The position numbers and the translations under genes were made by a program. From an uncultured Gemmatimonadales bacterium (GTDB lineage: Bacteria > Gemmatimonadota > Gemmatimonadetes > Palauibacterales > Palauibacteraceae), in assembly GCA_963783385.1 (NCBI GenBank), contig CAWANJ010000006.1, forward strand, positions 64,001 through 128,000: a DNA stretch of 64,000 nucleotides, given 5' to 3'. Within the stretch, counting starts at the first letter, position 1, and each line of letters starts with the position of its first letter. Shown piece by piece: positions 1 to 64,000 of this stretch. The notes below the pieces were generated by a model. It saw only the letters and a program-made list of their open reading frames with translations. It made no database searches and was not told the origin of the DNA.

Positions 1-92
1 CCATCACGCGGCAGGTCAAGATCTACGGGCTGTGCGCGGAGTGCGACGCGGCCGAGGCGCGCGAGAACGAGGACTACCGCCGTGCCCTGTAG
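1..92 (+). CDS. C-terminal end of a Fur-family transcriptional regulator (5' truncated by the window)
   Basis: Reading from base 3 gives ITRQVKIYGLCAECDAAEARENEDYRRAL*; IYGLCxxC is the typical Fur/Zur/PerR C-terminal Zn site. Confidence 0.7.
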   Translation, partial: ITRQVKIYGLCAECDAAEARENEDYRRAL

Positions 93-140
93 AGGTCCGG
101 CCGCGGCGGACGACGCGAGGCTCCCGGGACGACGGGCACG

Positions 141-713
141 GTGAGCCACGCCCGCGACCGGCTTCTCCGGCTCCTGGTGGAGCGGTCCTTCCGCACGGGC
201 GACTTCGAGCTCGCCTCGGGGCGGCACAGCGACTACTACATCGACTGCCGAACGACCACCATGCACGCCGAGGGTCAGGCCCTCCTGGGCGAGGTGGGGC
301 TCGACGCGCTGGCGGAGGCGAGCCTCCATCCGGATCTCGTGGGAGGCCTGACCATGGGTGCCGACCCGATCTCCTACGCCATCGCGGGCGAGAGCTGGCG
401 ACGGGGCGAGCCCGTGCACGCCTTCTCGGTGCGCAAGCGCGCCAAGGACCACGGCCGGGGGCGTCGCATCGAGGGCTGCTTCGAGCCCGGCGCCAGGGTC
501 GTGGTCGTCGAGGACGTCATCACGTCCGGCGGCTCGGCCCTCCAGGCCATTCGCGAGGTCCAGACGGAGAACGGGCAGGTGCTGGCCGTGCTGGCGCTGG
601 TGGATCGCGAGGAAGGCGGCCGGGAAGCCATCGAGGAGGCTGGCCACCGCGTGATCGGCCTGTACACGGCCTCGGAGCTCAAGGAGGCCCACCGCCCGAA
701 CCCTGACGGGTGA
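141..713 (+). CDS. pyrE: Orotate phosphoribosyltransferase
   Basis: GDFELASGRHSDYYIDCR, RKRAKDHG loop, PRPP-binding VVVEDVITSGGS. Confidence 0.95.
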   Translation: MSHARDRLLRLLVERSFRTGDFELASGRHSDYYIDCRTTTMHAEGQALLGEVGLDALAEASLHPDLVGGLTMGADPISYAIAGESWRRGEPVHAFSVRKRAKDHGRGRRIEGCFEPGARVVVVEDVITSGGSALQAIREVQTENGQVLAVLALVDREEGGREAIEEAGHRVIGLYTASELKEAHRPNPDG

Positions 714-791
714 AACAGACGGCCGGGTCCGGGGTTTCCACCATTCCCTGAAAAGGACGGACGACCCGCGCTTCCCGGAGAGATCGAGCAC

Positions 792-1373
792 GTGATCCAC
801 TTCACGGACACCGCCCGCCAGCGCGTGCTGGCATTCATCGAAGAGGAGGGCGAGGAGGGCCTGGCGGTCCGCATCGACCTCCGGAGATCCAGCCCGTTCG
901 CGCCCGAGTACGACCTGGCCCTGATCGGCCCCGAGGAGGTCTCCGAGGAGGACCGGGCCTTCGACCAGAACGGCTTCAGCCTGTACGCCGCCCCGGACGC
1001 GGCGGAGTTCCTGGAGGGATCGGAGATCGACTGGGTCGAGTCCCTGCAGGGCGCCGGCTTCAGGATCGACAACCCCAACGTGAAGCCGCTCGGCTCGGAG
1101 CCGCCCAGCGGCCCGCTCGCCGAGCGCGTCCAGCGCGTCCTCGAAGAGCAGATCAACCCGGGCGTGGCCTCCCACGGCGGCCACGTCAGCCTGGTCGACA
1201 TCCGCGAGAATGTGGTCTTCCTGCAGATGAGCGGTGGCTGCCAGGGGTGCGGTATGGCCTCCGTGACCCTCACCCAGGGAATCAAGGAGGCGCTGCAGCG
1301 CGCCGTCCCCGAGGTGGCGGGCGTGGAGGACGTCACCGACCACGAGGCGGGTCGGAACCCCTACTACGCCTGA
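792..1373 (+). CDS. nfuA: NfuA-type Fe-S cluster carrier (A-type domain plus NifU-C domain)
   Basis: Degenerate IscA-like N-terminus; INPGVASHGGHVSL and GGCQGC motif; ends DVTDHEAGRNPYY. Confidence 0.9.
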   Translation: MIHFTDTARQRVLAFIEEEGEEGLAVRIDLRRSSPFAPEYDLALIGPEEVSEEDRAFDQNGFSLYAAPDAAEFLEGSEIDWVESLQGAGFRIDNPNVKPLGSEPPSGPLAERVQRVLEEQINPGVASHGGHVSLVDIRENVVFLQMSGGCQGCGMASVTLTQGIKEALQRAVPEVAGVEDVTDHEAGRNPYYA

Positions 1374-1442
1374 GCCGGAGCCGGGCACCCCGCGCGCGGG
1401 ACGCGCCGCGGCTCCACCGGTGGCGCCGGACGGCGCGGCCGG

Positions 1443-2624
1443 TTAGCGCAGGATCCCGGCCACCCCCGTGTCCGTCGGCATGCGCTCCGGGGACAGCACG
1501 AGCGCGTTACCCCCGTGCAGGATCACCACCTCGGCCAGCTCGTCCAGGAGCTCGGCCGCGTCGCCCGAAGGATCCTCACCACCCTCCTGGACGATCTCGA
1601 TGGCGCCCGTGGAGCGGTCCATGGTCCCCCACAGGCGCCGCCCGCGCTCGGTGAGCAGCAGGCGGATCCTCCCGGCCACGGCCAGGCGGCACAGGTTGGC
1701 CAGGTCCAGCTCTCCCTTGCCCCGGCCGTAGGAGGTCTCCCACAGCTCCAGGGCCCGGTCGATCTTCTTGAGCACCTGGGCCTTGGCGATGGGCCACGCG
1801 GCCTCGTGCACGCGGTCGGGGTTCCAGTTGACCGCGGAGGCCTCGATCCCTTCCTCGGCCAGGTTGTCGAGCCCGCTCACGCTCCGGTACAGGGGGTGGT
1901 ATTCCTTGACGGCGGCGAGCACGAGGGGACCGATCTCGCCCTCGAGCATATCCTGGAGACCCTCGTCCACCTGCTTGAAGAAGCGCCGCAGCTCGGGCTC
2001 GTCATCGTCGCTTCCCACCCCGTGGCCGTGGAAGACCGGCATCGTCCCGCCCCGGCCGTGGCTGCCGTGCGAACCGCTCCGGACCTTGCGGCGCAGCACG
2101 ATCTTCTCGTCGCGCTCGAACTCGTAGCCCAGCGCCTCCATGAGGTCGCGGGGCACGCCCTGCAGGTCGATCGGGCTCACGCCGGCCGCCGTGCCCGACC
2201 ACAGCCGCACGTTCTTCTGGCTGAGCCCCAGCACCCAGTACCGATCGGGCGCCTGGAGGTACTCCAGCATCGGCCGAGTGTGGAAGGAGGAGGCGACCAC
2301 GACCAGATCGGGGACGGAGCCGGGGAGTCGATACAGGCGCTGGATGTCCGGCGACGCGAACACGGCCAGGCCGTCGGACTGGTAGCGCCAGAACTCCTCG
2401 TCCTGCGTGAGTGGCTCGAGCGCCTCGACCAGGGCCGCGCCCGCGCCGTCGCCGCCGTCGGCCGACGGCAACAGCTCGCGCACGCGATCGAGGGCGGCCC
2501 GGTAGCGCAGGCGATTCGCCTCGGTCTCGCTGCCGGAGCGCGCGGTGGGAACGTAGATCGAGATGGCGGGGCCCTCTCGCTCCTGGAGCAGTGTCCGAAG
2601 GTCCTCGCGTCCGAAGTAGTCCAC
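1443..2624 (-). CDS. Bacterial archaeo-eukaryotic release factor-like (baeRF) protein
   Basis: GPAISIYVPT, FWRYQSDGLAVF, FHTRPM, FHGHG, FFKQVD, PLVLAA, C-terminal ELLDELAEVVILHGG...GVAGILR. Confidence 0.8.
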   Translation of the reverse strand: MDYFGREDLRTLLQEREGPAISIYVPTARSGSETEANRLRYRAALDRVRELLPSADGGDGAGAALVEALEPLTQDEEFWRYQSDGLAVFASPDIQRLYRLPGSVPDLVVVASSFHTRPMLEYLQAPDRYWVLGLSQKNVRLWSGTAAGVSPIDLQGVPRDLMEALGYEFERDEKIVLRRKVRSGSHGSHGRGGTMPVFHGHGVGSDDDEPELRRFFKQVDEGLQDMLEGEIGPLVLAAVKEYHPLYRSVSGLDNLAEEGIEASAVNWNPDRVHEAAWPIAKAQVLKKIDRALELWETSYGRGKGELDLANLCRLAVAGRIRLLLTERGRRLWGTMDRSTGAIEIVQEGGEDPSGDAAELLDELAEVVILHGGNALVLSPERMPTDTGVAGILR

Positions 2625-2717
2625 GGGAGACTCCTCCCCGGAAGGGTGGCTTGCCGGTGTGTCCTCCGGTGCCGATTCACTTCAACGAACATACCAGCGA
2701 GCCGACGCCGTCCGCGA

Positions 2718-3059
2718 TCAGTCCCCCGGGACGATCGCGTGCAGGAGGAGACCCACGATGGACATGACCAGGGCCCCGAAGAAGGCCGCGCCGAATCCGC
2801 TCAGCCTGAAGCCCGGGGTGATGGCGGCTGCCAGGTAGAACAGGAGGCCGTTGAGGACCAGGTAGAAGATCCCGAGGGTGAGGAGCGTGATCGGGAAGGT
2901 GAGGAAGACCAGCACCGGCTTCACCAGCGCGTTCACGAGGCCGATGACGAGCGCGGCCAGGAGCAGCGCCCTGGTCCCGTCCACCACGATGCCGGGGACG
3001 AGCCAGGCCGTGAACCACAGGGCCGCGGCATTGATGAGCCAGTTGATGAGGAGGCGCAT
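2718..3059 (-). CDS. Phage-holin-like (YvlD/4-TM) membrane protein
   Basis: ALVIGLVNALVKPVLVFLTFPITLLTLGIFYLVLNG is the family signature; start taken at MRLLIN. Confidence 0.85.
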   Translation of the reverse strand: MRLLINWLINAAALWFTAWLVPGIVVDGTRALLLAALVIGLVNALVKPVLVFLTFPITLLTLGIFYLVLNGLLFYLAAAITPGFRLSGFGAAFFGALVMSIVGLLLHAIVPGD

Positions 3060-3182
3060 CCGGGTGCTCCTTCCGCTGGGAGTTCGAGGGGGAACATGGC
3101 TTGCAGCCGATGCCCGACGCAGGGAACGGCCCGCCGCGGGCTCGTCCGTCACTCCCCCAATCTAGCGTCCGGGAGGACGACC

Positions 3183-3716
3183 ATGAAGGTGGAGCGCCAC
3201 GGGGTCACCCTGGAGCTCGTGCGGGGCGACATCGCCTCCCAGGATGGAATCGACGCCGTCGTCAACGCGGCCAACGCCCAGCTCATGCCGGGCGGCGGCG
3301 TGGCGGGCGCCCTCCACCGGGCCGCCGGGCCCGGGCTGGCCGAGGAGTGCCGGCCGCTGGCCCCGATCGAGCCGGGCGACGCGGTGATCACGGGTGGACA
3401 CGGCCTTCCGAACCCTTTCGTGATCCACTGCCTGGGGCCCGTGTGGGGCCGGGACGAGCCCGCCGAGGCCCTGCTCAGGAGCTGCTACCGGCGCGCCCTG
3501 GAGCTGGTCGAGGAGCACGGCCTCCGGTCGGTGGCCTTCCCCGCCCTGTCCACCGGGGCGTTCGGCTACCCGGTGCGGGAGGCGGCCCGCGCCGCGCTGG
3601 ACGAGGTGCTGGGGCTCCTGCCGGGGCTCGCCTCGGTCCGCAGGATCCGCTTCACCCTGTACGGGGCCGACGCCCTGGCCGCGCACCGCGAGGCGCTGGA
3701 AGAGTTGCTGGTCTAG
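3183..3716 (+). CDS. Macro domain protein (O-acetyl-ADP-ribose deacetylase-like)
   Basis: GDI, DAVVNAAN, GGGVAGALHRAAG, VIHCLGP, AFPALSTGAFGYP; GGAGG RBS upstream. Confidence 0.92.
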   Translation: MKVERHGVTLELVRGDIASQDGIDAVVNAANAQLMPGGGVAGALHRAAGPGLAEECRPLAPIEPGDAVITGGHGLPNPFVIHCLGPVWGRDEPAEALLRSCYRRALELVEEHGLRSVAFPALSTGAFGYPVREAARAALDEVLGLLPGLASVRRIRFTLYGADALAAHREALEELLV

Positions 3717-6700
3717 AACCCCGGCCCGATCCCCAGCGCCCACACCCAGCCCCTGCCCGGCCGGTCCAGCGGCCTCACCCAGTCGAGCTCGAGCACGGTG
3801 AGGCCGAACATGTTGAAGCGGAGACCCGCCCCGAAGCTCCGCACCGGACGGCGCGCCTCCGCGCCCCCTCCGCCCAGGAAGGCGGGCGTCGTGGCTCGGG
3901 TCCAGGCCACCCCGGCGTCGAAGAACCCGACGAGGTCGATGGGCGGCACCGGACCGCCGTGCACCAGGGAGAGGTCGCCCAGGCCGATGAGCGGCAGGCG
4001 TAGCTCGACGTTCAGCACGCCGAGACGGCTCCCCAGGAGGCGGTCGAACACGGGGCACGACCCCGAGCCGTCCGCCGGACACTCGGCCAGACTAAACGAG
4101 CCCGCGTCGTAGCCGCGCACCAGGTAGGAATAGCCCAGGAACAGCTCCCGCAGCCGATGGTCCTCCGCGCCCGCGCCGTAGCGGCCGTACGTGAGGACCC
4201 GGGCCGCCAGCGTCAGCGGGCGCACCGGCATGACGTACTTCCGGAAGTCTCCGAGCAGCGTGTAGAAGCCGATGCTGCCCACCGAGGAGCCGACCTCGAG
4301 CCGCGCCCGCTCGCCGACCAGGGGCCCGGTGCCCCCGAAGATCGCGTTGTCGTACACGAGGGCGGCGCTGGCCCGGGCCAGGTTCAGGGACGAGAGGGTG
4401 TCGTAGGCCGTGCTCGTGGTCCGCTCGGAGAGGATCCGCCCCGATACGGGATCGTACGCGGTTTCCCGGACTTCGCTGGCAAAGTCGACGTTCTGCACCC
4501 CGCCGGACAGCTCGACCCGCTCCGCACGGTTGAGCGGGTAGGCCAGGAGGCCCGAAAGCTCACGGTTGATCTGCCAGAACCACACATCCCGGTACACCTG
4601 CGCCTCGCGGCCGTCCACGACCGTCGTCCCCAGCCCGATCTGCCGGCTCAGGTAGGGGATCTGCCCGCCCTGGACGGCCCAGTCGATCCTCGAGCCCAGG
4701 TTGACGTAGGACCCGTACAGGGCGGTCCCCTCCAGGATGCGGCCGGCCGTGCCCTCGACCTGGGCGAGGACCGAGAGGTTCCGGTTGCCGAGCATATCGC
4801 TGAAGTAGAGGGCGCCACCGCCGCCCGCGTACACGCCGAACTGGTCCGCGCCCACCCCGAAGGTGGGCTGGGCCACGTAGTCCAGGGTGAGGCCGGCGCC
4901 ATAGCCGTGCGTCCGGAAAGTGACCGTGTCGGGCAGTCCGAGCGACTGCTCGGCGAGCAGGGCCGGAACCTCTCCATAGCGGCGGTCGAGGGGCGGGAGC
5001 CGTCCGGCTCGCCGCCGCGCCACCGTGTCGGGAAGCGGCGCCCCTCGCGCGACGGCCGTGTCCGCCGGCTCCCGCCCCGCGAACTCACCGTCCGGACCGC
5101 GCTCGAGTGCGTACAGCTCGAACACGAAGTCGCCGCGCCCGTTCACGCTGAACACGACGTCCCCGCTACGACGGGCCACCGACAGGGCCGGGCTCAGGGG
5201 CGTGATCCCGGCCACGCCGGTCTGGACATCGGTCAGGCGCTCGAAGCTCCCCGCCGCCAGGTCCAGCCTGTACACGTTCGAGATCCCGCCGCGATTCGAC
5301 ACGAAGTACAGGCTCCGGCCGTCGGGGGCCCACCCGGGGCTCGTCTCGTCGTCCGCCTCGCCCAGGTGCGGTAGCTCGGTGATCCGCCCCGACTGCGGGT
5401 CGATGAGCGCCAGCCGGTAGGCCCCGAACGAGAGGTCCGGGAGATCGCTCGTGAACCGCTCGGTGACGAACGCGATCCGGCTCCCGTCCGGCGACCAGGC
5501 GGGGTGCAGCTCGGCGAACTCGTCGTGGGTGAGCCGCCGGGTGCGCCCCGTCCGCAGGTCGAGGACGTAGAGGTCGGTGAACCCGCTCACGTGGGCCGTG
5601 AACGCCACGCGCCGCCCGTCGGGCGCCCAGGTGGGGTTGAAGATCTCGCCGAAGGCCGGCAGGCGGATCTCGCGCAGGCGCTTCCCCGTGTGCGGATCGA
5701 GGATCGCCAGGTCGGCCCGGCCCTTCCGGACGGTGGCCAGCGCGAAGCGCGACCCGTCCGGGGACCACGCGCCCGAGGAGTTGAGGTACTGGAGGCTCTG
5801 GAAGTGGGGGTCGAGGGCGGTCTCGGTGAGCTTGCGCACCACCCGGCCCGTCCGGGCATCGGCCAGGAAGAGCTCGAGCGAGAACAGCGACTTCTCGGAA
5901 GCGAACACGAGCTCGGAGCCGTCCGGGCTCAGCGCCGGCCCGATGGCGACGTTCCCCCGGCCCATGCCCGGGGCGATGACGGGCCTCGCCTGTGAGTCGG
6001 CCGGCAGGGTCGACGCGAGCACGGCGGCGTCCTGCGCCCGCACGGCCGCGTGCCAGCGCTCGACCACGGAGTCCGCATCCACTCCGGTCGCGGCCGCGAT
6101 CGCCCCCCGGACGGATCCCGTGTGACCGGCCAGCGACAGGAGGTCGCCAATGCGGTCGTCCCCGTACGTCCCGCCGATCCAGGCCCACAGCGCCTGCCCG
6201 TAGCGGTACGGGAAATAGTGGGGATCGCGCAGGTCGCCCAGGTCCGGCAGCCGGCCGGCCAGGTCGGCGCCGCGGACCCACATGGTCGTGAACGGGTCGT
6301 CGGGCCCGACCGACAGGTACTCGGCCATGCCCTCGATGAACCAGCCGGACAGGCGGAGGGCTCCGGGCACCACTCCGCCGCCCGGGTAGCCCGCCCCCGT
6401 CATGTCGAACTGGAAGGCGTGGACGAGCTCGTGGCCCAGCACGTGGTCCGTCTCCCGGAGGGAGGCCGCCGCGGGGAGGACGACCCGGCGCTTGAGCGGC
6501 TCCGTGAAGCCGCCGGTGGACTCGTCGATGCGCCCCCCGATCGCGTTCGTCTGCTCGAAGTCCGGGTGGCTGGCGTACAGGATGAGCGGCTGGCGCTGGC
6601 GGATGTCGTGGCCGAGGAGGCGCGAGAACCGGGCGTACCAGCGCTCGGCCATGCGGCCCACCCGCACGGCCAGCTCCCGCTCGCTCGGATAGTAGTAGAG

Positions 6701-6853
6701 GTCGAAGTGCTCGGTCTCCAGGACGGAGAAGTCGAGCGAGCGGTACTGCACCTTGTTCTGGCCGAAGTACTGGGCCCGGACGGCCCCGGGGAGACCCGCG
6801 AGGCCGACGAGCCCGGCCAGGAGGAGGATCCGGGTCAGTCCCCGGATCTGCAC
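3713..6853 (-). CDS. Secreted peptidase-like domain + PD40/TolB propeller + BamA/Omp85-type beta-barrel fusion
   Basis: Signal peptide then QYFGQNKVQY; HELVH zinc motif; repeated W[SA]PDG; barrel with LVRGY, FFDAG, SFGAGLR and terminal F; GTG start inferred. Confidence 0.82.
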   Translation of the reverse strand: MQIRGLTRILLLAGLVGLAGLPGAVRAQYFGQNKVQYRSLDFSVLETEHFDLYYYPSERELAVRVGRMAERWYARFSRLLGHDIRQRQPLILYASHPDFEQTNAIGGRIDESTGGFTEPLKRRVVLPAAASLRETDHVLGHELVHAFQFDMTGAGYPGGGVVPGALRLSGWFIEGMAEYLSVGPDDPFTTMWVRGADLAGRLPDLGDLRDPHYFPYRYGQALWAWIGGTYGDDRIGDLLSLAGHTGSVRGAIAAATGVDADSVVERWHAAVRAQDAAVLASTLPADSQARPVIAPGMGRGNVAIGPALSPDGSELVFASEKSLFSLELFLADARTGRVVRKLTETALDPHFQSLQYLNSSGAWSPDGSRFALATVRKGRADLAILDPHTGKRLREIRLPAFGEIFNPTWAPDGRRVAFTAHVSGFTDLYVLDLRTGRTRRLTHDEFAELHPAWSPDGSRIAFVTERFTSDLPDLSFGAYRLALIDPQSGRITELPHLGEADDETSPGWAPDGRSLYFVSNRGGISNVYRLDLAAGSFERLTDVQTGVAGITPLSPALSVARRSGDVVFSVNGRGDFVFELYALERGPDGEFAGREPADTAVARGAPLPDTVARRRAGRLPPLDRRYGEVPALLAEQSLGLPDTVTFRTHGYGAGLTLDYVAQPTFGVGADQFGVYAGGGGALYFSDMLGNRNLSVLAQVEGTAGRILEGTALYGSYVNLGSRIDWAVQGGQIPYLSRQIGLGTTVVDGREAQVYRDVWFWQINRELSGLLAYPLNRAERVELSGGVQNVDFASEVRETAYDPVSGRILSERTTSTAYDTLSSLNLARASAALVYDNAIFGGTGPLVGERARLEVGSSVGSIGFYTLLGDFRKYVMPVRPLTLAARVLTYGRYGAGAEDHRLRELFLGYSYLVRGYDAGSFSLAECPADGSGSCPVFDRLLGSRLGVLNVELRLPLIGLGDLSLVHGGPVPPIDLVGFFDAGVAWTRATTPAFLGGGGAEARRPVRSFGAGLRFNMFGLTVLELDWVRPLDRPGRGWVWALGIGPGF

Positions 6854-7506
6854 GAGCGCACCTCGCCGCCGAACCGCCCCAGGACCCGGTCCACCTGCGA
6901 GGCGTCCAGCGGCCCGGCCACCACGCGGGTGAGGCCGTCGGGGCCCGGCTCGGTCCGGGCGGACTCGCCGTCGTCCTCCAGGCGCGCCACCATGAGCCGG
7001 GCATTCTCCTCCTCGCGGTAGGCTCCGACCTGGATCTCCCGGCAGGCCGTCGGGGGCGCGGTCACCACGATCTTCACCCTGGCCGTGCCGTCGACCAGGA
7101 AGCCGAGCTTCCGGGCCGCTGCCCGCGACACGTCGAGGATGCGGTCCCCGACGAACGGACCGCGGTCGTTGACGCGGAGCTCCGCGTGGCGGCCGTTGTC
7201 GAGGTTGGTGACCTCGATCCACGTGCCGAGGGGGAGGGTGCGGTGGGCGGCCGTGAGCGCGTTCATGTCGAAGGTCTCGCCGGAGGCCGTGGCCCGCCCG
7301 TGGAACTGGCCACCGTACCACGAGGCCCGCCCCACCTGGCTCCAACCGGGCGACACCCGTGCCATCGGCGGCGGGGAGGACGCGGGTCCGGGCCCGACCG
7401 AGGGCGGCGTCGTGCGCCCCGCGCACGCCCCGGCGGCGAGCAGGAGGAGGAACGCCGCGGCGCGGGCGGCGGGCGGTTCACGGCGTGCGGAAGGCGTACG
7501 GCCCAT
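6835..7506 (-). CDS. rlpA: Septal ring lytic transglycosylase RlpA-family lipoprotein with SPOR-like tail
   Basis: Lipobox AGAC; ASWYG, TASGE, LTAAHRTLPLGT, RVNDRGPF, LDVSRAAA; IQVGAY SPOR motif. Confidence 0.9.
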   Translation of the reverse strand: MGRTPSARREPPAARAAAFLLLLAAGACAGRTTPPSVGPGPASSPPPMARVSPGWSQVGRASWYGGQFHGRATASGETFDMNALTAAHRTLPLGTWIEVTNLDNGRHAELRVNDRGPFVGDRILDVSRAAARKLGFLVDGTARVKIVVTAPPTACREIQVGAYREEENARLMVARLEDDGESARTEPGPDGLTRVVAGPLDASQVDRVLGRFGGEVRSCRSGD

Positions 7507-7744
7507 GGTCTGATGAGAATCCCGCGCGGCCCCCGGCGCAAGCTCGGACGCGGGAGGCCGAGGGCGGCCGTAAGCCCCGCCTGAGCGCCCGATTCGGCGA
7601 CGCCCGCGCGGCGACGCGACGCGGAACACTTCTTGACACCGCTCTGACGCTCGGACTGGCCCCCGGCCCATGCCGGGGACATCCTGTGTCGGCGCGGCCG
7701 TCGGGACGCCGGCGAATGACCACCCACGGGAGATGGCGAGGAGC

Positions 7745-10066
7745 ATGGCAACTGCAGCGAACCTGGGCTTTCCGCGAATCGGCGGAGACCGCGAGCTCAA
7801 GAAGGCCACGGAGAGCTACTGGCGAGGCGACGTGTCGGCGGAGGAGCTGTCCCGTACAGCCTCCGACCTCCGGCTGGCGGGGTGGCGAGCCCAGAGGGCC
7901 GCGGGCATCGAGCACATCCCCTCCAACGACTTCTCCCTGTACGACCACATGCTCGACACCGCGGCGCTGGTGGGGGCTATCCCGGCGCGCTATGCCTGGA
8001 AGGGCGGCAAGCTGCAACTGGACCGGTACTTCGCCATGGCCCGGGGCTCCCAGACCGACGAGCTCGACGTGCCGGCCATGGAGATGACCAAGTGGTTCGA
8101 CACCAACTACCACTACATCGTCCCCGAGCTGGACGAGGACCAGGCGTTCCGGATCGCCACCTCCAAGCCGTTCGAGCAGTATGCGGAGGCGAGCGCGGAG
8201 GGCATCGACACGGTCCCGGTGCTCCCGGGACCGGTCAGCTTCCTCCTCCTCTCCAAGGGGCCGGGCGCGGGCGGCGCCTCCCTGGACCGCCTGCTCGAGC
8301 CCCTCGTGGACGTGTACCTCGAGGTGATCGGCCGGCTGGTCGAGGCCGGCGCCGATTGGATCCAGCTCGACGAGCCCTGCTTCGTCCAGGACCGGGACCC
8401 GGCCGAGCGCGAGGCGCTCGAGCGCGCCTACGGGCGCCTGGCCGCCGGTGGCTCCGGCGCCCGCCTGCTGATCCAGACCTACTTCGAGCACGTCGGCGAC
8501 GCGTTCCGCACCCTTACGGGCCTCCCGGTGGACGGGATCGGACTGGACTTCGTGCGCGGCCGCCGCCACCACCTGGAGCTCCTGGACGAGCACAGCTTCC
8601 CCGGCGACAAGGTCCTGCGAGTGGGGATCGTGGACGGCCGCAACGTGTGGATCAACGACCTCGAGCGCTCCCTGGAGCTGCTCGAGCGGGTGTCGGCCAT
8701 CGTCGATCCGAGCCGGCTGCAGGTGTCGCCCTCCTGCTCCCTCATGCACGCGCCGCTGGACGCCTCCCGCGAGATGGGTCTGGACTCCGAGCTCCGTTCC
8801 TGGCTCGCCTTCGCCCACCAGAAGCTGGGTGAGGTCGAGATCCTCACTCGCGGCCTGAACGAGGGGCGCCAGGCCATCGCGGGGGAGCTCGAGTCGAACC
8901 GAGGGGCCCTGGACTCGCGTCAGGGCTCGACGCGCACCCGCAAGCCCGAGGTGCGGCGCCGCATGGACGACCTCGACCCGGAGGCGGCGGGCCGACCGCT
9001 CAGCTTCGAGGAACGCAAGCGCGTGCAGCGCGAGCGCCTCGGGCTGGCGGCGCTCCCGACGACCGTGATCGGCTCCTTCCCGCAGACCGCCGAGGTGCGC
9101 TCGCAGCGGCGCGCCTTCCGCGCGGGTGACACGGACCGGGGCGCCTACGAGAGCTTCCTGGAGAAGGAGATCGACCGCTGCGTGGAAATGCAGGAGGACG
9201 TGGGCCTGGACGTCCTCGTGCACGGCGAGTTCGAGCGCAACGACATGGTCGAGTACTTCGGCGAGCTCATGGAGGGCTACGCCTTCACCCGCCACGGGTG
9301 GGTGCAGTCCTACGGGAGCCGGTACGTGAAGCCGCCCATCCTGTACGGCGACATCCACCGGCCGGGCCCGATCACGGTGCGCTGGTGGAGCTACGCCGCC
9401 TCGTGCACCCGGCGGCCGATCAAGGGCATGCTCACCGGTCCGGTGACCATGCTGCAATGGTCGTTCGTGCGGGACGACCAGCCGCGCTCGGCGACCTGCT
9501 ACCAGCTGGCCCTGGCGGTGCGGGACGAGGTAGAGGACCTGCAGGACGCGGGCGCGCCGGTGATCCAGGTGGACGAGCCCGCGCTCCGGGAGGGGCTCCC
9601 GCTGCGCGAGGAGGACCGGGACGACTACCTGCGCTGGGCGGTCAATGCGTTCCGGGTCGCGACCGGCACGGCCCGCCCGGAGACCCAGATCCACACGCAC
9701 ATGTGCTACTCGAACTTCAACGACATCATCGAGCACATCGCGCGCATGGACGCCGACGTCCTCCTCATCGAGAACGCGCGCTCGGACGAGAAGCTGCTCA
9801 AGGTATTCCGGGACTTCGACTACGACCGCGACATCGGCCCCGGCGTGTACGACATCCACTCGCCGCGGGTGCCGCCGGCCGAGGAGATGGCCGACCACAT
9901 CCGGGACTCCCTCACCGTGCTCCCGGCGGACCGGGTGTGGGTGAACCCCGACTGCGGCCTCAAGACCCGCAGGTGGGAGGAGGTCGTCCCGGCGCTGGCG
10001 AACATGGTGGAGGCCGCGCGCACCGTGCGGACCGACCTCGCCGGAGGTGCGGAGAGCGCCTCGTGA
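7745..10066 (+). CDS. metE: Cobalamin-independent methionine synthase
   Basis: NLGFPRIG..RELK, MTKWFDTNYHYIVPE, HGEFERNDMVEYF, HTHMCY, WVNPDCGLKTR. Confidence 0.97.
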   Translation: MATAANLGFPRIGGDRELKKATESYWRGDVSAEELSRTASDLRLAGWRAQRAAGIEHIPSNDFSLYDHMLDTAALVGAIPARYAWKGGKLQLDRYFAMARGSQTDELDVPAMEMTKWFDTNYHYIVPELDEDQAFRIATSKPFEQYAEASAEGIDTVPVLPGPVSFLLLSKGPGAGGASLDRLLEPLVDVYLEVIGRLVEAGADWIQLDEPCFVQDRDPAEREALERAYGRLAAGGSGARLLIQTYFEHVGDAFRTLTGLPVDGIGLDFVRGRRHHLELLDEHSFPGDKVLRVGIVDGRNVWINDLERSLELLERVSAIVDPSRLQVSPSCSLMHAPLDASREMGLDSELRSWLAFAHQKLGEVEILTRGLNEGRQAIAGELESNRGALDSRQGSTRTRKPEVRRRMDDLDPEAAGRPLSFEERKRVQRERLGLAALPTTVIGSFPQTAEVRSQRRAFRAGDTDRGAYESFLEKEIDRCVEMQEDVGLDVLVHGEFERNDMVEYFGELMEGYAFTRHGWVQSYGSRYVKPPILYGDIHRPGPITVRWWSYAASCTRRPIKGMLTGPVTMLQWSFVRDDQPRSATCYQLALAVRDEVEDLQDAGAPVIQVDEPALREGLPLREEDRDDYLRWAVNAFRVATGTARPETQIHTHMCYSNFNDIIEHIARMDADVLLIENARSDEKLLKVFRDFDYDRDIGPGVYDIHSPRVPPAEEMADHIRDSLTVLPADRVWVNPDCGLKTRRWEEVVPALANMVEAARTVRTDLAGGAESAS

Positions 10067-10205
10067 GGCCCGGGAGTCGGACCCGCGCGCGGAGGACGCC
10101 GGTCCGTTGAGCGACGACGCGGACGGCGCGGGCGAGGGCGCCAGACCCTCTGCAGGAGGGGAACAGCGAACGTCGTCTTCCCCTCCCCGCCGTTCGCCGA
10201 GCACC

Positions 10206-11964
10206 ATGCAGCTGTCCGTCCGGCTGCTCCTCCTCGCCATCCTCCTCGGCGCCGCCGCCGGTCTCGGAGCCGTGGCGTTCCGAGCGCTGATCGCCCTCGT
10301 TCACAACGTGGCCTTCCTGGGCACCTGGTCGTTCAGCTACGACGCCAACAGCCACACGCCGGCGAGCCCGTTCGGCCCCTTCGTCATCCTGGCGCCCGTC
10401 CTCGGCGCGGTCGCGGTCGTCTACCTGGTGAAGAACTACGCGCCGGAGGCGAAGGGTCACGGCGTCCCCGAGGTGATGGAGGCCGTCTACTACGTGAAGG
10501 GGCACGTGCGCCCCATCGTCGGCCTGATCAAGTCGGTCGCGTCGGCCATCTCGATCGGCACGGGCGGCTCGATCGGTCGCGAGGGCCCCTTCATCCAGAT
10601 CGGCGGATCTCTCGGCTCGACCCTGGGCCAGATCTTCAACGTGCCGGTGTGGGAGCGCATCACGCTGGTGGCGGCCGGCGCCGGCGGCGGTATCGCGGCG
10701 GCGTTCAACACGCCGATCGGGGGGATCCTGTTCGCCATCGAGATCCTCATGCACGAGGTGAGCGTCCGGACGCTCGTCCCGGTGGGGCTGGCGACCGTGA
10801 CCGCCACGTACGTGGCGCGGCTGTTCTTCGGGCCCAACCCGTCCTTCGTCATCCCGAGCCTGGTGAGTTCGTCCTTCCACCTCACCGCCCCCGTGTCGAT
10901 CCTGGCGTTCATGGGCCTCGGGATCGTGACGGGCGGGGTGTCGGCCGCCTACATCAAGACGCTGTACGGATTCGAGGACTTCTTCGAGAAGCGCATCAAG
11001 TCCAGCTACTACCTGCGGCACACGCTCGGCATGCTGGGCGTGGGCCTCACCATGTACCTCTCCTATCGGTTCCTGGGCCACTACTACGTGGAGGGCGTCG
11101 GCTACGCGACGATCCAGGACATCCTCCAGGGTTCGTTCGGGCCCATCCTCATCCTCCTCCTCCTGGCGGCGCTCAAGCTCCTGGTCACCGACCTCACGCT
11201 GGGCTCGGGCGCGTCCGGCGGGGTGTTCTCGCCGGGCCTGTTCATGGGCGCCACGGTCGGGGCGTCCTACGGTATCGGACTCCAGTGGCTGTTCCCGTCC
11301 CTGGCGGTCGGGCCGGCCGCCTTCGCGGTGGCGGGCATGGCGGGCGTGATCGGCGGCTCGACGGGAGCCGCGATGACCGCGATGGTGATGATCTTCGAGA
11401 TGACCCGCGACTACGCGGTCATCATCCCCATGACCATCACGGTGACCCTGAGCTACGCGGTGCGCTGGGCCATGCAGCCCGAGAGCATCTACACGCTCAA
11501 GGTGGCCCGCCGCGGGAAGCCTCGTGCCCCAGGCCCTGCAGGCCAATTTCTTCTATATCCGCCACGCCCGGGACATCATGACCACCAATCTGGGCACCGT
11601 GTCGCCGTCGACCCCCTTCGCACGCTTCCTGCGCTCCGTTCGGGAGCATGGGAACGGACGTTACTTCCTGGTGGGCGATCCGGACCGCGTGTTCGGGCTC
11701 ATCGCTCCCGATGCGGTGCGCGACGCGCTCGCCGGGACCGTCCCCGCTCGCAGCGTGCACGACCTGACCATGCGGGACTACGTGACCGTCGCCGATGACA
11801 CGACCGTGTTCGAGGTGCTCACGCGTATGCGCAGGGCGCACGTGTCGGTCGCCCTGGTGAAGACGAGCTGCCAGGACCCGACCCGCGGGACCGTGATCGG
11901 CGTCATCACCAAGGAACAGCTGGCCGACACGGTGCAGGCGGGCGTCGAGCTCTTCGCCGACTGA
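10206..11964 (+). CDS. CLC-family Cl-/H+ antiporter with C-terminal CBS domains (frameshift near 11520)
   Basis: GHGVPE, GREGP, AAFNTPIGG, GGVFSP motifs; the CBS pair continues in ORF 11524..11964. Confidence 0.88.
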
Positions 11965-11979
11965 CCACAGGAGGACGAG

Positions 11980-12375
11980 ATGAAGGACGTGAGCTACGGA
12001 GCGCGCAAGGTGCTCCCGGGCGTCGACTTCGACGAAGCCGTCGCCCGCGTGGAGGAGGCCCTGGGCGAGGAGGGCTTCGGAGTGCTGACCCGCATCGACG
12101 TGAGGGCCACCCTCAAGAAGAAGCTGGACGTGGACTTCAAGCGCTACGTGATCCTGGGCGCGTGCAACCCGCAGCTGGCACACCGGGCGCTGTCGGCCGA
12201 TGACGACATCGGGCTCCTGTTGCCGTGCAACGTGGTCGTGGCCGAGACGGCGGAGGGCTCCGAAGCCTCCTACGCACGGCCGGAGGCCATGCTGTCCATG
12301 GCCGGGGTGCCGGAGATAGAGCCGGTGGCCCGGGAGGCCGAGGAGAAGCTGGCGAAGGCGTTCAAGCGACTCTGA
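11980..12375 (+). CDS. DUF302-family protein
   Basis: GFGVLTRIDVRATLKKKL, YVILGACNP, IGLLLPCNVVV; AGGAGG RBS. Confidence 0.88.
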   Translation: MKDVSYGARKVLPGVDFDEAVARVEEALGEEGFGVLTRIDVRATLKKKLDVDFKRYVILGACNPQLAHRALSADDDIGLLLPCNVVVAETAEGSEASYARPEAMLSMAGVPEIEPVAREAEEKLAKAFKRL

Positions 12376-12396
12376 GCGGCAGGGGACGCCCGTCCC

Positions 12397-12792
12397 TCAG
12401 GCGAGCGGGCACCGGGCCTGGAGCGCCAGGACGTTGTCGTCCGGGTCGCGGAAGAAGGCCATCCACAGCTCGTGGTCCTCGGCCCGGTGGACCCGGTGCG
12501 GCTCGCCCAGGAAGACGACGCCGCGCTCGGCCAGCACGCGGTAGGCCGTGTCGATGTCGTCGACCTCGAAATAGAGCACCGATGAAGGGTGGTCGAAGTC
12601 GGGGCTCTCGGGCGCGGACAGCATGAGCTGGAGGTCCCCGCAGCGGAGGAAGGCGAGGCCGGGCGGGGCCCGGAACAGGAGCTGGAGTCCCAGGGCGTCG
12701 CGGTAGAAGTCCACCGAGGCGTCCACATCGCGCGCTCGCACCGCCACCTGTGCGATCCCCCGAATCCCGAAATTGGCCCCCGGCTGGTCCAT
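12397..12792 (-). CDS. VOC/glyoxalase-family protein
   Basis: IAQVAVRARDVDASVDFYRDALGL, LYFEVDD, FFRDPDDNVLAL. Confidence 0.9.
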   Translation of the reverse strand: MDQPGANFGIRGIAQVAVRARDVDASVDFYRDALGLQLLFRAPPGLAFLRCGDLQLMLSAPESPDFDHPSSVLYFEVDDIDTAYRVLAERGVVFLGEPHRVHRAEDHELWMAFFRDPDDNVLALQARCPLA

Positions 12793-12853
12793 GCTCCGCT
12801 CCTGGCGTCCCCGCCGGCGGGTCCGACGCCGCCCTGGCGCCGCCCGCTCGGGG

Positions 12854-12905
12854 TTGAACTGTTTAGTTGCTCTAACTAAGTTAATCGACGGAATGGACGC
12901 GTCAA
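12854..12905. promoter_or_regulatory. Overlapping divergent promoters with a MarR-type operator TTAGTT-N5-AACTAA (12863-12879)
   Basis: AT-rich patch with a perfect inverted repeat; + strand TTGAAC-N17-TAAGTT; - strand TTGACG-N16-TAACTT. Confidence 0.7.
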
Positions 12906-13417
12906 GGGGAGCCGTGGCGGCCACGATGGCGGACGAAGCACGCGAGGTGTCGGGAGAACGGGCCCAGGTGGCCACCCGTCTTCACGCGGCGGCCCTCCAC
13001 CTCCTCCGCCGGCTGCGCACGGAGGACGTGACCAGCGGTCTCAGCGGCTCCCGCCTCTCCGCCCTCTCGGTGCTCGTGTTCGGCGGGCCCCGCAGCGTGG
13101 GAGAGCTGGCCGACGTCGAACAGGTGACCGCTCCCACCATGAGCCGGCTGGCCAGCGCCCTCGAGGAGGCGGGGCTCGTCCGTCGCGAGGCCGACCCCGG
13201 AGACGGACGTCGCGTGCTGCTGCGGGCCACCCGCGCGGGCGAGCGCCTCCTGCTCGAAGGCCGTCAGCGGCGCGTCGAGGAGCTGGTGGAGATCCTGGGC
13301 TCCCTGGGCGATACGGAGTGGCGCGCGCTCGGTCGCGCCGCCGAGATCCTGGAAGGGGTCCTCCGGGAGGAGGGTTCCCGGAGGGGCGAGGCAGGGACCG
13401 GAAGCCCGGGAGCCTGA
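12893..13417 (+). CDS. MarR-family transcriptional regulator
   Basis: LSGSRLSALSVL, ELADVEQVTAPTMSRL, DPGDGRRVLL; start could be 12926. Confidence 0.9.
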   Translation: MDASRGAVAATMADEAREVSGERAQVATRLHAAALHLLRRLRTEDVTSGLSGSRLSALSVLVFGGPRSVGELADVEQVTAPTMSRLASALEEAGLVRREADPGDGRRVLLRATRAGERLLLEGRQRRVEELVEILGSLGDTEWRALGRAAEILEGVLREEGSRRGEAGTGSPGA

Positions 13418-13501
13418 CGGGAGCAGGCCTCTCCGGACCCGCCGGGCTGCGCTCCGCGACCGCGCGGAGCGCCCGGCGCCCTCCCCGGTGTGCGGCGTCG
13501 C

Positions 13502-14725
13502 TCAGCCGCCCACGGCCCGACCGGGACGCGATCCGGTCAGGGCGGAGGGCAGCTTCGCCCGGCCGATCGAGTCAGCGACCCCGTTGTCCGGGAGCGCCCG
13601 GTAGCCGGGCGGCTCGAACGGGCAGAACGGGTCCTCGCCGAGCGGGTCACCGGACACCGCGAAGGCCCTCGCCCGACTGCCGCCGCAGGCCATGCGGAAC
13701 GGGCAGATGCCGCACTTCCCGTGCAGCGCCTCGGGGTCGCGCAGGGACCGGAACAGGACGCTGTCGCGGTAGAGCTCGACCAGGGAGCGCTCGCGCACGT
13801 TGCCGGCCGACAGGGACAGGAAGCCGGACGGGAACACCTCCCCCGTGTGGCTGATGAACACGAAGCCGTTCCCGTCGCCCGTCGACCCCAGCTCGCCGGG
13901 GCTTCCGTCGGCGGGCGAGGCGAGCCCGGACCTGCGGTCCTCGTTCTCGATCTGGCGGCCGATCCTCCGGTAGAAGGGCGCCTCCACGGTCACGACCTTG
14001 AAGGCGGCGCGGCGCTGACGGCGATACAGCCAGCGGAGGAGCGCCTCGGTCTCGCGCGGGCCGAGCGGCTCGAGCACCGAGCCCCGGCCCACCGGCACCA
14101 GGAAGAAGAGCTCCCACGCCACGGCGCCCAGCGACTCCACCAGGTCGGCAATGTAGCCCATGTCGCCGGCGTTGGCGCGCGTCACGGTGGTGTTGAGCTG
14201 GATCGGGAGCCCTACCCGGCGCGCGGCCTCGGCGGCCCGCATGACCACGTCGTAGGAGCCCGGCTGGCCACGGAAGGTGTCGTGCGCCACGCTCCGGGAG
14301 CCATCCAGGGACAGGGCCATGCGGACCACTCCCACGTCCTTGAGCTGCGCGATGACCTCGTCGGTGAGGTCCGGCGACGGGGCGGGCGTCACGGCCATGT
14401 TGAGCCCGAGGTCCCCACCGTAGGCGATCAGCTCGAACACGTCGTCGCGGGCCAGGGGATCCCCGCCCGAGAGGACGACCACCGGTGGCCTCGGCGTGAA
14501 CGCCCGGACCTGCCCGAGCACGTCCTTCGCCTCCTCGGTGGTGAGCTCGTTCGGGTGCGGGAAGGGCTGAGCCTCGGCCCGGCAGTGCACGCACTTGAGC
14601 GGGCACGCCTGCGTGAGCTCCCAGGTCAGGACGACCGGCGCCTCGGCGTAGTACCTTCGCATGGCCCTGGGCCCGGCGGTGGCGCGCTCGGGATGTGCCA
14701 GATCGTGTCCGTTAGGCCTCTCCAT
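13502..14725 (-). CDS. Radical SAM/SPASM protein (NirJ/AhbD-like)
   Basis: WELTQACPLKCVHCRA (CxxxCxxC), SGGDPL, SLDG, FFLVPVGRG; C-terminal GKCGICPFRMACGGSRARA...DPFC. Confidence 0.88.
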   Translation of the reverse strand: MERPNGHDLAHPERATAGPRAMRRYYAEAPVVLTWELTQACPLKCVHCRAEAQPFPHPNELTTEEAKDVLGQVRAFTPRPPVVVLSGGDPLARDDVFELIAYGGDLGLNMAVTPAPSPDLTDEVIAQLKDVGVVRMALSLDGSRSVAHDTFRGQPGSYDVVMRAAEAARRVGLPIQLNTTVTRANAGDMGYIADLVESLGAVAWELFFLVPVGRGSVLEPLGPRETEALLRWLYRRQRRAAFKVVTVEAPFYRRIGRQIENEDRRSGLASPADGSPGELGSTGDGNGFVFISHTGEVFPSGFLSLSAGNVRERSLVELYRDSVLFRSLRDPEALHGKCGICPFRMACGGSRARAFAVSGDPLGEDPFCPFEPPGYRALPDNGVADSIGRAKLPSALTGSRPGRAVGG

Positions 14726-14872
14726 CGCCTCGCTCCCCTTGGTGCTCGTGACGGTCCGCTAGTCTACGCCCTCATAGATGCCGTCCGGGCCGCGCAGCCG
14801 GTATAGGCATCAAGCCAACAGGACGCGTGGGGAGAAGACCCGACACCCTGTGGTGGGGATCCCCCGGCCCCG

Positions 14873-14889
14873 GTAGGGCGGAGCCCTAC
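14873..14889. promoter_or_regulatory. Palindromic candidate operator GTAGGGC-N3-GCCCTAC
   Basis: Perfect 7-3-7 inverted repeat in a divergent intergenic region, with related GTGGGG...CCC copies nearby. Confidence 0.45.
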
Positions 14890-15023
14890 GCCACCGGACC
14901 GGAGAGACGCGTGCATCTTCCCCGAGGGCCGGACCCCGCGCGGCGTCGGACTTGCGTGGCCAGCATCCTTCGTAGATTGATCCCTGCGCCGGCTGCCCAT
15001 CCAACCGCTCCCGGAGGACGAGG

Positions 15024-16202
15024 ATGCGCTCGTACGACTACCTGATCGTCGGAGGAGGCATGACCGCGGATGCCGCCGTAGGAGGCATCCGGGAGGTCGA
15101 CCCGGACGGATCCGTGGGTCTGATATCGAGTGAGGAGGAGCCGCCCTACGACCGCCCCCCGCTCAGCAAGGGGTTGTGGAAGGGAGGCGCCGAGGAGGAC
15201 ATCTGGCGCACGGCGGCGACCGAAGGGGCCGAGCTCCACCTGGGGCGGCGGGTGGTGACCCTCGACCCGGAGAGCCACACGGTCCGCGACGACGAGGGTG
15301 AGACCTACGGCTACCGGCGGCTCCTCCTGGCCATCGGCGGGAGCCCCCGTCAGCTCCCCGGCGCCCCGGAGGACGTGATCCACTACCGGACCGTCGGCGA
15401 CTACCGGCGTCTGCGGCAGCTGGCCGACGAGGACCGCCGCTTCGTGGTGATCGGGGGTGGCTTCATCGGGAGCGAGGTGGCCGCGGCCCTGACGATGGCC
15501 GGCAGGGACGCCACGGTGGTCTTCCCGGAGAAGACGCTGTGCGCCCGGCTGTTCCCCACCGGGCTCGCCCGCTTCGTCACCGACCACTTCCGGGAGAAGG
15601 GCGTGACCGTGCGCGCCGGCGAATCGGTCACCGGCGTGACCCGGACGGGGGACGCCTACGAGGTCGCGCTCGGCTCGGGGGAGTCGCTCCGCGCCGACGG
15701 GGTGGTGGTCGGCATCGGCATCGTCCCCGAGACGGGCCTGGCCCGCGACGCCGGACTCGAGGTCGGCGACGGCATCGTGGTGGACGCTCACCTGCGCACC
15801 TCCGACCCGGACGTGTTCGCGGCCGGCGATGTGGCCTCCTTCCCGCACCCCGCCCTGCGGCGCCACATGCGCGTCGAGCACGAGGACGCGGCCAACACCA
15901 TGGGCCACCAGGCGGGTCGCAACATGGCCGGGACGGACGAGCCCTACGAGCACGTCCCCCTGTTCTACTCGGACCTGTTCGACCTGGGCTACGAGGCGGT
16001 GGGCCGGGCCGACAGCCGGCTGGACGTGATCGAGGACTGGCGGGAGAAGTATGACCAGGGCGTGGTCTACTACCTGGCGGACGACCGCGTCGAGGGCGTG
16101 CTGCTGTGGAACACCTGGGGCCAGGACGAGGCGGCCCGGGGCCTCCTGTGCGACCGCTCGCGGGTGCTTCCCGGCGACCTGGCGGGTCGGCTTCCGGAGT
16201 AG
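15024..16202 (+). CDS. FAD/NAD(P)-dependent oxidoreductase (ferredoxin reductase/AIF-like)
   Basis: YLIVGGG, PPYDRPPLSKGLW, VIGGGFIGSE, TSDPDVFAAGDVA, RVEH, FYSDLFDLGYEAVG. Confidence 0.9.
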   Translation: MRSYDYLIVGGGMTADAAVGGIREVDPDGSVGLISSEEEPPYDRPPLSKGLWKGGAEEDIWRTAATEGAELHLGRRVVTLDPESHTVRDDEGETYGYRRLLLAIGGSPRQLPGAPEDVIHYRTVGDYRRLRQLADEDRRFVVIGGGFIGSEVAAALTMAGRDATVVFPEKTLCARLFPTGLARFVTDHFREKGVTVRAGESVTGVTRTGDAYEVALGSGESLRADGVVVGIGIVPETGLARDAGLEVGDGIVVDAHLRTSDPDVFAAGDVASFPHPALRRHMRVEHEDAANTMGHQAGRNMAGTDEPYEHVPLFYSDLFDLGYEAVGRADSRLDVIEDWREKYDQGVVYYLADDRVEGVLLWNTWGQDEAARGLLCDRSRVLPGDLAGRLPE

Positions 16203-16317
16203 GCCCCCGCGGGCCGGGCCGATCCGGCACCGGTTCCGGGCGGGCCGAGGGGCCCCTGGAGGCACTCCGGGATGCGTGCCCGGAGGTGAGGCGCGAGGCA
16301 CCGGCGGAGCTCGGTCC

Positions 16318-16460
16318 CGCTCCAGGGCGAAGTTGAAGTCGAGGCGCCGGTAGGCGATCATCCAGTACAGGACGATGGCCCGCTCCGGCCGGACGGGTCG
16401 GTCGACGTAGACGCGGAGGCGCTCCGGCGGCAGCTCGCCAGGCGGCCGCGCGTCCGACAT
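16318..16460 (-). pseudogene. 5' fragment of a class II-like DNA photolyase
   Basis: PPERLRVYVDRPVRPERAIVLYWMIAYRRLDFNFALER resembles a photolyase N-terminus; similarity stops abruptly after about 47 codons. Confidence 0.6.
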
Positions 16461-16534
16461 CAGGCGGCGCCCCCCGCGCGGCGGGCCGCCGGCTGGCCCC
16501 TTCGACTTCCAACCGATCCGTGCGGAGGACGCCC

Positions 16535-17134
16535 ATGCGCACCTCGTTCCCGAATCGTCTCGCCGGTGCCGTCGCCGTGGCGGCGATGCTCCTCCTCCCC
16601 GCCGCGCGCCTCGCGGCGCAGCAGGGAGCCGTCGAGCTGGGCATCGACAGCGAGATGGCCTACCACATCCTCAAGGGCAGCGGCAACGACATCTTCCAGA
16701 TGAGCCTGCCCCTCTCCAGCGGCGACCTGCCGCGCGCCCACAACGCGTTCCGGGTGGGCTTCTTCGCCTCCGACCGGGTGTCGATCGAGCCGTCGCTGAG
16801 CTTCGGCTACCTGAACCCGGCGCACACCGGCTACCGCTGGAACCTGGGCCTGGCCACGGTGCTCCAGTACCACCTGGTGACCGATCCCTCCCGCCTGCGG
16901 CCCTACCTGGGCCTGGGCGCCAACGTGTCGGTGTTCCATGAATATCCCGGCGTGGGTGACGGGATGACGTCGAGCCAGTTCGGCGTGTCGGGGGAGTTCG
17001 GCCTCAAGATCCCGCTCGCCGACCGGCTCGGCCTGCGGCTCGCGGGCGGCGTGGGACAGTTCTTCAGGAGCAAGACCTTCGTGAACCGGACCAGCGTGTT
17101 CGGGACCCTGGGAGTTTCCTACTTCACCAGGTGA
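16535..17134 (+). CDS. Small outer-membrane beta-barrel protein
   Basis: Signal peptide ending LAA-Q; alternating beta-strands, RPYLGLG, terminal LGVSYF. Confidence 0.75.
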   Translation: MRTSFPNRLAGAVAVAAMLLLPAARLAAQQGAVELGIDSEMAYHILKGSGNDIFQMSLPLSSGDLPRAHNAFRVGFFASDRVSIEPSLSFGYLNPAHTGYRWNLGLATVLQYHLVTDPSRLRPYLGLGANVSVFHEYPGVGDGMTSSQFGVSGEFGLKIPLADRLGLRLAGGVGQFFRSKTFVNRTSVFGTLGVSYFTR

Positions 17135-17469
17135 GGTCCGACGGGGGACGGACCGCCGGCCGGTGAGGCCGTGTCCGCGGAGCTCCTCAGGAGATCGTCC
17201 AGGAAGACCTTGAGCTCGTCCAGCCGCCCGGGCACCAGGGAGTAGTAGACCCAGCGACCCTCGCGCCGGTCGGCCACCAGCCCCGCGTCCCGGAGCGCCT
17301 TGAGGTGGAAGGAGAGGAGCGACTGGGCCACCTGCAGTTCCTCGGTGAGGTGGCCGACACACTTCTCGCCGCTGCGGAGCAGATCGAGGATCCGGAGCCG
17401 CTTGGGCTCGGACAGGGCCTGGAAACATCGGCCCATGTCCCTATCGGGCGCGGGCTCGTTCGGGACCAT
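17119..17469 (-). CDS. ArsR/SmtB-family transcriptional regulator
   Basis: FQALSEPKRLRILDLLRSGEKCVGHL, QSLLSFHLKALRDAGLV, RREGRWVYYSL. Confidence 0.9.
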   Translation of the reverse strand: MVPNEPAPDRDMGRCFQALSEPKRLRILDLLRSGEKCVGHLTEELQVAQSLLSFHLKALRDAGLVADRREGRWVYYSLVPGRLDELKVFLDDLLRSSADTASPAGGPSPVGPHLVK

Positions 17470-17504
17470 GCCTAATATTGTATTCAGTATGCAACCCGGG
17501 TCAA
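17470..17504 (-). promoter_or_regulatory. Sigma70-like promoter TTGACC-N16-TACAAT with an overlapping imperfect palindrome
   Basis: The -10 box ends 7 nt before the ATG at 17469; TTGCAT-N5-ATACAA overlaps the spacer and -10. Confidence 0.6.
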
Positions 17505-17534
17505 GCGGAGGCTGCGGTCGCCGTTGCGGCCCGC

Positions 17535-18242
17535 CTACGGCCGCTGGTTCTCCCGCACCTCCCTCAGGTCGGAACGCAGGTGGTCCAGCACGGCCCGGGA
17601 GGACAGATCCGCCATCTCCTCCAGCATGCGCTCGAAGTCGCTCACCGACAGCGTGTACAGCGCTCCGGCCGTCACCACGTCGCCGGGGATGTCGTCCCCG
17701 TGCCGGAAGCCGGGCGTCAGGGGGTCCTTCGCCGTCACCTTCGTGTGCCAGATCTCGCGGCCCGTCGCCCGATCCAGGAGGGAGACGGTGCCCTCCATGT
17801 ACAGCCGCGCCTGCGTCTGGCGGCGAGCGTCGATGGCCAACTGACGGACATCGAGCTCGAGCAAGTAGTCCGAGCTGTCCGCTTCCTGCACCGGCGCGGC
17901 GCCCAGGTAGCGGCTGGAGCGCTCGAGCAGCCGGGAGGCCATGCGCTTCGACACGTCGACGTGGGAGGCGGCGCTGTCCAGCCGGGCCCGCGCCCGCCGG
18001 CCCTCGATCTCCTTGGCCGCCCGCGAGCCCGCGTCGATCACGGCCGAGACCGGATTGTCGGACTTGAGGTCCACGCCCCCCATCCACAGATCCGGCCCGT
18101 ACGGAGCGTAGCTCACGACCGCGAGGCTGTGACCCGTGAAGTCGTACTCGGAGAGGTGCTGCGTGCCGCCGCAGCCGGCGACCGCCGACGCCAGGAAGGC
18201 CAGCGCGAGGGGGGCGAGGGAACGCATCGAGCGCGGGATCAT
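17535..18242 (-). CDS. Hypothetical lipoprotein
   Basis: Lipobox AVAGC after a hydrophobic stretch; GGAGG RBS; GC3-rich codon use. Confidence 0.65.
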   Translation of the reverse strand: MIPRSMRSLAPLALAFLASAVAGCGGTQHLSEYDFTGHSLAVVSYAPYGPDLWMGGVDLKSDNPVSAVIDAGSRAAKEIEGRRARARLDSAASHVDVSKRMASRLLERSSRYLGAAPVQEADSSDYLLELDVRQLAIDARRQTQARLYMEGTVSLLDRATGREIWHTKVTAKDPLTPGFRHGDDIPGDVVTAGALYTLSVSDFERMLEEMADLSSRAVLDHLRSDLREVRENQRP

Positions 18243-18276
18243 CACGATTCCTCCTTCCGTCCCGGGCGGACGGGGG

Positions 18277-19188
18277 TCAGGCCGTCGCCGCACCCAGCGC
18301 GGCGACCACCGTATCGTGGACGGGCGTCGGGACGCCGGCGTCACGTCCGAAGCGGGAGACGGCCCCGCTCAGGATCGGCAGCTCCGTGGGCCCGCCGGCC
18401 TCGACGTCGAGCACGAAGCTCGGCACCATGTCACCCGGCAGTCCCTCGATGAGCTCCATGGCGCGCCTCTCCTCGTCCGGCGGGAGGGCCACGCCTCGCG
18501 CCCGGCCCACGACGGCGGCTTCTTCCACTGCGCGCTCGAGGAGCAGGAGACCGAGCTCGGCCTCCCGGACCGGACCCACCGCCGTGCGCGCCAGGCCGCA
18601 CGCACCGGAGATGGCGGTGAGGAAGACGAGCTTCCTCCACAGGTCGACCTCGATCTCGGCCGAGGCCCGGGCGTCGGCGCCGGCCTCCCGGAACGTAGCG
18701 GCGATGCGCTCGGCCCGCTCGGAGAGCCCGCCCCCGAGCTCTCCCACCACCACGCGCCGGAAGGGACTCCGGCGCTCGATGACACCCGGACCGACCTTCG
18801 CCGCGCTGATCGTGGTGACCCCGCCCAGCAGCCGCCCGGGCGGAACGCCGCCCTCGAGCAGGCGGTCGGCGGCCTCGACGCCGTTGAGGAGGGGGAGGAC
18901 GTCGGCGCCGGCCCGGGCCAGCTCCGCGGCGGCGGGCGTCACCGAGGCCAGCGAGTAGGACTTCACGGTCACGAGCACGAGGTCCACCCGGCCGAGCTCG
19001 GATGGGTCGCCGGTGGCCAGGGGATGCACGGTGAAGGCGCCGTCGGGCGTGCGGACCTCCAGGCCCCGCTCCCGGAGCGCCGCCAGGTGCCGGCCGCGGG
19101 CAAGGAGCCTCACGTCATGGCCCGTCCGGGCCAGCTCCCCACCGTAGTAGCCCCCCACCCCTCCGGGTCCCAGCACCGCGATCTTCAT
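18277..19188 (-). CDS. panE: 2-dehydropantoate 2-reductase
   Basis: MKIAVLGPGGVGGYYGG, VTVKSY, PLLNG, LWRKL, PSFVLD..GGPTE, GVPTP. Confidence 0.88.
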   Translation of the reverse strand: MKIAVLGPGGVGGYYGGELARTGHDVRLLARGRHLAALRERGLEVRTPDGAFTVHPLATGDPSELGRVDLVLVTVKSYSLASVTPAAAELARAGADVLPLLNGVEAADRLLEGGVPPGRLLGGVTTISAAKVGPGVIERRSPFRRVVVGELGGGLSERAERIAATFREAGADARASAEIEVDLWRKLVFLTAISGACGLARTAVGPVREAELGLLLLERAVEEAAVVGRARGVALPPDEERRAMELIEGLPGDMVPSFVLDVEAGGPTELPILSGAVSRFGRDAGVPTPVHDTVVAALGAATA

Positions 19189-19379
19189 GTCGCCTCGCAC
19201 GCACGACCGGCCGGCGCATCCCGGGTCCGCCGCGCTCCAGCGGGGGGCCGCCGCCGACCTCATCGTCCGCAGGGACCGCGCCACGGGCACCCGGGGCCGG
19301 GCGGGTGCCGACCGGAGACGGAGGGCTTAACTTCTCGCCGCTCGCACCGGGCGCGGGCCCGGACCGTTCCCCCTGCCGG

Positions 19380-21864
19380 ATGCTGCCCATGAGATCCTCC
19401 GCGACGTCCACGATGACGGCCGCCCTGGTCGCCGCTCTCCTCCCCTGCGCCGTCCCATCCCACGCCCTGCGGGCCCAGGCCGCGGCGCAGCAGAAGGCCG
19501 GGACCGACACCGCGGCTCCGGCCGACACGTCCGACTTCCAGCTCACCGTGCAGGACATCATGCGCGGCCCCGAGCTGGTGGGGTCGCCCCCCTCGGCCGT
19601 CCGGTGGACCCCCGACGGCCAGTGGGTCTTCTTCCGCTGGAAGCCGGGCGGCGAGGCCTGGTACGAGGACCCGGCCCTGTACCGGGTGCCGGCGCGCGGC
19701 GGGGAGCCCCAGCGGCTCACCGACGCCCAGGCCGATTCGCTGGGCGTCCTGGTGGCGCGTGGGGACGACTCCCCGGACGGCAAGCGGCGCGTGGTCGCCT
19801 GGCAGGGCGATCTGTGGCTGGTGCGGCGCGCCGGCCTCCACGTGACGCGCCTCACCGACACGCGCGACGTGGAGTCGGAGCCCGTGTTCGGGCGCGACGG
19901 CCACACCGTCTACTTCGTCCGCGACGGGAACGCCTACGCCCTCGACCTCTCCGACGGCGCCCTCCGCCAGCTCACCGACATCCGCCACGGCGAGAAGCCG
20001 CCGGAGGAGGAGAAGCCGGTCTCGGAGCAGCGCGCCTGGCTGGAGAAGCAGCAGGAGAAGCTGTTCGACGTGATCCGGGTGCGAAAGAAGCAGGAGGCGA
20101 AGGACAAGGCCGAGAGGAAGGCGCGGGAAGCGAAGGAGCCGACCCCCGTCTACATCGGCAAGGAGGAGCGGGTCGCTCGCATCGAGGTCGAGCCCGGCGG
20201 ACGCTGGGCCGCCGTGCTGCTCGTGAAGGGGCCGGAGAAGGAGCGACACACGACCGTGGCCCGCTTCGTCACCGAGTCCGGCTACGTGGAGACGATCCAG
20301 GGTCGGGAGAAGGTGGGGGACTTCCAGCCCCACAGCCGCCTCGGGATCGCGGACCTCTCCACCGGCAAGGTGACGTGGCTCGATCTCACGCCCCCGGCCG
20401 GCGCCACCCGGTACGACAGCGCGGCCACGGTCGGCGAGCCGGCCCTGGCGGACATCGGGTTCGAGGGCTGGAACGCCGACGGCACGCGCGGGCTCATCGG
20501 CACGGTCACCTTCGCCTACAAGGACGAGTACCTGTACGCGGTGGACGGGGCCACCGGGAAGCTCTCCCTCCTCACCCACGACCACGACGACGCGTGGATC
20601 GGCGGACCTTGCCCCACGTGGAGCTCGCGGGGGTGCGCCGGCTGGCTCCCGGACGGGCACAGCGCCTGGTTCCTGTCGGAGCGGTCCGGGTACTCCCACC
20701 TGTACCGGATGCCGGCCGAGGAGGGGGCGAAGCCCACGCAGCTCACGAGCGGGAAGTGGGAGGTGAAGTCGGCCTCGATCTCGGCCGACAAGAAGCGCTT
20801 CGACCTCACGACCAGCGAGGGCTCGCCGTACGAGCAGCAGTTCTGGAAGGCGGACCTGGACGGATCGAACCGGATCCGGATCTCGAAGCGCCCGGGAGTT
20901 GCACGACGTCACGCCCTCGCCCGATGGCAAGCGGATCGCCGGCGTGTACTCCTACGCCAACCGTCCGCCGGAGCTGTTCCTCCGCGACGCGAGTCCGGGC
21001 GCGAAGCCGGTGCAGGTCACCCACTCGCCCACGCGGGCGTGGCGCGAATACCCGTGGATGGTGCCCCCCATCGTCACCTTCACGGCCCGGGACGGCACCC
21101 AGGTGCCGGCGCGCATCTACCGGCCGGCCGACGTGGGGGCGAAGCCCAACGGCGCGGCCGTGATCTTCGTGCACGGGGCCGGCTACCTGCACAACGTCAC
21201 GATGGGGTGGTCGGACTACTACTACCGCGAGTACATGTTCAACCAGCTCCTGGCCTCGAAGGGCTACGTGGTGCTGGCCATCGACTACCGCGGCTCGGCC
21301 GGCTACGGGCGTGACTGGCGCACGGCCATCTACCGGCACATGGGCGGCAAGGACCTGGACGACCAGGTGGACGGGGTCAAGTACCTGATGGCCCACGAGG
21401 GGATCGACAGCCCGGAGCGGGTGGGAATCTACGGCGGCTCGTACGGCGGCTTCATGACGCTCATGGCGCTGTTCACGGCGCCGAAGTGGTTCGGAGCCGG
21501 GGCGGCGCTGCGCTCGGTGACCGACTGGGCGCACTACAACCACTGGTACACGAGCCGGATCCTGAACCTGCCGACGACCGACAGCGTGGCCTACCGGCAG
21601 TCCTCGCCCATCTACTTCGCCTCGGGGCTCGAGGACCCCCTCCTCATGTGCCACGGCATCCGGGACACCAACGTCGAGTTCGAGGACATCGCCCGGCTCA
21701 CGCAGAAGCTCATCGAGCTGGGCAAGACGGGGTGGACGCTGGCGCCCTACCCGGTCGAGAACCACGGCTTCATCCACCCGACCTCGTGGACGGACGAGTA
21801 CCGGCGCATCCTCGCCCTGTTCACGCGCACGATCGGGCCGCAGGGGTCCAAGGCGGGGCTGTGA
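19380..21864 (+). CDS. Secreted S9-family (DPP IV-like) peptidase (frameshift near 20895)
   Basis: Signal peptide and propeller repeats; catalytic domain with VHGAGY, DYRGSAGYG, GGSYGG, HGIRDTNV, ENHGF. Confidence 0.9.
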
Positions 21865-21874
21865 GCGGCGCGGC

Positions 21875-23149
21875 ATGAGGCGCCGCGTGCCCGGTCTCCG
21901 CGGCGTGGGCGTATGGGGTCCGCTGTTGGTCTGCGCCGCGGCGGCCGGCTGCGGCGGGAGCGGCGGTGCCCCCTCCTTCGTGACCAGGGACAGCGCCGGC
22001 GTGCGGATCGCCGAGAGCCGGGCACCGGCCTGGGGGAAGGGACAGGGGTGGACCGTCGCCGACACGCCGGAGCTCTCCATCGGGGTGGTCCAGGGCGACT
22101 CGGCCTACCAGCTCTACCAGGTGCGGGGCACGACGCGCCTCTCGGACGGGACGATCGTGGTCGCCAACGGCGGCACGCAGCAGCTCCGCTTCTACGACGC
22201 CTCCGGGAAGTTCGTCCGCGCGGTGGGCGGCCGGGGCGGCGCCCCCGGCGAGTTCCAGGCCCTTCTCGAAATCGTCCGCATCCCGGGGGACTCGATCGTC
22301 GCGTTCGACTGGCGCCTGCGGCGGCTGAGCCTGTTCGGGCCCCACGGCGGCCTGGCGCGGACCGTGAGCCTGGCGGGGGACGCGGGGCAGGCCCCCCTCA
22401 TGCTGGCCGGCGCCCTGGATGGAGGCCGCTTCCTGGCCATGCGCGAGTCCCTCCTCGGACCCGGGCGGGTGCCGGAGGGCTACGCCCGGGACACGCTGCG
22501 ACTCGTCGAGCTCGACGACTCGGCGGGTCAGGTGGCTGACCTGGGGCCGTTCCCCGGTGGCGAGCGCTTCGTCGACGTGACACGCCGGAACGGACGGATC
22601 ACGTCCATGCAGGTCATGGTCCTCCCCTTCAGCCGGAATGCCTACGTGGCCGTGGGCGACGGCCGGGTGTGGGCAGGCTCCAGCGACCGCTACGAGGTCA
22701 GGGCGTTCGGCCCCGACGGGACGCTCCGCGAGATCGTGCGCCGCACCGACGTGACCCCGGCGACCGTGACCGACGCCATGAAGACCCGGGCCGTGGAGGC
22801 GCGCGTGGCGGCCCGGAAGCGGGACAACCCGAACCTGTCCGCCTCCGATCTCGCCGCGGCCCGGAAGGCGCTGACGGCCCTGCCGGCGCCCCGCACCGCG
22901 CCCACGTTCTCGACCCTCCGGGTCGGCCCGGACGGGGACCTGTGGGTGAGCGACTTCAGGCCTCCGTGGGCGGAGGCCGACCCGTCGACGTGGAGCGTGT
23001 TCGACCCGGAGGGACGCTGGCTCGGGACCGTGTCGGTGCCGGCCGGGCTGGACGTGTACGAGGTCGGCCGTGACTACCTGCTCGGCCGGCGGAAGGACGA
23101 CCTGGGGGTCGAGCACGTCGAGCTGTACCGCCTCTCCCGGAAGGGGTGA
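21875..23149 (+). CDS. 6-bladed beta-propeller lipoprotein
   Basis: Lipobox AAGC; RDSAGVRI, GGRGGAPGEF, WSVFDPEGRWLG, DDLGVEHV. Confidence 0.8.
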   Translation: MRRRVPGLRGVGVWGPLLVCAAAAGCGGSGGAPSFVTRDSAGVRIAESRAPAWGKGQGWTVADTPELSIGVVQGDSAYQLYQVRGTTRLSDGTIVVANGGTQQLRFYDASGKFVRAVGGRGGAPGEFQALLEIVRIPGDSIVAFDWRLRRLSLFGPHGGLARTVSLAGDAGQAPLMLAGALDGGRFLAMRESLLGPGRVPEGYARDTLRLVELDDSAGQVADLGPFPGGERFVDVTRRNGRITSMQVMVLPFSRNAYVAVGDGRVWAGSSDRYEVRAFGPDGTLREIVRRTDVTPATVTDAMKTRAVEARVAARKRDNPNLSASDLAAARKALTALPAPRTAPTFSTLRVGPDGDLWVSDFRPPWAEADPSTWSVFDPEGRWLGTVSVPAGLDVYEVGRDYLLGRRKDDLGVEHVELYRLSRKG

Positions 23150-23547
23150 CGTCCATGCCCCGCCTGCTGTTCCTCCTCGCCATCGCCGCCGCCGGCGTCC
23201 GACTCTCCATCCAGGCGGCGGCCAACGCCCGCATGGGCGGTCTGCTGGCGGCCGTGACCTTCTCGGGCCTGTTCGGGCGCGCGGAGGTGGCCAAGGCCGC
23301 GAGCGCCCCCTGGTGGGCGTGGATCGGCGGGCTGCTGGGCGCCACCCACATCACCCTCACGGTGATCGCCGTGCCCCGGGTCGGCGCGGCGCTCACCTTC
23401 GCCGCCGTGATCGCCGGTCAGCTCATCGGCTCGGTGCTCCTGGACAGCACCGGGTGGCTCGGCGTACCGAAAATGCCAGTGAGCGCGACCCGAATCCTCG
23501 GCGTCCTCCTGCTGTTCGCCGGGGTGCTGCTCGTCCAGCGGGGCTGA
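23146..23547 (+). CDS. DMT/YdcZ-family transporter subunit (short)
   Basis: QAAANA, PWWAWIGGLLGA, PRVGAA, IAGQL..SVLLD..GWLG. Confidence 0.78.
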   Translation: MTSMPRLLFLLAIAAAGVRLSIQAAANARMGGLLAAVTFSGLFGRAEVAKAASAPWWAWIGGLLGATHITLTVIAVPRVGAALTFAAVIAGQLIGSVLLDSTGWLGVPKMPVSATRILGVLLLFAGVLLVQRG

Positions 23548-23634
23548 CCGCCGGCCCCCGCCTGCTTGTCGTCGCGCCACGCCGGTGGCCGCCACCGGCC
23601 CGAGCGCCGGGTCGCCCCGGCGCCACGCCGACTC

Positions 23635-24852
23635 TCAGAAGAAGGCCGTCAGCGACACATAGAGGTAGGTGGGCACGGCGCCGTACTCGGAGCGCGGCGT
23701 CCCGACCGGCTCCACCCCGCCCCGGCCGGCCGACAGGTAGAGCCCGAGGCGAGCCGAGAGATCGTCCGACAGGGACCCGGTGAGGGCCGGCGCCAGGAGC
23801 GTGCTGGCGTCGTCCAGGTTGATGATCACGAGGAGCTCGGCCCCCACCAGGGGATGGAGCTGCCAGGTGGCTTCGGCCAGCGCCTCGTCCCGTCCCAGGG
23901 CCTGAAGCTCCCCGCGCCGGTACGCCTCCGAGCCGAGGACGCCGGGGTAGCCGGAGGGAGCCGTGGCCCCGAAGCCGTCGTGCTGGACCTCGCCCACCAG
24001 GTGGAGGTCCCGGCCCAGGAGCGCGAAGCGGCGGTCGGCCCCGGCCGCCACCCGCACCACCGTCCCGCCTCCGACCTTCCTGCGCAGCGTCGCGTCGACC
24101 CGCACGGCCCAGCCGCCCAGGCCGCGGTCGGCGCCGACCGCGACCGCGGGCTCGTCGTGGAGGGCACCGGCCCACGCCGACACGTCCCAGGACGACAGCC
24201 GGGTGCCGCCCCGGAGGAGGGCGGTGACGCGGTGACCGGGGGAGGAGTCCTCCGGCCGGACCACCAGGTCCAGGATCGTGAACGGCCCCGCGAAGTACTG
24301 GAGGCGAACCGCGTCCACGCCGGCGCGGTACTCCCGGAACGGGTCACTGGGATCGAAGGGGGCGAACGGATCGGTGGGAGTGAAGAGTAGCGTCGTGGCC
24401 CAGGAGATGGCCTGGCGGCCCACCGTGAGCTCCGCGGCCGAGCCCAGCGGCACGGCCACCGACAGGCGGTCCAGGCGGTGACGCCACACCGCATGCGCGC
24501 CCGCGGCCAGGGTCCAGTCCAGCTTCATCAGGTCCTGGGGCGCCTGGGCCACGCCGCCGGGCAGCAGCGCCGGAGAGGCGTCCGTGCGCTGGCTCCAGCG
24601 GAGCGTGTGCTCGTACGCCACATCGAGGGTCGCGGGCCCCAGCCGCGGGTCCAGCATGAGCCGCAGCCTGTGGAGATCGAGCGCCCCGGCGGGCCCGTAG
24701 GGGCTCGAGCCCTCGTATGAGAGGACGTTCAGGTAGTAGCCGCGCGGCTCGAGTCCCTGGGCCCGGGCGGCGCGTGGCGCTCCGGCGGCGAGGACCAGGC
24801 CGAGCGCCGGGACGAAGCCGGCCCCGAGCACCACGCCGAGCGCCGGCCTCAC
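23635..24852 (-). CDS. Hypothetical outer-membrane protein, last gene of the Lol-like ABC operon
   Basis: Signal peptide; RLDRL, GRQAISW, PTDPF, GVDAVR; terminal F. Confidence 0.7.
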   Translation of the reverse strand: MRPALGVVLGAGFVPALGLVLAAGAPRAARAQGLEPRGYYLNVLSYEGSSPYGPAGALDLHRLRLMLDPRLGPATLDVAYEHTLRWSQRTDASPALLPGGVAQAPQDLMKLDWTLAAGAHAVWRHRLDRLSVAVPLGSAAELTVGRQAISWATTLLFTPTDPFAPFDPSDPFREYRAGVDAVRLQYFAGPFTILDLVVRPEDSSPGHRVTALLRGGTRLSSWDVSAWAGALHDEPAVAVGADRGLGGWAVRVDATLRRKVGGGTVVRVAAGADRRFALLGRDLHLVGEVQHDGFGATAPSGYPGVLGSEAYRRGELQALGRDEALAEATWQLHPLVGAELLVIINLDDASTLLAPALTGSLSDDLSARLGLYLSAGRGGVEPVGTPRSEYGAVPTYLYVSLTAFF

Positions 24853-25625
24853 GCCGTGGAGCCCCGCCCCGACGGGCGCACGTCGCTCTCGATCCGTCCG
24901 TCCACCAGGTGGACGAGCCGATGCGCTCGCTCCATGACCCGCGGATCGTGCGTCGAGAAGATGAAGGTGACGCCGCGCTCGTGGTTCAGGCGCTCCATCA
25001 CGCCGAGCAGCGCGTCCCCGGTGGCGGAGTCCAGGTTGGCGGTGGGCTCATCCGCGAGGACGAGGGCGGGCTCGCCGACCACGGCGCGCGCCACGGCCAC
25101 GCGCTGCTGCTGGCCGCCAGACAGCCGCCCCGGCCGCCGATCCTCGAGTCCGTCGAGGCCGATCTCCCGGAACAGGGCCCGCACCCGCTCGCGCCGCTCC
25201 GCGGCCGGAAGGCCCCGCAGCAGCAGCGTGAACTCGGCGTTCTCGAGCGCCGAGAGGACGGGAAGGAGGTTGTAGGCCTGGAACACGAACCCGATGTGCT
25301 CCAGGCGCAGCCTCGCCAGCTCCCGGCCGCTCAGCGATGTGAGGTCGCGTCCGGCCACCCACACCCGCCCCCGGGTCGGAGCGGTGAGGCCGCCGAGCAG
25401 GTTGAGGAGTGTGGTCTTGCCGGAGCCCGACGGGCCGGCCATGGCCACGAAGTCGCCGGCCCGGACCTCCAGGCTCAGGTCGCGCACCGCTTCCACGGGT
25501 GCCGGCTCCTGCTCGTAGATCTTCCACAGATCCTCGGTCCGGACGGCCGCGACGGGCGGCTCCGGACCGGTCCGATCGTTATCGGTCGGGTCGGTCTCGT
25601 GCGTGTCGGATCCTCGCATGTCCAC
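24849..25625 (-). CDS. ABC transporter ATP-binding protein (LolD/MacB-like)
   Basis: GPSGSGKTT, GFVFQAYNL, LSGGQQQRVAVARA, LADEPTANLD, STHD. Confidence 0.95.
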   Translation of the reverse strand: MDMRGSDTHETDPTDNDRTGPEPPVAAVRTEDLWKIYEQEPAPVEAVRDLSLEVRAGDFVAMAGPSGSGKTTLLNLLGGLTAPTRGRVWVAGRDLTSLSGRELARLRLEHIGFVFQAYNLLPVLSALENAEFTLLLRGLPAAERRERVRALFREIGLDGLEDRRPGRLSGGQQQRVAVARAVVGEPALVLADEPTANLDSATGDALLGVMERLNHERGVTFIFSTHDPRVMERAHRLVHLVDGRIESDVRPSGRGSTA

Positions 25626-25629
25626 TCCC

Positions 25630-26904
25630 TCAACGGTCGAACTTGAGCGCCTCGGCGACGTCGATCCGGGTGGCCACCCGGGTCGGATACAGCGACGCCA
25701 GGATGCCGATGACCACGACGAAGCCGGCCGCCTCCACCACGCGGGTCGGCCGGAAGATGGGGACGATCACCGGGTCGATGACCGCGCCCGACAGGCTGAT
25801 CCCCTGGCCGTACAGGGCCGACAGGTCGAGTCCGTGGCGCCACAGGAGCCAGGTGGTGGCCAGCCCGAGGGCCACTCCCAGCACGCCGCTCAGGCCGGCC
25901 AGCAGGACGCCCTCGCCGAACACCACCGCCCCCGTTTCCCCGCGCGTGAGGCCCAGGGCCTCGAGGACGCCGAACTCCCGCCTTCGGTTGAGGACGGACA
26001 TGAGGACGGCGTTGAGCACCGCGAGGGCCACGATCGCGAAGAGCACGACCATGAAGGCGTAGAAGCCGAAGTCGTCGATGCGAACGGCGGACTCGAGCTC
26101 GGGGGAGACCTGCCGCCAGGACAGCACCGCGACTCCGGCGCCGCCTCCGCCCTCCCCGAGCCGGGCGCGGAGGACCTCGAGCGCGCGCCCGGTCTCCTGG
26201 CTGGAGCGCAGGAGGACGGCCACCGAGGTGGCGGCGCCGGGGGTGCCGAGCCAGCGGCGCGCCGTGGCGATCGGGATCTGCACGACCCCGTCGTCGATGT
26301 CGGGGATCCCGGTCCTGAACAGGCCCCGCACGCGGACCAGCTGCTCGGCCACACCGCCCGAAGCGCCCTGGGCCGTGAGCACGAGGCGCGAGCCGAGCTC
26401 GAGGCCGAGGCGGTCGGCGAGCCCGGCTCCCACGTAGGCGGCGAGCCGATCGGAGGGCTCCAGGTAGCGCCCCTCGACCCGCCGGTCGTCCAGCTTGGAG
26501 AAGGCGGCTTCGGCGCCGGGGTCGACGCCCTCCACCTGGACGGGCAGGGAGGAGCCGGGCGAGCTGGCCAGGCCGCTCACCGTGAGATCGACGACCGACG
26601 CGACCATCGGAACGCTGGCCCGGAGCCCCGCCACGGCCCGCTCGGCGGCGGCGACCCGCGCGGAGTCCAGCCGGTCGTCCAGGCTCCCGGTGGAGGCGAA
26701 GCCGGGCGCCTCCACGGTCACGTGGCCGAGTCCGAGCCGCACGCCGTCGCTTATCCACTGCTCGTGTGCGCCGTCGCCGATGGCCCGCGCCATCGTCAGG
26801 AGGGCGAGGCCGACCACCATCGCCGAGGCCGTGAGGGCGCTGCGCCGCGCCTGCCGGAGGGTGTTGCGCAGCGACAGCCGCGCCAGGATGCGGAGGCGGG
26901 CCAT
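25630..26904 (-). CDS. ABC transporter permease (LolC/E, FtsX-like)
   Basis: RLSLRNTLRQARRSALT, NAVLMSVLNRRREFGVLEALG, YPTRVATRID.AEAL. Confidence 0.9.
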   Translation of the reverse strand: MARLRILARLSLRNTLRQARRSALTASAMVVGLALLTMARAIGDGAHEQWISDGVRLGLGHVTVEAPGFASTGSLDDRLDSARVAAAERAVAGLRASVPMVASVVDLTVSGLASSPGSSLPVQVEGVDPGAEAAFSKLDDRRVEGRYLEPSDRLAAYVGAGLADRLGLELGSRLVLTAQGASGGVAEQLVRVRGLFRTGIPDIDDGVVQIPIATARRWLGTPGAATSVAVLLRSSQETGRALEVLRARLGEGGGGAGVAVLSWRQVSPELESAVRIDDFGFYAFMVVLFAIVALAVLNAVLMSVLNRRREFGVLEALGLTRGETGAVVFGEGVLLAGLSGVLGVALGLATTWLLWRHGLDLSALYGQGISLSGAVIDPVIVPIFRPTRVVEAAGFVVVIGILASLYPTRVATRIDVAEALKFDR

Positions 26905-28163
26905 CACCGGTCGGACAGCGCGTCGGCGGGCGGCACGCGCGTGGCGCGCCACGCCGGGTAGGCCGCGGCCAGGACGGCCGTGACCAGGAGGGCGGCGGCG
27001 GCGAGGAGCGGCGCCTCCAGCGAGTACTGCACGCGGAGCACGGGCCGCACCAGCGCCCCCGCCATGGTGAAGCCGCCGTACAGGAAGCTCATGTCGGGCG
27101 GTGACCGGTGCCACCACACGAGGATGGGAGCCGTGAGGAGGGCGCCGGCCACCAGCGCGAAGGCGCCCAGCATGAGCCCCTCGTACACGACGGTCCGGGC
27201 CACGCCGCTCCGCGTGGTGCCCAGGGCCCGGACGACCGCGAACTCCCGCCGCCGCTCGAATGTGGCCATCAGCATCGTGTTGGCCACCCCGAACACGGCC
27301 ATGGCGAACACGATGGCGATCAGGATCCAGTTGCTGGCCCGCGCCAGGCGCGCGTAGTCGGCGATCTCGGGCCGGAATCGCGGCCAGGCCCGCACGTCCG
27401 CCGCGGCGCCCGCGGCGGCGAGGACCGCCCGGGCCGAGTCGGCCACGGCCGTCGCCGCCCACGGGTCGGCCAGGGCGAGCGCGATCTCGTGCACGCGGCC
27501 CGGAGCGAGCGCCAGCAGGCTCTGGAGCGTCCCGATCGGGAGGAGCGCGTAGGCGGCGTCCAGCTCCCGGACGCCGGTCCGGTACACGCCGGACACGGTG
27601 AACAGGTCGTTGCCCAGCGAGCCGTCCGCCGCCGGGGCGACGAGCACGACCTCGGAGCCGGGGCCCACCCCGAGCTTGCGCGCCATCTCGGCGCCGATCA
27701 GCACCTGGCGGGTGCCCGCCGCCGGGGCCCGGCCACGCTGGATGGACGCCATCAGCCGGCTGACCCCGGGCTCGAGGGCCGGGTCCTCCCCCATGAGCAC
27801 GGCGCCCGACGTCTGGCTCCCGGCGCTCACCAGGCCGCCGCCGAGCACGCGCGGCGCGGCGCCCGTGACGCCGGGCAGCGCGCGCAGCCGCTCGAGCACC
27901 GGGGACAGCGCCATCCCGCTGTCCCCGCCCAGCGTCGCGTACAGGCTCCGCTCCGGGAGGTAGCCGGGAGCGTGCACCTGCACCTGGCCCTGGAGCAGCG
28001 AGGTGCCGTTGTCGATCATCTCGGCGACGATCCCGTCCGAGACGCCGACGATGACGACGGCCGCCAGGTAGCCGAAGGCGAGGGCGGCGCCGGTGATGAG
28101 GGTCCGCTTCCGGTTCCGCCCCAGGTTGCGCCAGGCGAGCCTCCACCACACGCGGCCGCTCAC
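26904..28163 (-). CDS. ABC transporter permease (LolC/E, FtsX-like)
   Basis: RLAWRNLGRNRKRTLIT, NTMLMATFERRREF, YPAWRATRVPPADAL. Confidence 0.9.
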   Translation of the reverse strand: MSGRVWWRLAWRNLGRNRKRTLITGAALAFGYLAAVVIVGVSDGIVAEMIDNGTSLLQGQVQVHAPGYLPERSLYATLGGDSGMALSPVLERLRALPGVTGAAPRVLGGGLVSAGSQTSGAVLMGEDPALEPGVSRLMASIQRGRAPAAGTRQVLIGAEMARKLGVGPGSEVVLVAPAADGSLGNDLFTVSGVYRTGVRELDAAYALLPIGTLQSLLALAPGRVHEIALALADPWAATAVADSARAVLAAAGAAADVRAWPRFRPEIADYARLARASNWILIAIVFAMAVFGVANTMLMATFERRREFAVVRALGTTRSGVARTVVYEGLMLGAFALVAGALLTAPILVWWHRSPPDMSFLYGGFTMAGALVRPVLRVQYSLEAPLLAAAALLVTAVLAAAYPAWRATRVPPADALSDR

Positions 28164-28167
28164 GAGA

Positions 28168-28989
28168 TCAGCGCCCCCGCTCCAGGTTGCGCAGGGAGAA
28201 GTAGGAGGGAGACAGCCCCACGTCGAAGGCCAGCGACTCGTAGATCACGACGGTCCGGTTCCGGGGCTTGTCGGTGGGCACCACCGTCATGGTGGCGGGC
28301 ACGAGCCGACCCGAGAAGGTGCGGTAGTCCGAGAAGGTCATGGTCCGCACCAGCCCCCCGTCCTCGTCGTAGTAGCGAGCCCACACCGGCATGAGGTCCT
28401 TCTTCCGGACCCGCTCCACGATCTTGCCCCACACGACCGCCGCCTCCGGCTTGGGTGTGAGCACGAACTCCCACACCTCGACGCCGTCCCGCGGGCCCTG
28501 GTAGCCGATCGCGATGTCGTAGTCCTCGACCAGCCGGCTCTCCTTCACCAGGTCGTCGTTGGTGAAGTCGGACCCCATCCACGAGCCCATCATCATGGAG
28601 GGCGGGATCTTGATGGTGCGGTCCACCCGCGGGAGGTAATTCCACACCTCGTCCCCCACGCGCAGGGTCGCCGTTCCGGCCTCCTTCTGCGGCGAGGTGA
28701 GCTGGATGAGGCTGTACCGGGTCCCCAGCGACCAGACCTTCCCCTCCAGCGTGCGGCTCCAGTGGGCCGTCCGGATCTCCATGCGGAACGCCCCGCGGCT
28801 CGACTTCCCCCGGAGGAGCCGGTCCACGTGGTCCACGATCGCCCGGGGCGTCTCCCCCGACCCGCCGGGCGTCTGCGCCCGGAGGGGGGCGGGCGCGGCC
28901 GCGCCGATGCCCGTCAACAAAAGGAGCGGCATCCCGAGCGCCGCGAGGCGTGCCGGCCATCGGGGACCGTCCCGCCGACCGCCGATCAC
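28168..28989 (-). CDS. LolA-like outer-membrane lipoprotein-sorting protein
   Basis: Signal peptide; WNYLPRVDRTIKIPPSMMMGSWMGSDFTNDDLV, FSLRNL; start approximate. Confidence 0.85.
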   Translation of the reverse strand: MIGGRRDGPRWPARLAALGMPLLLLTGIGAAAPAPLRAQTPGGSGETPRAIVDHVDRLLRGKSSRGAFRMEIRTAHWSRTLEGKVWSLGTRYSLIQLTSPQKEAGTATLRVGDEVWNYLPRVDRTIKIPPSMMMGSWMGSDFTNDDLVKESRLVEDYDIAIGYQGPRDGVEVWEFVLTPKPEAAVVWGKIVERVRKKDLMPVWARYYDEDGGLVRTMTFSDYRTFSGRLVPATMTVVPTDKPRNRTVVIYESLAFDVGLSPSYFSLRNLERGR

Positions 28990-29642
28990 GACGGCCCTCC
29001 CGGCGCCGGACCTCCCGGCCCTCCCGGCTCCAGCAGCCGGCGGAAGAGCGTCATGTAGCCGCCCATCACCGCCTCGCGGCGACCGGGCTCGATCGCCTCC
29101 CAGTGCTCCGCGATCCACCGGTCCCCGGCCTCGCCCATGCCCATGCACACCTCCACCTGGAACTCGAGCGGGAGGTCCGTGCGGACGGTCCCGAGCTCCT
29201 GGCCGCGGGCCAGGATCCTCCCGATCCACTCGCGCACCACGTCGAACACGCGGTCCGTCCCGCCCCGGTCCGCCGGACCGCCGCGAAGCCGGTAGAAGGA
29301 GCGCAGCAGCCTCATGTACCAGGGATTGTCCTCGAGGTAGTGGGTGGATTCCCGCATGAGGGTCTCGATCGTGGGCCAGAAGCTGGAGGGCGTCAGGCGC
29401 TCCATGGAAAAGCCGCCGGCGAGCTCGATCATGCGGGCCGTGGCGCGCTCGACCACGGTGGCGTACAGGTCCGCCTTGTCCTCGAAGTAGTAGTAGAGGG
29501 AGCCCTTGCTCATCCCGGCCTCCTCCGCGATCCGGTTCACCGAGGCGCCCTCGTACCCGTGCCCGGCGAACTCCTCGGCGGCCACCCGTATCAGGTGCTC
29601 CCGTCGCTCCTCGTCCAGGTTGTCGAAGCGGCTGTAGACCAT
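28986..29642 (-). CDS. TetR/AcrR-family regulator
   Basis: EEFAGHGYEGASVNRIAEEAGMSKGSLYYYFEDKADL. Confidence 0.92.
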   Translation of the reverse strand: MVYSRFDNLDEERREHLIRVAAEEFAGHGYEGASVNRIAEEAGMSKGSLYYYFEDKADLYATVVERATARMIELAGGFSMERLTPSSFWPTIETLMRESTHYLEDNPWYMRLLRSFYRLRGGPADRGGTDRVFDVVREWIGRILARGQELGTVRTDLPLEFQVEVCMGMGEAGDRWIAEHWEAIEPGRREAVMGGYMTLFRRLLEPGGPGGPAPGGPS

Positions 29643-29667
29643 CCCGTGCCTCCACCCTCGATCGTTA

Positions 29668-29689
29668 GGTTCGACCACATGGTCGAACC
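29668..29689. promoter_or_regulatory. TetR-type operator GGTTCGACCA-CA-TGGTCGAACC
   Basis: Perfect 10-2-10 inverted repeat 26 nt upstream of the TetR ATG. Confidence 0.75.
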
Positions 29690-29899
29690 ACAGGGTCCAG
29701 AGTGAGACGGCGGACGATCGAAGTCAAGGGGAGGAGTCGGATCGAGGCCGGGAGGGGCGCGGCGGGCGGGGGCCGGAGGAGGGCGGCATGGGCCGGAGGG
29801 GAGCGAGGCCTCGGCGCTCGGAGAGGATCGGAGCTCGGAGGGAGCCGACGCCCGGAGGGAACCGGCGGCTCGGGAGGAGCCGCCGCTCGAGCCGCCCCC

Positions 29900-32589
29900 T
29901 CACTCCACCCGCAGCACCTCCGCCGGATCGACGCGCGTCGCCCTGCGGGCGGGCAGCCAGGAGGCGAGGGCCGCGACCAGCGCGACCAGGAGCGGCACGA
30001 CCACGAAAGTCACCGGATCGGCGGCCGAGACCTCGAACAGCAGGCTCTTCAGGAATCGCCCGAGCACCAGCGCCACGACGAGGCCCACGAGGATCCCGGC
30101 CACGGCGAGGCGGAGGCCCGAGCCCAAGACGGATCCGGCGATCGAGCGGCCGTCGGCGCCCAGCGCCATCCGCACCCCGAACTCCCTCCGGCGCTCGCCC
30201 ACCGAGTACGAGAGGACGCCGTACACGCCCGTGAGCCCCAGGAGGACGGCGAGCGCGCCGAAGCCACCCACGAGGAGGGCCGCGAACCGGCGGCGGGCGT
30301 TGCTCTCGGCGTAGACCTGGTCCATGGTCGTCAGCCGCACGATGGACAGCCGGTCGTCGATCCCCCACAGCGTCTGGCGGAGGGGATTCCCGAGCGTGGC
30401 CGGAGAGCGGTCCGTCCGCGCCACAATGGTCAGCCAGCTCATCCAGCCCCAGCGCTTCTGAACCTGCGGGATGTAGACGGCCGGCTGCGCGGGATGGTCG
30501 GCGCCCAGGTTCCGGACGTCACCCACGACCCCCACGATCCGCCACCAGTCGGGCCCCGTCGGCCCCCCGAAGCTGATGCGGTCGCCGAGGGGATCGCGTG
30601 CCCCCCAGCTCCGGAGCGCCATCGACTCGTTGATCACGGCGACGCGCTCCGAGCCCGCCACATCCCGCCCGTCGATGGCCCGCCCGCGCCGCACCGGGAT
30701 CCTCATCGTCCGGAAGTAGCCCGGCGTGATGGCCCGCAGCGGTGCGTCCGCCTGCATGCCGTCGGCCCGGTTGCCGGGTCTTCCCTGGATGGCGAAGCTG
30801 AACGTGTTGTCATAACCGATCACCGGGGGCTCCGCGGTCCCCGCCGCCGACACCACGCCGGGCAGGCCGCGTACCCCGCGCAGGAGACGGGAGTAGAATT
30901 CGGCCTGCTCCTTCGTGCTCGGGTAGCGGGAGCGCGGGAGGTCGAGCATGGCCGTGAGCAGCGTGGTGCGACTCGAATCCCGGGTCGACGCCCTGCAGGC
31001 GCTCGAAGCTCCGCACCAGGAGCCCGGTGCCGACGAGGAGCACCACGGCCAGCGCCACTTCGGCGATCAGGAGCCCGGCCCGGAGACGCCCGTGCCGTGG
31101 ATCGCCCGACCCGTCGCGCCCGGAACGGAGGGCATGGCGCAGCCCGGACCCCGTGACGCGCAGCGCCGGCACGAGGCCGATCAGCAGGGTCACCGCCAGG
31201 GTGGTGCCGGCCGAGAACGCGAGGACGCCAGCGTCGACGCGGGTGTGGCCCAGCAGCGGGATATCGGACGGGGCCAGGGAGACGAGTGCCGCGAGGCCCG
31301 ATCTTCACGGCCACCACGCCGAGGCCGCCGCCCAGGACGGCCACCACGAGGCTCTCCGTGAGAAGCTGTCGCAGCAGCCGCCCCCGCCCGGCGCCCAGCG
31401 CCGCCCGCAGGGCTACCTCGCGCTCCCTGGACAGGGCCCGGGCCAGCAGGAGGTTGGCCAGGTTGGCGCAGGTGATCAGGAGGACGAGGACCACCATGCC
31501 GAACAGCGCCAGCAGCAGGGGCCGTACGCTGGCGACGAGGTCGGAGCGGAAGGGCACGAGGTTCACGCCCCAGCCCTGCATGGCCTCCGGGTACTGCTTC
31601 CCCAGGCGTGCCTGGATCCCCTCCACCTCGGAGCGCGCCTGCCCGAGCGAGACGCCCTCCGCAAGGCGGCCGATGACGTGCCACTGGTGCGACTTGTGGA
31701 CCTTCCGTGTCCTCGGCGCCGAACTGCCGTGCGACGTACACCTGGGCGTCGGGGCGGGGAAAGTCGAAGCCGCGGGGCCAGCACGCCGACGACGGTGTAC
31801 GGCTCGTCGTCGAGCTGCAGGGTCCGGCCCACGACGGAGGAGTCGCCTCCGAACCGCGTGCGCCACAGCGAGTGGGACAGGAGGACGGCGGCCGCGGCGC
31901 CGCGCACGCCCTCCTGGCGCGTGAACAGCCGGCCCAGTTCGGCCCGCGTGCCGAGGATCCGGAAGCACGCTCGGCGTCACCGTCACCGAGCTCACACGGG
32001 AGGGCCTTCCGTCGCGATCCACCATGGAGGGCGAGAACGCCCATCCGTAGGCGCCGACCGCCTCGAACGACGAGGCGTGGTCGCGCCAGGCCAGGTAGTC
32101 GCCGCTGGCCACGACGTTGTGGTCCCCGCCTCCGGGATGGACATCCCACATCTGCACCAGTCGGTCCGGGTGCGGGTACGGCAGGGGGCGGAGGAGGACG
32201 GCGTACACGACGCTGAACATGGCCGTGGTGGCCCCGATCCCGAGGGCCAGCGTGAGAATCGCCACCGCCGCGAACCCCGGCCGCGACCGCAGCTTCCTCC
32301 ACCCGTAGCGCACGTCGTCGCGGAACTCGTGGAGCCACTCCAGGCGCCGGCGGCGGCGCTCGGTGCGGGCGGTCTCGCGGCCGAGGGTCCGGCGGGCCCC
32401 CTCCAGGTCCCCGAACTCCTCCAGGGCTCGTCGTTCGGCCGCCGCCCGGTCGACCCCCTCCGCCAAGAGCTCGTCGACGCGCGACTCGAGGTGGAAGCGG
32501 ATCTCGGCGTCCACGTCGTCCGGGACCTGGCGGCCGAGCTCGCGGTCGATCCTGAGGAGCCGGCGAACCCCCGGCGGCAGCCGACTCAC
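29900..32589 (-). CDS. ADOP-type duplicated ABC permease (about 4 frameshifts)
   Basis: [89 protein letters not shown] spread over several frames. Confidence 0.85.
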
Positions 32590-32659
32590 GACCCCGGACT
32601 CTCCGGAATCCCTCGGCGACCTCGCGCCGCCTGACCGCCGCCGGCCCCACCGCCGCCCA

Positions 32660-32985
32660 TCAGGCCGTCTCCGCTCCGAGCACCTTCCACATGCGCGTCC
32701 GTGTAGCGGCGGATGCTCCGGATCTCCTCGGCCAGCTGGCCCGCGACCGGCCGCGGTGAGGCTGTAGTACTTGGCGCGCCGGTTGTTGTCGGAGAGACCC
32801 CACTCCGCGTCGATCCATCCACGTCGCTCCATGCAATGGAGGGACTGGTAGATGGCGGCGTCCTCGACCTCGAGCTCGCCCTCCGTCCGGCGGTGGATCC
32901 AGCGGGAGATGCCGTACCCATGGCGCGGGCCCCAGGTGAGGGCCTTGAGAGCCATGACGTCCAGCGTGCCCTTGAGCAGGTCCAT
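32660..32985 (-). CDS. PadR-family regulator (2 frameshifts)
   Basis: [40 protein letters not shown]; C-terminus [10 protein letters not shown] lies in another frame. Confidence 0.85.
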
Positions 32986-33058
32986 CGCCGCCTCTCCGGC
33001 CGCGGTCGCAGGCATCGCCCGAGACCTCGGCCGCGCGCCCACTCCCCTCAGACTCTTA

Positions 33059-33075
33059 CCCTAAGTTACTTATGG
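33059..33075. promoter_or_regulatory. Candidate PadR operator CCCTAAG-N3-CTTATGG
   Basis: Imperfect palindrome (1 mismatch) in an AT-rich patch upstream of padR. Confidence 0.45.
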
Positions 33076-33138
33076 ATAGGCGGGAGGAAGCGTGCCGTCA
33101 AGAGCCGGGCGGCCACGGCCGACCGCGGGAGGTCCGGC

Positions 33139-33176
33139 TTGACGGAGCGAAACATGCGTTTTATACATACGTTTCA
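33139..33176 (+). promoter_or_regulatory. Promoter/operator of the HlyD-ABC-TetR operon
   Basis: TTGACG-N17-TATACA overlapped by tandem imperfect palindromes AAACATGCGTTT and ATACATACGTTT. Confidence 0.5.
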
Positions 33177-33253
33177 CAACGGCCGCGACGTCCGCCCCGG
33201 CGGGGAGCCCGACGCGCCGCCGCTTGGACGTTCCACCGGCCCGGAGTTCGCTC

Positions 33254-34201
33254 GTGTCCCGGAAGATCGCGGCCCCTCTCGTCGCCCTCCTCGTCGCCGG
33301 CGCTGTGGTCGCCTACTTCCTGCTGCGCGGCGGCTCCGACCAGCTCGTCCTCACGGGAGTCGTGACGACCGACGAAGTGCTGGTCAGCTCGCAGGTGAGT
33401 GGCCAGGTGAGCCGCATGCTGGTGGCCGACGGGGACTCCGTGGTCCGCGGCCAGCTCGTCGCCGAGCTCGCGCCCGCCGAGCTGCGCGCCGATCGGACGT
33501 ACTACACGCACAGCGCGGGGGCCATGGCCTCCCAGGTGGCGGCCGCCGAGGCCGACCTCCGGGCGGCCGTGGCCCAGGACAGCGAGGCCGTCGCCAACCT
33601 GGTGAACGCGCGGCGCTCCTGGGAGCGCGATTCGGCCGTGGCCGGCGCGGGCGGGATCAGCCAGCAGGCGCTGGACGTCACCCGGACCGCCTACCGCGTG
33701 GCGGCGGCGCGCGCCGAGGCGGCCCACCACCAGGTGTCGGCGGCCCGCAGCACCGTCGAGGCCCTGCGCCAGCAGAGCGACGCCGCTTCGGCGCAGACGA
33801 CCAGGGCCGACGTGCGCCTGGGCTACGCGGAGGTGCGGGCCCCCATCGACGGCATCGTGGATGTGCGCGCCGCCCGGGTCGGCGAGGTGGTCCCCGCCGG
33901 CCAGCCCCTCGTCACCCTCGTCGACCCCGACTCGGTGTGGGTGAGGGCGGACATCGAGGAGTCCTACATCGACCGGATCCGTCTGGGGGACACGCTGACG
34001 GTGCGACTCCCCTCCGGCGCCGAGCTCCCCGGGGTCGTGTACTTCCGCGGCGTCGACGCCGACTTCGCGACCCAGCGCGACGTGAGCCGCACCAAGCGCG
34101 ACATCAAGACCTTCCAGGTGCGCCTCCGGGTCGACAACCACGACCGAAGGCTCGCGGTCGGCATGACGGCCTACGTGCTCCTGCCGCTGGAATCGTCATG
34201 A
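33254..34201 (+). CDS. HlyD-family periplasmic adaptor
   Basis: N-terminal TM; VADGDSVVRGQL, coiled coil, VRAPIDGIV, GEVVPAGQPL, GMTA. Confidence 0.9.
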   Translation: MSRKIAAPLVALLVAGAVVAYFLLRGGSDQLVLTGVVTTDEVLVSSQVSGQVSRMLVADGDSVVRGQLVAELAPAELRADRTYYTHSAGAMASQVAAAEADLRAAVAQDSEAVANLVNARRSWERDSAVAGAGGISQQALDVTRTAYRVAAARAEAAHHQVSAARSTVEALRQQSDAASAQTTRADVRLGYAEVRAPIDGIVDVRAARVGEVVPAGQPLVTLVDPDSVWVRADIEESYIDRIRLGDTLTVRLPSGAELPGVVYFRGVDADFATQRDVSRTKRDIKTFQVRLRVDNHDRRLAVGMTAYVLLPLESS

Positions 34202-35261
34202 GCGCCGGATCGCGAGCCGACGCCCTGCCGGGTGGCTCGGCTCGAGGCCCCTCCGTCCCGGATCGGCCCGACGCCATCGAGGTCCGGGAGATCACCAAGC
34301 GCTTCGGCGATTTCACGGCCGTGGACTCGGTCACCTTCTCGGTGCGCGAGGGGGAGATCTTCGGGCTCCTGGGTCCGAACGGCGCCGGGAAGTCCACGCT
34401 GATCCGCATGCTCACCACCCTGATCCGGCCTACCTCGGGGACGGCACTGGTGGGGGGGCACGACGTGACCCGGGAGCCGGACGCGGTGCGCGCGCACGAT
34501 CGGGGTGATCCCGCAGGCGCTGACCAGCGACATCGACCTCTCGGTCAGGGAGAACCTCCTGATCTACGCCAAGCTGTACGGCGTCCCGCGCGACCGGCGC
34601 CGCGCGATCATCGCCGATCTGCTCGAGGCGGTGGAGCTCACGAAATGGGCGGATCAGGCCGGTGAAGCAGCTGTCGGGGGGCATGCGGCGGAGGGTCGAG
34701 ATCGCGCGCGGACTGGTCCACGAGCCGCGCATCCTCTTCCTGGACGAGCCCACCACGGGCCTGGACCCCGTGTCGCGCACCTCGGTGTGGGAGATGCTGC
34801 GCCAGGTCAAGGCGGAGCACGACCTCACGATGCTGCTCACGACGCACTACATGGAGGAAGCCGACCGGCTGTGCGAGCGCGTCGCGATCGTGGACCACGG
34901 ACGCCTGCTCGCCCTCGACTCCCCGCTCCACCTCAAGGCCGCCATCCCCGGCGAGAGCACCCTGGAGGCCAGCTTCGCCGACGCCCCGCCGGACTGGTCG
35001 TCGCGCATGGAGGCGCTCCCGGCGGTGGAGAGCGTAAGCGGCGGGGAGGGCGCGGTGTACCGGATCGTCTCCGCCGACGGGCCCCGCACGACCACGGCGC
35101 TCCTCACCGAGGCGGCGGAGGCCGGCGTGGCCGTGCATTCCCTGGCCGTGCAGAGCACGACGCTGGACGACGTCTTCGTCCACTTCACCGGCCACGAGCT
35201 CCGCGACGAGCTCCAGGAGCCCTCCGCGGCGGACCGGCTCGTGGTCCGCCCCGGGCGCTGA
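34198..35261 (+). CDS. ABC-2 exporter ATP-binding protein (2 frameshifts)
   Basis: LLGPNGAGKSTL; LSGGMRRRVEIARGL, LFLDEPTTGLDP, TTHYMEEA, TLDDVFVHFTG. Confidence 0.9.
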
Positions 35262-35271
35262 CGAGGCCGCC

Positions 35272-36441
35272 GTGGACCGCATGTGGGCCATCGTCGAACG
35301 CGACCTGCGCCGCTTCCGGCGGAGCCCCACCCTCATCGTGGTCTCCCTCATCTTCCCGGTCGTCCAGCTCGTCGTCCTCGGTTACGCCTTCGGCGGGAAG
35401 GTGCGGCACCTCGAGGTGGGGCTCGTGGACCAGGACGGAGGGCTCCCGGCCGTGCAGGTCCGGGCGCTCGGGAACGCGATCGCCGCCAACGCGAAGACGT
35501 TCTCGTTCGCCACCTACGACGACCAGACGAGGGCGCTCGCCGACCTCCGGAACGGGAAGTTGAACGGCGTCCTCACCATCCCGCCCGGGTTCTCGCGCCG
35601 CGTGCTGGTGGGCGAGTCTCCCCGGGTCGCGCTGGTCGAGGACAATACGGACAACTTCGTGGCCTCGGCGCTCGGGGCCAGCCTGCAGGGGCTGGTGCGG
35701 GCCTACACGCCGCCCGGCGGCGGCGCGCGCGTCGCGGCCTCCGTGCCCCCCGGCTCCCCCGCCCCGGCCGCGGGGAGCGGATCGGCCGCCGCGCACCAGC
35801 CCACCCTGGACGTGGTCGAGATGTACCCGTACGTGCCCTACATCCAGTACCTACTGCCGGGCTCGATCGTGATGTCGATCTTCATGATGGTGATGATCGG
35901 CGGGGGGATCATCTTCATCGACGACAAGGCGCGCGGGCTGCACGAGGGCTACCTGGTCACGCCCATCACCCGCTTCGAGCTCATCCTGGGCTTCAACCTG
36001 GCGGGGGCCCTCAAGGCGGTCCTGGCCGGCACCGTTCTCATGTTCATCGGCTCGGTGATCGCGGGGGTGCCCAACCCGTTCGATCCGCTCCGCCTCATCC
36101 GCCTGTTCACGGTGATCTCGATCACCGCCATCGCCCTCGTGAGCATGATGTTCCTGCTCATGGTGCGGGTCCAGGATCCCCTGGTGCCACGCGCGACCTT
36201 CGGCGTGCTCAACACGTTCCTGTTCTTCCCGAGCGGCGCCGTCTACCCGCAGCAGGGATTCCCGAAGTGGCTGCGGGTGATCGCGGTCGCCGATCCGTTC
36301 ACCTACTCGGTCCACGCGCTCAAGAACCTGCTCCTCAAGAACACGGGCTTCGGGGCCATCGCCGTCGACCTGGCGTACCTGGCGATCTTCGCGGCGGTGA
36401 CCATGACGGCCGCCACGCTCCTGTTCCGGAGGGAGCTATGA
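35272..36441 (+). CDS. ABC-2 exporter permease
   Basis: FPVVQLVVLGYAF, YIQYLLPG, SGAVYP, DPFTYSVHALK; multiple TM helices. Confidence 0.9.
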   Translation: MDRMWAIVERDLRRFRRSPTLIVVSLIFPVVQLVVLGYAFGGKVRHLEVGLVDQDGGLPAVQVRALGNAIAANAKTFSFATYDDQTRALADLRNGKLNGVLTIPPGFSRRVLVGESPRVALVEDNTDNFVASALGASLQGLVRAYTPPGGGARVAASVPPGSPAPAAGSGSAAAHQPTLDVVEMYPYVPYIQYLLPGSIVMSIFMMVMIGGGIIFIDDKARGLHEGYLVTPITRFELILGFNLAGALKAVLAGTVLMFIGSVIAGVPNPFDPLRLIRLFTVISITAIALVSMMFLLMVRVQDPLVPRATFGVLNTFLFFPSGAVYPQQGFPKWLRVIAVADPFTYSVHALKNLLLKNTGFGAIAVDLAYLAIFAAVTMTAATLLFRREL

Positions 36442-37082
36442 GCCGAGGCGGCGACGCGGAGACGCGGGAGCGTCTGCTGGAGGCCGCCCGAAGGCTGTTC
36501 GGAGAGGAGGCCTACCGGCGAGTGACGGTGCGCGACCTGTGCCGGGCCGCGGGGGCCAACCTCGCGGCGGTGAATTACTACTTCGGCGACAAGCTCGGCC
36601 TGTACCGCGAGGTCGTCCGGGGCGCGCTGGAAGGGATCCGGGGCTCGGACCCGGCGACCGAGATGCCGCGGGACCGTCCCGCCGCGGAGCGCATCCATCA
36701 CTACGTGCGCACCTACGTTCCGCGCCTGGCGCGGCCGGAGGGGCCGGCCGTGTGGATGCAGCGGATCATGGGGCACGAGATGCAGGAGCCCACGCCGCTG
36801 GCCCCGTGGATCGCCGAGCAGGTGATCCTCCCGCGGGTCCGTTACCTGTCGGAGGCGGTCGCCGAGCTGGCAGGCTGCGCGGTGGACGACCCCCGCGTGG
36901 GCCGGTGCGTGGCCAGCATCCAGGCCCAGTGCCTCTTCTACATGCCGAACCGCTTCCGGAGCGCCGCCTTCCCCAGATGGCGGGAGCTGTCCGACCGGGA
37001 GCTGGCCGACGCGGCCGAGCACATCGCCGAGTTCTCCCTGTCCGGGATCCGGCGCGTGACGGGGGCGGGCCCGGCAGGTTGA
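36438..37082 (+). CDS. TetR-family regulator (CecR/YbiH-like)
   Basis: TRERLLEAARRLF, TVRDLCRAAGANLAAVNYYFGDKLGLY, SIQAQC, HIAEFSLSGI. Confidence 0.88.
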   Translation: MSRGGDAETRERLLEAARRLFGEEAYRRVTVRDLCRAAGANLAAVNYYFGDKLGLYREVVRGALEGIRGSDPATEMPRDRPAAERIHHYVRTYVPRLARPEGPAVWMQRIMGHEMQEPTPLAPWIAEQVILPRVRYLSEAVAELAGCAVDDPRVGRCVASIQAQCLFYMPNRFRSAAFPRWRELSDRELADAAEHIAEFSLSGIRRVTGAGPAG

Positions 37083-37118
37083 CACGGCCGGCCACGCCAC
37101 GTAGCGTGCCGGACGTTC

Positions 37119-37135
37119 TTGAGAATGAGTCTCAA
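37119..37135. promoter_or_regulatory. Fur-box-like operator TTGAGAATGAGTCTCAA
   Basis: 7-1-7 core TGAGAAT-G-AGTCTCA close to the TGATAATnATTATCA consensus; ends 11 nt before the iron permease ATG. Confidence 0.75.
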
Positions 37136-37146
37136 CCCCGGCACGC

Positions 37147-38151
37147 ATGAGCCGCGACGCACGCACCGACGCTTCCGCCCGGCCGAACACGGCGCTCCGC
37201 GTCTTCCTGACGCTGGCGGCGCTCGTCGTGGGCGGCGTCATTCTGTGGCAGGCGCTGGCCACGGGGGGCAGCCCCGATCCCCTGGCGGCCGGGGCCTCGG
37301 GCACGGCGGTGCTCGACATCGGCGTGCTGGTCTTCCGCGAGGGCCTCGAGTCGATCCTTGTGCTGGCGGCCATCATGGCGACCATGGTGGGAGGCGCGCG
37401 GGCCTACCGCAGGCCGGTCGCGGTGGGAGCCGCGGCCGGATTCCTGGCCTCGCTCGTCACCTGGAAGATCGCGATCGGGATCATCGACAGCCTCACCGAG
37501 AGCATCTCCGCACTCCAGGTCCAGGCCGTAACCGGCCTCCTGGCCATCGTGGTGCTCCTCCTGGTCATGAACTGGTTCTTCCACAAGATCTACTGGACCG
37601 GCTGGATCTCGGCCCACACGAAGCGGAAGAAGGCCCTCCTGGACCGGGTGGACGACCCGGGCGCCTCGCAGATCCAGATCCTGTTCGGGCTTGGCTTCCT
37701 GGGCTTCACCTCGCTGTACCGGGAGGGCTTCGAGGTCGTCCTCTTCCTGCAGAACTACCGCCTCAAGCTGGGATCGGGTCCCGTGCTGCACGGGGTGCTG
37801 GCCGGGCTGGCGCTCACCGCGATCGTGGGTGTCCTCACCTTCGTGGCCAATCGGCGACTTCCCTACAAGAAGATGCTGGTCCTCACCGGCGTCCTCCTGG
37901 GCATCGTCCTGCTGGTCATGGTGGGCGAGCAGGCGCAGGAGATGCAGCTGGCGCACTGGCTGCCGACGACCACGATCCCGTGGCTGGTCGGGGTGATCCC
38001 GGCGTGGCTCAAGATGTGGTTCGCCGTGTTCCCCACGGTCGAGACGCTGGCCGCCCAGGTGCTGGCGGCAGGGCTCGTCCTGGGCTCCTACGCTGTGGTC
38101 CGCCACCAGGTGGCCCGTACCGTCCGCCGCGCGGAGGCCGTGACGGGCTGA
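37147..38151 (+). CDS. FTR1/EfeU-family iron permease
   Basis: Two RExxE motifs (REGLE, REGFE); about 7-8 TM helices. Confidence 0.9.
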   Translation: MSRDARTDASARPNTALRVFLTLAALVVGGVILWQALATGGSPDPLAAGASGTAVLDIGVLVFREGLESILVLAAIMATMVGGARAYRRPVAVGAAAGFLASLVTWKIAIGIIDSLTESISALQVQAVTGLLAIVVLLLVMNWFFHKIYWTGWISAHTKRKKALLDRVDDPGASQIQILFGLGFLGFTSLYREGFEVVLFLQNYRLKLGSGPVLHGVLAGLALTAIVGVLTFVANRRLPYKKMLVLTGVLLGIVLLVMVGEQAQEMQLAHWLPTTTIPWLVGVIPAWLKMWFAVFPTVETLAAQVLAAGLVLGSYAVVRHQVARTVRRAEAVTG

Positions 38152-38279
38152 TCTCGCCCCGGCGGACGGACGGCCCACGGCAGTCCATCGCCGCTTCCAC
38201 CCGGCCCTTGCAGGATCCCGGCGGGCTGGCCATGCTGGACTAGAATTCACAGATCCCTTTCCTGGAGCCGTGCATCCAG

Positions 38280-40193
38280 ATGGCGAAGCCCGGTTCGCGT
38301 CTCTCCGCGTTGTTCACCGAGCTGCGCCGCCGCAGCGTGCTTCAGGTGGGCGGGATCTACCTCATCGTGGCCTGGCTCATCATCCAGGTCAGCGTGGCCA
38401 CCTTCCCCGTGCTCCTGCTGCCCGGCTGGACGCTGCGGGCGGTCGTCATGGCCGCCATCCTGGGCTTCCCCGTCGCGGTGGTCCTGGCGTGGGCCTTCGA
38501 GATCACTCCCGAGGGCGTGCGTCGGACGCGCGACCCCGACTCCGACGAGGTCCAGGCCTCGACCATCCCCCCCGGCGTCCGCTACGCGCTCGTCCTCGGG
38601 GTCCTGCTGGTCAGCTCGGGCGTGGGTTGGGCTGTGTGGCGACTCTGGCTCCAGCCTCGCGCAAACTCGGCCGCGGTGGCGAGCTCTCCCGAGCGACAAC
38701 CTCTGGACGAATACGGCGTCGCGGTGCTGTACCTGGACGACTTCAGTCCTCACGGGGAGCTCTCGTACCTGGCCAGCGGACTCACCGCTGGCCTCATCCA
38801 CTCCCTCAGCCAGATCGGACCCCTGCACGTCGTATCGCTGAACGGGGTCAAACCCTTCCGCAATCCGACCATATCCCTGGACAGCGTCGCCAGGATCCTG
38901 GGCGTCCGCTGGCTGGTCGAGGGAAGCCTGGAACCGACTGAACAGGGGCTCTCCTCGACGATCCAGCTGGTGGACGGCCGGACGGGTCTCGAGGTCCTCA
39001 GTACGCGCATTCAGGAGCGGGGAAAGGACCTGCTCCATCTCCGCAACGAGATCGTGGACGGGGCCGAGCGCCAGCTCGGACAGAAGCTGGGCCGCGAGCT
39101 GGCGGGAACGCAGGACCGACCGGGGACGGCGAGCCCGGAGGCCTGGAGACTGGTGCAGCACGCGAAAGCCTTCGAGGAACAGGCGGACACGCTCCGGTGG
39201 ACCCTGGGCGATACGAGCGCGGCCCGATCGGCGTTGATCGAAGCGGACAGCATGCTGGCCCGGGCCTCGAATCTGGACGACCGCTGGCTGCAGCCCCTCA
39301 TCGAACGCGGCTGGATCGAGGCCAGGCAGGGCGGGCTCAGGCCGGGATCGCACGGCGCCTATCAGCAGGCTCGCCTCGAGTCGGGGCTCGCCCTGGCGGA
39401 CGAGGCCCTGCGCCGCCGGCCCGGCGATCCCACCGCCCTCGAGCTGCGGGGAACGCTGCGCCTGGTCCTCAGCTACAACGCCAATTCCACCGCCGTCGAC
39501 ACGCTACGGAGGGACGCGGCCACCGACCTTCGCCAGGCGGTCGCGGCTGATTCCAGCCGGGTGTGGGCCTGGGTCTCCCTGGCCGAGCTCCTCCGTACCG
39601 AGGGAAACTTCACCGAGGCGGCCCGGGCGGCCCAACGCGCGCTGCAGGCGGACCCCTTCCTCATCAACGGCGAGAACGAGATCCTCTACATCGTGGCCCA
39701 CACCTGGCTCGAGCTCGAGGAGGTGGACAGGGCCAACAAGTGGGTCGATGCCGGCCGACGACGCTTCCCGGCCGACCCCACCTTCACGGCCCAGAAGCTG
39801 GTCATCCTGGCGGGCTCGGGCGAGGCGGCCACGGTGCCGGCCGCGGTGGACACGGCCTGGGCGCTGTGCGCCAAGATCGAAAGCCGCTTCGGACTCAAGA
39901 CTTGGGAGTACGGCCACCTTCAGGTCGCCGCGGTCCTCGCGCAGGTCGGACGAGCCGACAGCGCCCGGGCCGTCATCCGACGCGCACGGGCGAACCGTCC
40001 GGACGACGCATGGGGCGACTACTACGAGGCCAACGCCCGCGTCCAGCTGGGCGAGGCGGCCCGGGCGATCGAGCTCCTGGGTGGTTACCTGCAGCAGTTC
40101 CCCGCCCAGCGGGCCTACATCGCGCGCGACTGGTGGTGGAAGTCGTTGCGGGGCGACCCGCGGTTCCAGGCGCTGGTGCGCGGAGCCGACTGA
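38280..40193 (+). CDS. Membrane-anchored TolB-N-like/TPR protein
   Basis: ELRRRSV...AWAFEITPEG TM module; VAVLYLDD...YLASGLT..LI..L, WLVEGS; TPR-like helices; ends LRGDPRFQALV. Confidence 0.8.
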   Translation: MAKPGSRLSALFTELRRRSVLQVGGIYLIVAWLIIQVSVATFPVLLLPGWTLRAVVMAAILGFPVAVVLAWAFEITPEGVRRTRDPDSDEVQASTIPPGVRYALVLGVLLVSSGVGWAVWRLWLQPRANSAAVASSPERQPLDEYGVAVLYLDDFSPHGELSYLASGLTAGLIHSLSQIGPLHVVSLNGVKPFRNPTISLDSVARILGVRWLVEGSLEPTEQGLSSTIQLVDGRTGLEVLSTRIQERGKDLLHLRNEIVDGAERQLGQKLGRELAGTQDRPGTASPEAWRLVQHAKAFEEQADTLRWTLGDTSAARSALIEADSMLARASNLDDRWLQPLIERGWIEARQGGLRPGSHGAYQQARLESGLALADEALRRRPGDPTALELRGTLRLVLSYNANSTAVDTLRRDAATDLRQAVAADSSRVWAWVSLAELLRTEGNFTEAARAAQRALQADPFLINGENEILYIVAHTWLELEEVDRANKWVDAGRRRFPADPTFTAQKLVILAGSGEAATVPAAVDTAWALCAKIESRFGLKTWEYGHLQVAAVLAQVGRADSARAVIRRARANRPDDAWGDYYEANARVQLGEAARAIELLGGYLQQFPAQRAYIARDWWWKSLRGDPRFQALVRGAD

Positions 40194-40214
40194 GACCGGT
40201 CAGAGGCCTCGGCC

Positions 40215-40646
40215 TTACGAGCCGGGACCCACGATCACGTCCGGATCCAGGATCTGGACTTCGCTACCATCGTAGAGAGCCACGATGTACTTGTAGGTGC
40301 CGTACTTCGCGTTCGCCGCCACCGAGGCCCCGGCCTTCCGGCCCTTGTGCGCCCCGATGCCCTTGCCATGGGCGGCCGCACCGAGGGGCCTGTCGGCCGA
40401 TGGCACCACGACCCTCCAGACACCCGCCGCGCTCGTCCATTCCACCCTGTCGCCGCGGTGGACCATCAGGGTGTCGGGACTGACGGAGAGCTTCCCAGAG
40501 CTGGCGTCGTAGTTGATGTTCACCGTGTGGGTCGTCGGAGGCGTCGCCGGGCGGCCGTCGGGAAGCGAGAACAGGCCCAGGGGAAGGAGGGCGACGAATC
40601 CGGCCGCCGCCACACGGGCACGTGGGTGGGAAAGGCGCATGGTCAT
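40215..40646 (-). CDS. Small secreted cupredoxin-like beta-sandwich protein lacking copper ligands
   Basis: Signal peptide; VSPDTLMVHRGDRVEW, YKYIV...LDPDVIV; no Cys in the protein. Confidence 0.65.
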   Translation of the reverse strand: MTMRLSHPRARVAAAGFVALLPLGLFSLPDGRPATPPTTHTVNINYDASSGKLSVSPDTLMVHRGDRVEWTSAAGVWRVVVPSADRPLGAAAHGKGIGAHKGRKAGASVAANAKYGTYKYIVALYDGSEVQILDPDVIVGPGS

Positions 40647-40927
40647 CGCTCCGCTCGCGTCGAGGGGGAGTACGCTCCGGCCGGGGCCGGCAAGGATTTA
40701 GGGTGTTCGTTCAGAATACGCCATAAGGCGAGATCTCGGAAGGCCTCGGACACGGGCGGTCGAGCGGTTCGGGCCGGCGGCCCGGGCGGGAAGGGTTCCT
40801 CGCGCCGGGGACCCCGCCTCGCGGGCCCCGGAGAGGACCGGTGCGGATCCGGGAGCCTCCTGTGGCGCGTAGCGGACCTCCAGCGCTTCCCGTAGATTCG
40901 GCGGCCGACCCCTGCCAGGAGACGCCG

Positions 40928-43900
40928 GTGTCCAGCCTCGATCGCCGCTCGCCGATCATCCCATCCTTCGTCCTCTCCGCCGTCCTCACCGCGACCGCCC
41001 TGCTCCCCCTCGCTTCGGCCCCGGTCCGCGCCCAGCAGTTCGATCCCTCCCTGTTCTCGGGGATGCGCTGGCGCCTGGTCGGGCCCTTCCGCGCGGGGCG
41101 CTCGGTGGCCGCCACCGGCGTGCCGGGCCAGCCCGAGCACTTCTACTTCGGCGCCGTGGACGGCGGCGTGTGGGAGAGCCGCGACGCGGGTCTCACCTGG
41201 AGACCGCGCTTCGACGGCGAGCCCGTCGCATCCGTCGGGGCGATCGCCATGGCGCCGTCGGACCCTTCCATCCTGTACGTGGGGACCGGCGAAGCGGACA
41301 TCCGCGCCTCGAACGCGGCCGGCGACGGAATGTACCGCTCGGACGACGGCGGGAAGACGTGGCGGCACATCGGACTGGACGACACGCGCCGCATCGGCCG
41401 CATCCTGGTGGATCCCCGGAATCCGAACCGGGTGTGGGTGGCGGCGCTGGGCCACGCGTACGGGCCCAACGAGCAGCGGGGCGTGTTCCGCACGAACGAT
41501 GGTGGAAGGACGTGGCACAAGGTCCTGTACCGCGATCGGAACACGGGAGCGATCGACCTGGCCTCCTCTCCCTCGGACCCGAACCGGATCTTCGCCGTGC
41601 TGTGGGGCACGCGGCGGCCGCCATGGAACGTGTACCCCCCCTCCAACAGCTTCGGCGCGGTCTTCGAGACGACCGATGGCGGTGACCACTGGCGGAAGGT
41701 GGCGGGCGGGCTCCCCGGCGGCCCGGGGGTGGGCCGCATCGGGATCGCCGTGGCGCCGACCGACCCCGACCGCGTGTACGCGCAGGTGGACGCCACGGGC
41801 GCTGCCGGCGAGGGGGGCGTGTACCGCTCCGACGACGCCGGCTCGACCTGGAAGCTCGCGGACGGCGAGGACCGCATCTGGCACCGGGGCTGGTATTTCG
41901 GCAGCGTGACCGTCGATCCGGCCAACGCCGACGTCGTCTACGTCATGAACACGAGCGTGTACCGCTCCGAGGACGCCGGCGCCACCTTCCAGGGCTTCAA
42001 GGGCGCGCCGGGCGGGGACGACTACCACCAGCTGTGGATCGACCCCTCGAACGCGCGCCACATGATCCTGGCGTCCGACCAGGGCGTGATCGTGAGCGTG
42101 GACGGCGGCAGCAGCTGGAGCTCGTGGAACAACCAGCCCACGGCCCAGCTCTACCACGTGGTCGCCGACCACGGCTTCCCCTACAAGCTGTACGGCTCCC
42201 AGCAGGACTCGGGCTCGCGCTGGATCCTGAGCCGGAGCGGTGGCTACGGCGGCATCAGCTTCCGGTACTGGGGAAACGCCTGCGCCGGGGGTGAGAGCGG
42301 CTACATCGCCATCGACCCCCTGGACGAGGACATCCTGTTCGGAACCTCCTACGACGGGTCGGTGGTGCGCTGCGACCAGAAGACCGGCGTGCGGACCACG
42401 ATCTCTCCAGAGCTCGCCTGGCCCGACTCCTCCTTCCGCGTGTCCTGGACCATGCCGATCGTGGCCTCCGCGGCCGACCCGCACGCCGTCTACTTCGGCG
42501 ACCAGTACGTGTTCGAGACGCGCGACCGGGGCGCCAGCTGGAAGAAGATCAGCCCCGACCTGACCCGTGAGGCGCCGGGGGTGCCGTCCAACCTCGACTC
42601 GGCCACGGCCCACGATCGGACGGCGGTCGAGCGGGCCGGAACCCGCTGGGGCGTCATCTTCACGATCGCGCCCTCGCCCGTGGACGCGAACGCGGTGTGG
42701 GCCGGAACCGACGACGGGCTGGTGTGGGTCACGCGGGACGGCGGACGGAGCTGGAAGGACGTGACGCCGGGAGCCCTGACGCCGTGGAGCAAGGTCTCCA
42801 TGATCGAGGCCTCGCACACGGACTCCGCAGTGGCGTGGGCCGCCGTGGACCGGCACCGGTTGGACGACTTCTCGCCCCACGTGTACCGCACCCGCGACGG
42901 GGGCGGGAGCTGGCAGGAGGTGGACGACGGGCTCCCCGCCGGCGCGTGGGTCAACGCGGTCCGCGAGGACCCCGACCGGCCGGGCCTCCTGTTCGCCGGG
43001 ACCGAAATGGGCGTGTACGCCTCCTTCGACGGCGGGGACCACTGGCAGTCCCTCCGCATGAACATGCCCGTGAGCTCCGTCCGCGACCTCGTGATCCGCG
43101 ATGGCGACCTGACCGCGGCCACGCACGGTCGTTCGATGTGGACGCTGGACGACATCGCGCCGCTGAGGCAGATGTCCTCCGAGGTCGCCCGCTCCGGCGC
43201 CTACCTGTTCCGGCCCGACACGACCACGCTCGTCCGGGGCCGCTCGCGCTCGACCCCGGCCTCGGCGGCACCGTACGTGGACCCGGTCGAGCTGGCGGCG
43301 GGCGAGAACCCACCATCGGGGGCCATCCTGGACTACTACCTGGAGGACGACGTCGACTCGGTGGCGCTCGAGGTCGTCCGAGCGGACGGGGAGATCGTGC
43401 GCCGCTACTCGAGCACCGAGAAGCCGCACGCCACCGACCCGAAGTCGCTGGACATCCCGGCCGGGTGGATCTCCACGCCCGACGTGCTGCCCGCCGCGGC
43501 CGGCATGCACCGGTGGACGTGGGACCTCCACTACGCCCGGACCGGCGGCGGGGGCGGCCGGGGCGGGTTCTTCGGCGGCGGGGGCGGACCCTGGGTCCTG
43601 CCCGGCGACTACACGGTCCGTCTGGTCGCCGGCGGCGACACTCTCGCCCGGCCGCTGGTCGTGCGCCAGGACCCGCGCAGCGCGGCCGCGCCGGAGGCGC
43701 TGGCCGCCCAGCTGGCCCTGGCCCGACGGGTCGAGGCGGCGAGCGGCGAAGCCGCGGCGGCGCTGCGCCAGGTCGACGGCGTTCGGGCCCGCATCGACTC
43801 GGCCAGGGCGAAGGCCGCCGGGAAGAAGGACGTTCTGTCCGCGCTGGACCGCGTGGAGGGGAAGATCCGGGACGTGCAGGGGCGCAGGGCCGCGCCCAAC

Positions 43901-44164
43901 CCGGACGCCGCGGGCGTCGGGGACGGCGGGCCGGCCCCCGGCACGCTTCTGTATCTGAGGAGCTATCTGGGCAGCCTGGAGCGCGCCATCGAGAGCGGGG
44001 ACTCGGCGCCCTCGGCGGAAGCGAAGACGAGCTTCGAGAAGGCGGGCCGCGCGCTGGACGCGGCCCTCGAGCGCTGGCGGGGGCTCCGGTCGACGGACCT
44101 GCCCGCACTCGACGAGTCGCTCGGGCGGGCGGGGCTCCCGCCGGTGGGGGCCGGCCGGCCCTAG
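40928..44164 (+). CDS. Secreted BNR/Asp-box (VPS10-like) repeat glycosyl hydrolase-like protein
   Basis: MRWRLVGPFRAGR; many [ST]xDxGxxW Asp-boxes; GDDYHQLWIDP, SFDGGDHWQ, ATHGRS. Confidence 0.88.
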   Translation: MSSLDRRSPIIPSFVLSAVLTATALLPLASAPVRAQQFDPSLFSGMRWRLVGPFRAGRSVAATGVPGQPEHFYFGAVDGGVWESRDAGLTWRPRFDGEPVASVGAIAMAPSDPSILYVGTGEADIRASNAAGDGMYRSDDGGKTWRHIGLDDTRRIGRILVDPRNPNRVWVAALGHAYGPNEQRGVFRTNDGGRTWHKVLYRDRNTGAIDLASSPSDPNRIFAVLWGTRRPPWNVYPPSNSFGAVFETTDGGDHWRKVAGGLPGGPGVGRIGIAVAPTDPDRVYAQVDATGAAGEGGVYRSDDAGSTWKLADGEDRIWHRGWYFGSVTVDPANADVVYVMNTSVYRSEDAGATFQGFKGAPGGDDYHQLWIDPSNARHMILASDQGVIVSVDGGSSWSSWNNQPTAQLYHVVADHGFPYKLYGSQQDSGSRWILSRSGGYGGISFRYWGNACAGGESGYIAIDPLDEDILFGTSYDGSVVRCDQKTGVRTTISPELAWPDSSFRVSWTMPIVASAADPHAVYFGDQYVFETRDRGASWKKISPDLTREAPGVPSNLDSATAHDRTAVERAGTRWGVIFTIAPSPVDANAVWAGTDDGLVWVTRDGGRSWKDVTPGALTPWSKVSMIEASHTDSAVAWAAVDRHRLDDFSPHVYRTRDGGGSWQEVDDGLPAGAWVNAVREDPDRPGLLFAGTEMGVYASFDGGDHWQSLRMNMPVSSVRDLVIRDGDLTAATHGRSMWTLDDIAPLRQMSSEVARSGAYLFRPDTTTLVRGRSRSTPASAAPYVDPVELAAGENPPSGAILDYYLEDDVDSVALEVVRADGEIVRRYSSTEKPHATDPKSLDIPAGWISTPDVLPAAAGMHRWTWDLHYARTGGGGGRGGFFGGGGGPWVLPGDYTVRLVAGGDTLARPLVVRQDPRSAAAPEALAAQLALARRVEAASGEAAAALRQVDGVRARIDSARAKAAGKKDVLSALDRVEGKIRDVQGRRAAPNPDAAGVGDGGPAPGTLLYLRSYLGSLERAIESGDSAPSAEAKTSFEKAGRALDAALERWRGLRSTDLPALDESLGRAGLPPVGAGRP

Positions 44165-45816
44165 CGCCCGGCCAGCCGGCGGGCCGCGCGCCGCGGCAGG
44201 CGACGGACCTTCCCGAGCGCCCGCCGCAGGCGTCCTCGCCACGTGCCCGACGTCCGGGCCGCGGGCCGGCGGGTCCCGTGGAGCTCGAACACCAGGTAGG
44301 CGGCGCGCCCCTCGCCCGGGTTCGCCATGCCGTGGGGCTCGCCGGCCGGATAGAAGATCACGCCCCCGGGCCCCACGCGGCGACCCAGCGTCTCGACCTC
44401 GCCCTGGACCACCACGATCCCCACGTCGTACGCGTCTTCGTGCGGGGCGTAGCCGCTCCCGGGCTCGAGGGTCGTGAAGTGGCCGTGCAGCCGGTCCAGG
44501 TAGCCGGTCTCCAGGTCGAAGATCGACTCGTACCTGACCCCCGGGTCCTCGCCGGCGGCCCCGGCTCCGGCCGGGCCGAAGCTCCACACCGAGGAGGCCG
44601 CGGCCCGGTTCGGCCCGCGCGCCGGCACGTTCCGCCACTTGAAGATGCAGTAGGTGGCGGGCCCCCGGCCCACGCTCCGGATCGTGTGGACCTGGCGGGC
44701 GCGGTGGTAGACCACGGTGCCGGGCCCGACCCTCCGGGCACGGGTCGCGTCCGGCGTCGCCTCCTCGGCCGTGACGATCTCGACCTCGCCCCCGAGCGGG
44801 ACGATGATCTCCTCCTCCGCGTGGTCGTGGGGCGGATGAGGCACGGCGCCGGCGCTCAGGACGGAGGTGTGCACCTCCAGCTCGTCGAGGCAGGGCGTCT
44901 CGCCCTCGAACTGGGAATACAGGGCCCAGCCCGTGTCCGGATCCTCGTCCCGGCGCGCCAGCTCCCGGATCCAGCACGGGGCCAGGGGCTCGGCCTCCAG
45001 GGCGGCCTCCACCGAGCCGGCCTCCCCCGCGAAGGCCGGACCGTCCACGACGCGATTCTCTCCCGAGCCATCCCGGCCCCGCACGACGACGCATGGAGGG
45101 CGGGGGCGCTCGAGGAAGCGGAACGGCCACTCGAATTGCCCGTCCGGGTCGGGAATCCGAATGGGGGTGTCGGGCGCCGTGTACTGGAGGATGAGGGCCG
45201 TGCGGGTCCCCTCCTGGAGAAGGTTGTTCGAGCCGTGCCACAAACGGCCGTCGAACAGGAGGACGTCCCCGTCCGTCATGTCGAGCTGCACGATCTCCGC
45301 CCGTGGATCGCGCTCGCGCGCCCACCCTGCGATCCGGTCGGTCGTGGCCTCGCCCCGCGCCAGCCCCAGCCCGTGTCCGACCTCCTGCAGGCTCTGGCCG
45401 AAGCGGTGCGAGTGGGGGATCACGGCGAGACTCGACTCGCGGCGCGTGTTCGCGACGCCGATCCAGGCCGTCACCGTGTGGCCCCGGGGATCGGCCGTCT
45501 CGAGGTCGGTGTGCCACGGGTGGACCTGCCCGGGCCGTCGATCGACCATGCTCGCCCCCCACAGGAGCACGTCCGGGCCGAGGAGCCCGGCCACGAGGTC
45601 GACCAGCGGCGGATGGGCGCCCAGCGCGTGGTAGAGGGGCGAGGCGGCCGCGTAGGCCTTGTACCAGAACGGGGGAGGCGGCACGTCGGGGCGCAGGGCC
45701 ACGATCCGCCGGCACTGCTCGGGCGTGAACAGTCGGATCGGCCCCGCGTAGCCGCGCTCCTCGAAGCCCAGGCGCAACTCGGAGACGGACGGGGTCGTTC
45801 CCGGGTCAGGGCACAT
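44161..45816 (-). CDS. PhyH-family Fe(II)/2OG dioxygenase fused to two cupin domains
   Basis: HPWHTD, VTAWI, VIPHSH, LWHGS..N...R; then HPPHDHAEEE...VHTIR and YAPHED...PHGMAN cupins. Confidence 0.75.
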   Translation of the reverse strand: MCPDPGTTPSVSELRLGFEERGYAGPIRLFTPEQCRRIVALRPDVPPPPFWYKAYAAASPLYHALGAHPPLVDLVAGLLGPDVLLWGASMVDRRPGQVHPWHTDLETADPRGHTVTAWIGVANTRRESSLAVIPHSHRFGQSLQEVGHGLGLARGEATTDRIAGWARERDPRAEIVQLDMTDGDVLLFDGRLWHGSNNLLQEGTRTALILQYTAPDTPIRIPDPDGQFEWPFRFLERPRPPCVVVRGRDGSGENRVVDGPAFAGEAGSVEAALEAEPLAPCWIRELARRDEDPDTGWALYSQFEGETPCLDELEVHTSVLSAGAVPHPPHDHAEEEIIVPLGGEVEIVTAEEATPDATRARRVGPGTVVYHRARQVHTIRSVGRGPATYCIFKWRNVPARGPNRAAASSVWSFGPAGAGAAGEDPGVRYESIFDLETGYLDRLHGHFTTLEPGSGYAPHEDAYDVGIVVVQGEVETLGRRVGPGGVIFYPAGEPHGMANPGEGRAAYLVFELHGTRRPAARTSGTWRGRLRRALGKVRRLPRRAARRLAGR

Positions 45817-46003
45817 GGGAGGCTCCAGGAGCGCGAGGCTGAGCACGATCTGGACGTGGACGCCGACGGGCGGCCATCGTCCCGGCGCGTGGCCTCAATA
45901 TAGCCCGGGGCGCCGCGTCGCTGCAGGGCGGCGCCCCGACCGTTGGGGCCGCCGAGGCGCGTTCCTCGTGGGCGCCCGGCCCACGCTGGCGAGGCCGGAT
46001 TGC

Positions 46004-46032
46004 TTGCCGGTATATGTCTACACTCGTAGACT
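46004..46032 (+). promoter_or_regulatory. Sigma70-like promoter TTGCCG-N17-TAGACT overlapped by palindrome GTCTAC-N4-GTAGAC
   Basis: Perfect 6-4-6 inverted repeat at 46016-46031 covering the -10 box. Confidence 0.55.
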
Positions 46033-46237
46033 TCTTCGGTGGTGATCGTACGCCAGAGCAGGAAGTTCGTGTCGGAACGTCGAAGGTTGATCGAGCACAG
46101 GCCCTTCCGGTCGCGACCGCGTCACCCGATCCATGGTGTCCTCTTCGTGCCGAATCGGGGCTCGCCCTCCGGGCGCGCTGCCACCCCAGACCGCCGATCG
46201 ACGCACGCCGGACCCAAGGATCAGGATGGAGAGGCCG

Positions 46238-47302
46238 ATGCGGAAGAGCGACAGTCCCAAGGGATTCTCGCACTCTAGCGAACCTCAGCCCCACAAGGCG
46301 CGAACGCAGGCGATCCTGCGGGAGCACCCCGAGGTCCGGGAGGAGATCGGCAAGAACCCCTGGTCCTTCGCCCTCATCCTGCTTCTCGTGGCGATCCAGT
46401 TCGCGCTGGCCTGGTGGCTGAGGGACAGGCCCTGGTGGGCCATCCTCCTGGTCGCGTACACGGCCGGTGCCGTCGCCGACCACGGGTTGTTCGTGCTCGT
46501 GCACGAGTGCGCTCACAACCTGATCTTCCGGAAGACCGTGCCCAACACGCTGGCGGGCATCACCGCCAACCTGCCGAGCGTGATCCCGACCTCGGTCTCC
46601 TTCAAGCGCTACCACCTGAAGCACCATTCCTACCAGGGCGTCTACGAGCTCGACGCCGACCTGCCCAGCGCATGGGAGGCGAAGCTGGTGGGCAACTCTT
46701 CCGTCCGGAAGGCGGTGTGGCTCCTGCTGTTCCCGATCTTCCAGATGCTGCGGGCCTTCCGGATCAAGGAAGTGACCCTGTTCGACCGGTGGCAAGTCTT
46801 CAACATGGTCGTGATCTTCGCGGTCGACGCCGCCGTGCTGGCGGTCCTGGGTCCGCGCGCCTTCCTCTACCTGCTGACCGCCGTGTTCTTCTCGGTGGGG
46901 CTGCATCCCGTGGGAGCCCGCTGGATCCAGCGTCACTGGCTGGTGGAGGACGAGCAGGAGACGTACAGCTACTACGGGCGCATGAACACGCTCGCCTTCA
47001 ACGTGGGCTTCCACAACGAGCACCACGACTTCCCGTCCATCCCGTGGAACCATCTGCCGAAGATCAAGGCGACCGCGCCCGAGTACTACAGCGAGCTCAA
47101 GTCGCACGCCTCCTGGTCGCGGCTGCTCCTCCAGTTCGTGTTCGACCCGAGCCTTACCCTGTTCTCGCGCATGGTGCGGGAACGGCAGGGCCACTCGGCG
47201 AGCCGCGCCGCGGCGGAGATCCGGCGCACGGGCGAGGCGGGCCGGAGCGCCCCGGATCCCGAGCCGCTCCGGCCCGCGGCCGCGGAGGGCGCGCAGGGCT
47301 GA
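46238..47302 (+). CDS. Sphingolipid delta-4 desaturase/C4-hydroxylase-like (DES/DEGS) membrane desaturase
   Basis: N-terminal EPQPHKARTQAILREHPEV; His boxes HECAH, HLKHH, HNEHH; GLHPVGARWI, ETYSYYG, FNVGFHNEHHDFPSIPW..LP.IK..APEYY. Confidence 0.85.
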   Translation: MRKSDSPKGFSHSSEPQPHKARTQAILREHPEVREEIGKNPWSFALILLLVAIQFALAWWLRDRPWWAILLVAYTAGAVADHGLFVLVHECAHNLIFRKTVPNTLAGITANLPSVIPTSVSFKRYHLKHHSYQGVYELDADLPSAWEAKLVGNSSVRKAVWLLLFPIFQMLRAFRIKEVTLFDRWQVFNMVVIFAVDAAVLAVLGPRAFLYLLTAVFFSVGLHPVGARWIQRHWLVEDEQETYSYYGRMNTLAFNVGFHNEHHDFPSIPWNHLPKIKATAPEYYSELKSHASWSRLLLQFVFDPSLTLFSRMVRERQGHSASRAAAEIRRTGEAGRSAPDPEPLRPAAAEGAQG

Positions 47303-47332
47303 GTCGGAGCGCCTCACCGGCGCTCGCCATCC

Positions 47333-48619
47333 TCACGTCCTCCCCAGCACCCCCTCGATCGCGTCGCACGCCCGGCGCAGGCCCTCCTCCGTCCGGACCA
47401 CGCGCCCCACCTCGGCGGCCCGTTCCCGGACGGACGGGTCCCCGAGCAGAGCGCGGAGTTCCCGTGCGGCCGTGGCACCTCGATAGTGCCTCGGTTCGAG
47501 GACTCTCGCGATCCCCAGGCGCTCCGCGCGGTGCGCATTGTCCGGCTGGTCGTGGGCGAAGGGCACGACCAGCATGGGCACCCCGGCCCGCAGCGCCTGG
47601 GCCATCGTCCCGATGCCGCCGTGGTGGACGACGGCCGCGGCGCGCGGGAACAGCTCGGCGTAGGGAGCGAACTCGGCCACCCGTACATCCTCCGGGAGCG
47701 GCCCCGCGGGCCGGTTCCCGGGATCGGGACCGACGAGCAGCACGGCCCGGACCCCGAGCCGCCGCGCGGCCACCAGGCTCTCCTCGTAGAACGTACCGGC
47801 GGCCGCGACCGCCGACGAGCCCAGGGTGAACACGACGGGAGCCGGGCCTTCCTCCAGGAAGGCGGCGAGCGCCCCGCCATCACGATCCTCCGACTCGCCG
47901 GCGTCTGCGGGCGTGCGATCGTAGAACACGGGGCCGGTCACGCGGAGCTGGCCCGGCCAGTCTTGCTGCGGCCGGGCCAGGAGCCGCGAGAACAGCGCCA
48001 GCGAGAGGAGGGGGGAGTGCTGGCCCTCGAACAGCGGGTTCTGCCCCGGCGGCAGGCCGCGCTCCTCCCGGAGGCGGACCACCGGCCTGGTCCACGCGCG
48101 GGTCGCCCGGCGGGCGAGCGCCGCGAACGCCCGCGCGGCGCCCGGAACCCCCTCCAGCCGCTTCATCCACGGCGCCGGCGGGAACACCGGGAGGTCGTGC
48201 TCGGAGAACAGGGAGATCGGCGAGAGCACGGTGGACACCCACGCCAGGCCCCGCTCCTCGGCCACGATCGGGCCGGCGAAGGTGATGGGGTGGGTCACCA
48301 GGAGGTCGGCGCCCTCGACCGCGGCCGACAGGTCCTCGTAGCCGGGCCGCAGGGCAGGCATGAGGAGCTCGCGGACCAGCCGCTCGGTGCCGCGCCAGGG
48401 GTCGAGGATGCGGCCGACCAGCTCCGTGTCGCGTGGATCCACGTCGGGACGGATCGCCCGGAAGCCCACGCCCTCACTCTCCACGTAGTCCCGGTAGTAG
48501 GCGCTGGTGGCGACGACGGGCCGATGCCCCCGGGCCGCGAGCTCCACCGCGAGCCCGAGGTACGGGTTCACGTCGCCGTAGGAGCCCAGGGTCGCGAGGA
48601 CCACTTTCCGGCCGCTCAC
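47333..48619 (-). CDS. GT1/GT-B glycosyltransferase (RhlB/sterol-glycosyltransferase-like)
   Basis: TLGSYGDVNPY, VVFTLGS, HHGGIGT, GVPMLVVPFAHDQPDNA. Confidence 0.88.
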   Translation of the reverse strand: MSGRKVVLATLGSYGDVNPYLGLAVELAARGHRPVVATSAYYRDYVESEGVGFRAIRPDVDPRDTELVGRILDPWRGTERLVRELLMPALRPGYEDLSAAVEGADLLVTHPITFAGPIVAEERGLAWVSTVLSPISLFSEHDLPVFPPAPWMKRLEGVPGAARAFAALARRATRAWTRPVVRLREERGLPPGQNPLFEGQHSPLLSLALFSRLLARPQQDWPGQLRVTGPVFYDRTPADAGESEDRDGGALAAFLEEGPAPVVFTLGSSAVAAAGTFYEESLVAARRLGVRAVLLVGPDPGNRPAGPLPEDVRVAEFAPYAELFPRAAAVVHHGGIGTMAQALRAGVPMLVVPFAHDQPDNAHRAERLGIARVLEPRHYRGATAARELRALLGDPSVRERAAEVGRVVRTEEGLRRACDAIEGVLGRT

Positions 48620-48793
48620 GCGCCCCCCGGCCCCCTCCGGTCCCGCAGGCCACGCCGGGCCCGGCTCCTCGAGCCGGAGGGGATCCGGCTTCCGGGGCGT
48701 AGGGAAATCACCCACGAATCGACACGACAATCTCCTGACAGACGCGCTCGGCCGGCCGGCCGAGGTTGAACATCGCCTGAAGGGAGGCCCTGG

Positions 48794-48895
48794 ATGTCAC
48801 GCAAGCAGAGAGATCTCATCTGGAGCGTCGGTCTCACGGTCCTCGCCGTGGGCCTCGCCCTCCTGGTCACGGCGACGAGCCTGGCCGCACGATAG
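48794..48895 (+). CDS. 33-aa single-TM small protein
   Basis: AGGGAGG RBS 6 nt upstream; MSRKQRDLIWSVGLTVLAVGLALLVTATSLAAR*. Confidence 0.5.
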   Translation: MSRKQRDLIWSVGLTVLAVGLALLVTATSLAAR

Positions 48896-49146
48896 CGGTG
48901 CCGGAGGCCGCCCGACAGCCGGACCCGACCCCTCTCACACGGGCTGCTCCATGAGGTCGGCGATTCCCTGACCAGGTGCTGCAGGGAGCAGGCCTTCACG
49001 AGCCGGTTCCGGCCCACGCCATGTCGACGAATGCAGCGTCGGAGCGAGAGAGTTCGTCCGCCTGCTCCGAAGCCGATTCCATCGCCATCGAAGCCCCAAT
49101 GCCCGCCGTCGGCAGGAAGCTGGCCGCTCGCGCCTTTCTGCCTCTC

Positions 49147-49437
49147 TCATCCCTCCTCGAGCGCCTCCAGGCCTTCGGCGACCATGGTGGGGACGAACTC
49201 CGTGACCGCATACTCCGCCAGGCCCCGGACCCTGAACGGGTCCCGGTCGAGGTCGGCGTCCAGCTCCTCGCGATCCCGGAGCCGGGAGAGAATCACGCCG
49301 CCCGTGCGCGGCACCTTCCGGCCGGAGGCCAGGAAGCTCCCTCTGGCGTATTCGGTGTCCAGGAACGTGATGTGCTCGTCGAGGTGTCGATCGATCTCCT
49401 CGAGGGGCCGCCTGTAGGTGAGCGAGACGCTGAACAT
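49147..49437 (-). CDS. YciI-family protein
   Basis: LTYRRPLEEID..L.EH..FL, FLASGRKVPRTGGVIL, DPF...LAEY.VTEF.P. Confidence 0.85.
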   Translation of the reverse strand: MFSVSLTYRRPLEEIDRHLDEHITFLDTEYARGSFLASGRKVPRTGGVILSRLRDREELDADLDRDPFRVRGLAEYAVTEFVPTMVAEGLEALEEG

Positions 49438-52342
49438 GGATCTTCCCGGTTCGAGACCGTCGTTTCCCCGCGGCTCCCCCGACGAGTCCAGGGCCTCCGA
49501 ACCCCTCAGCGAGCAGGTGGGCCTGCTGGGCACCCTCCTGGGCCGCGCCATCCGGGAACGGGGCGGCCGCGACACGCTCGACCGGGTCGAGGCGCTCAGG
49601 CTGGCGTGCCGGGAGGCCGCCCGGTCCGGCGATCCGGGGCCGCGCCGGGTGGCCGCCGAGCGCATCGCGGAGCTGGATCTCGAAGCGATCGGCTGGCTCC
49701 TGCGCGCCTACACCACCTTCTTCCGGCTCGTGAACCAGGCCGAGCAGCGCGAGATCGTACGGGTGAATCGCGAGCGCTCGCGCGAAGGCGGCCTCGACCG
49801 GCCGCGGCCCGGCTCCATCGAGGAGACCGTGGCCGAGCTGGCCGAGCGCGGGCTGGACGCCGGGGAGGTCTCGGCCCTCCTGGACCGCCTGGAGGTCATC
49901 CCGACGTTCACGGCCCACCCCACCGAGGCCCGGCGCGCCCCCATCCTCGGCAAACAGCGGCGCATCGCCGACCTGCTCGCGGCGCTCCAGGACCCGGACC
50001 GCACCCCGCAGGAGGAGGAGGCGACGCGAGACGCGCTCTTCGACCAGGTGACCCTCCTCCTGGCCACCCGCGAGGTCCGCTCCGAGCGGCCGACGGTCCG
50101 GGACGAGGTGGAGCAGGGGCTGTACTTCCTGGAGCGCTCGGTGTGGGATGCCGTCCCCCGAATCCACGAGGACGTGGACCGCGCCTTCCGGCGGCGCTTC
50201 GGCGAGGCGCCGGGAAGGGTCGCGCCGTTCCTGCGCTACCGGTCCTGGATCGGCGGAGACCGCGACGGCAACCCGAACGTCACGGCCGACGTCACCCGGT
50301 GGACGCTGGCCACGCACCGGGCCCGCGCGGCGCGCCTCCATCGACGCGAGCTCGAGCGGCTTCGCGAGGAGCTCAGCCTCTCGGCCTCCGAGGTGGAGGT
50401 GCCGGCCGAGCTGAGCGAGTCGATCGAGCGGGACCGGCGTGAGCTCGGGGTTCCGGAGGGGGCCCTGTCCGCCCACGAGGACGAGCCCTACCGCCAGAAG
50501 CTCACCTGCATGCTGGCCCGCCTCGAGCGCGTGCGGGAGGCGGCCGAACGGAGGGCGCGGGCGGTCGACCGGCCGGAGCCCGCCGGAGCCCGCGCGGAAG
50601 CGGCCCCCGACGAGGCCGGCCCTGGAGAGACGCACGACCAGGCGTGGAGCGCGGAGGCGTTCGAGGCCGATCTAGACCTGATCGACCGCTGCCTCCGGCG
50701 GACGGGCTTCGAAGCGGTGGCGCGAACCGGGAGCCTGCGGCGGGCGCGGTGCCTGGTGCGCACCTTCGGACTCCACCTCGCGAGCCTCGACATCCGCGAG
50801 CACAGCGGCATGCACGAGAGGGCGGTGGCGAGCCTGCTGCGGTCGGCCGGCGTCACGCCCGACTACGCTGCCATGCCCGAGGCTCGGCGCCTCGAGATCC
50901 TGGAGCGGGAGCTACGGAAGCCGGAGCCGCTCCGGCCGGACCGCGCCGAGCTCGCGGCCGAGGCGCGCCGCGTCCTCGACACGCTGGGCGTCGTCCGGGA
51001 CGCCGTGCGGCGTGACCCGCGCTCGATCGGGGCCTACGTCGTGAGCATGACCCACGAGCTCAGCGACATCCTCGAGCCGATGCTCCTGGCACGCGTGGCC
51101 GGTGTGTGGCGGATCGAGGGGGACGCGGTCCGCTGTCCCCTGGACTTCGTGCCCCTGTACGAGACGATCGAGGACCTGCGCGCCGCCGGGGATCGGCTGC
51201 GGAGCCTGCTGCGGCATCCCCTGTACCGCCTGCAGGTGGACGCGCGTGGGTCGATGCAGGAGGTGATGCTCGGCTACTCCGACAGCAACAAGGACGGAGG
51301 CTACTGGATGGCCAACTGGGCCCTGCGGCGGGCCCAGGAGGGGCTGGGGCGCGCCTGCCGCGACGAGGGCGTGGAGCTGCGGCTGTTCCACGGCCGGGGC
51401 GGCACGGTGGGCCGGGGCGGCGGCCGCTCGAACCGCGCCATCCTGGCCATGCCCCGCGTGGTCCAGAACGGCCGGTTCCGGGCCACCGAGCAGGGGGAGG
51501 TGATCTCCTTCCGCTACTCCCTCCCGGAGATCGCCCACCGGCACCTCGAGCAGATCGTGAGCGCCGTGCTGCGTGGCGCCGCCGTGGCGGAGGGGGCGGC
51601 CCCGGCCGACGGCGACCCGGAGCGGGCGGAGCTGCTGGAGGGGATGGCGGAGCGCGGCATGGCCGCCTACCGGGAGCTCCTGGACGCCGGGAGCTTCTGG
51701 CCGTGGTACCTGCGAGCGACCCCCATCCGCCACATCAGCCGCCTGCCCCTGGCTTCCCGGCCCGCCTCCAGGCGGACGGGGGAGATCGAGTTCGAGGGAC
51801 TCCGGGCCATCCCCTGGAACTTCGCCTGGAGCCAGACGCGCTACCTCGTGCCCGGCTGGTACGGGACGGGCCGGGCGCTCGGACCCCTGGTCGACGATCC
51901 CCGGAAGCTGGACGCCTGCCGGGCGATGTACCGGGACTGGCCCTTCTTTCGAGCCGTGGTCGACGACGCGCAGCGCGAGATGGGGCGGGCGCGCCTGGAG
52001 CTGAGCCGCATGTACGCCGCGCTGGCCGAGCCGGAGGGCGGGGCCGCGGACGGCATCCACGCGCGCATCGAGGCGGAGTTCGAGCGAGCCCGCTCCGCCC
52101 TCCTCCGCATCACGGGCCAGCGGGACCTGCTGGACAACGAGCCGGTGATCCAGGAGTCCATCCGCCTGCGGAATCCCTACACGGACGTCCTCAACCTCCT
52201 GCAGCTCGAGCTCCTTTGCCGCTGGCGGGCCGGCGACGCGGAGCGGGGCGGCACGGGCGGGGAAGGCGACCGCGATCGCCTGGCCGGCGAGATCCTCCTC
52301 AGCCTGAACGGCATCGCGGCGGCCATGCAGAGCACGGGGTGA
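49436..52342 (+). CDS. ppc: Phosphoenolpyruvate carboxylase
   Basis: FTAHPTE, SWIGGDRDGNP, VPLYETIEDL, VMLGYSDSNKDGG, FHGRGGTVGRGGG, LRAIPW, NGIAAAMQSTG. Confidence 0.96.
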   Translation: MDLPGSRPSFPRGSPDESRASEPLSEQVGLLGTLLGRAIRERGGRDTLDRVEALRLACREAARSGDPGPRRVAAERIAELDLEAIGWLLRAYTTFFRLVNQAEQREIVRVNRERSREGGLDRPRPGSIEETVAELAERGLDAGEVSALLDRLEVIPTFTAHPTEARRAPILGKQRRIADLLAALQDPDRTPQEEEATRDALFDQVTLLLATREVRSERPTVRDEVEQGLYFLERSVWDAVPRIHEDVDRAFRRRFGEAPGRVAPFLRYRSWIGGDRDGNPNVTADVTRWTLATHRARAARLHRRELERLREELSLSASEVEVPAELSESIERDRRELGVPEGALSAHEDEPYRQKLTCMLARLERVREAAERRARAVDRPEPAGARAEAAPDEAGPGETHDQAWSAEAFEADLDLIDRCLRRTGFEAVARTGSLRRARCLVRTFGLHLASLDIREHSGMHERAVASLLRSAGVTPDYAAMPEARRLEILERELRKPEPLRPDRAELAAEARRVLDTLGVVRDAVRRDPRSIGAYVVSMTHELSDILEPMLLARVAGVWRIEGDAVRCPLDFVPLYETIEDLRAAGDRLRSLLRHPLYRLQVDARGSMQEVMLGYSDSNKDGGYWMANWALRRAQEGLGRACRDEGVELRLFHGRGGTVGRGGGRSNRAILAMPRVVQNGRFRATEQGEVISFRYSLPEIAHRHLEQIVSAVLRGAAVAEGAAPADGDPERAELLEGMAERGMAAYRELLDAGSFWPWYLRATPIRHISRLPLASRPASRRTGEIEFEGLRAIPWNFAWSQTRYLVPGWYGTGRALGPLVDDPRKLDACRAMYRDWPFFRAVVDDAQREMGRARLELSRMYAALAEPEGGAADGIHARIEAEFERARSALLRITGQRDLLDNEPVIQESIRLRNPYTDVLNLLQLELLCRWRAGDAERGGTGGEGDRDRLAGEILLSLNGIAAAMQSTG

Positions 52343-52490
52343 GTGCGGTTCATCGACCGCGACGCGCTCTCCGCCGCGAGCCGCTAGCGGGCGGTATCCA
52401 GACCACGGCCTCGACGCGCGCACGCCCCGTGCGTCCTTTCCTTCGATGAGGCACGAGACACATTCGCTCGGAGGAGGACGGAGGCCCGAC

Positions 52491-53273
52491 ATGGAAGTAC
52501 GACTCGACGGCCGGCGAGCCCTGGTGACCGGGGGGAACTCCGGCATCGGCGAGGCGATCGTGGAGGCGCTTGCGGCGGCGGGCGCACGGGTGGCGATCAA
52601 CTACGTCGCGCATCCCGAGGACGCGAGATCGCTGGCGAAGCGGATCCGGGACGGCGGGGGCGAGGCGCTCGCGGTGGAGGCCGACGTGTCCGACCCCGGT
52701 GCCGTGGCCGGCATGTTCGCCCGGCTCGACGACACCTGGGACGGCCTGGACATCTTGATCAACAACGCCGGCATCGACGGAGAGCGTTCGCAGGGCTGGG
52801 AGATCGATCCCGCCGAATGGCGCCGGGTGATCGACGTGAACCTCATGGGTGCCTTCCACTGCGCGCGCGAGGCCCTCAAGCGCATGGTGTCGGCGAAGAG
52901 CGGGGTGGTGCTCAGCGTCACCTCGGTGCACGAGGAGATCGCGTGGGCCGGCTACAGCGCCTACACGGCCAGCAAGGCCGGGGTCGGCATGATGACCCGG
53001 ACCCTGGCCCAGGAGGCGGCCCCACACGGGATCCGCGTCCTGGCGCTGGCGCCGGGCGCCATCAAGACGCCGATCAACGAGTCGGTGTGGAGCGATCCGA
53101 AGAAGCTCCGAGACCTGCTGGAGAAGATCCCGCTCGACAGGATCGGGAAGCCCGAGGAGATCGCCCGAATGGCGGTCGTGCTCGTGTCCGACGTGGGCTC
53201 CTACGTGACCGGCAGGACCGTGTACGTGGACGGCGGCATGACGGACTATCCGGACTTCGCCCACGGAGGCTGA
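52491..53273 (+). CDS. SDR oxidoreductase (glucose 1-dehydrogenase-like)
   Basis: TGGNSGIG, NNAG, SVHE, YTASK, PGAIKTPIN, VDGGMT.YP. Confidence 0.9.
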   Translation: MEVRLDGRRALVTGGNSGIGEAIVEALAAAGARVAINYVAHPEDARSLAKRIRDGGGEALAVEADVSDPGAVAGMFARLDDTWDGLDILINNAGIDGERSQGWEIDPAEWRRVIDVNLMGAFHCAREALKRMVSAKSGVVLSVTSVHEEIAWAGYSAYTASKAGVGMMTRTLAQEAAPHGIRVLALAPGAIKTPINESVWSDPKKLRDLLEKIPLDRIGKPEEIARMAVVLVSDVGSYVTGRTVYVDGGMTDYPDFAHGG

Positions 53274-53300
53274 GAGCGGCCGTTCGGGCGCGCGGAGGGG

Positions 53301-54922
<1,622 letters not shown>

Positions 54923-55094
54923 GGCGACCTCGGGGCCGTAGGGGGAGTGTATGCAACGCGAACAAAGCTAGATCGCCCATGCGAATCACGCACCTGGCCG
55001 AGCGGAGCCGGCGTCGCCCTCGGCCCCACTCGATCCTCGACCCCGAGACGAACTCTTTCCATTCGCCACCGGCCCGTAGTATGGTGCGGGTCTC

Positions 55095-56312
55095 ATGGAT
55101 AGCCCCCCTTCGGCCTCGGCGGCCACCGACGAGGGCGACCTGCGTGCCCTGGATGAGCTGCGCACGTCCCTCGGAGGCGACTTCGAGATCGTGCGGCCTC
55201 TGGGCCGAGGCGCCGTGGCGACGGTCTACCTGGCGAGAGACCGCGCCCTGGGCATCCCCGTGGCCGTGAAGGTCCTGCGGCCCGGGAAAGCCGCCGACGA
55301 GACGGCGCGGAAGCGCTTCGAGCGGGAGGCGCGGGCGGCCGCCTCGCTCTCCGACCATCCGAACGCCGTGGCCGTGACGCGCTTCGGTCGGCTCCCGAAC
55401 GAGACGCCCTACCTGGTCATGCAGTACGTGAAGGGCCGGACCATGGAGGAGCGCCTCAAGGCCGAGGGGAGGCTCCCGGTGCCGGAGGCGACCGCGGTCC
55501 TGGCGGAGGTGGCGTCGGCCCTGGCCGCGGCGCACGAAAAGGGCATCATCCACCGGGACCTGCGACCGGGCAACGTGCTATGGGACGAGGAGAAGCGCCG
55601 CGCCCTCCTGACGGACTTCGGCATCGCAGCGGTCCTCGATGCCGGCGGGCCCGACTCCCCGCGCCTGACGCAGACGGGCGAGCTGCTCGGGGACCCCCGC
55701 CACTCGAGCCCCGAGCAGCTCACCGGCGTACCGGTCACCGAGCTGAGCGACATGTACGGATTCGGCCTGCTCGGCTACGAGCTCCTGGCCGGCCGTGGAC
55801 CCTACGAGGCCAGGTCGGCGGCCGACTGGATCCGGGCCCACCTCCAGCAGGAGCCGCGGGACCTCCGCGAGCTCCGGCCCGACGTGCCCGAGCCGCTGGC
55901 CGACCTCCTGCGCCGGTGCCTGGCCAAGGAGCCTCGCCACCGCCCCTCCGCCCGGGACGTGGTCCGCGCCCTCGGGAAGGAGACGCCGTCCGCCGGTGGA
56001 GCGCGCGCCGGCCATCCCGAGGAGCACGACCTCACGAAGCTCATCAAGCGGCGCGTGCCCCAGATCGTCCTGATCGTGGCGGGGGCCGGCGTGGGTCTCA
56101 TCCAGCTGGTCGGGTCGCTGAACGACCTCCTGCCTCCCAAGAGCCAGCTCCTGACCGTGATCTTCGTGGCCGCGGCCGTCCTCGCTTCCGCGGTCATCGC
56201 GTGGTTCCACGGCGAGCGTGGACGGCAGCGCGCCCCGATCGTCGAGCGGATCCTCCTGGCACTCATCGGGGTCGCCTGGCTCGCGGTGACGATCGTGGCG
56301 CTCGTCGAGTGA
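55095..56312 (+). CDS. Hanks-type Ser/Thr protein kinase with a C-terminal 3-TM module
   Basis: LGRGAVATVYL, VAVK, RFEREA, HRDLRPGN, DFG, SPEQ, SDMY; three hydrophobic helices at the C-terminus. Confidence 0.92.
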   Translation: MDSPPSASAATDEGDLRALDELRTSLGGDFEIVRPLGRGAVATVYLARDRALGIPVAVKVLRPGKAADETARKRFEREARAAASLSDHPNAVAVTRFGRLPNETPYLVMQYVKGRTMEERLKAEGRLPVPEATAVLAEVASALAAAHEKGIIHRDLRPGNVLWDEEKRRALLTDFGIAAVLDAGGPDSPRLTQTGELLGDPRHSSPEQLTGVPVTELSDMYGFGLLGYELLAGRGPYEARSAADWIRAHLQQEPRDLRELRPDVPEPLADLLRRCLAKEPRHRPSARDVVRALGKETPSAGGARAGHPEEHDLTKLIKRRVPQIVLIVAGAGVGLIQLVGSLNDLLPPKSQLLTVIFVAAAVLASAVIAWFHGERGRQRAPIVERILLALIGVAWLAVTIVALVE

Positions 56313-56349
56313 CGGGAGTCCCCGAGGCCGACCGACCCGGAGCGTGCGC

Positions 56350-57214
56350 ATGAGCGATACGACCGTCGCACCGCAGTTCTCGGACATCGACGCCTGGGGC
56401 GCGACGCACCGCGGCAACGTGCGTCCGGACAACCAGGACCACTTCTTCCTTGGGGCGCTGGCCTGCGGGGTGACCGTGGACGGCTGCAGCCTGGGGGACG
56501 AGGCGCGCGGGAATCTGGCAGGCGGAGCGCCAGGCGACGCTCGCCGTGGTGGCGGACGGGGTGGGCTCCTCGGGCGGCGGGGAGCAGGCGGCCCGCCGGG
56601 CCGTGGAAGGGCTTGTATCCTCCGTCTCCAGATCGTTCCACGAGGCGGTCCAGAGAGAGCCGGAGGATCCCGAAGTCTTTTCGAGGATGCTGCACGGTGC
56701 CGCGCTCTCCGTCCACGAGAGCCTCGTCGAGGAGGCGGAGAGGGACGACGGGGGGCGGCGTTTCGCGACGACCGCTACCCTGTTCCTGGGGCTGTGGCCG
56801 CAGGCCTATCTCCTCCAGGTGGGTGATTCCCGCTGCTACGTCTTCCGGGAGGGGGAGCTCACCCAGATCAGCCGGGACCAGACCATCGCGCAGGAGCTGG
56901 TGGACAGCGGCGCGCTCACGCGAACCGTCGCCGAGCGGAGCCGGTGGGCGCACATCCTGTCCAGCGCCATGGGCGGCGAGCAGGCCGTGCCTGTCGTGAC
57001 GCGGGTCGTGCGGGACTGGGGCACGGTCGTGCTCCTGTGCAGCGACGGGCTCACCAAGCACGTGTCCGACGAGCGCATCCGGGAGCGCCTGGCATCCATG
57101 ACCGGCGCCCGCCAGGTCGTCGAGCAGCTGACGCAGGACGCGCTCGACGACGGCGGGACGGACAACATCACGCTCATCGTGGGGCGGACCCTCCGGCCGG
57201 CGAGCGGCGAATGA
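56350..57214 (+). CDS. PP2C/PPM Ser/Thr phosphatase (frameshift near 56520-56545)
   Basis: THRGNVRPDNQDHF; VADGVG, VGDSRCY, LCSDGL, GGTDNIT. Confidence 0.88.
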
Positions 57215-57285
57215 GCGTGGCCCGCCCTGTGAGGCCGCAGGCCGCAGCGTGAGCGTCGCCCCGCGATGAAGCGGGCGTCCCGGCG

Positions 57286-57627
57286 ATGAGCGACGCCACG
57301 ATCGCCCGGCTGAACGCCGCCCTCTCCGGCCGCTACCGCATCGAGCGCGAGCCCGTGTGGGCGCGCGATGGCCGCCATCTCTTGTACCGGACGGAGGGCA
57401 AGTTCAGGGTGGCGGCAGTCTCATCCACGCCGACCTTCCACGTCGTCTCCCGCTCCGACTTCATGGACGACTCGTACCTTCCGTCACCCGCGCCCCACGC
57501 CAATTGCGACGTGTCGCCGGATGGGAAGGCACTTCTCGTCCTCAAGGGTGAGCGTCAGCAGCCTCTGGTGGTGTACGACTGGGGCGCGGAGGTGAGAGCG
57601 AAACTCCAGAAGGGCGAGAAGCAGTGA
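57286..57627 (+). pseudogene. Internally deleted kinase-PD40 gene (kinase start fused in frame to a propeller end)
   Basis: RLNAALSGRYRIERE is joined directly to PVWARDG...DVSPDG...VVYDW. Confidence 0.7.
57304..57352 (+). repeat. Kinase N-terminus repeat, copy 1
   Basis: 44/49 nt identical to 60222-60270 (counted by eye). Confidence 0.8.
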
Positions 57628-58592
57628 CGACCTTGGACCCCGTTCGACCCATCACCCTGGACGAGATCCGTGAGGCGCGCGAGCGCATCGCGGACGTCGT
57701 CGTGCGCACCCCGCTGGTCCGCCTGGAGCTGGGACCCGACCATCCCGAGATCCGGCTGAAGCTCGAGAACCTGCAGCCGATCAACGCCTACAAGCTGCGC
57801 GGCGCGGCCAACGCCGTGGCCATGCTGCCCGAAGCCGAGCGCGCGCGGGGCGTGTGGACGATCAGCGCCGGCAACGCGGGACAGGGCGTCGCATACGCGG
57901 CGAGGGTCGCCGGCGTGCCCTGCACCGTGGTGGCGATCGAGACGGCGCCGATCTCGAAGATGGAGCGGATGCGCGCGCTCGGGGCGCGCGTCGTCCCGGT
58001 CCCCTACGACGTCGCCTGGAAGGCGCTGGAAGCGCGCGAGTACCCGGGGATAGAGGGCACCTTCGTGCATCCGTTCGACGACCACGATTTCATCGCGGGG
58101 CACGCGACCATGGGCCTCGAGATCCTGGAGGATGCGCCCAATGTGGCCGCGGTCGTCGCCGCGATCGGGGGCGGCGGGCTCGTCACGGCGCTCGGAAGCG
58201 CGATCAAGGCGCTCCGGCCCGAGGTCGAGGTGTGGGGGGCGGAGCCGGAGACCGCCGCGCCCGCGGCGCGGTCGTTCGAGGCGGGGGCCCCGCAGGCCTT
58301 CGACGAGTGGGAGGCCTCGTTCGTGGACGGAGCCGGGGGCAAGAGCGTGTTTCCCCGCATGTGGGAGCGCATGCGTCCGGTGGTGGACGGCTCGATCGTG
58401 GTCACCCTGGACGAGACCCGGCGCGCCATGCGGCTCATGGCGGAGAAGGCGCGGGTCATAACCGAGGGCGCAGGCGCGCTGCCGTTGGCCGCCGCGCTCA
58501 CGGGCAAGGCCGGGCCCGGGCCGATCGTGGCGGTCGTGTCGGGGGGCAACATCGACCTTGACAGGTTCTGGGAGCTGATCCGGGAGGCGTAG
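57624..58592 (+). CDS. PLP-dependent threonine/serine dehydratase (catabolic type)
   Basis: RTPL, LKLENLQ..AYKLRGA, SAGNAGQG, HPFDD, IGGGGL, VSGGNID. Confidence 0.9.
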   Translation: MTTLDPVRPITLDEIREARERIADVVVRTPLVRLELGPDHPEIRLKLENLQPINAYKLRGAANAVAMLPEAERARGVWTISAGNAGQGVAYAARVAGVPCTVVAIETAPISKMERMRALGARVVPVPYDVAWKALEAREYPGIEGTFVHPFDDHDFIAGHATMGLEILEDAPNVAAVVAAIGGGGLVTALGSAIKALRPEVEVWGAEPETAAPAARSFEAGAPQAFDEWEASFVDGAGGKSVFPRMWERMRPVVDGSIVVTLDETRRAMRLMAEKARVITEGAGALPLAAALTGKAGPGPIVAVVSGGNIDLDRFWELIREA

Positions 58593-58601
58593 GGTAGAAC
58601 G

Positions 58602-58676
58602 ATGGCCGATCCAGTGACGACCCCGAGCGGGGCCCTCGAGGACCGCTACGGCGTCGAGCACGAGCCGGGCGGCGGC
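58602..58676 (+). repeat. Kinase N-terminus repeat, degenerate copy 2
   Basis: MADPVTTPSGALEDRYGVEHEPGGG resembles ALxDRYRIERELGxGG. Confidence 0.6.
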
Positions 58677-58742
58677 TTCCACCGCGGGACCCCGTTCGTC
58701 ACCGCCCTGACCCATTCACCCCCGTCTCGGAGGCACTCGGTG

Positions 58743-60208
58743 ATGTCCGAGTTGCGCGTCCGGCCCTTCCGCTCCGCCGCCGCGGCGTGCGCGGCGCTGC
58801 TCGCCCTGGCGGCGGGGCTCGCCCTGCCGCCCTCTCCCGCGGCGGCGCAGCAGCCTGCCCTCTCTCCCAACGTCCTCCGGTACGTGGCGGTGGACACGCC
58901 CGTGGTGGCCCTCACCCACGTGCGGGTCATCGACGGGACCGGGGCGCAGGCGCGGGCGGACCAGACGCTGGTCATCCGGGACGGCACCATCGCCGCCCTG
59001 GGTCCGGCTTCGTCGGTGAAGGTCCCGGCGGGCGCGCAGGTGCTGGACCTCACCGGCAAGTCCGTGATCCCGGGCTTCGTCATGATGCACGAGCACCTGT
59101 TCTATCCCACCGGCCCGGGGGTGTACGGCAACACGGCCGAGAGCTTCACGCGGCTCTACCTGGCGGGCGGCGTCACCAGCATGCGCACGACCGGGGACCT
59201 GAACGGGTACGGCGAGCTGGCCGTCGCGCAGGCCATCAAGGACGGCAAGAAGCCGGGCCCGTGGATCGACGCCACCGGCCCGTACCTGCAGGGCCCGGGG
59301 AACCCGTTCGAGCAGATGTACACGCTGAAGGACGCCGCCGACGCGAAGCGCATGGTGGACTTCTGGGCCGACGCGGGCGCCACCTCGTTCAAGGCGTACA
59401 TGAACATCACCCGGGCGGAGCTGGCCGCGGCCGTCCAGGAAGCGCACGCCCGGGGCCTCAAGATCACCGGGCACCTGTGCTCGGTGACCTACCGCGAGGC
59501 GGCGGACCTGGGCATCGACGACCTCGAGCACGGCTTCTTCGTCTCCACCGACTTCGTGAAGGACAAGAAGCCCGACCTGTGTCCGGGGCAGCGCGCCGGG
59601 ATGGAGGCGCTGGACCGGGTCGATCCCGCCGGGCCCGGTTCAGGGCGCTCGTGGACACCTCATCGCGCACCACGTGGCGGTGACGTCCACCCTCACCGTG
59701 TTCGAGACCTTCACGCCCGGCCGGCCGCAGCCGCCGGGGCTCGACGTCCTGGATCCCATCCTCGAGGAGCAGTTCGAGAAGACCTACCGGCCAGTCCAGC
59801 AGAACACGCCAGCTCCATCTACGCCACCTGTTCAAGAAGGACATGGCCATGGAGCTCCGCTTCGCCCGGGCGGGCGGGCTGCTGCTGGCCGGCACCGATC
59901 CCACCGGGTACGGCGGCGTCATTCCCGGCTACTCGGACCAGCGCCAGGTCGAGCTGCTGGTGGAGGCGGGCTTCACGCCGCTGGAGGCCATCCGGATCTG
60001 CACGCTCAACAGCGCCATCTACCTGGGCCGGGCCGACCGGATCGGCTCCCTGGCCGTGGGCAAGCAGGCGGACCTGGTGATCATCGACGGCGACCCGGCG
60101 GCCCACATCTCGGACATCCGGAAGGTGGAGATGGTCTTCCGCCAGGGCGTGGGCTACGACCCGCAGAAGCTGATCGCGAGCGTGAAGGACAAGGTCGGGC
60201 TGTTCTGA
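58743..60208 (+). CDS. Secreted amidohydrolase-family protein (frameshifts at about 59640-59830)
   Basis: Signal peptide; VIPGFVMMHEH, GGVTS, ITGH, LEHG, AGTD, IGSLAVGKQADLV..DGDP. Confidence 0.85.
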
Positions 60209-60221
60209 CGGCGAGCCCGCG

Positions 60222-60276
60222 GCCCGGCTGAGCCGCGCCCTCGCCGACCGCTACCGCATCGAGCGCGAGCTCGGCG
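60222..60276 (+). repeat. Kinase N-terminus repeat, copy 3 (intergenic)
   Basis: Encodes ARLSRALADRYRIERELG with no start codon and no continuation. Confidence 0.8.
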
Positions 60277-60308
60277 ACGTGTCCCCCAATCTCCCAAGGA
60301 GGCATCCC

Positions 60309-60764
60309 ATGCTTCGACGCGGAACCGGCGTCCTGTTGGCGGCGATCGCGATCCTCACGGCGACCTCGCACCCGCTCCGGGCCCAGGAGCGACACTATGT
60401 CGCGCCGCGCGTGGCGACCGACACGACCACCCTGCCCTTCAGCGAGGGCGTGCAGGTCGGGAGCACGCTGTACCTCAGCGGAACGATCGGCCTCCTGCCC
60501 GACCAGACGGTGCCGACCACCGCCACCGAGGAGGCGCGCCGCGTGCTGGACAACGTCAAACAGGCGCTGACGGAGGCGGGGATGACGATGGACGACCTGG
60601 TGCAGGTGCAGGTGTTCTGCTCGGACCTCTCGACCTACGCCGACTTCAACAAGGTGTACCGGACCTACTTCACCAGGGTCTATCCGCCGCGCGCCTTCCT
60701 CGGCGTGGCCCACGTGCTGTTCGGAGCACGCTACGAGGTGCAGGGCATCGCGGTGAAGGGATGA
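60309..60764 (+). CDS. RidA/YjgF-family protein with a signal peptide
   Basis: PFSEGV..G.TLYLSG, VLDNV..L, FNKVY..YF...PPRA, EVQGIA; N-terminal hydrophobic leader ending LRA-Q. Confidence 0.88.
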   Translation: MLRRGTGVLLAAIAILTATSHPLRAQERHYVAPRVATDTTTLPFSEGVQVGSTLYLSGTIGLLPDQTVPTTATEEARRVLDNVKQALTEAGMTMDDLVQVQVFCSDLSTYADFNKVYRTYFTRVYPPRAFLGVAHVLFGARYEVQGIAVKG

Positions 60765-60813
60765 GCGGCGCTCGTAGGGCGCCGGTTTTCGACCTCAAGC
60801 ACGGACGGGAACG

Positions 60814-61518
60814 CTATTCCGGCTCGTCGGTGCGGACCCAGGCGGCGATCTCCAGCCGGGTGTGCAGGGTGAGCTTCTCCATGATATTGCGTACGTGGCT
60901 CTTCACGGTATGGGGCGAGATGTGAAGCTGCGCGGCGATCTTCTTGTTGGACGATCCCTCCGAGATGAGATCGACCACCTCGCGTTCGCGCGGCGTGAAT
61001 TGCACGTCCTCGACCGCTTCCGGTCCACGGCTGGCGACCGCATCCCGGGCGATCTGAGAGAAGAGCGTGGTGGTCATCGGGGACGGGAGGACGCGAGCAC
61101 CATCCGCGACGGATCGGATGGTGTTCACGAGCTCCTCCAGGGTGGCATCCTTCATGATGAATCCGAACACCCCCGCCTGGATGAAGGCCTGGATGTCCTC
61201 GTGGATCGGAAGCAGGTCCATGACGACGACCCTGGACTCCGGGAGTTCCTGTCCGACCCGCCTGGCCGCACGCAGGCTATCGCCGTTCTCCAGTCCCAGG
61301 TCCAGGAGGACCACGTCCGGCCTTATGTCCTTGAGGCGAGAGACATTGGCGCTCGGCCGCGCCCAGACCAGCCTCAGGTCCGACACTCCACTGAGCAGCC
61401 TCGTCATCCCCTCCAGCACCAGCCGACTGTCCTCGATCAACGCTACGTCGATGACATTGGGCGCCCCAACTCGTGGAGAGAAGCTCGGTGCCGTTTCGCC
61501 CTCGGACGGATGACTCAT
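60814..61518 (-). CDS. NarL/LuxR-family response regulator (no adjacent kinase)
   Basis: Receiver IED...VLLD...GFIMKD; HTH TPREREV...SNKKIA..LHISPHTVKSHVRNIMEKL; start approximate. Confidence 0.9.
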   Translation of the reverse strand: MSHPSEGETAPSFSPRVGAPNVIDVALIEDSRLVLEGMTRLLSGVSDLRLVWARPSANVSRLKDIRPDVVLLDLGLENGDSLRAARRVGQELPESRVVVMDLLPIHEDIQAFIQAGVFGFIMKDATLEELVNTIRSVADGARVLPSPMTTTLFSQIARDAVASRGPEAVEDVQFTPREREVVDLISEGSSNKKIAAQLHISPHTVKSHVRNIMEKLTLHTRLEIAAWVRTDEPE

Positions 61519-61824
61519 CGGAACCGTGCCTAGCTGCACATTCAAGGTCTGCCAACCCTGAAAGATAGCGCTCGGAGTGCCCGGGTGTCCAACCATCGTA
61601 GCCCGGCTGTGGAGCTACGGATCGACCTGCTTGAAGTGGCGGAGCCGGCCCTGGCGCACGTCAATGACCCCGCGGCCGGTCGCACGGCTGTTCAAGGGGG
61701 AGGCCCTACAGGGGAGACCGCGCGTCGCGAAGACGAAGCCGCCCGGAGACGCAAACGCGTTCGCAGGGGCGTCATCGAAAAGGGAAATGTCGCGCTTACT
61801 ACGTCCGCCGCCCCGGAGGAGCGT

Positions 61825-62046
61825 CTACCCTTCGCGCCCGCCCCGCATTCCCACGAAGACGAGTCCGAGGCCGGAGAGCACAGCGAGTCCGGCGATCCAC
61901 GGCTGAATGGGATGCCGTTCCTGGGAGCTGACGGTCACGCCGCCCACGGACATCATGTCGTGGCGCGACATGTAACCACCCCCGAACAGGAAGACGGCAA
62001 TCCCGGCCACGATCAGCACGATTCCGGCTACGGCGGATATGCGCAT
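61825..62046 (-). CDS. Small 2-TM membrane protein
   Basis: GGAGG RBS; GIVLIVAGI...SVGGVTVS..ERHPIQPWIAG. Confidence 0.65.
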   Translation of the reverse strand: MRISAVAGIVLIVAGIAVFLFGGGYMSRHDMMSVGGVTVSSQERHPIQPWIAGLAVLSGLGLVFVGMRGGREG

Positions 62047-62085
62047 GGTTCCTCCCATCCACAGTGCGTGTGCGTGATGCCAGCG

Positions 62086-62577
62086 TTAGCGCGTGGGCGA
62101 TGCGAGATTGCCGCAGGCCACGACCGTTTGCGAATTCGCTGCCGACGCGTAGACGACTACGAAGTAGTCTCCGGTTCGGGGCGTCTCGATCGGAATCGTG
62201 GCCGTCCCGGTCGCGCGACCGTCGGAGTCGACCTGGAGCGGACTGTAGGCCGCCATGGAGCCGAATACGCCCTGGTCCGTCGTGTCTCCACACTGGCCAC
62301 GGTGCATCGCCCACGGATGGCGCCCACCCGCAGTCGCGTTGGCCAGGTCCACCGTGATGATGGTGTGGCTTCCAGTCGAATCAGGGGCCATGGAAGCCGA
62401 CCCGTTCATCTGCACCGCACCGGCCAGAGTGGCAGGGGAGGCGAGATTGGCATGCCAGCGTGAGTTGAGCGTCGCGTCGGCGGCGCTCATCTGGACCGAC
62501 GGCTCATGATGGAAGGGGTTGCACGCAGCGAACGCGAGGACAGTGAGGGGGACCGCCAGCAGCTTGAATGCAGACAT
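62086..62577 (-). CDS. Lipoprotein with a Cu/Zn-SOD/CHRD-like beta fold
   Basis: Lipobox FAAC; HPWAMHRGQCG, Y.PL.V..DG.A, VVACGNL; GGAGG RBS. Confidence 0.7.
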   Translation of the reverse strand: MSAFKLLAVPLTVLAFAACNPFHHEPSVQMSAADATLNSRWHANLASPATLAGAVQMNGSASMAPDSTGSHTIITVDLANATAGGRHPWAMHRGQCGDTTDQGVFGSMAAYSPLQVDSDGRATGTATIPIETPRTGDYFVVVYASAANSQTVVACGNLASPTR

Positions 62578-62719
62578 GATCAGACCTCCGGTTGATGCGG
62601 GTCGCCGCCCAACGTGACTATAGCCACGTGTCGTGTAGCGGCGGGCGGCGGCCCGACCTAAAAAGAATTCTAGTCGGAGCCGCTGCCTGCGGAAATCGCC
62701 CGTTGGGCTGAGATCTGGC

Positions 62720-62737
62720 CTACTCCGAAGGGACTAG
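62720..62737. promoter_or_regulatory. Candidate NarL/LuxR site CTACTCC-N4-GGACTAG
   Basis: 7-4-7 inverted repeat with 1 mismatch, upstream of the lipoprotein-membrane protein-regulator module. Confidence 0.45.
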
Positions 62738-62871
62738 TAGAGCCGGCCCCAGGTATGGCGGCGGCCGAGACGGCCCACAAGAGGCCCACCCACAGGACCA
62801 AGGATGAGGCACTACGGGAAGCTGGCGGCACCGACGACACGACACCGTAGGTGGCGTTGACGTCATTGGAG

Positions 62872-62923
62872 CGGAGGGGGAGGGATTCGAACCCTCAAGC
62901 CCGTGAGGGCGCCGGTTTTCGAG
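62872..62923 (-). mobile_element. 3' half of tRNA-Ser(CGA); likely att site of an integrative element
   Basis: The minus strand carries the anticodon loop CTCGAAA, ACCGG, a long variable arm, the T-arm GAGGG-TTCGAAT-CCCTC and the acceptor 3' strand CCCCTCC-G; the 5' strands (CCGGT, D-arm, GGAGGGG) are absent. Confidence 0.82.
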
Positions 62924-64000
62924 TTGCGTGGATGTAGCTCGGGTCAGCTCCACTGAGCTCCGAACATCTCACGCCTGCTGGCGTTTCGCCGCTCCCCAGC
63001 CCGGGCGGGGCTCGGCTCGCCGCCGCGATCCGGCCCAGGAGGTTCTTGCCCAGTATGGCGGAGGCGCTGAGCGCGCCACCGATCAGGGCGCCGGCGACCC
63101 CACAGGTGGCGGTGTCCTGTCCGGTCAGATAGAGCCCCGGCACCGGTGTTCGAGGTCGCAGCCAGCGCTGCTCGAACCGCCGCGGCGTGTGGGCCAGGCC
63201 GTAGATCTCCCCCCGAGGGTGGTTGCAGAAGTGGCGCGTCGTCAGCGGCGTCGAAAGCTCCCAGGTGTCGATTCTTCCCCTCGTCTGCGGTACGTGCTCG
63301 TACAGGACTTCGAGCAATCGATCCGCCAGCCGGCTCTTGAGCGCGTCGTACTCCTCGCCGCGCTTCTTCCACCGGGTCCCTTCCCACCTGGCGAACGACT
63401 CGTAGGGCATGCCGGAGACGATGTCGATCGTGGCGCGGCCGGGGTGTCGGCGCTCAAAATCGGGATCCTTCGCAGAGGGAAACGAGATGAAGGTGAACGA
63501 GGGGCTCTCGTCCCCGCGCCGCATGGCCGCGAACGTCGCATCGTGATCCTCGTGTGGGTGGATCCACAGGTTGGCCCTGGGGAGCCCGAGCGCATCCGCC
63601 GTACGGTCGAGACCCACGTAGAGGCAGAGATGTGCGATCGAGGGGCGCAGGCCCTCCAGATGGTCCACGACGCCCGACTGCACCGCCGTCTCGTGCGGCA
63701 GCAGGCGACGGAACGTGTTGCGCACGCCGGCGTCGCTCACGATCACGGGCGCGCGGAGAACCGCCCCATCCGCCGCCATCCGCACGCCGACGGCGCGCCC
63801 GGCCTCCACCACGATCTCGGACACGTCCGCTCTGATGAGCACGCGGCCGCCCGCTTCGGCGATAACCGGGACGACCGTCTCCGCAATACGCCCCGCACCT
63901 CCGACGGGATAGAAGCCGCCTTCCATGTAGTGGCCCACCACCATGGCGTGGATCCCGAAGCTGCTCTGGCCCGGCGGTAAGCCGAAGTCTCCCCACTGGG
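62895..64000 (-). CDS. Phytoene desaturase/retinol saturase-like FAD oxidoreductase (5' part outside the window)
   Basis: HYMEGGFYPVGG, VIVSDAG, FISFPSAKDP, ELSTPLTT, GEIYGL, TPVPGLYLTGQD...GVAGAL. Confidence 0.88.
   Translation of the reverse strand, partial: QWGDFGLPPGQSSFGIHAMVVGHYMEGGFYPVGGAGRIAETVVPVIAEAGGRVLIRADVSEIVVEAGRAVGVRMAADGAVLRAPVIVSDAGVRNTFRRLLPHETAVQSGVVDHLEGLRPSIAHLCLYVGLDRTADALGLPRANLWIHPHEDHDATFAAMRRGDESPSFTFISFPSAKDPDFERRHPGRATIDIVSGMPYESFARWEGTRWKKRGEEYDALKSRLADRLLEVLYEHVPQTRGRIDTWELSTPLTTRHFCNHPRGEIYGLAHTPRRFEQRWLRPRTPVPGLYLTGQDTATCGVAGALIGGALSASAILGKNLLGRIAAASRAPPGLGSGETPAGVRCSELSGADPSYIHATRKPAPSRA
62936..62960. repeat. Three AGCTC pentamers at exact 10-bp spacing
   Basis: AGCTC at 62936, 62946 and 62956, next to the tRNA fragment. 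Confidence 0.55.

Follow-up and report, generated by a model that had tools for sequence, protein, structure and literature searches.

Two proteins encoded on one contig of an uncultured Gemmatimonadales bacterium, a membrane sensor (P0001) and a Ser/Thr kinase (P0002), bear diverged copies of a single unannotated module of three transmembrane helices (3-TM). The reading that we prefer, to which we give a probability of about 0.5, is that a large receptor family of modular design uses it as a building block, and that P0001 and P0002 are likely separate members of this family and not a dedicated pair. Members of the family would share a periplasmic CadC-like TolB/TPR sensor and vary in the cytoplasmic head, which may be a Ser/Thr kinase, a SARP-type DNA-binding domain, an adenylate cyclase or none at all. 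In this layout, P0001, with the module of subtype A, is an output-less sensor. P0002, with subtype B, is a membrane kinase that natively lacks an ectodomain and comes from a kinase clade that is old and distinct.

The window, that is, the whole stretch of 64,000 nucleotides that was analysed, contains both open reading frames in full, as an earlier sequence-only reading had described them. A distance of 15 kb, taken up by unrelated genes, separates the two, and no linkage of the pair was seen within the 64 kb. The relevant features are as follows.

38280..40193, plus strand: P0001, output-less membrane sensor of 637 aa (open reading frame; TPR_14 at 46.5 bits, cut-off 23.5)
38319..38651, plus strand: type-A 3-TM module of P0001, residues 14-124 (helices 20-45, 49-73 and 98-124 in the structure model)
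38697..39104, plus strand: TolB-like alpha/beta domain of P0001, residues ~140-275, predicted periplasmic (strands in the model; names of homologues)
39135..40190, plus strand: TPR superhelix and TPR end-of-group motif of P0001, residues ~286-637 (Pfam TPR_14, TPR_19 and TPR_16)
55095..56312, plus strand: P0002, Hanks-type Ser/Thr kinase of 405 aa with a C-terminal 3-TM module (open reading frame; Pkinase E 1.4e-43)
55182..55967, plus strand: kinase domain of P0002 (Pfam match over residues 30-291)
56022..56309, plus strand: type-B 3-TM module of P0002, residues 310-405 (helices 321-341, 349-372 and 381-404; hhalign against the sensor module)
56350..57214, plus strand: PP2C phosphatase gene in two frames, 38 nt past the kinase gene (PP2C_2 E 3.1e-13)

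A shared three-helix module and its subtypes

The sequence-only reading had aligned the N-terminus of the sensor with the C-terminus of the kinase by eye, a likeness that would be meaningless if it only reflected the shared composition of hydrophobic helices. As this sceptical explanation would have it, direct BLASTP of P0001 against P0002 returned nothing significant (best E 3.6), so that profiles were needed, and the sensor-module HMM alone misses the kinase in a scan of the host genome. Against it, hhalign between the C-termini of 59 kinases and the N-termini of 114 sensors gave a probability of 94.2% (E 1.2e-7, 62 columns) in the same register as drawn by eye, compared with 0.3% for a reversed target and at most 0.6% for each of ten column-shuffled targets. 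A profile of seven kinase modules, applied to the six-frame translation of the host genome at E<=1, marked eight places, namely the kinase and seven of the eight ORFs matched by the sensor-module profile (P0001 at E 0.019), and nothing else. Furthermore, 23 non-kinase ORFs of related genomes match both profiles in the same place, and a fused protein of 914 aa, P0316, is colinear with P0001 through the module. The profile controls, the genome scan, the bridging ORFs and the P0316 alignment refute the composition-only explanation, which we regard as extremely improbable, and the two termini belong to one 3-TM module family. Neither Pfam nor NCBIfam has a model matching over the module in P0001 or P0002, the ESM Atlas returned only unnamed clusters for the kinase module (scores up to 0.81), and no description of it was found in the literature searched. 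Altogether, these data support the module as a real, conserved and unannotated unit, a large membrane element located exactly at the joint between sensor and output.

Two subtypes can be told apart by their motifs, LAWAFExTPEG for type A (sensor P0001) and RRVPQ...AWFHGExGxQ for type B (kinase P0002). In P0001, the motif ELRRRSVLQV is followed by TM1, an LLPGW loop, TM2, the cytoplasmic motif LAWAFEITPEG and TM3, and the order in P0002 is KRRVPQ, TM1, an LLPP loop, TM2, the cytoplasmic motif AWFHGERGRQ and TM3, with which the protein ends. Residues E14, L15, R17, R18, W71, E74, T76, P77, E78 and G79 are invariant or nearly so in 80 sensor homologues; R320, P322, W370, F371, H372, G373, G376, Q378 and E384 are invariant in the module of 51 kinases. 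Kinase and sensor modules cluster apart, with 5 and 7 label changes where shuffles give about 48. The most conserved residues, RRVPQ preceding TM1 and WFHGExGxQ (or AWAFExTPEG) following TM2, are predicted to be cytoplasmic, and because they gather on this face the module may serve to transmit signals and as a docking surface, and not as a plain anchor. We infer this transmitter role, as well as what P0001 and P0002 might sense. The invariant cytoplasmic motifs are kept even on sensors without any output, which implies a partner for such sensors and counts against our preferred reading.

The census of architectures that had been proposed places the module on kinases, on sensors and on fusions of the two. 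At E<=1e-3, the profile of seven kinase modules retrieved 2003 type-B proteins, and the best 150 of these include 55 kinases with the module, 47 modules with a sensor and 3 fused forms. For type A, a search limited by shared words gave at least 210 matches, and this subtype is also found fused to cyclases. Of 2481 candidates from a word-indexed search, none had been a longer, fused form of the kinase module, which is weak evidence, and the three fusions came from the later, exhaustive profile search. In these rare proteins, a kinase and a type-B module are combined with an ectodomain 30% identical to P0001 over its whole length; P0316 aligns with P0001 residues 14-630 (E 7e-50). P0316 is the only complete fused protein, and its kinase domain, the sole fused one placed in the tree, falls into the clade of long receptor kinases, with its module nearest to sensor modules, which indicates that it is not a P0002-family kinase fused to a sensor.

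The kinase and the sensor

P0002 matches the kinase profile PF00069 with 149.7 bits (cut-off 31.7), and its structure model (AF2) has a mean pLDDT of 83. The catalytic residues of Hanks-type kinases are the VAVK lysine, the HRD aspartate together with the catalytic-loop lysine, and DFG. The corresponding K59, D155 and D174-F175-G176 are present in P0002 and invariant among 51 family members. In the catalytic loop, HRDLRPGN, an Arg stands in the position that is Lys in most Hanks kinases; this R157 (HRDxRPGN) replaces the catalytic-loop lysine in 51/51 members, and H153, R154, D155 and N160 are equally invariant. P0002 terminates at its third helix, residues 381-404 of 405, and the suggestion that it has no ectodomain was borne out: all 59 kinase relatives from the module search stop no more than a few residues past TM3, the full-length ones measuring ~385-415 aa. 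The short form is thus native, and a local truncation is ruled out. Phylogenetically, the short kinases and BTAD-bearing 3-TM kinases form one clade (46 rows, SH-aLRT 99) and the long receptor kinases a separate one (20 rows, SH-aLRT 99). A recent gene fission as the source of the P0001/P0002 pair is rejected, since the short kinases constitute an old separate clade and the kinase and sensor modules cluster apart.

The kinase was also said to sit next to a PP2C. A PP2C gene does follow it, matching PP2C_2 (PF13672) with 50.2 bits (cut-off 24) and NF033484 (Stp1/IreP) with 143 bits, below the cut-off of 230, but this gene carries a frameshift, and only the closest relatives share the adjacency. 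The reading frame changes near 56510-56530, as seen from direct reading of the DNA and from tblastn with the intact orthologue of the closest relative, L062, which aligns through its residues 33-86 in one frame and 83-310 in the next. An acyl-CoA ligase gene is likewise frameshifted, at 54480-54500, and either shift may stem from a mistake in the assembly. Kinase and PP2C occur in the same order only in L062 (one of 19 GTDB loci); they are adjacent in a different order in G267 (one of seven other loci), and two more of the 19 GTDB loci have a PP2C on the opposite strand within 6 kb. Given this rarity among the 19 GTDB and seven other loci, the PP2C was rejected as a conserved kinase partner.

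P0001 was described as a sensor with a TPR ectodomain and without an output domain, and the Pfam scan agrees. The 3-TM module is followed by the TolB-like alpha/beta domain and the TPR superhelix, the latter visible as helical repeats in the AF2 model (mean pLDDT 85.5). In addition to TPR_14, the TPR part matches TPR_19 (33.4 bits, cut-off 25) and TPR_16 (32.7 bits, cut-off 32.7), and residues 584-633 match NF047558 with 26.2 bits, below the cut-off of 32. The TolB-like region, which has no Pfam match, contains strands 143-149, 209-219, 223-232 and 237-247 flanked by helices in the model; "TolB-like protein" is the JGI name of P0001 homologues, some of which match FlgO or CsgG (Pfam) weakly. 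A full-length match to the P0001 ectodomain is present in 165/301 Gemmatimonadota genomes, mostly in ORFs of 830-900 aa. Ten of the 11 such loci that were fetched carry a kinase motif and the eleventh a BTAD-type N-terminus (by eye), and neither module profile matches any of the 11. In the relative L042, a long N-terminal region that is BTAD/SARP-like by eye precedes one TM and a P0001-type ectodomain. These architectures support the view that this type of ectodomain elsewhere serves as input for Ser/Thr kinases.

Separate members or partners in trans

The sequence-only reading had proposed a split receptor kinase, in which output-less sensors join a sensor-less kinase laterally via their 3-TM modules and interchangeable sensors feed one kinase/phosphatase pair. 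Several of its elements stand, namely the module, which is homologous and common to both proteins, the natively short kinase, the same ectodomain feeding kinases elsewhere, and the few fusions, including P0316 with its alignment to P0001. The complementary distribution of the module on kinases and sensors among the best 150 of the 2003 type-B proteins speaks for it as well. Type-B sensors do exist in relatives, and G267, G049, G279 and G261 hold, alongside P0002-type kinases, sensors that combine a P0001-like ectodomain with a type-B module. The genomes of the closest GTDB kinase orthologues, five out of five, contain additional ORFs with a type-B module, 534-952 aa long, and L062 has a same-strand cluster kinase-PP2C-kinase-sensor-kinase, the sensor being of type A. 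The distribution, the five genomes and the L062 cluster were counted against our preferred reading.

Other elements of the split receptor found no support. P0001 is of type A and the kinase of type B, and a six-frame profile scan of the host genome found no type-B sensor, although one could have been missed since this genome is 92% complete. Besides the 15 kb between the two genes and the limited PP2C adjacency, both linkage and co-occurrence are weak: a module sensor lies near the kinase in 0/7 loci within +-8 kb and in 2/19 within +-6 kb. Co-occurrence of kinase and module sensors across genomes is not obligate, as ~35-38 of 42 genomes with type-B sensors (by our own classification of search rows) have no P0002-type kinase, G116 and G299 show the kinase alone with no type-B sensors, and type-A sensors are present in phyla where no P0002-type kinase was seen. 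The position of P0316, with its kinase among the long receptors and its module nearest to those of sensors, also argues against the split. A complex prediction for P0001 1-130 with P0002 300-405, with alignments, scored 0.00 against a mark of 0.32; given the uncertain fold of the partner, this uncontrolled result is neutral. Signalling between P0001 and P0002 in trans is thus possible, and the split receptor as proposed is a tentative and rather doubtful explanation. Stated more broadly, sensor-less 3-TM Hanks kinases would act as a hub, receiving input in trans from a repertoire of output-less CadC-like TolB/TPR sensors by lateral association of modules, with the conserved cytoplasmic face as the coupling site; this version we consider unlikely.

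Alternatively, the output-less sensors may make no use of the module in signalling and act as periplasmic scaffolds, or as decoys and modulators of full-length receptor kinases whose ectodomains are related, and the module would merely anchor and orient them. Full-length kinases with the same ectodomain are indeed common in Gemmatimonadota, protein binding is a generic property of TPR and TolB-like folds, and host contig C9 carries three type-A sensors at distances of up to 20 kb from a kinase-TPR gene. Nearly invariant cytoplasmic motifs would, however, be needless in a plain anchor, and of the three host-genome matches to the P0001 ectodomain at E<=1e-10 both that are listed are kinase-less sensors, so we judge this explanation quite improbable. 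Should the module couple proteins in trans, it would account for thousands of "orphan" membrane proteins of the TolB/TPR type and provide a testable wiring rule for Ser/Thr signalling, in Gemmatimonadota as well as outside them; if not, it would still be a new transmitter domain deserving a family entry.

Comparison with known systems

Bacterial Hanks-type kinases have mostly been studied as single-chain receptors, and to our knowledge the route by which ectodomain-less ones receive their input is largely open. PknS of Xanthomonas citri, a single-pass protein, couples a cytoplasmic Hanks kinase across the membrane with a TPR-rich periplasmic sensor, and a truncated form without the periplasmic domain is reported to be phosphorylated in cells and to give no complementation (PMC13147305). 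Likened by layout only, the Gemmatimonadota ORFs of 830-900 aa with a P0001-type ectodomain have this arrangement. Unlike in PknS, kinase and sensor are here encoded by separate genes, each with a 3-TM module in place of one helix, and the P0002 kinase sits in a clade apart from the long receptor kinases.

The structure model of P0001 matched TPR proteins and the periplasmic domain of CadC in Foldseek, and resembles CadC of E. coli (PDB 3LY7/3LY8) in that an alpha/beta subdomain is followed by a helical bundle. The match to 3ly8 (E 3.9e-6, 352 alignment columns) has a low TM-score, 0.41 for the target and 0.23 for the query, and is therefore a lead only. P0001 differs from regulators of the CadC/ToxR type in having three helices rather than one and no DNA-binding head. 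CadC receives input from the LysP permease through its membrane helix, a precedent for lateral co-sensing in the membrane.

In LiaS/LiaF and BceS/BceAB, intramembrane-sensing histidine kinases work with accessory membrane sensors, so that a kinase without an outside domain relies on another membrane protein, as in the split-receptor model. The kinase there is a His kinase and here a Hanks kinase, the partners there share no homologous module, and the partnership of P0001 and P0002 is putative. Plant receptor-like proteins without a kinase signal via the adaptor kinase SOBIR1, where interchangeable kinase-less receptors share a single membrane kinase through helix-helix contacts in the membrane. 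The SOBIR1 system is eukaryotic, single-pass and unrelated in sequence to P0001 and P0002, which makes the likeness an analogy only, and a hub of sensor-less 3-TM kinases would be a bacterial counterpart of such kinase-less receptors that use an adaptor kinase.

A three-helix membrane module common to a kinase and a sensor

The genes discussed here lie in a window of 70-75% G+C from a 3.54-Mb genome (9 contigs, 92% complete) that homologue names assign to Gemmatimonadota:

38280..40193, plus strand: P0001, a membrane sensor of 637 aa with no output domain
55095..56312, plus strand: P0002, a Ser/Thr kinase of 405 aa
56350-57214, plus strand: PP2C gene, 38 nt past the kinase, read in two frames

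Residues 30-291 of P0002 form a Hanks-type kinase domain (Pkinase, E 1.4e-43) with the catalytic loop HRDLRPGN (residues 153-160, window 55551-55574), in which Arg replaces the usual loop Lys; HRDxRPGN, including this Arg, is invariant across 51/51 aligned members of the P0002 kinase family. In the AlphaFold2 model (mean pLDDT 83, graded confident), a short helix 313-319, taken to be amphipathic, precedes helices 321-341, 349-372 and 381-404, and the chain stops after the last. The P0001 model (mean pLDDT 85.5, graded confident) comprises helices 20-45, 49-73 and 98-124, an alpha/beta domain (strands 143-247) and a helical repeat up to the C-terminus. TPR_14 detects TPR repeats in this protein (46.5 bits), and its residues 584-633 match the TPR end-of-group model with a score under the cut-off. 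Neither P0001 residues 1-130 nor P0002 residues 300-405 are matched by any Pfam or NCBIfam model. By the positive-inside rule, the kinase domain and both conserved loop motifs are presumably cytoplasmic and P0001 beyond TM3 wholly periplasmic.

The N-terminus of P0001 had been aligned by eye with the C-terminus of P0002. BLASTP of the two proteins gave no match, whereas hhalign, comparing the C-termini of 59 kinases with the N-termini of 114 sensors, recovered the same register with a probability of 94.2% (E 1.2e-7, 62 columns), compared with 0.3% for the reversed target and at most 0.6% for 10/10 column-shuffled targets. Profile A1, built from seven kinase modules from genome loci, found eight places in the six frames of the source genome at E<=1 and nothing else: one is the kinase, and the other seven belong to the 8 ORFs matched by the sensor-module profile, P0001 among them (E 0.019). 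In relatives, both module HMMs coincide at the same position on 23 non-kinase ORFs, and P0316 (914 aa) is colinear with P0001 residues 14-630, module included (30% identity, E 7e-50). The module is thus common to P0001 and P0002, and chance is excluded.

Upstream of P0001, 129 nt away on the same strand, lies an ORF with a REGLE-like motif (37147-38151), FTR1-type iron permease-like by eye. Just downstream, 40841-44164 encodes 1107 aa, by eye a BNR/sortilin-type repeat protein; a 39%-identical homologue (genome G049, L036 3639-6821) immediately precedes a short 3-TM kinase.

Module subtypes, architectures and the short kinase family

Type A, carried by P0001 and the other source-genome sensor ORFs matched by the type-A profile, shows ELKRRxVxRV ahead of TM1 and LAWAFExTPEG past TM2; a word-limited search gave 210 matches, some with an adenylate cyclase domain (e.g. 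P0121, P0124-P0126, P0137). Type B, carried by P0002, shows RRVPQ ahead of TM1 and AW[FY]HGExGxQ past TM2. The exhaustive A1 profile search returned 2003 type-B proteins at E<=1e-3 (309 at E<=1e-10), the best 150 of which, W[FY]HG being present in 136, were sorted with custom HMMs.

Architectures among the best 150 of 2003 type-B matches
Kinase with C-terminal module: 55/150
N-terminal module with TolB-like domain: 47/150
Kinase, module and TolB-like domain, fused (P0316, P0305, P0286): 3/150
Kinase, module and 63 further residues: 1/150
Unclassable pieces under 240 aa: 44/150

Pfam assigned Pkinase to 40/40 submitted longer proteins with a non-N-terminal module; seven of these (P0213, P0235, P0251, P0261, P0272, P0306, P0322; 624-683 aa) combine N-terminal BTAD, Ser/Thr kinase and C-terminal type-B module. 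The module is widespread and, it appears, undescribed.

The lack of an ectodomain in P0002, remarked on in the sequence-only reading, is the native form. Searching with the module brought up 59 relatives that are kinases, plus a single TPR protein. Full-length, these kinases measure about 385-415 aa, a few shorter sequences are pieces, and every one stops within a few residues past TM3, so local truncation of a TPR-ectodomain kinase is ruled out. The kinase-domain tree (66 rows; quick method, SH-aLRT support only, midpoint root) combined 39 hand-picked short kinases, the 7 BTAD forms, P0316, 10 single-TM receptor kinases and 9 long source-genome kinases; P0305 and P0286 were omitted because their kinase domains are incomplete. 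Short and BTAD kinases form one clade (46 rows, support 99), and long receptor kinases, including P0316, the other (20 rows, support 99). Outside the window, contig C9 of the source genome carries a dense Ser/Thr kinase run at about 933-978 kb; of the 28 Pkinase matches in the genome, over 15 fall here, several of them fragmented or with in-frame TGA.

Coupling of kinases and sensors through the module

We read the module as a transmitter element. That it couples sensor-less kinases to output-less sensors in trans has, in our estimate, about one chance in four; for P0001 with P0002 specifically, it is less likely still. In favour of coupling, the two classes are complementary and fusions rare among the best 150 of 2003 type-B matches, and the cytoplasmic motifs, nearly invariant on output-less sensors, suggest a partner. 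Sensors of G267, G049 (two), G279, G258 and G261 join a P0001-like ectodomain to a type-B module, and four of these five genomes also carry type-B kinases; 5/5 genomes of the closest GTDB orthologues have further type-B module ORFs (534-952 aa). In the locus of the closest GTDB relative (L062, 5773-13197), a short kinase, PP2C, a long kinase in a 904-aa frame, a type-A sensor and a kinase follow one another on one strand.

Against coupling, the module subtypes of P0001 and P0002 differ, 15 kb separate the two genes, and six-frame profile scans of the 92%-complete source genome found no type-B sensor. Module sensors occur near the kinase at 0/7 loci (+-8 kb) and 2/19 loci (+-6 kb). Of 301 genomes, 7 contain type-B kinases whose match runs to the end of the module, and 4 more contain short ORFs that match in part. 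The module query matched 45 genomes, 42 of them with non-kinase module ORFs (sequence-checked at 23 loci, otherwise classified from ORF length). By this classification, sensor-bearing genomes mostly lack the kinase, which stands alone in the source genome, G116 and G299; no statistical claim on co-occurrence is made, since related genomes are not independent. In a weakly resolved module tree (146 rows, 106 columns), kinase and sensor modules cluster apart: labels change 5 and 7 times, compared with about 48 times after shuffling. Nor is P0316 a fusion of the P0002 kinase family with a sensor, as its kinase domain falls among the long receptors and its module is nearest sensor modules. Of the proposed split receptor kinase, the homologous module and complementary classes stand, while subtype, distance, weak linkage and frequent absence of the kinase speak against the pairing.

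As for the proposed kinase/phosphatase pair, PP2C follows the kinase, but its frame is broken and adjacency is scarce (matching order at 1/19 GTDB loci, L062; other order at 1/7 loci). The alignment with the intact L062 orthologue (78% identity) crosses the frame change near 56510-56530, which reflects an assembly indel or a pseudogene. A gene that looks acyl-CoA synthetase-like by eye (53301-54922, minus strand) is likewise broken at 54488-54491, where two ORFs in different frames overlap, likely a second frameshift close to the kinase; since several kinase genes of the source genome are also fragmented, indels in this assembly are likely.

The sensor ectodomain as a kinase input in other receptors

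P0001 residues 141-637 are matched along their full length in 165/301 Gemmatimonadota genomes; the open frames concerned mostly span 830-900 aa. Among 11 fetched loci, a kinase motif lies upstream in 10 (9/10 leaving out L049, from the unpublished genome G182), a crude hydropathy scan gave a single membrane segment in 8, and neither module HMM matched any (0/11); kinase, one TM and ectodomain is therefore the usual layout. In the remaining locus, L042, one TM and a P0001-type ectodomain follow a long N-terminal stretch that looks BTAD/SARP-like by eye. By Foldseek, the P0001 model is near TPR proteins and near the periplasmic domain of CadC (3ly8, E 3.9e-6, TM 0.41 on target).
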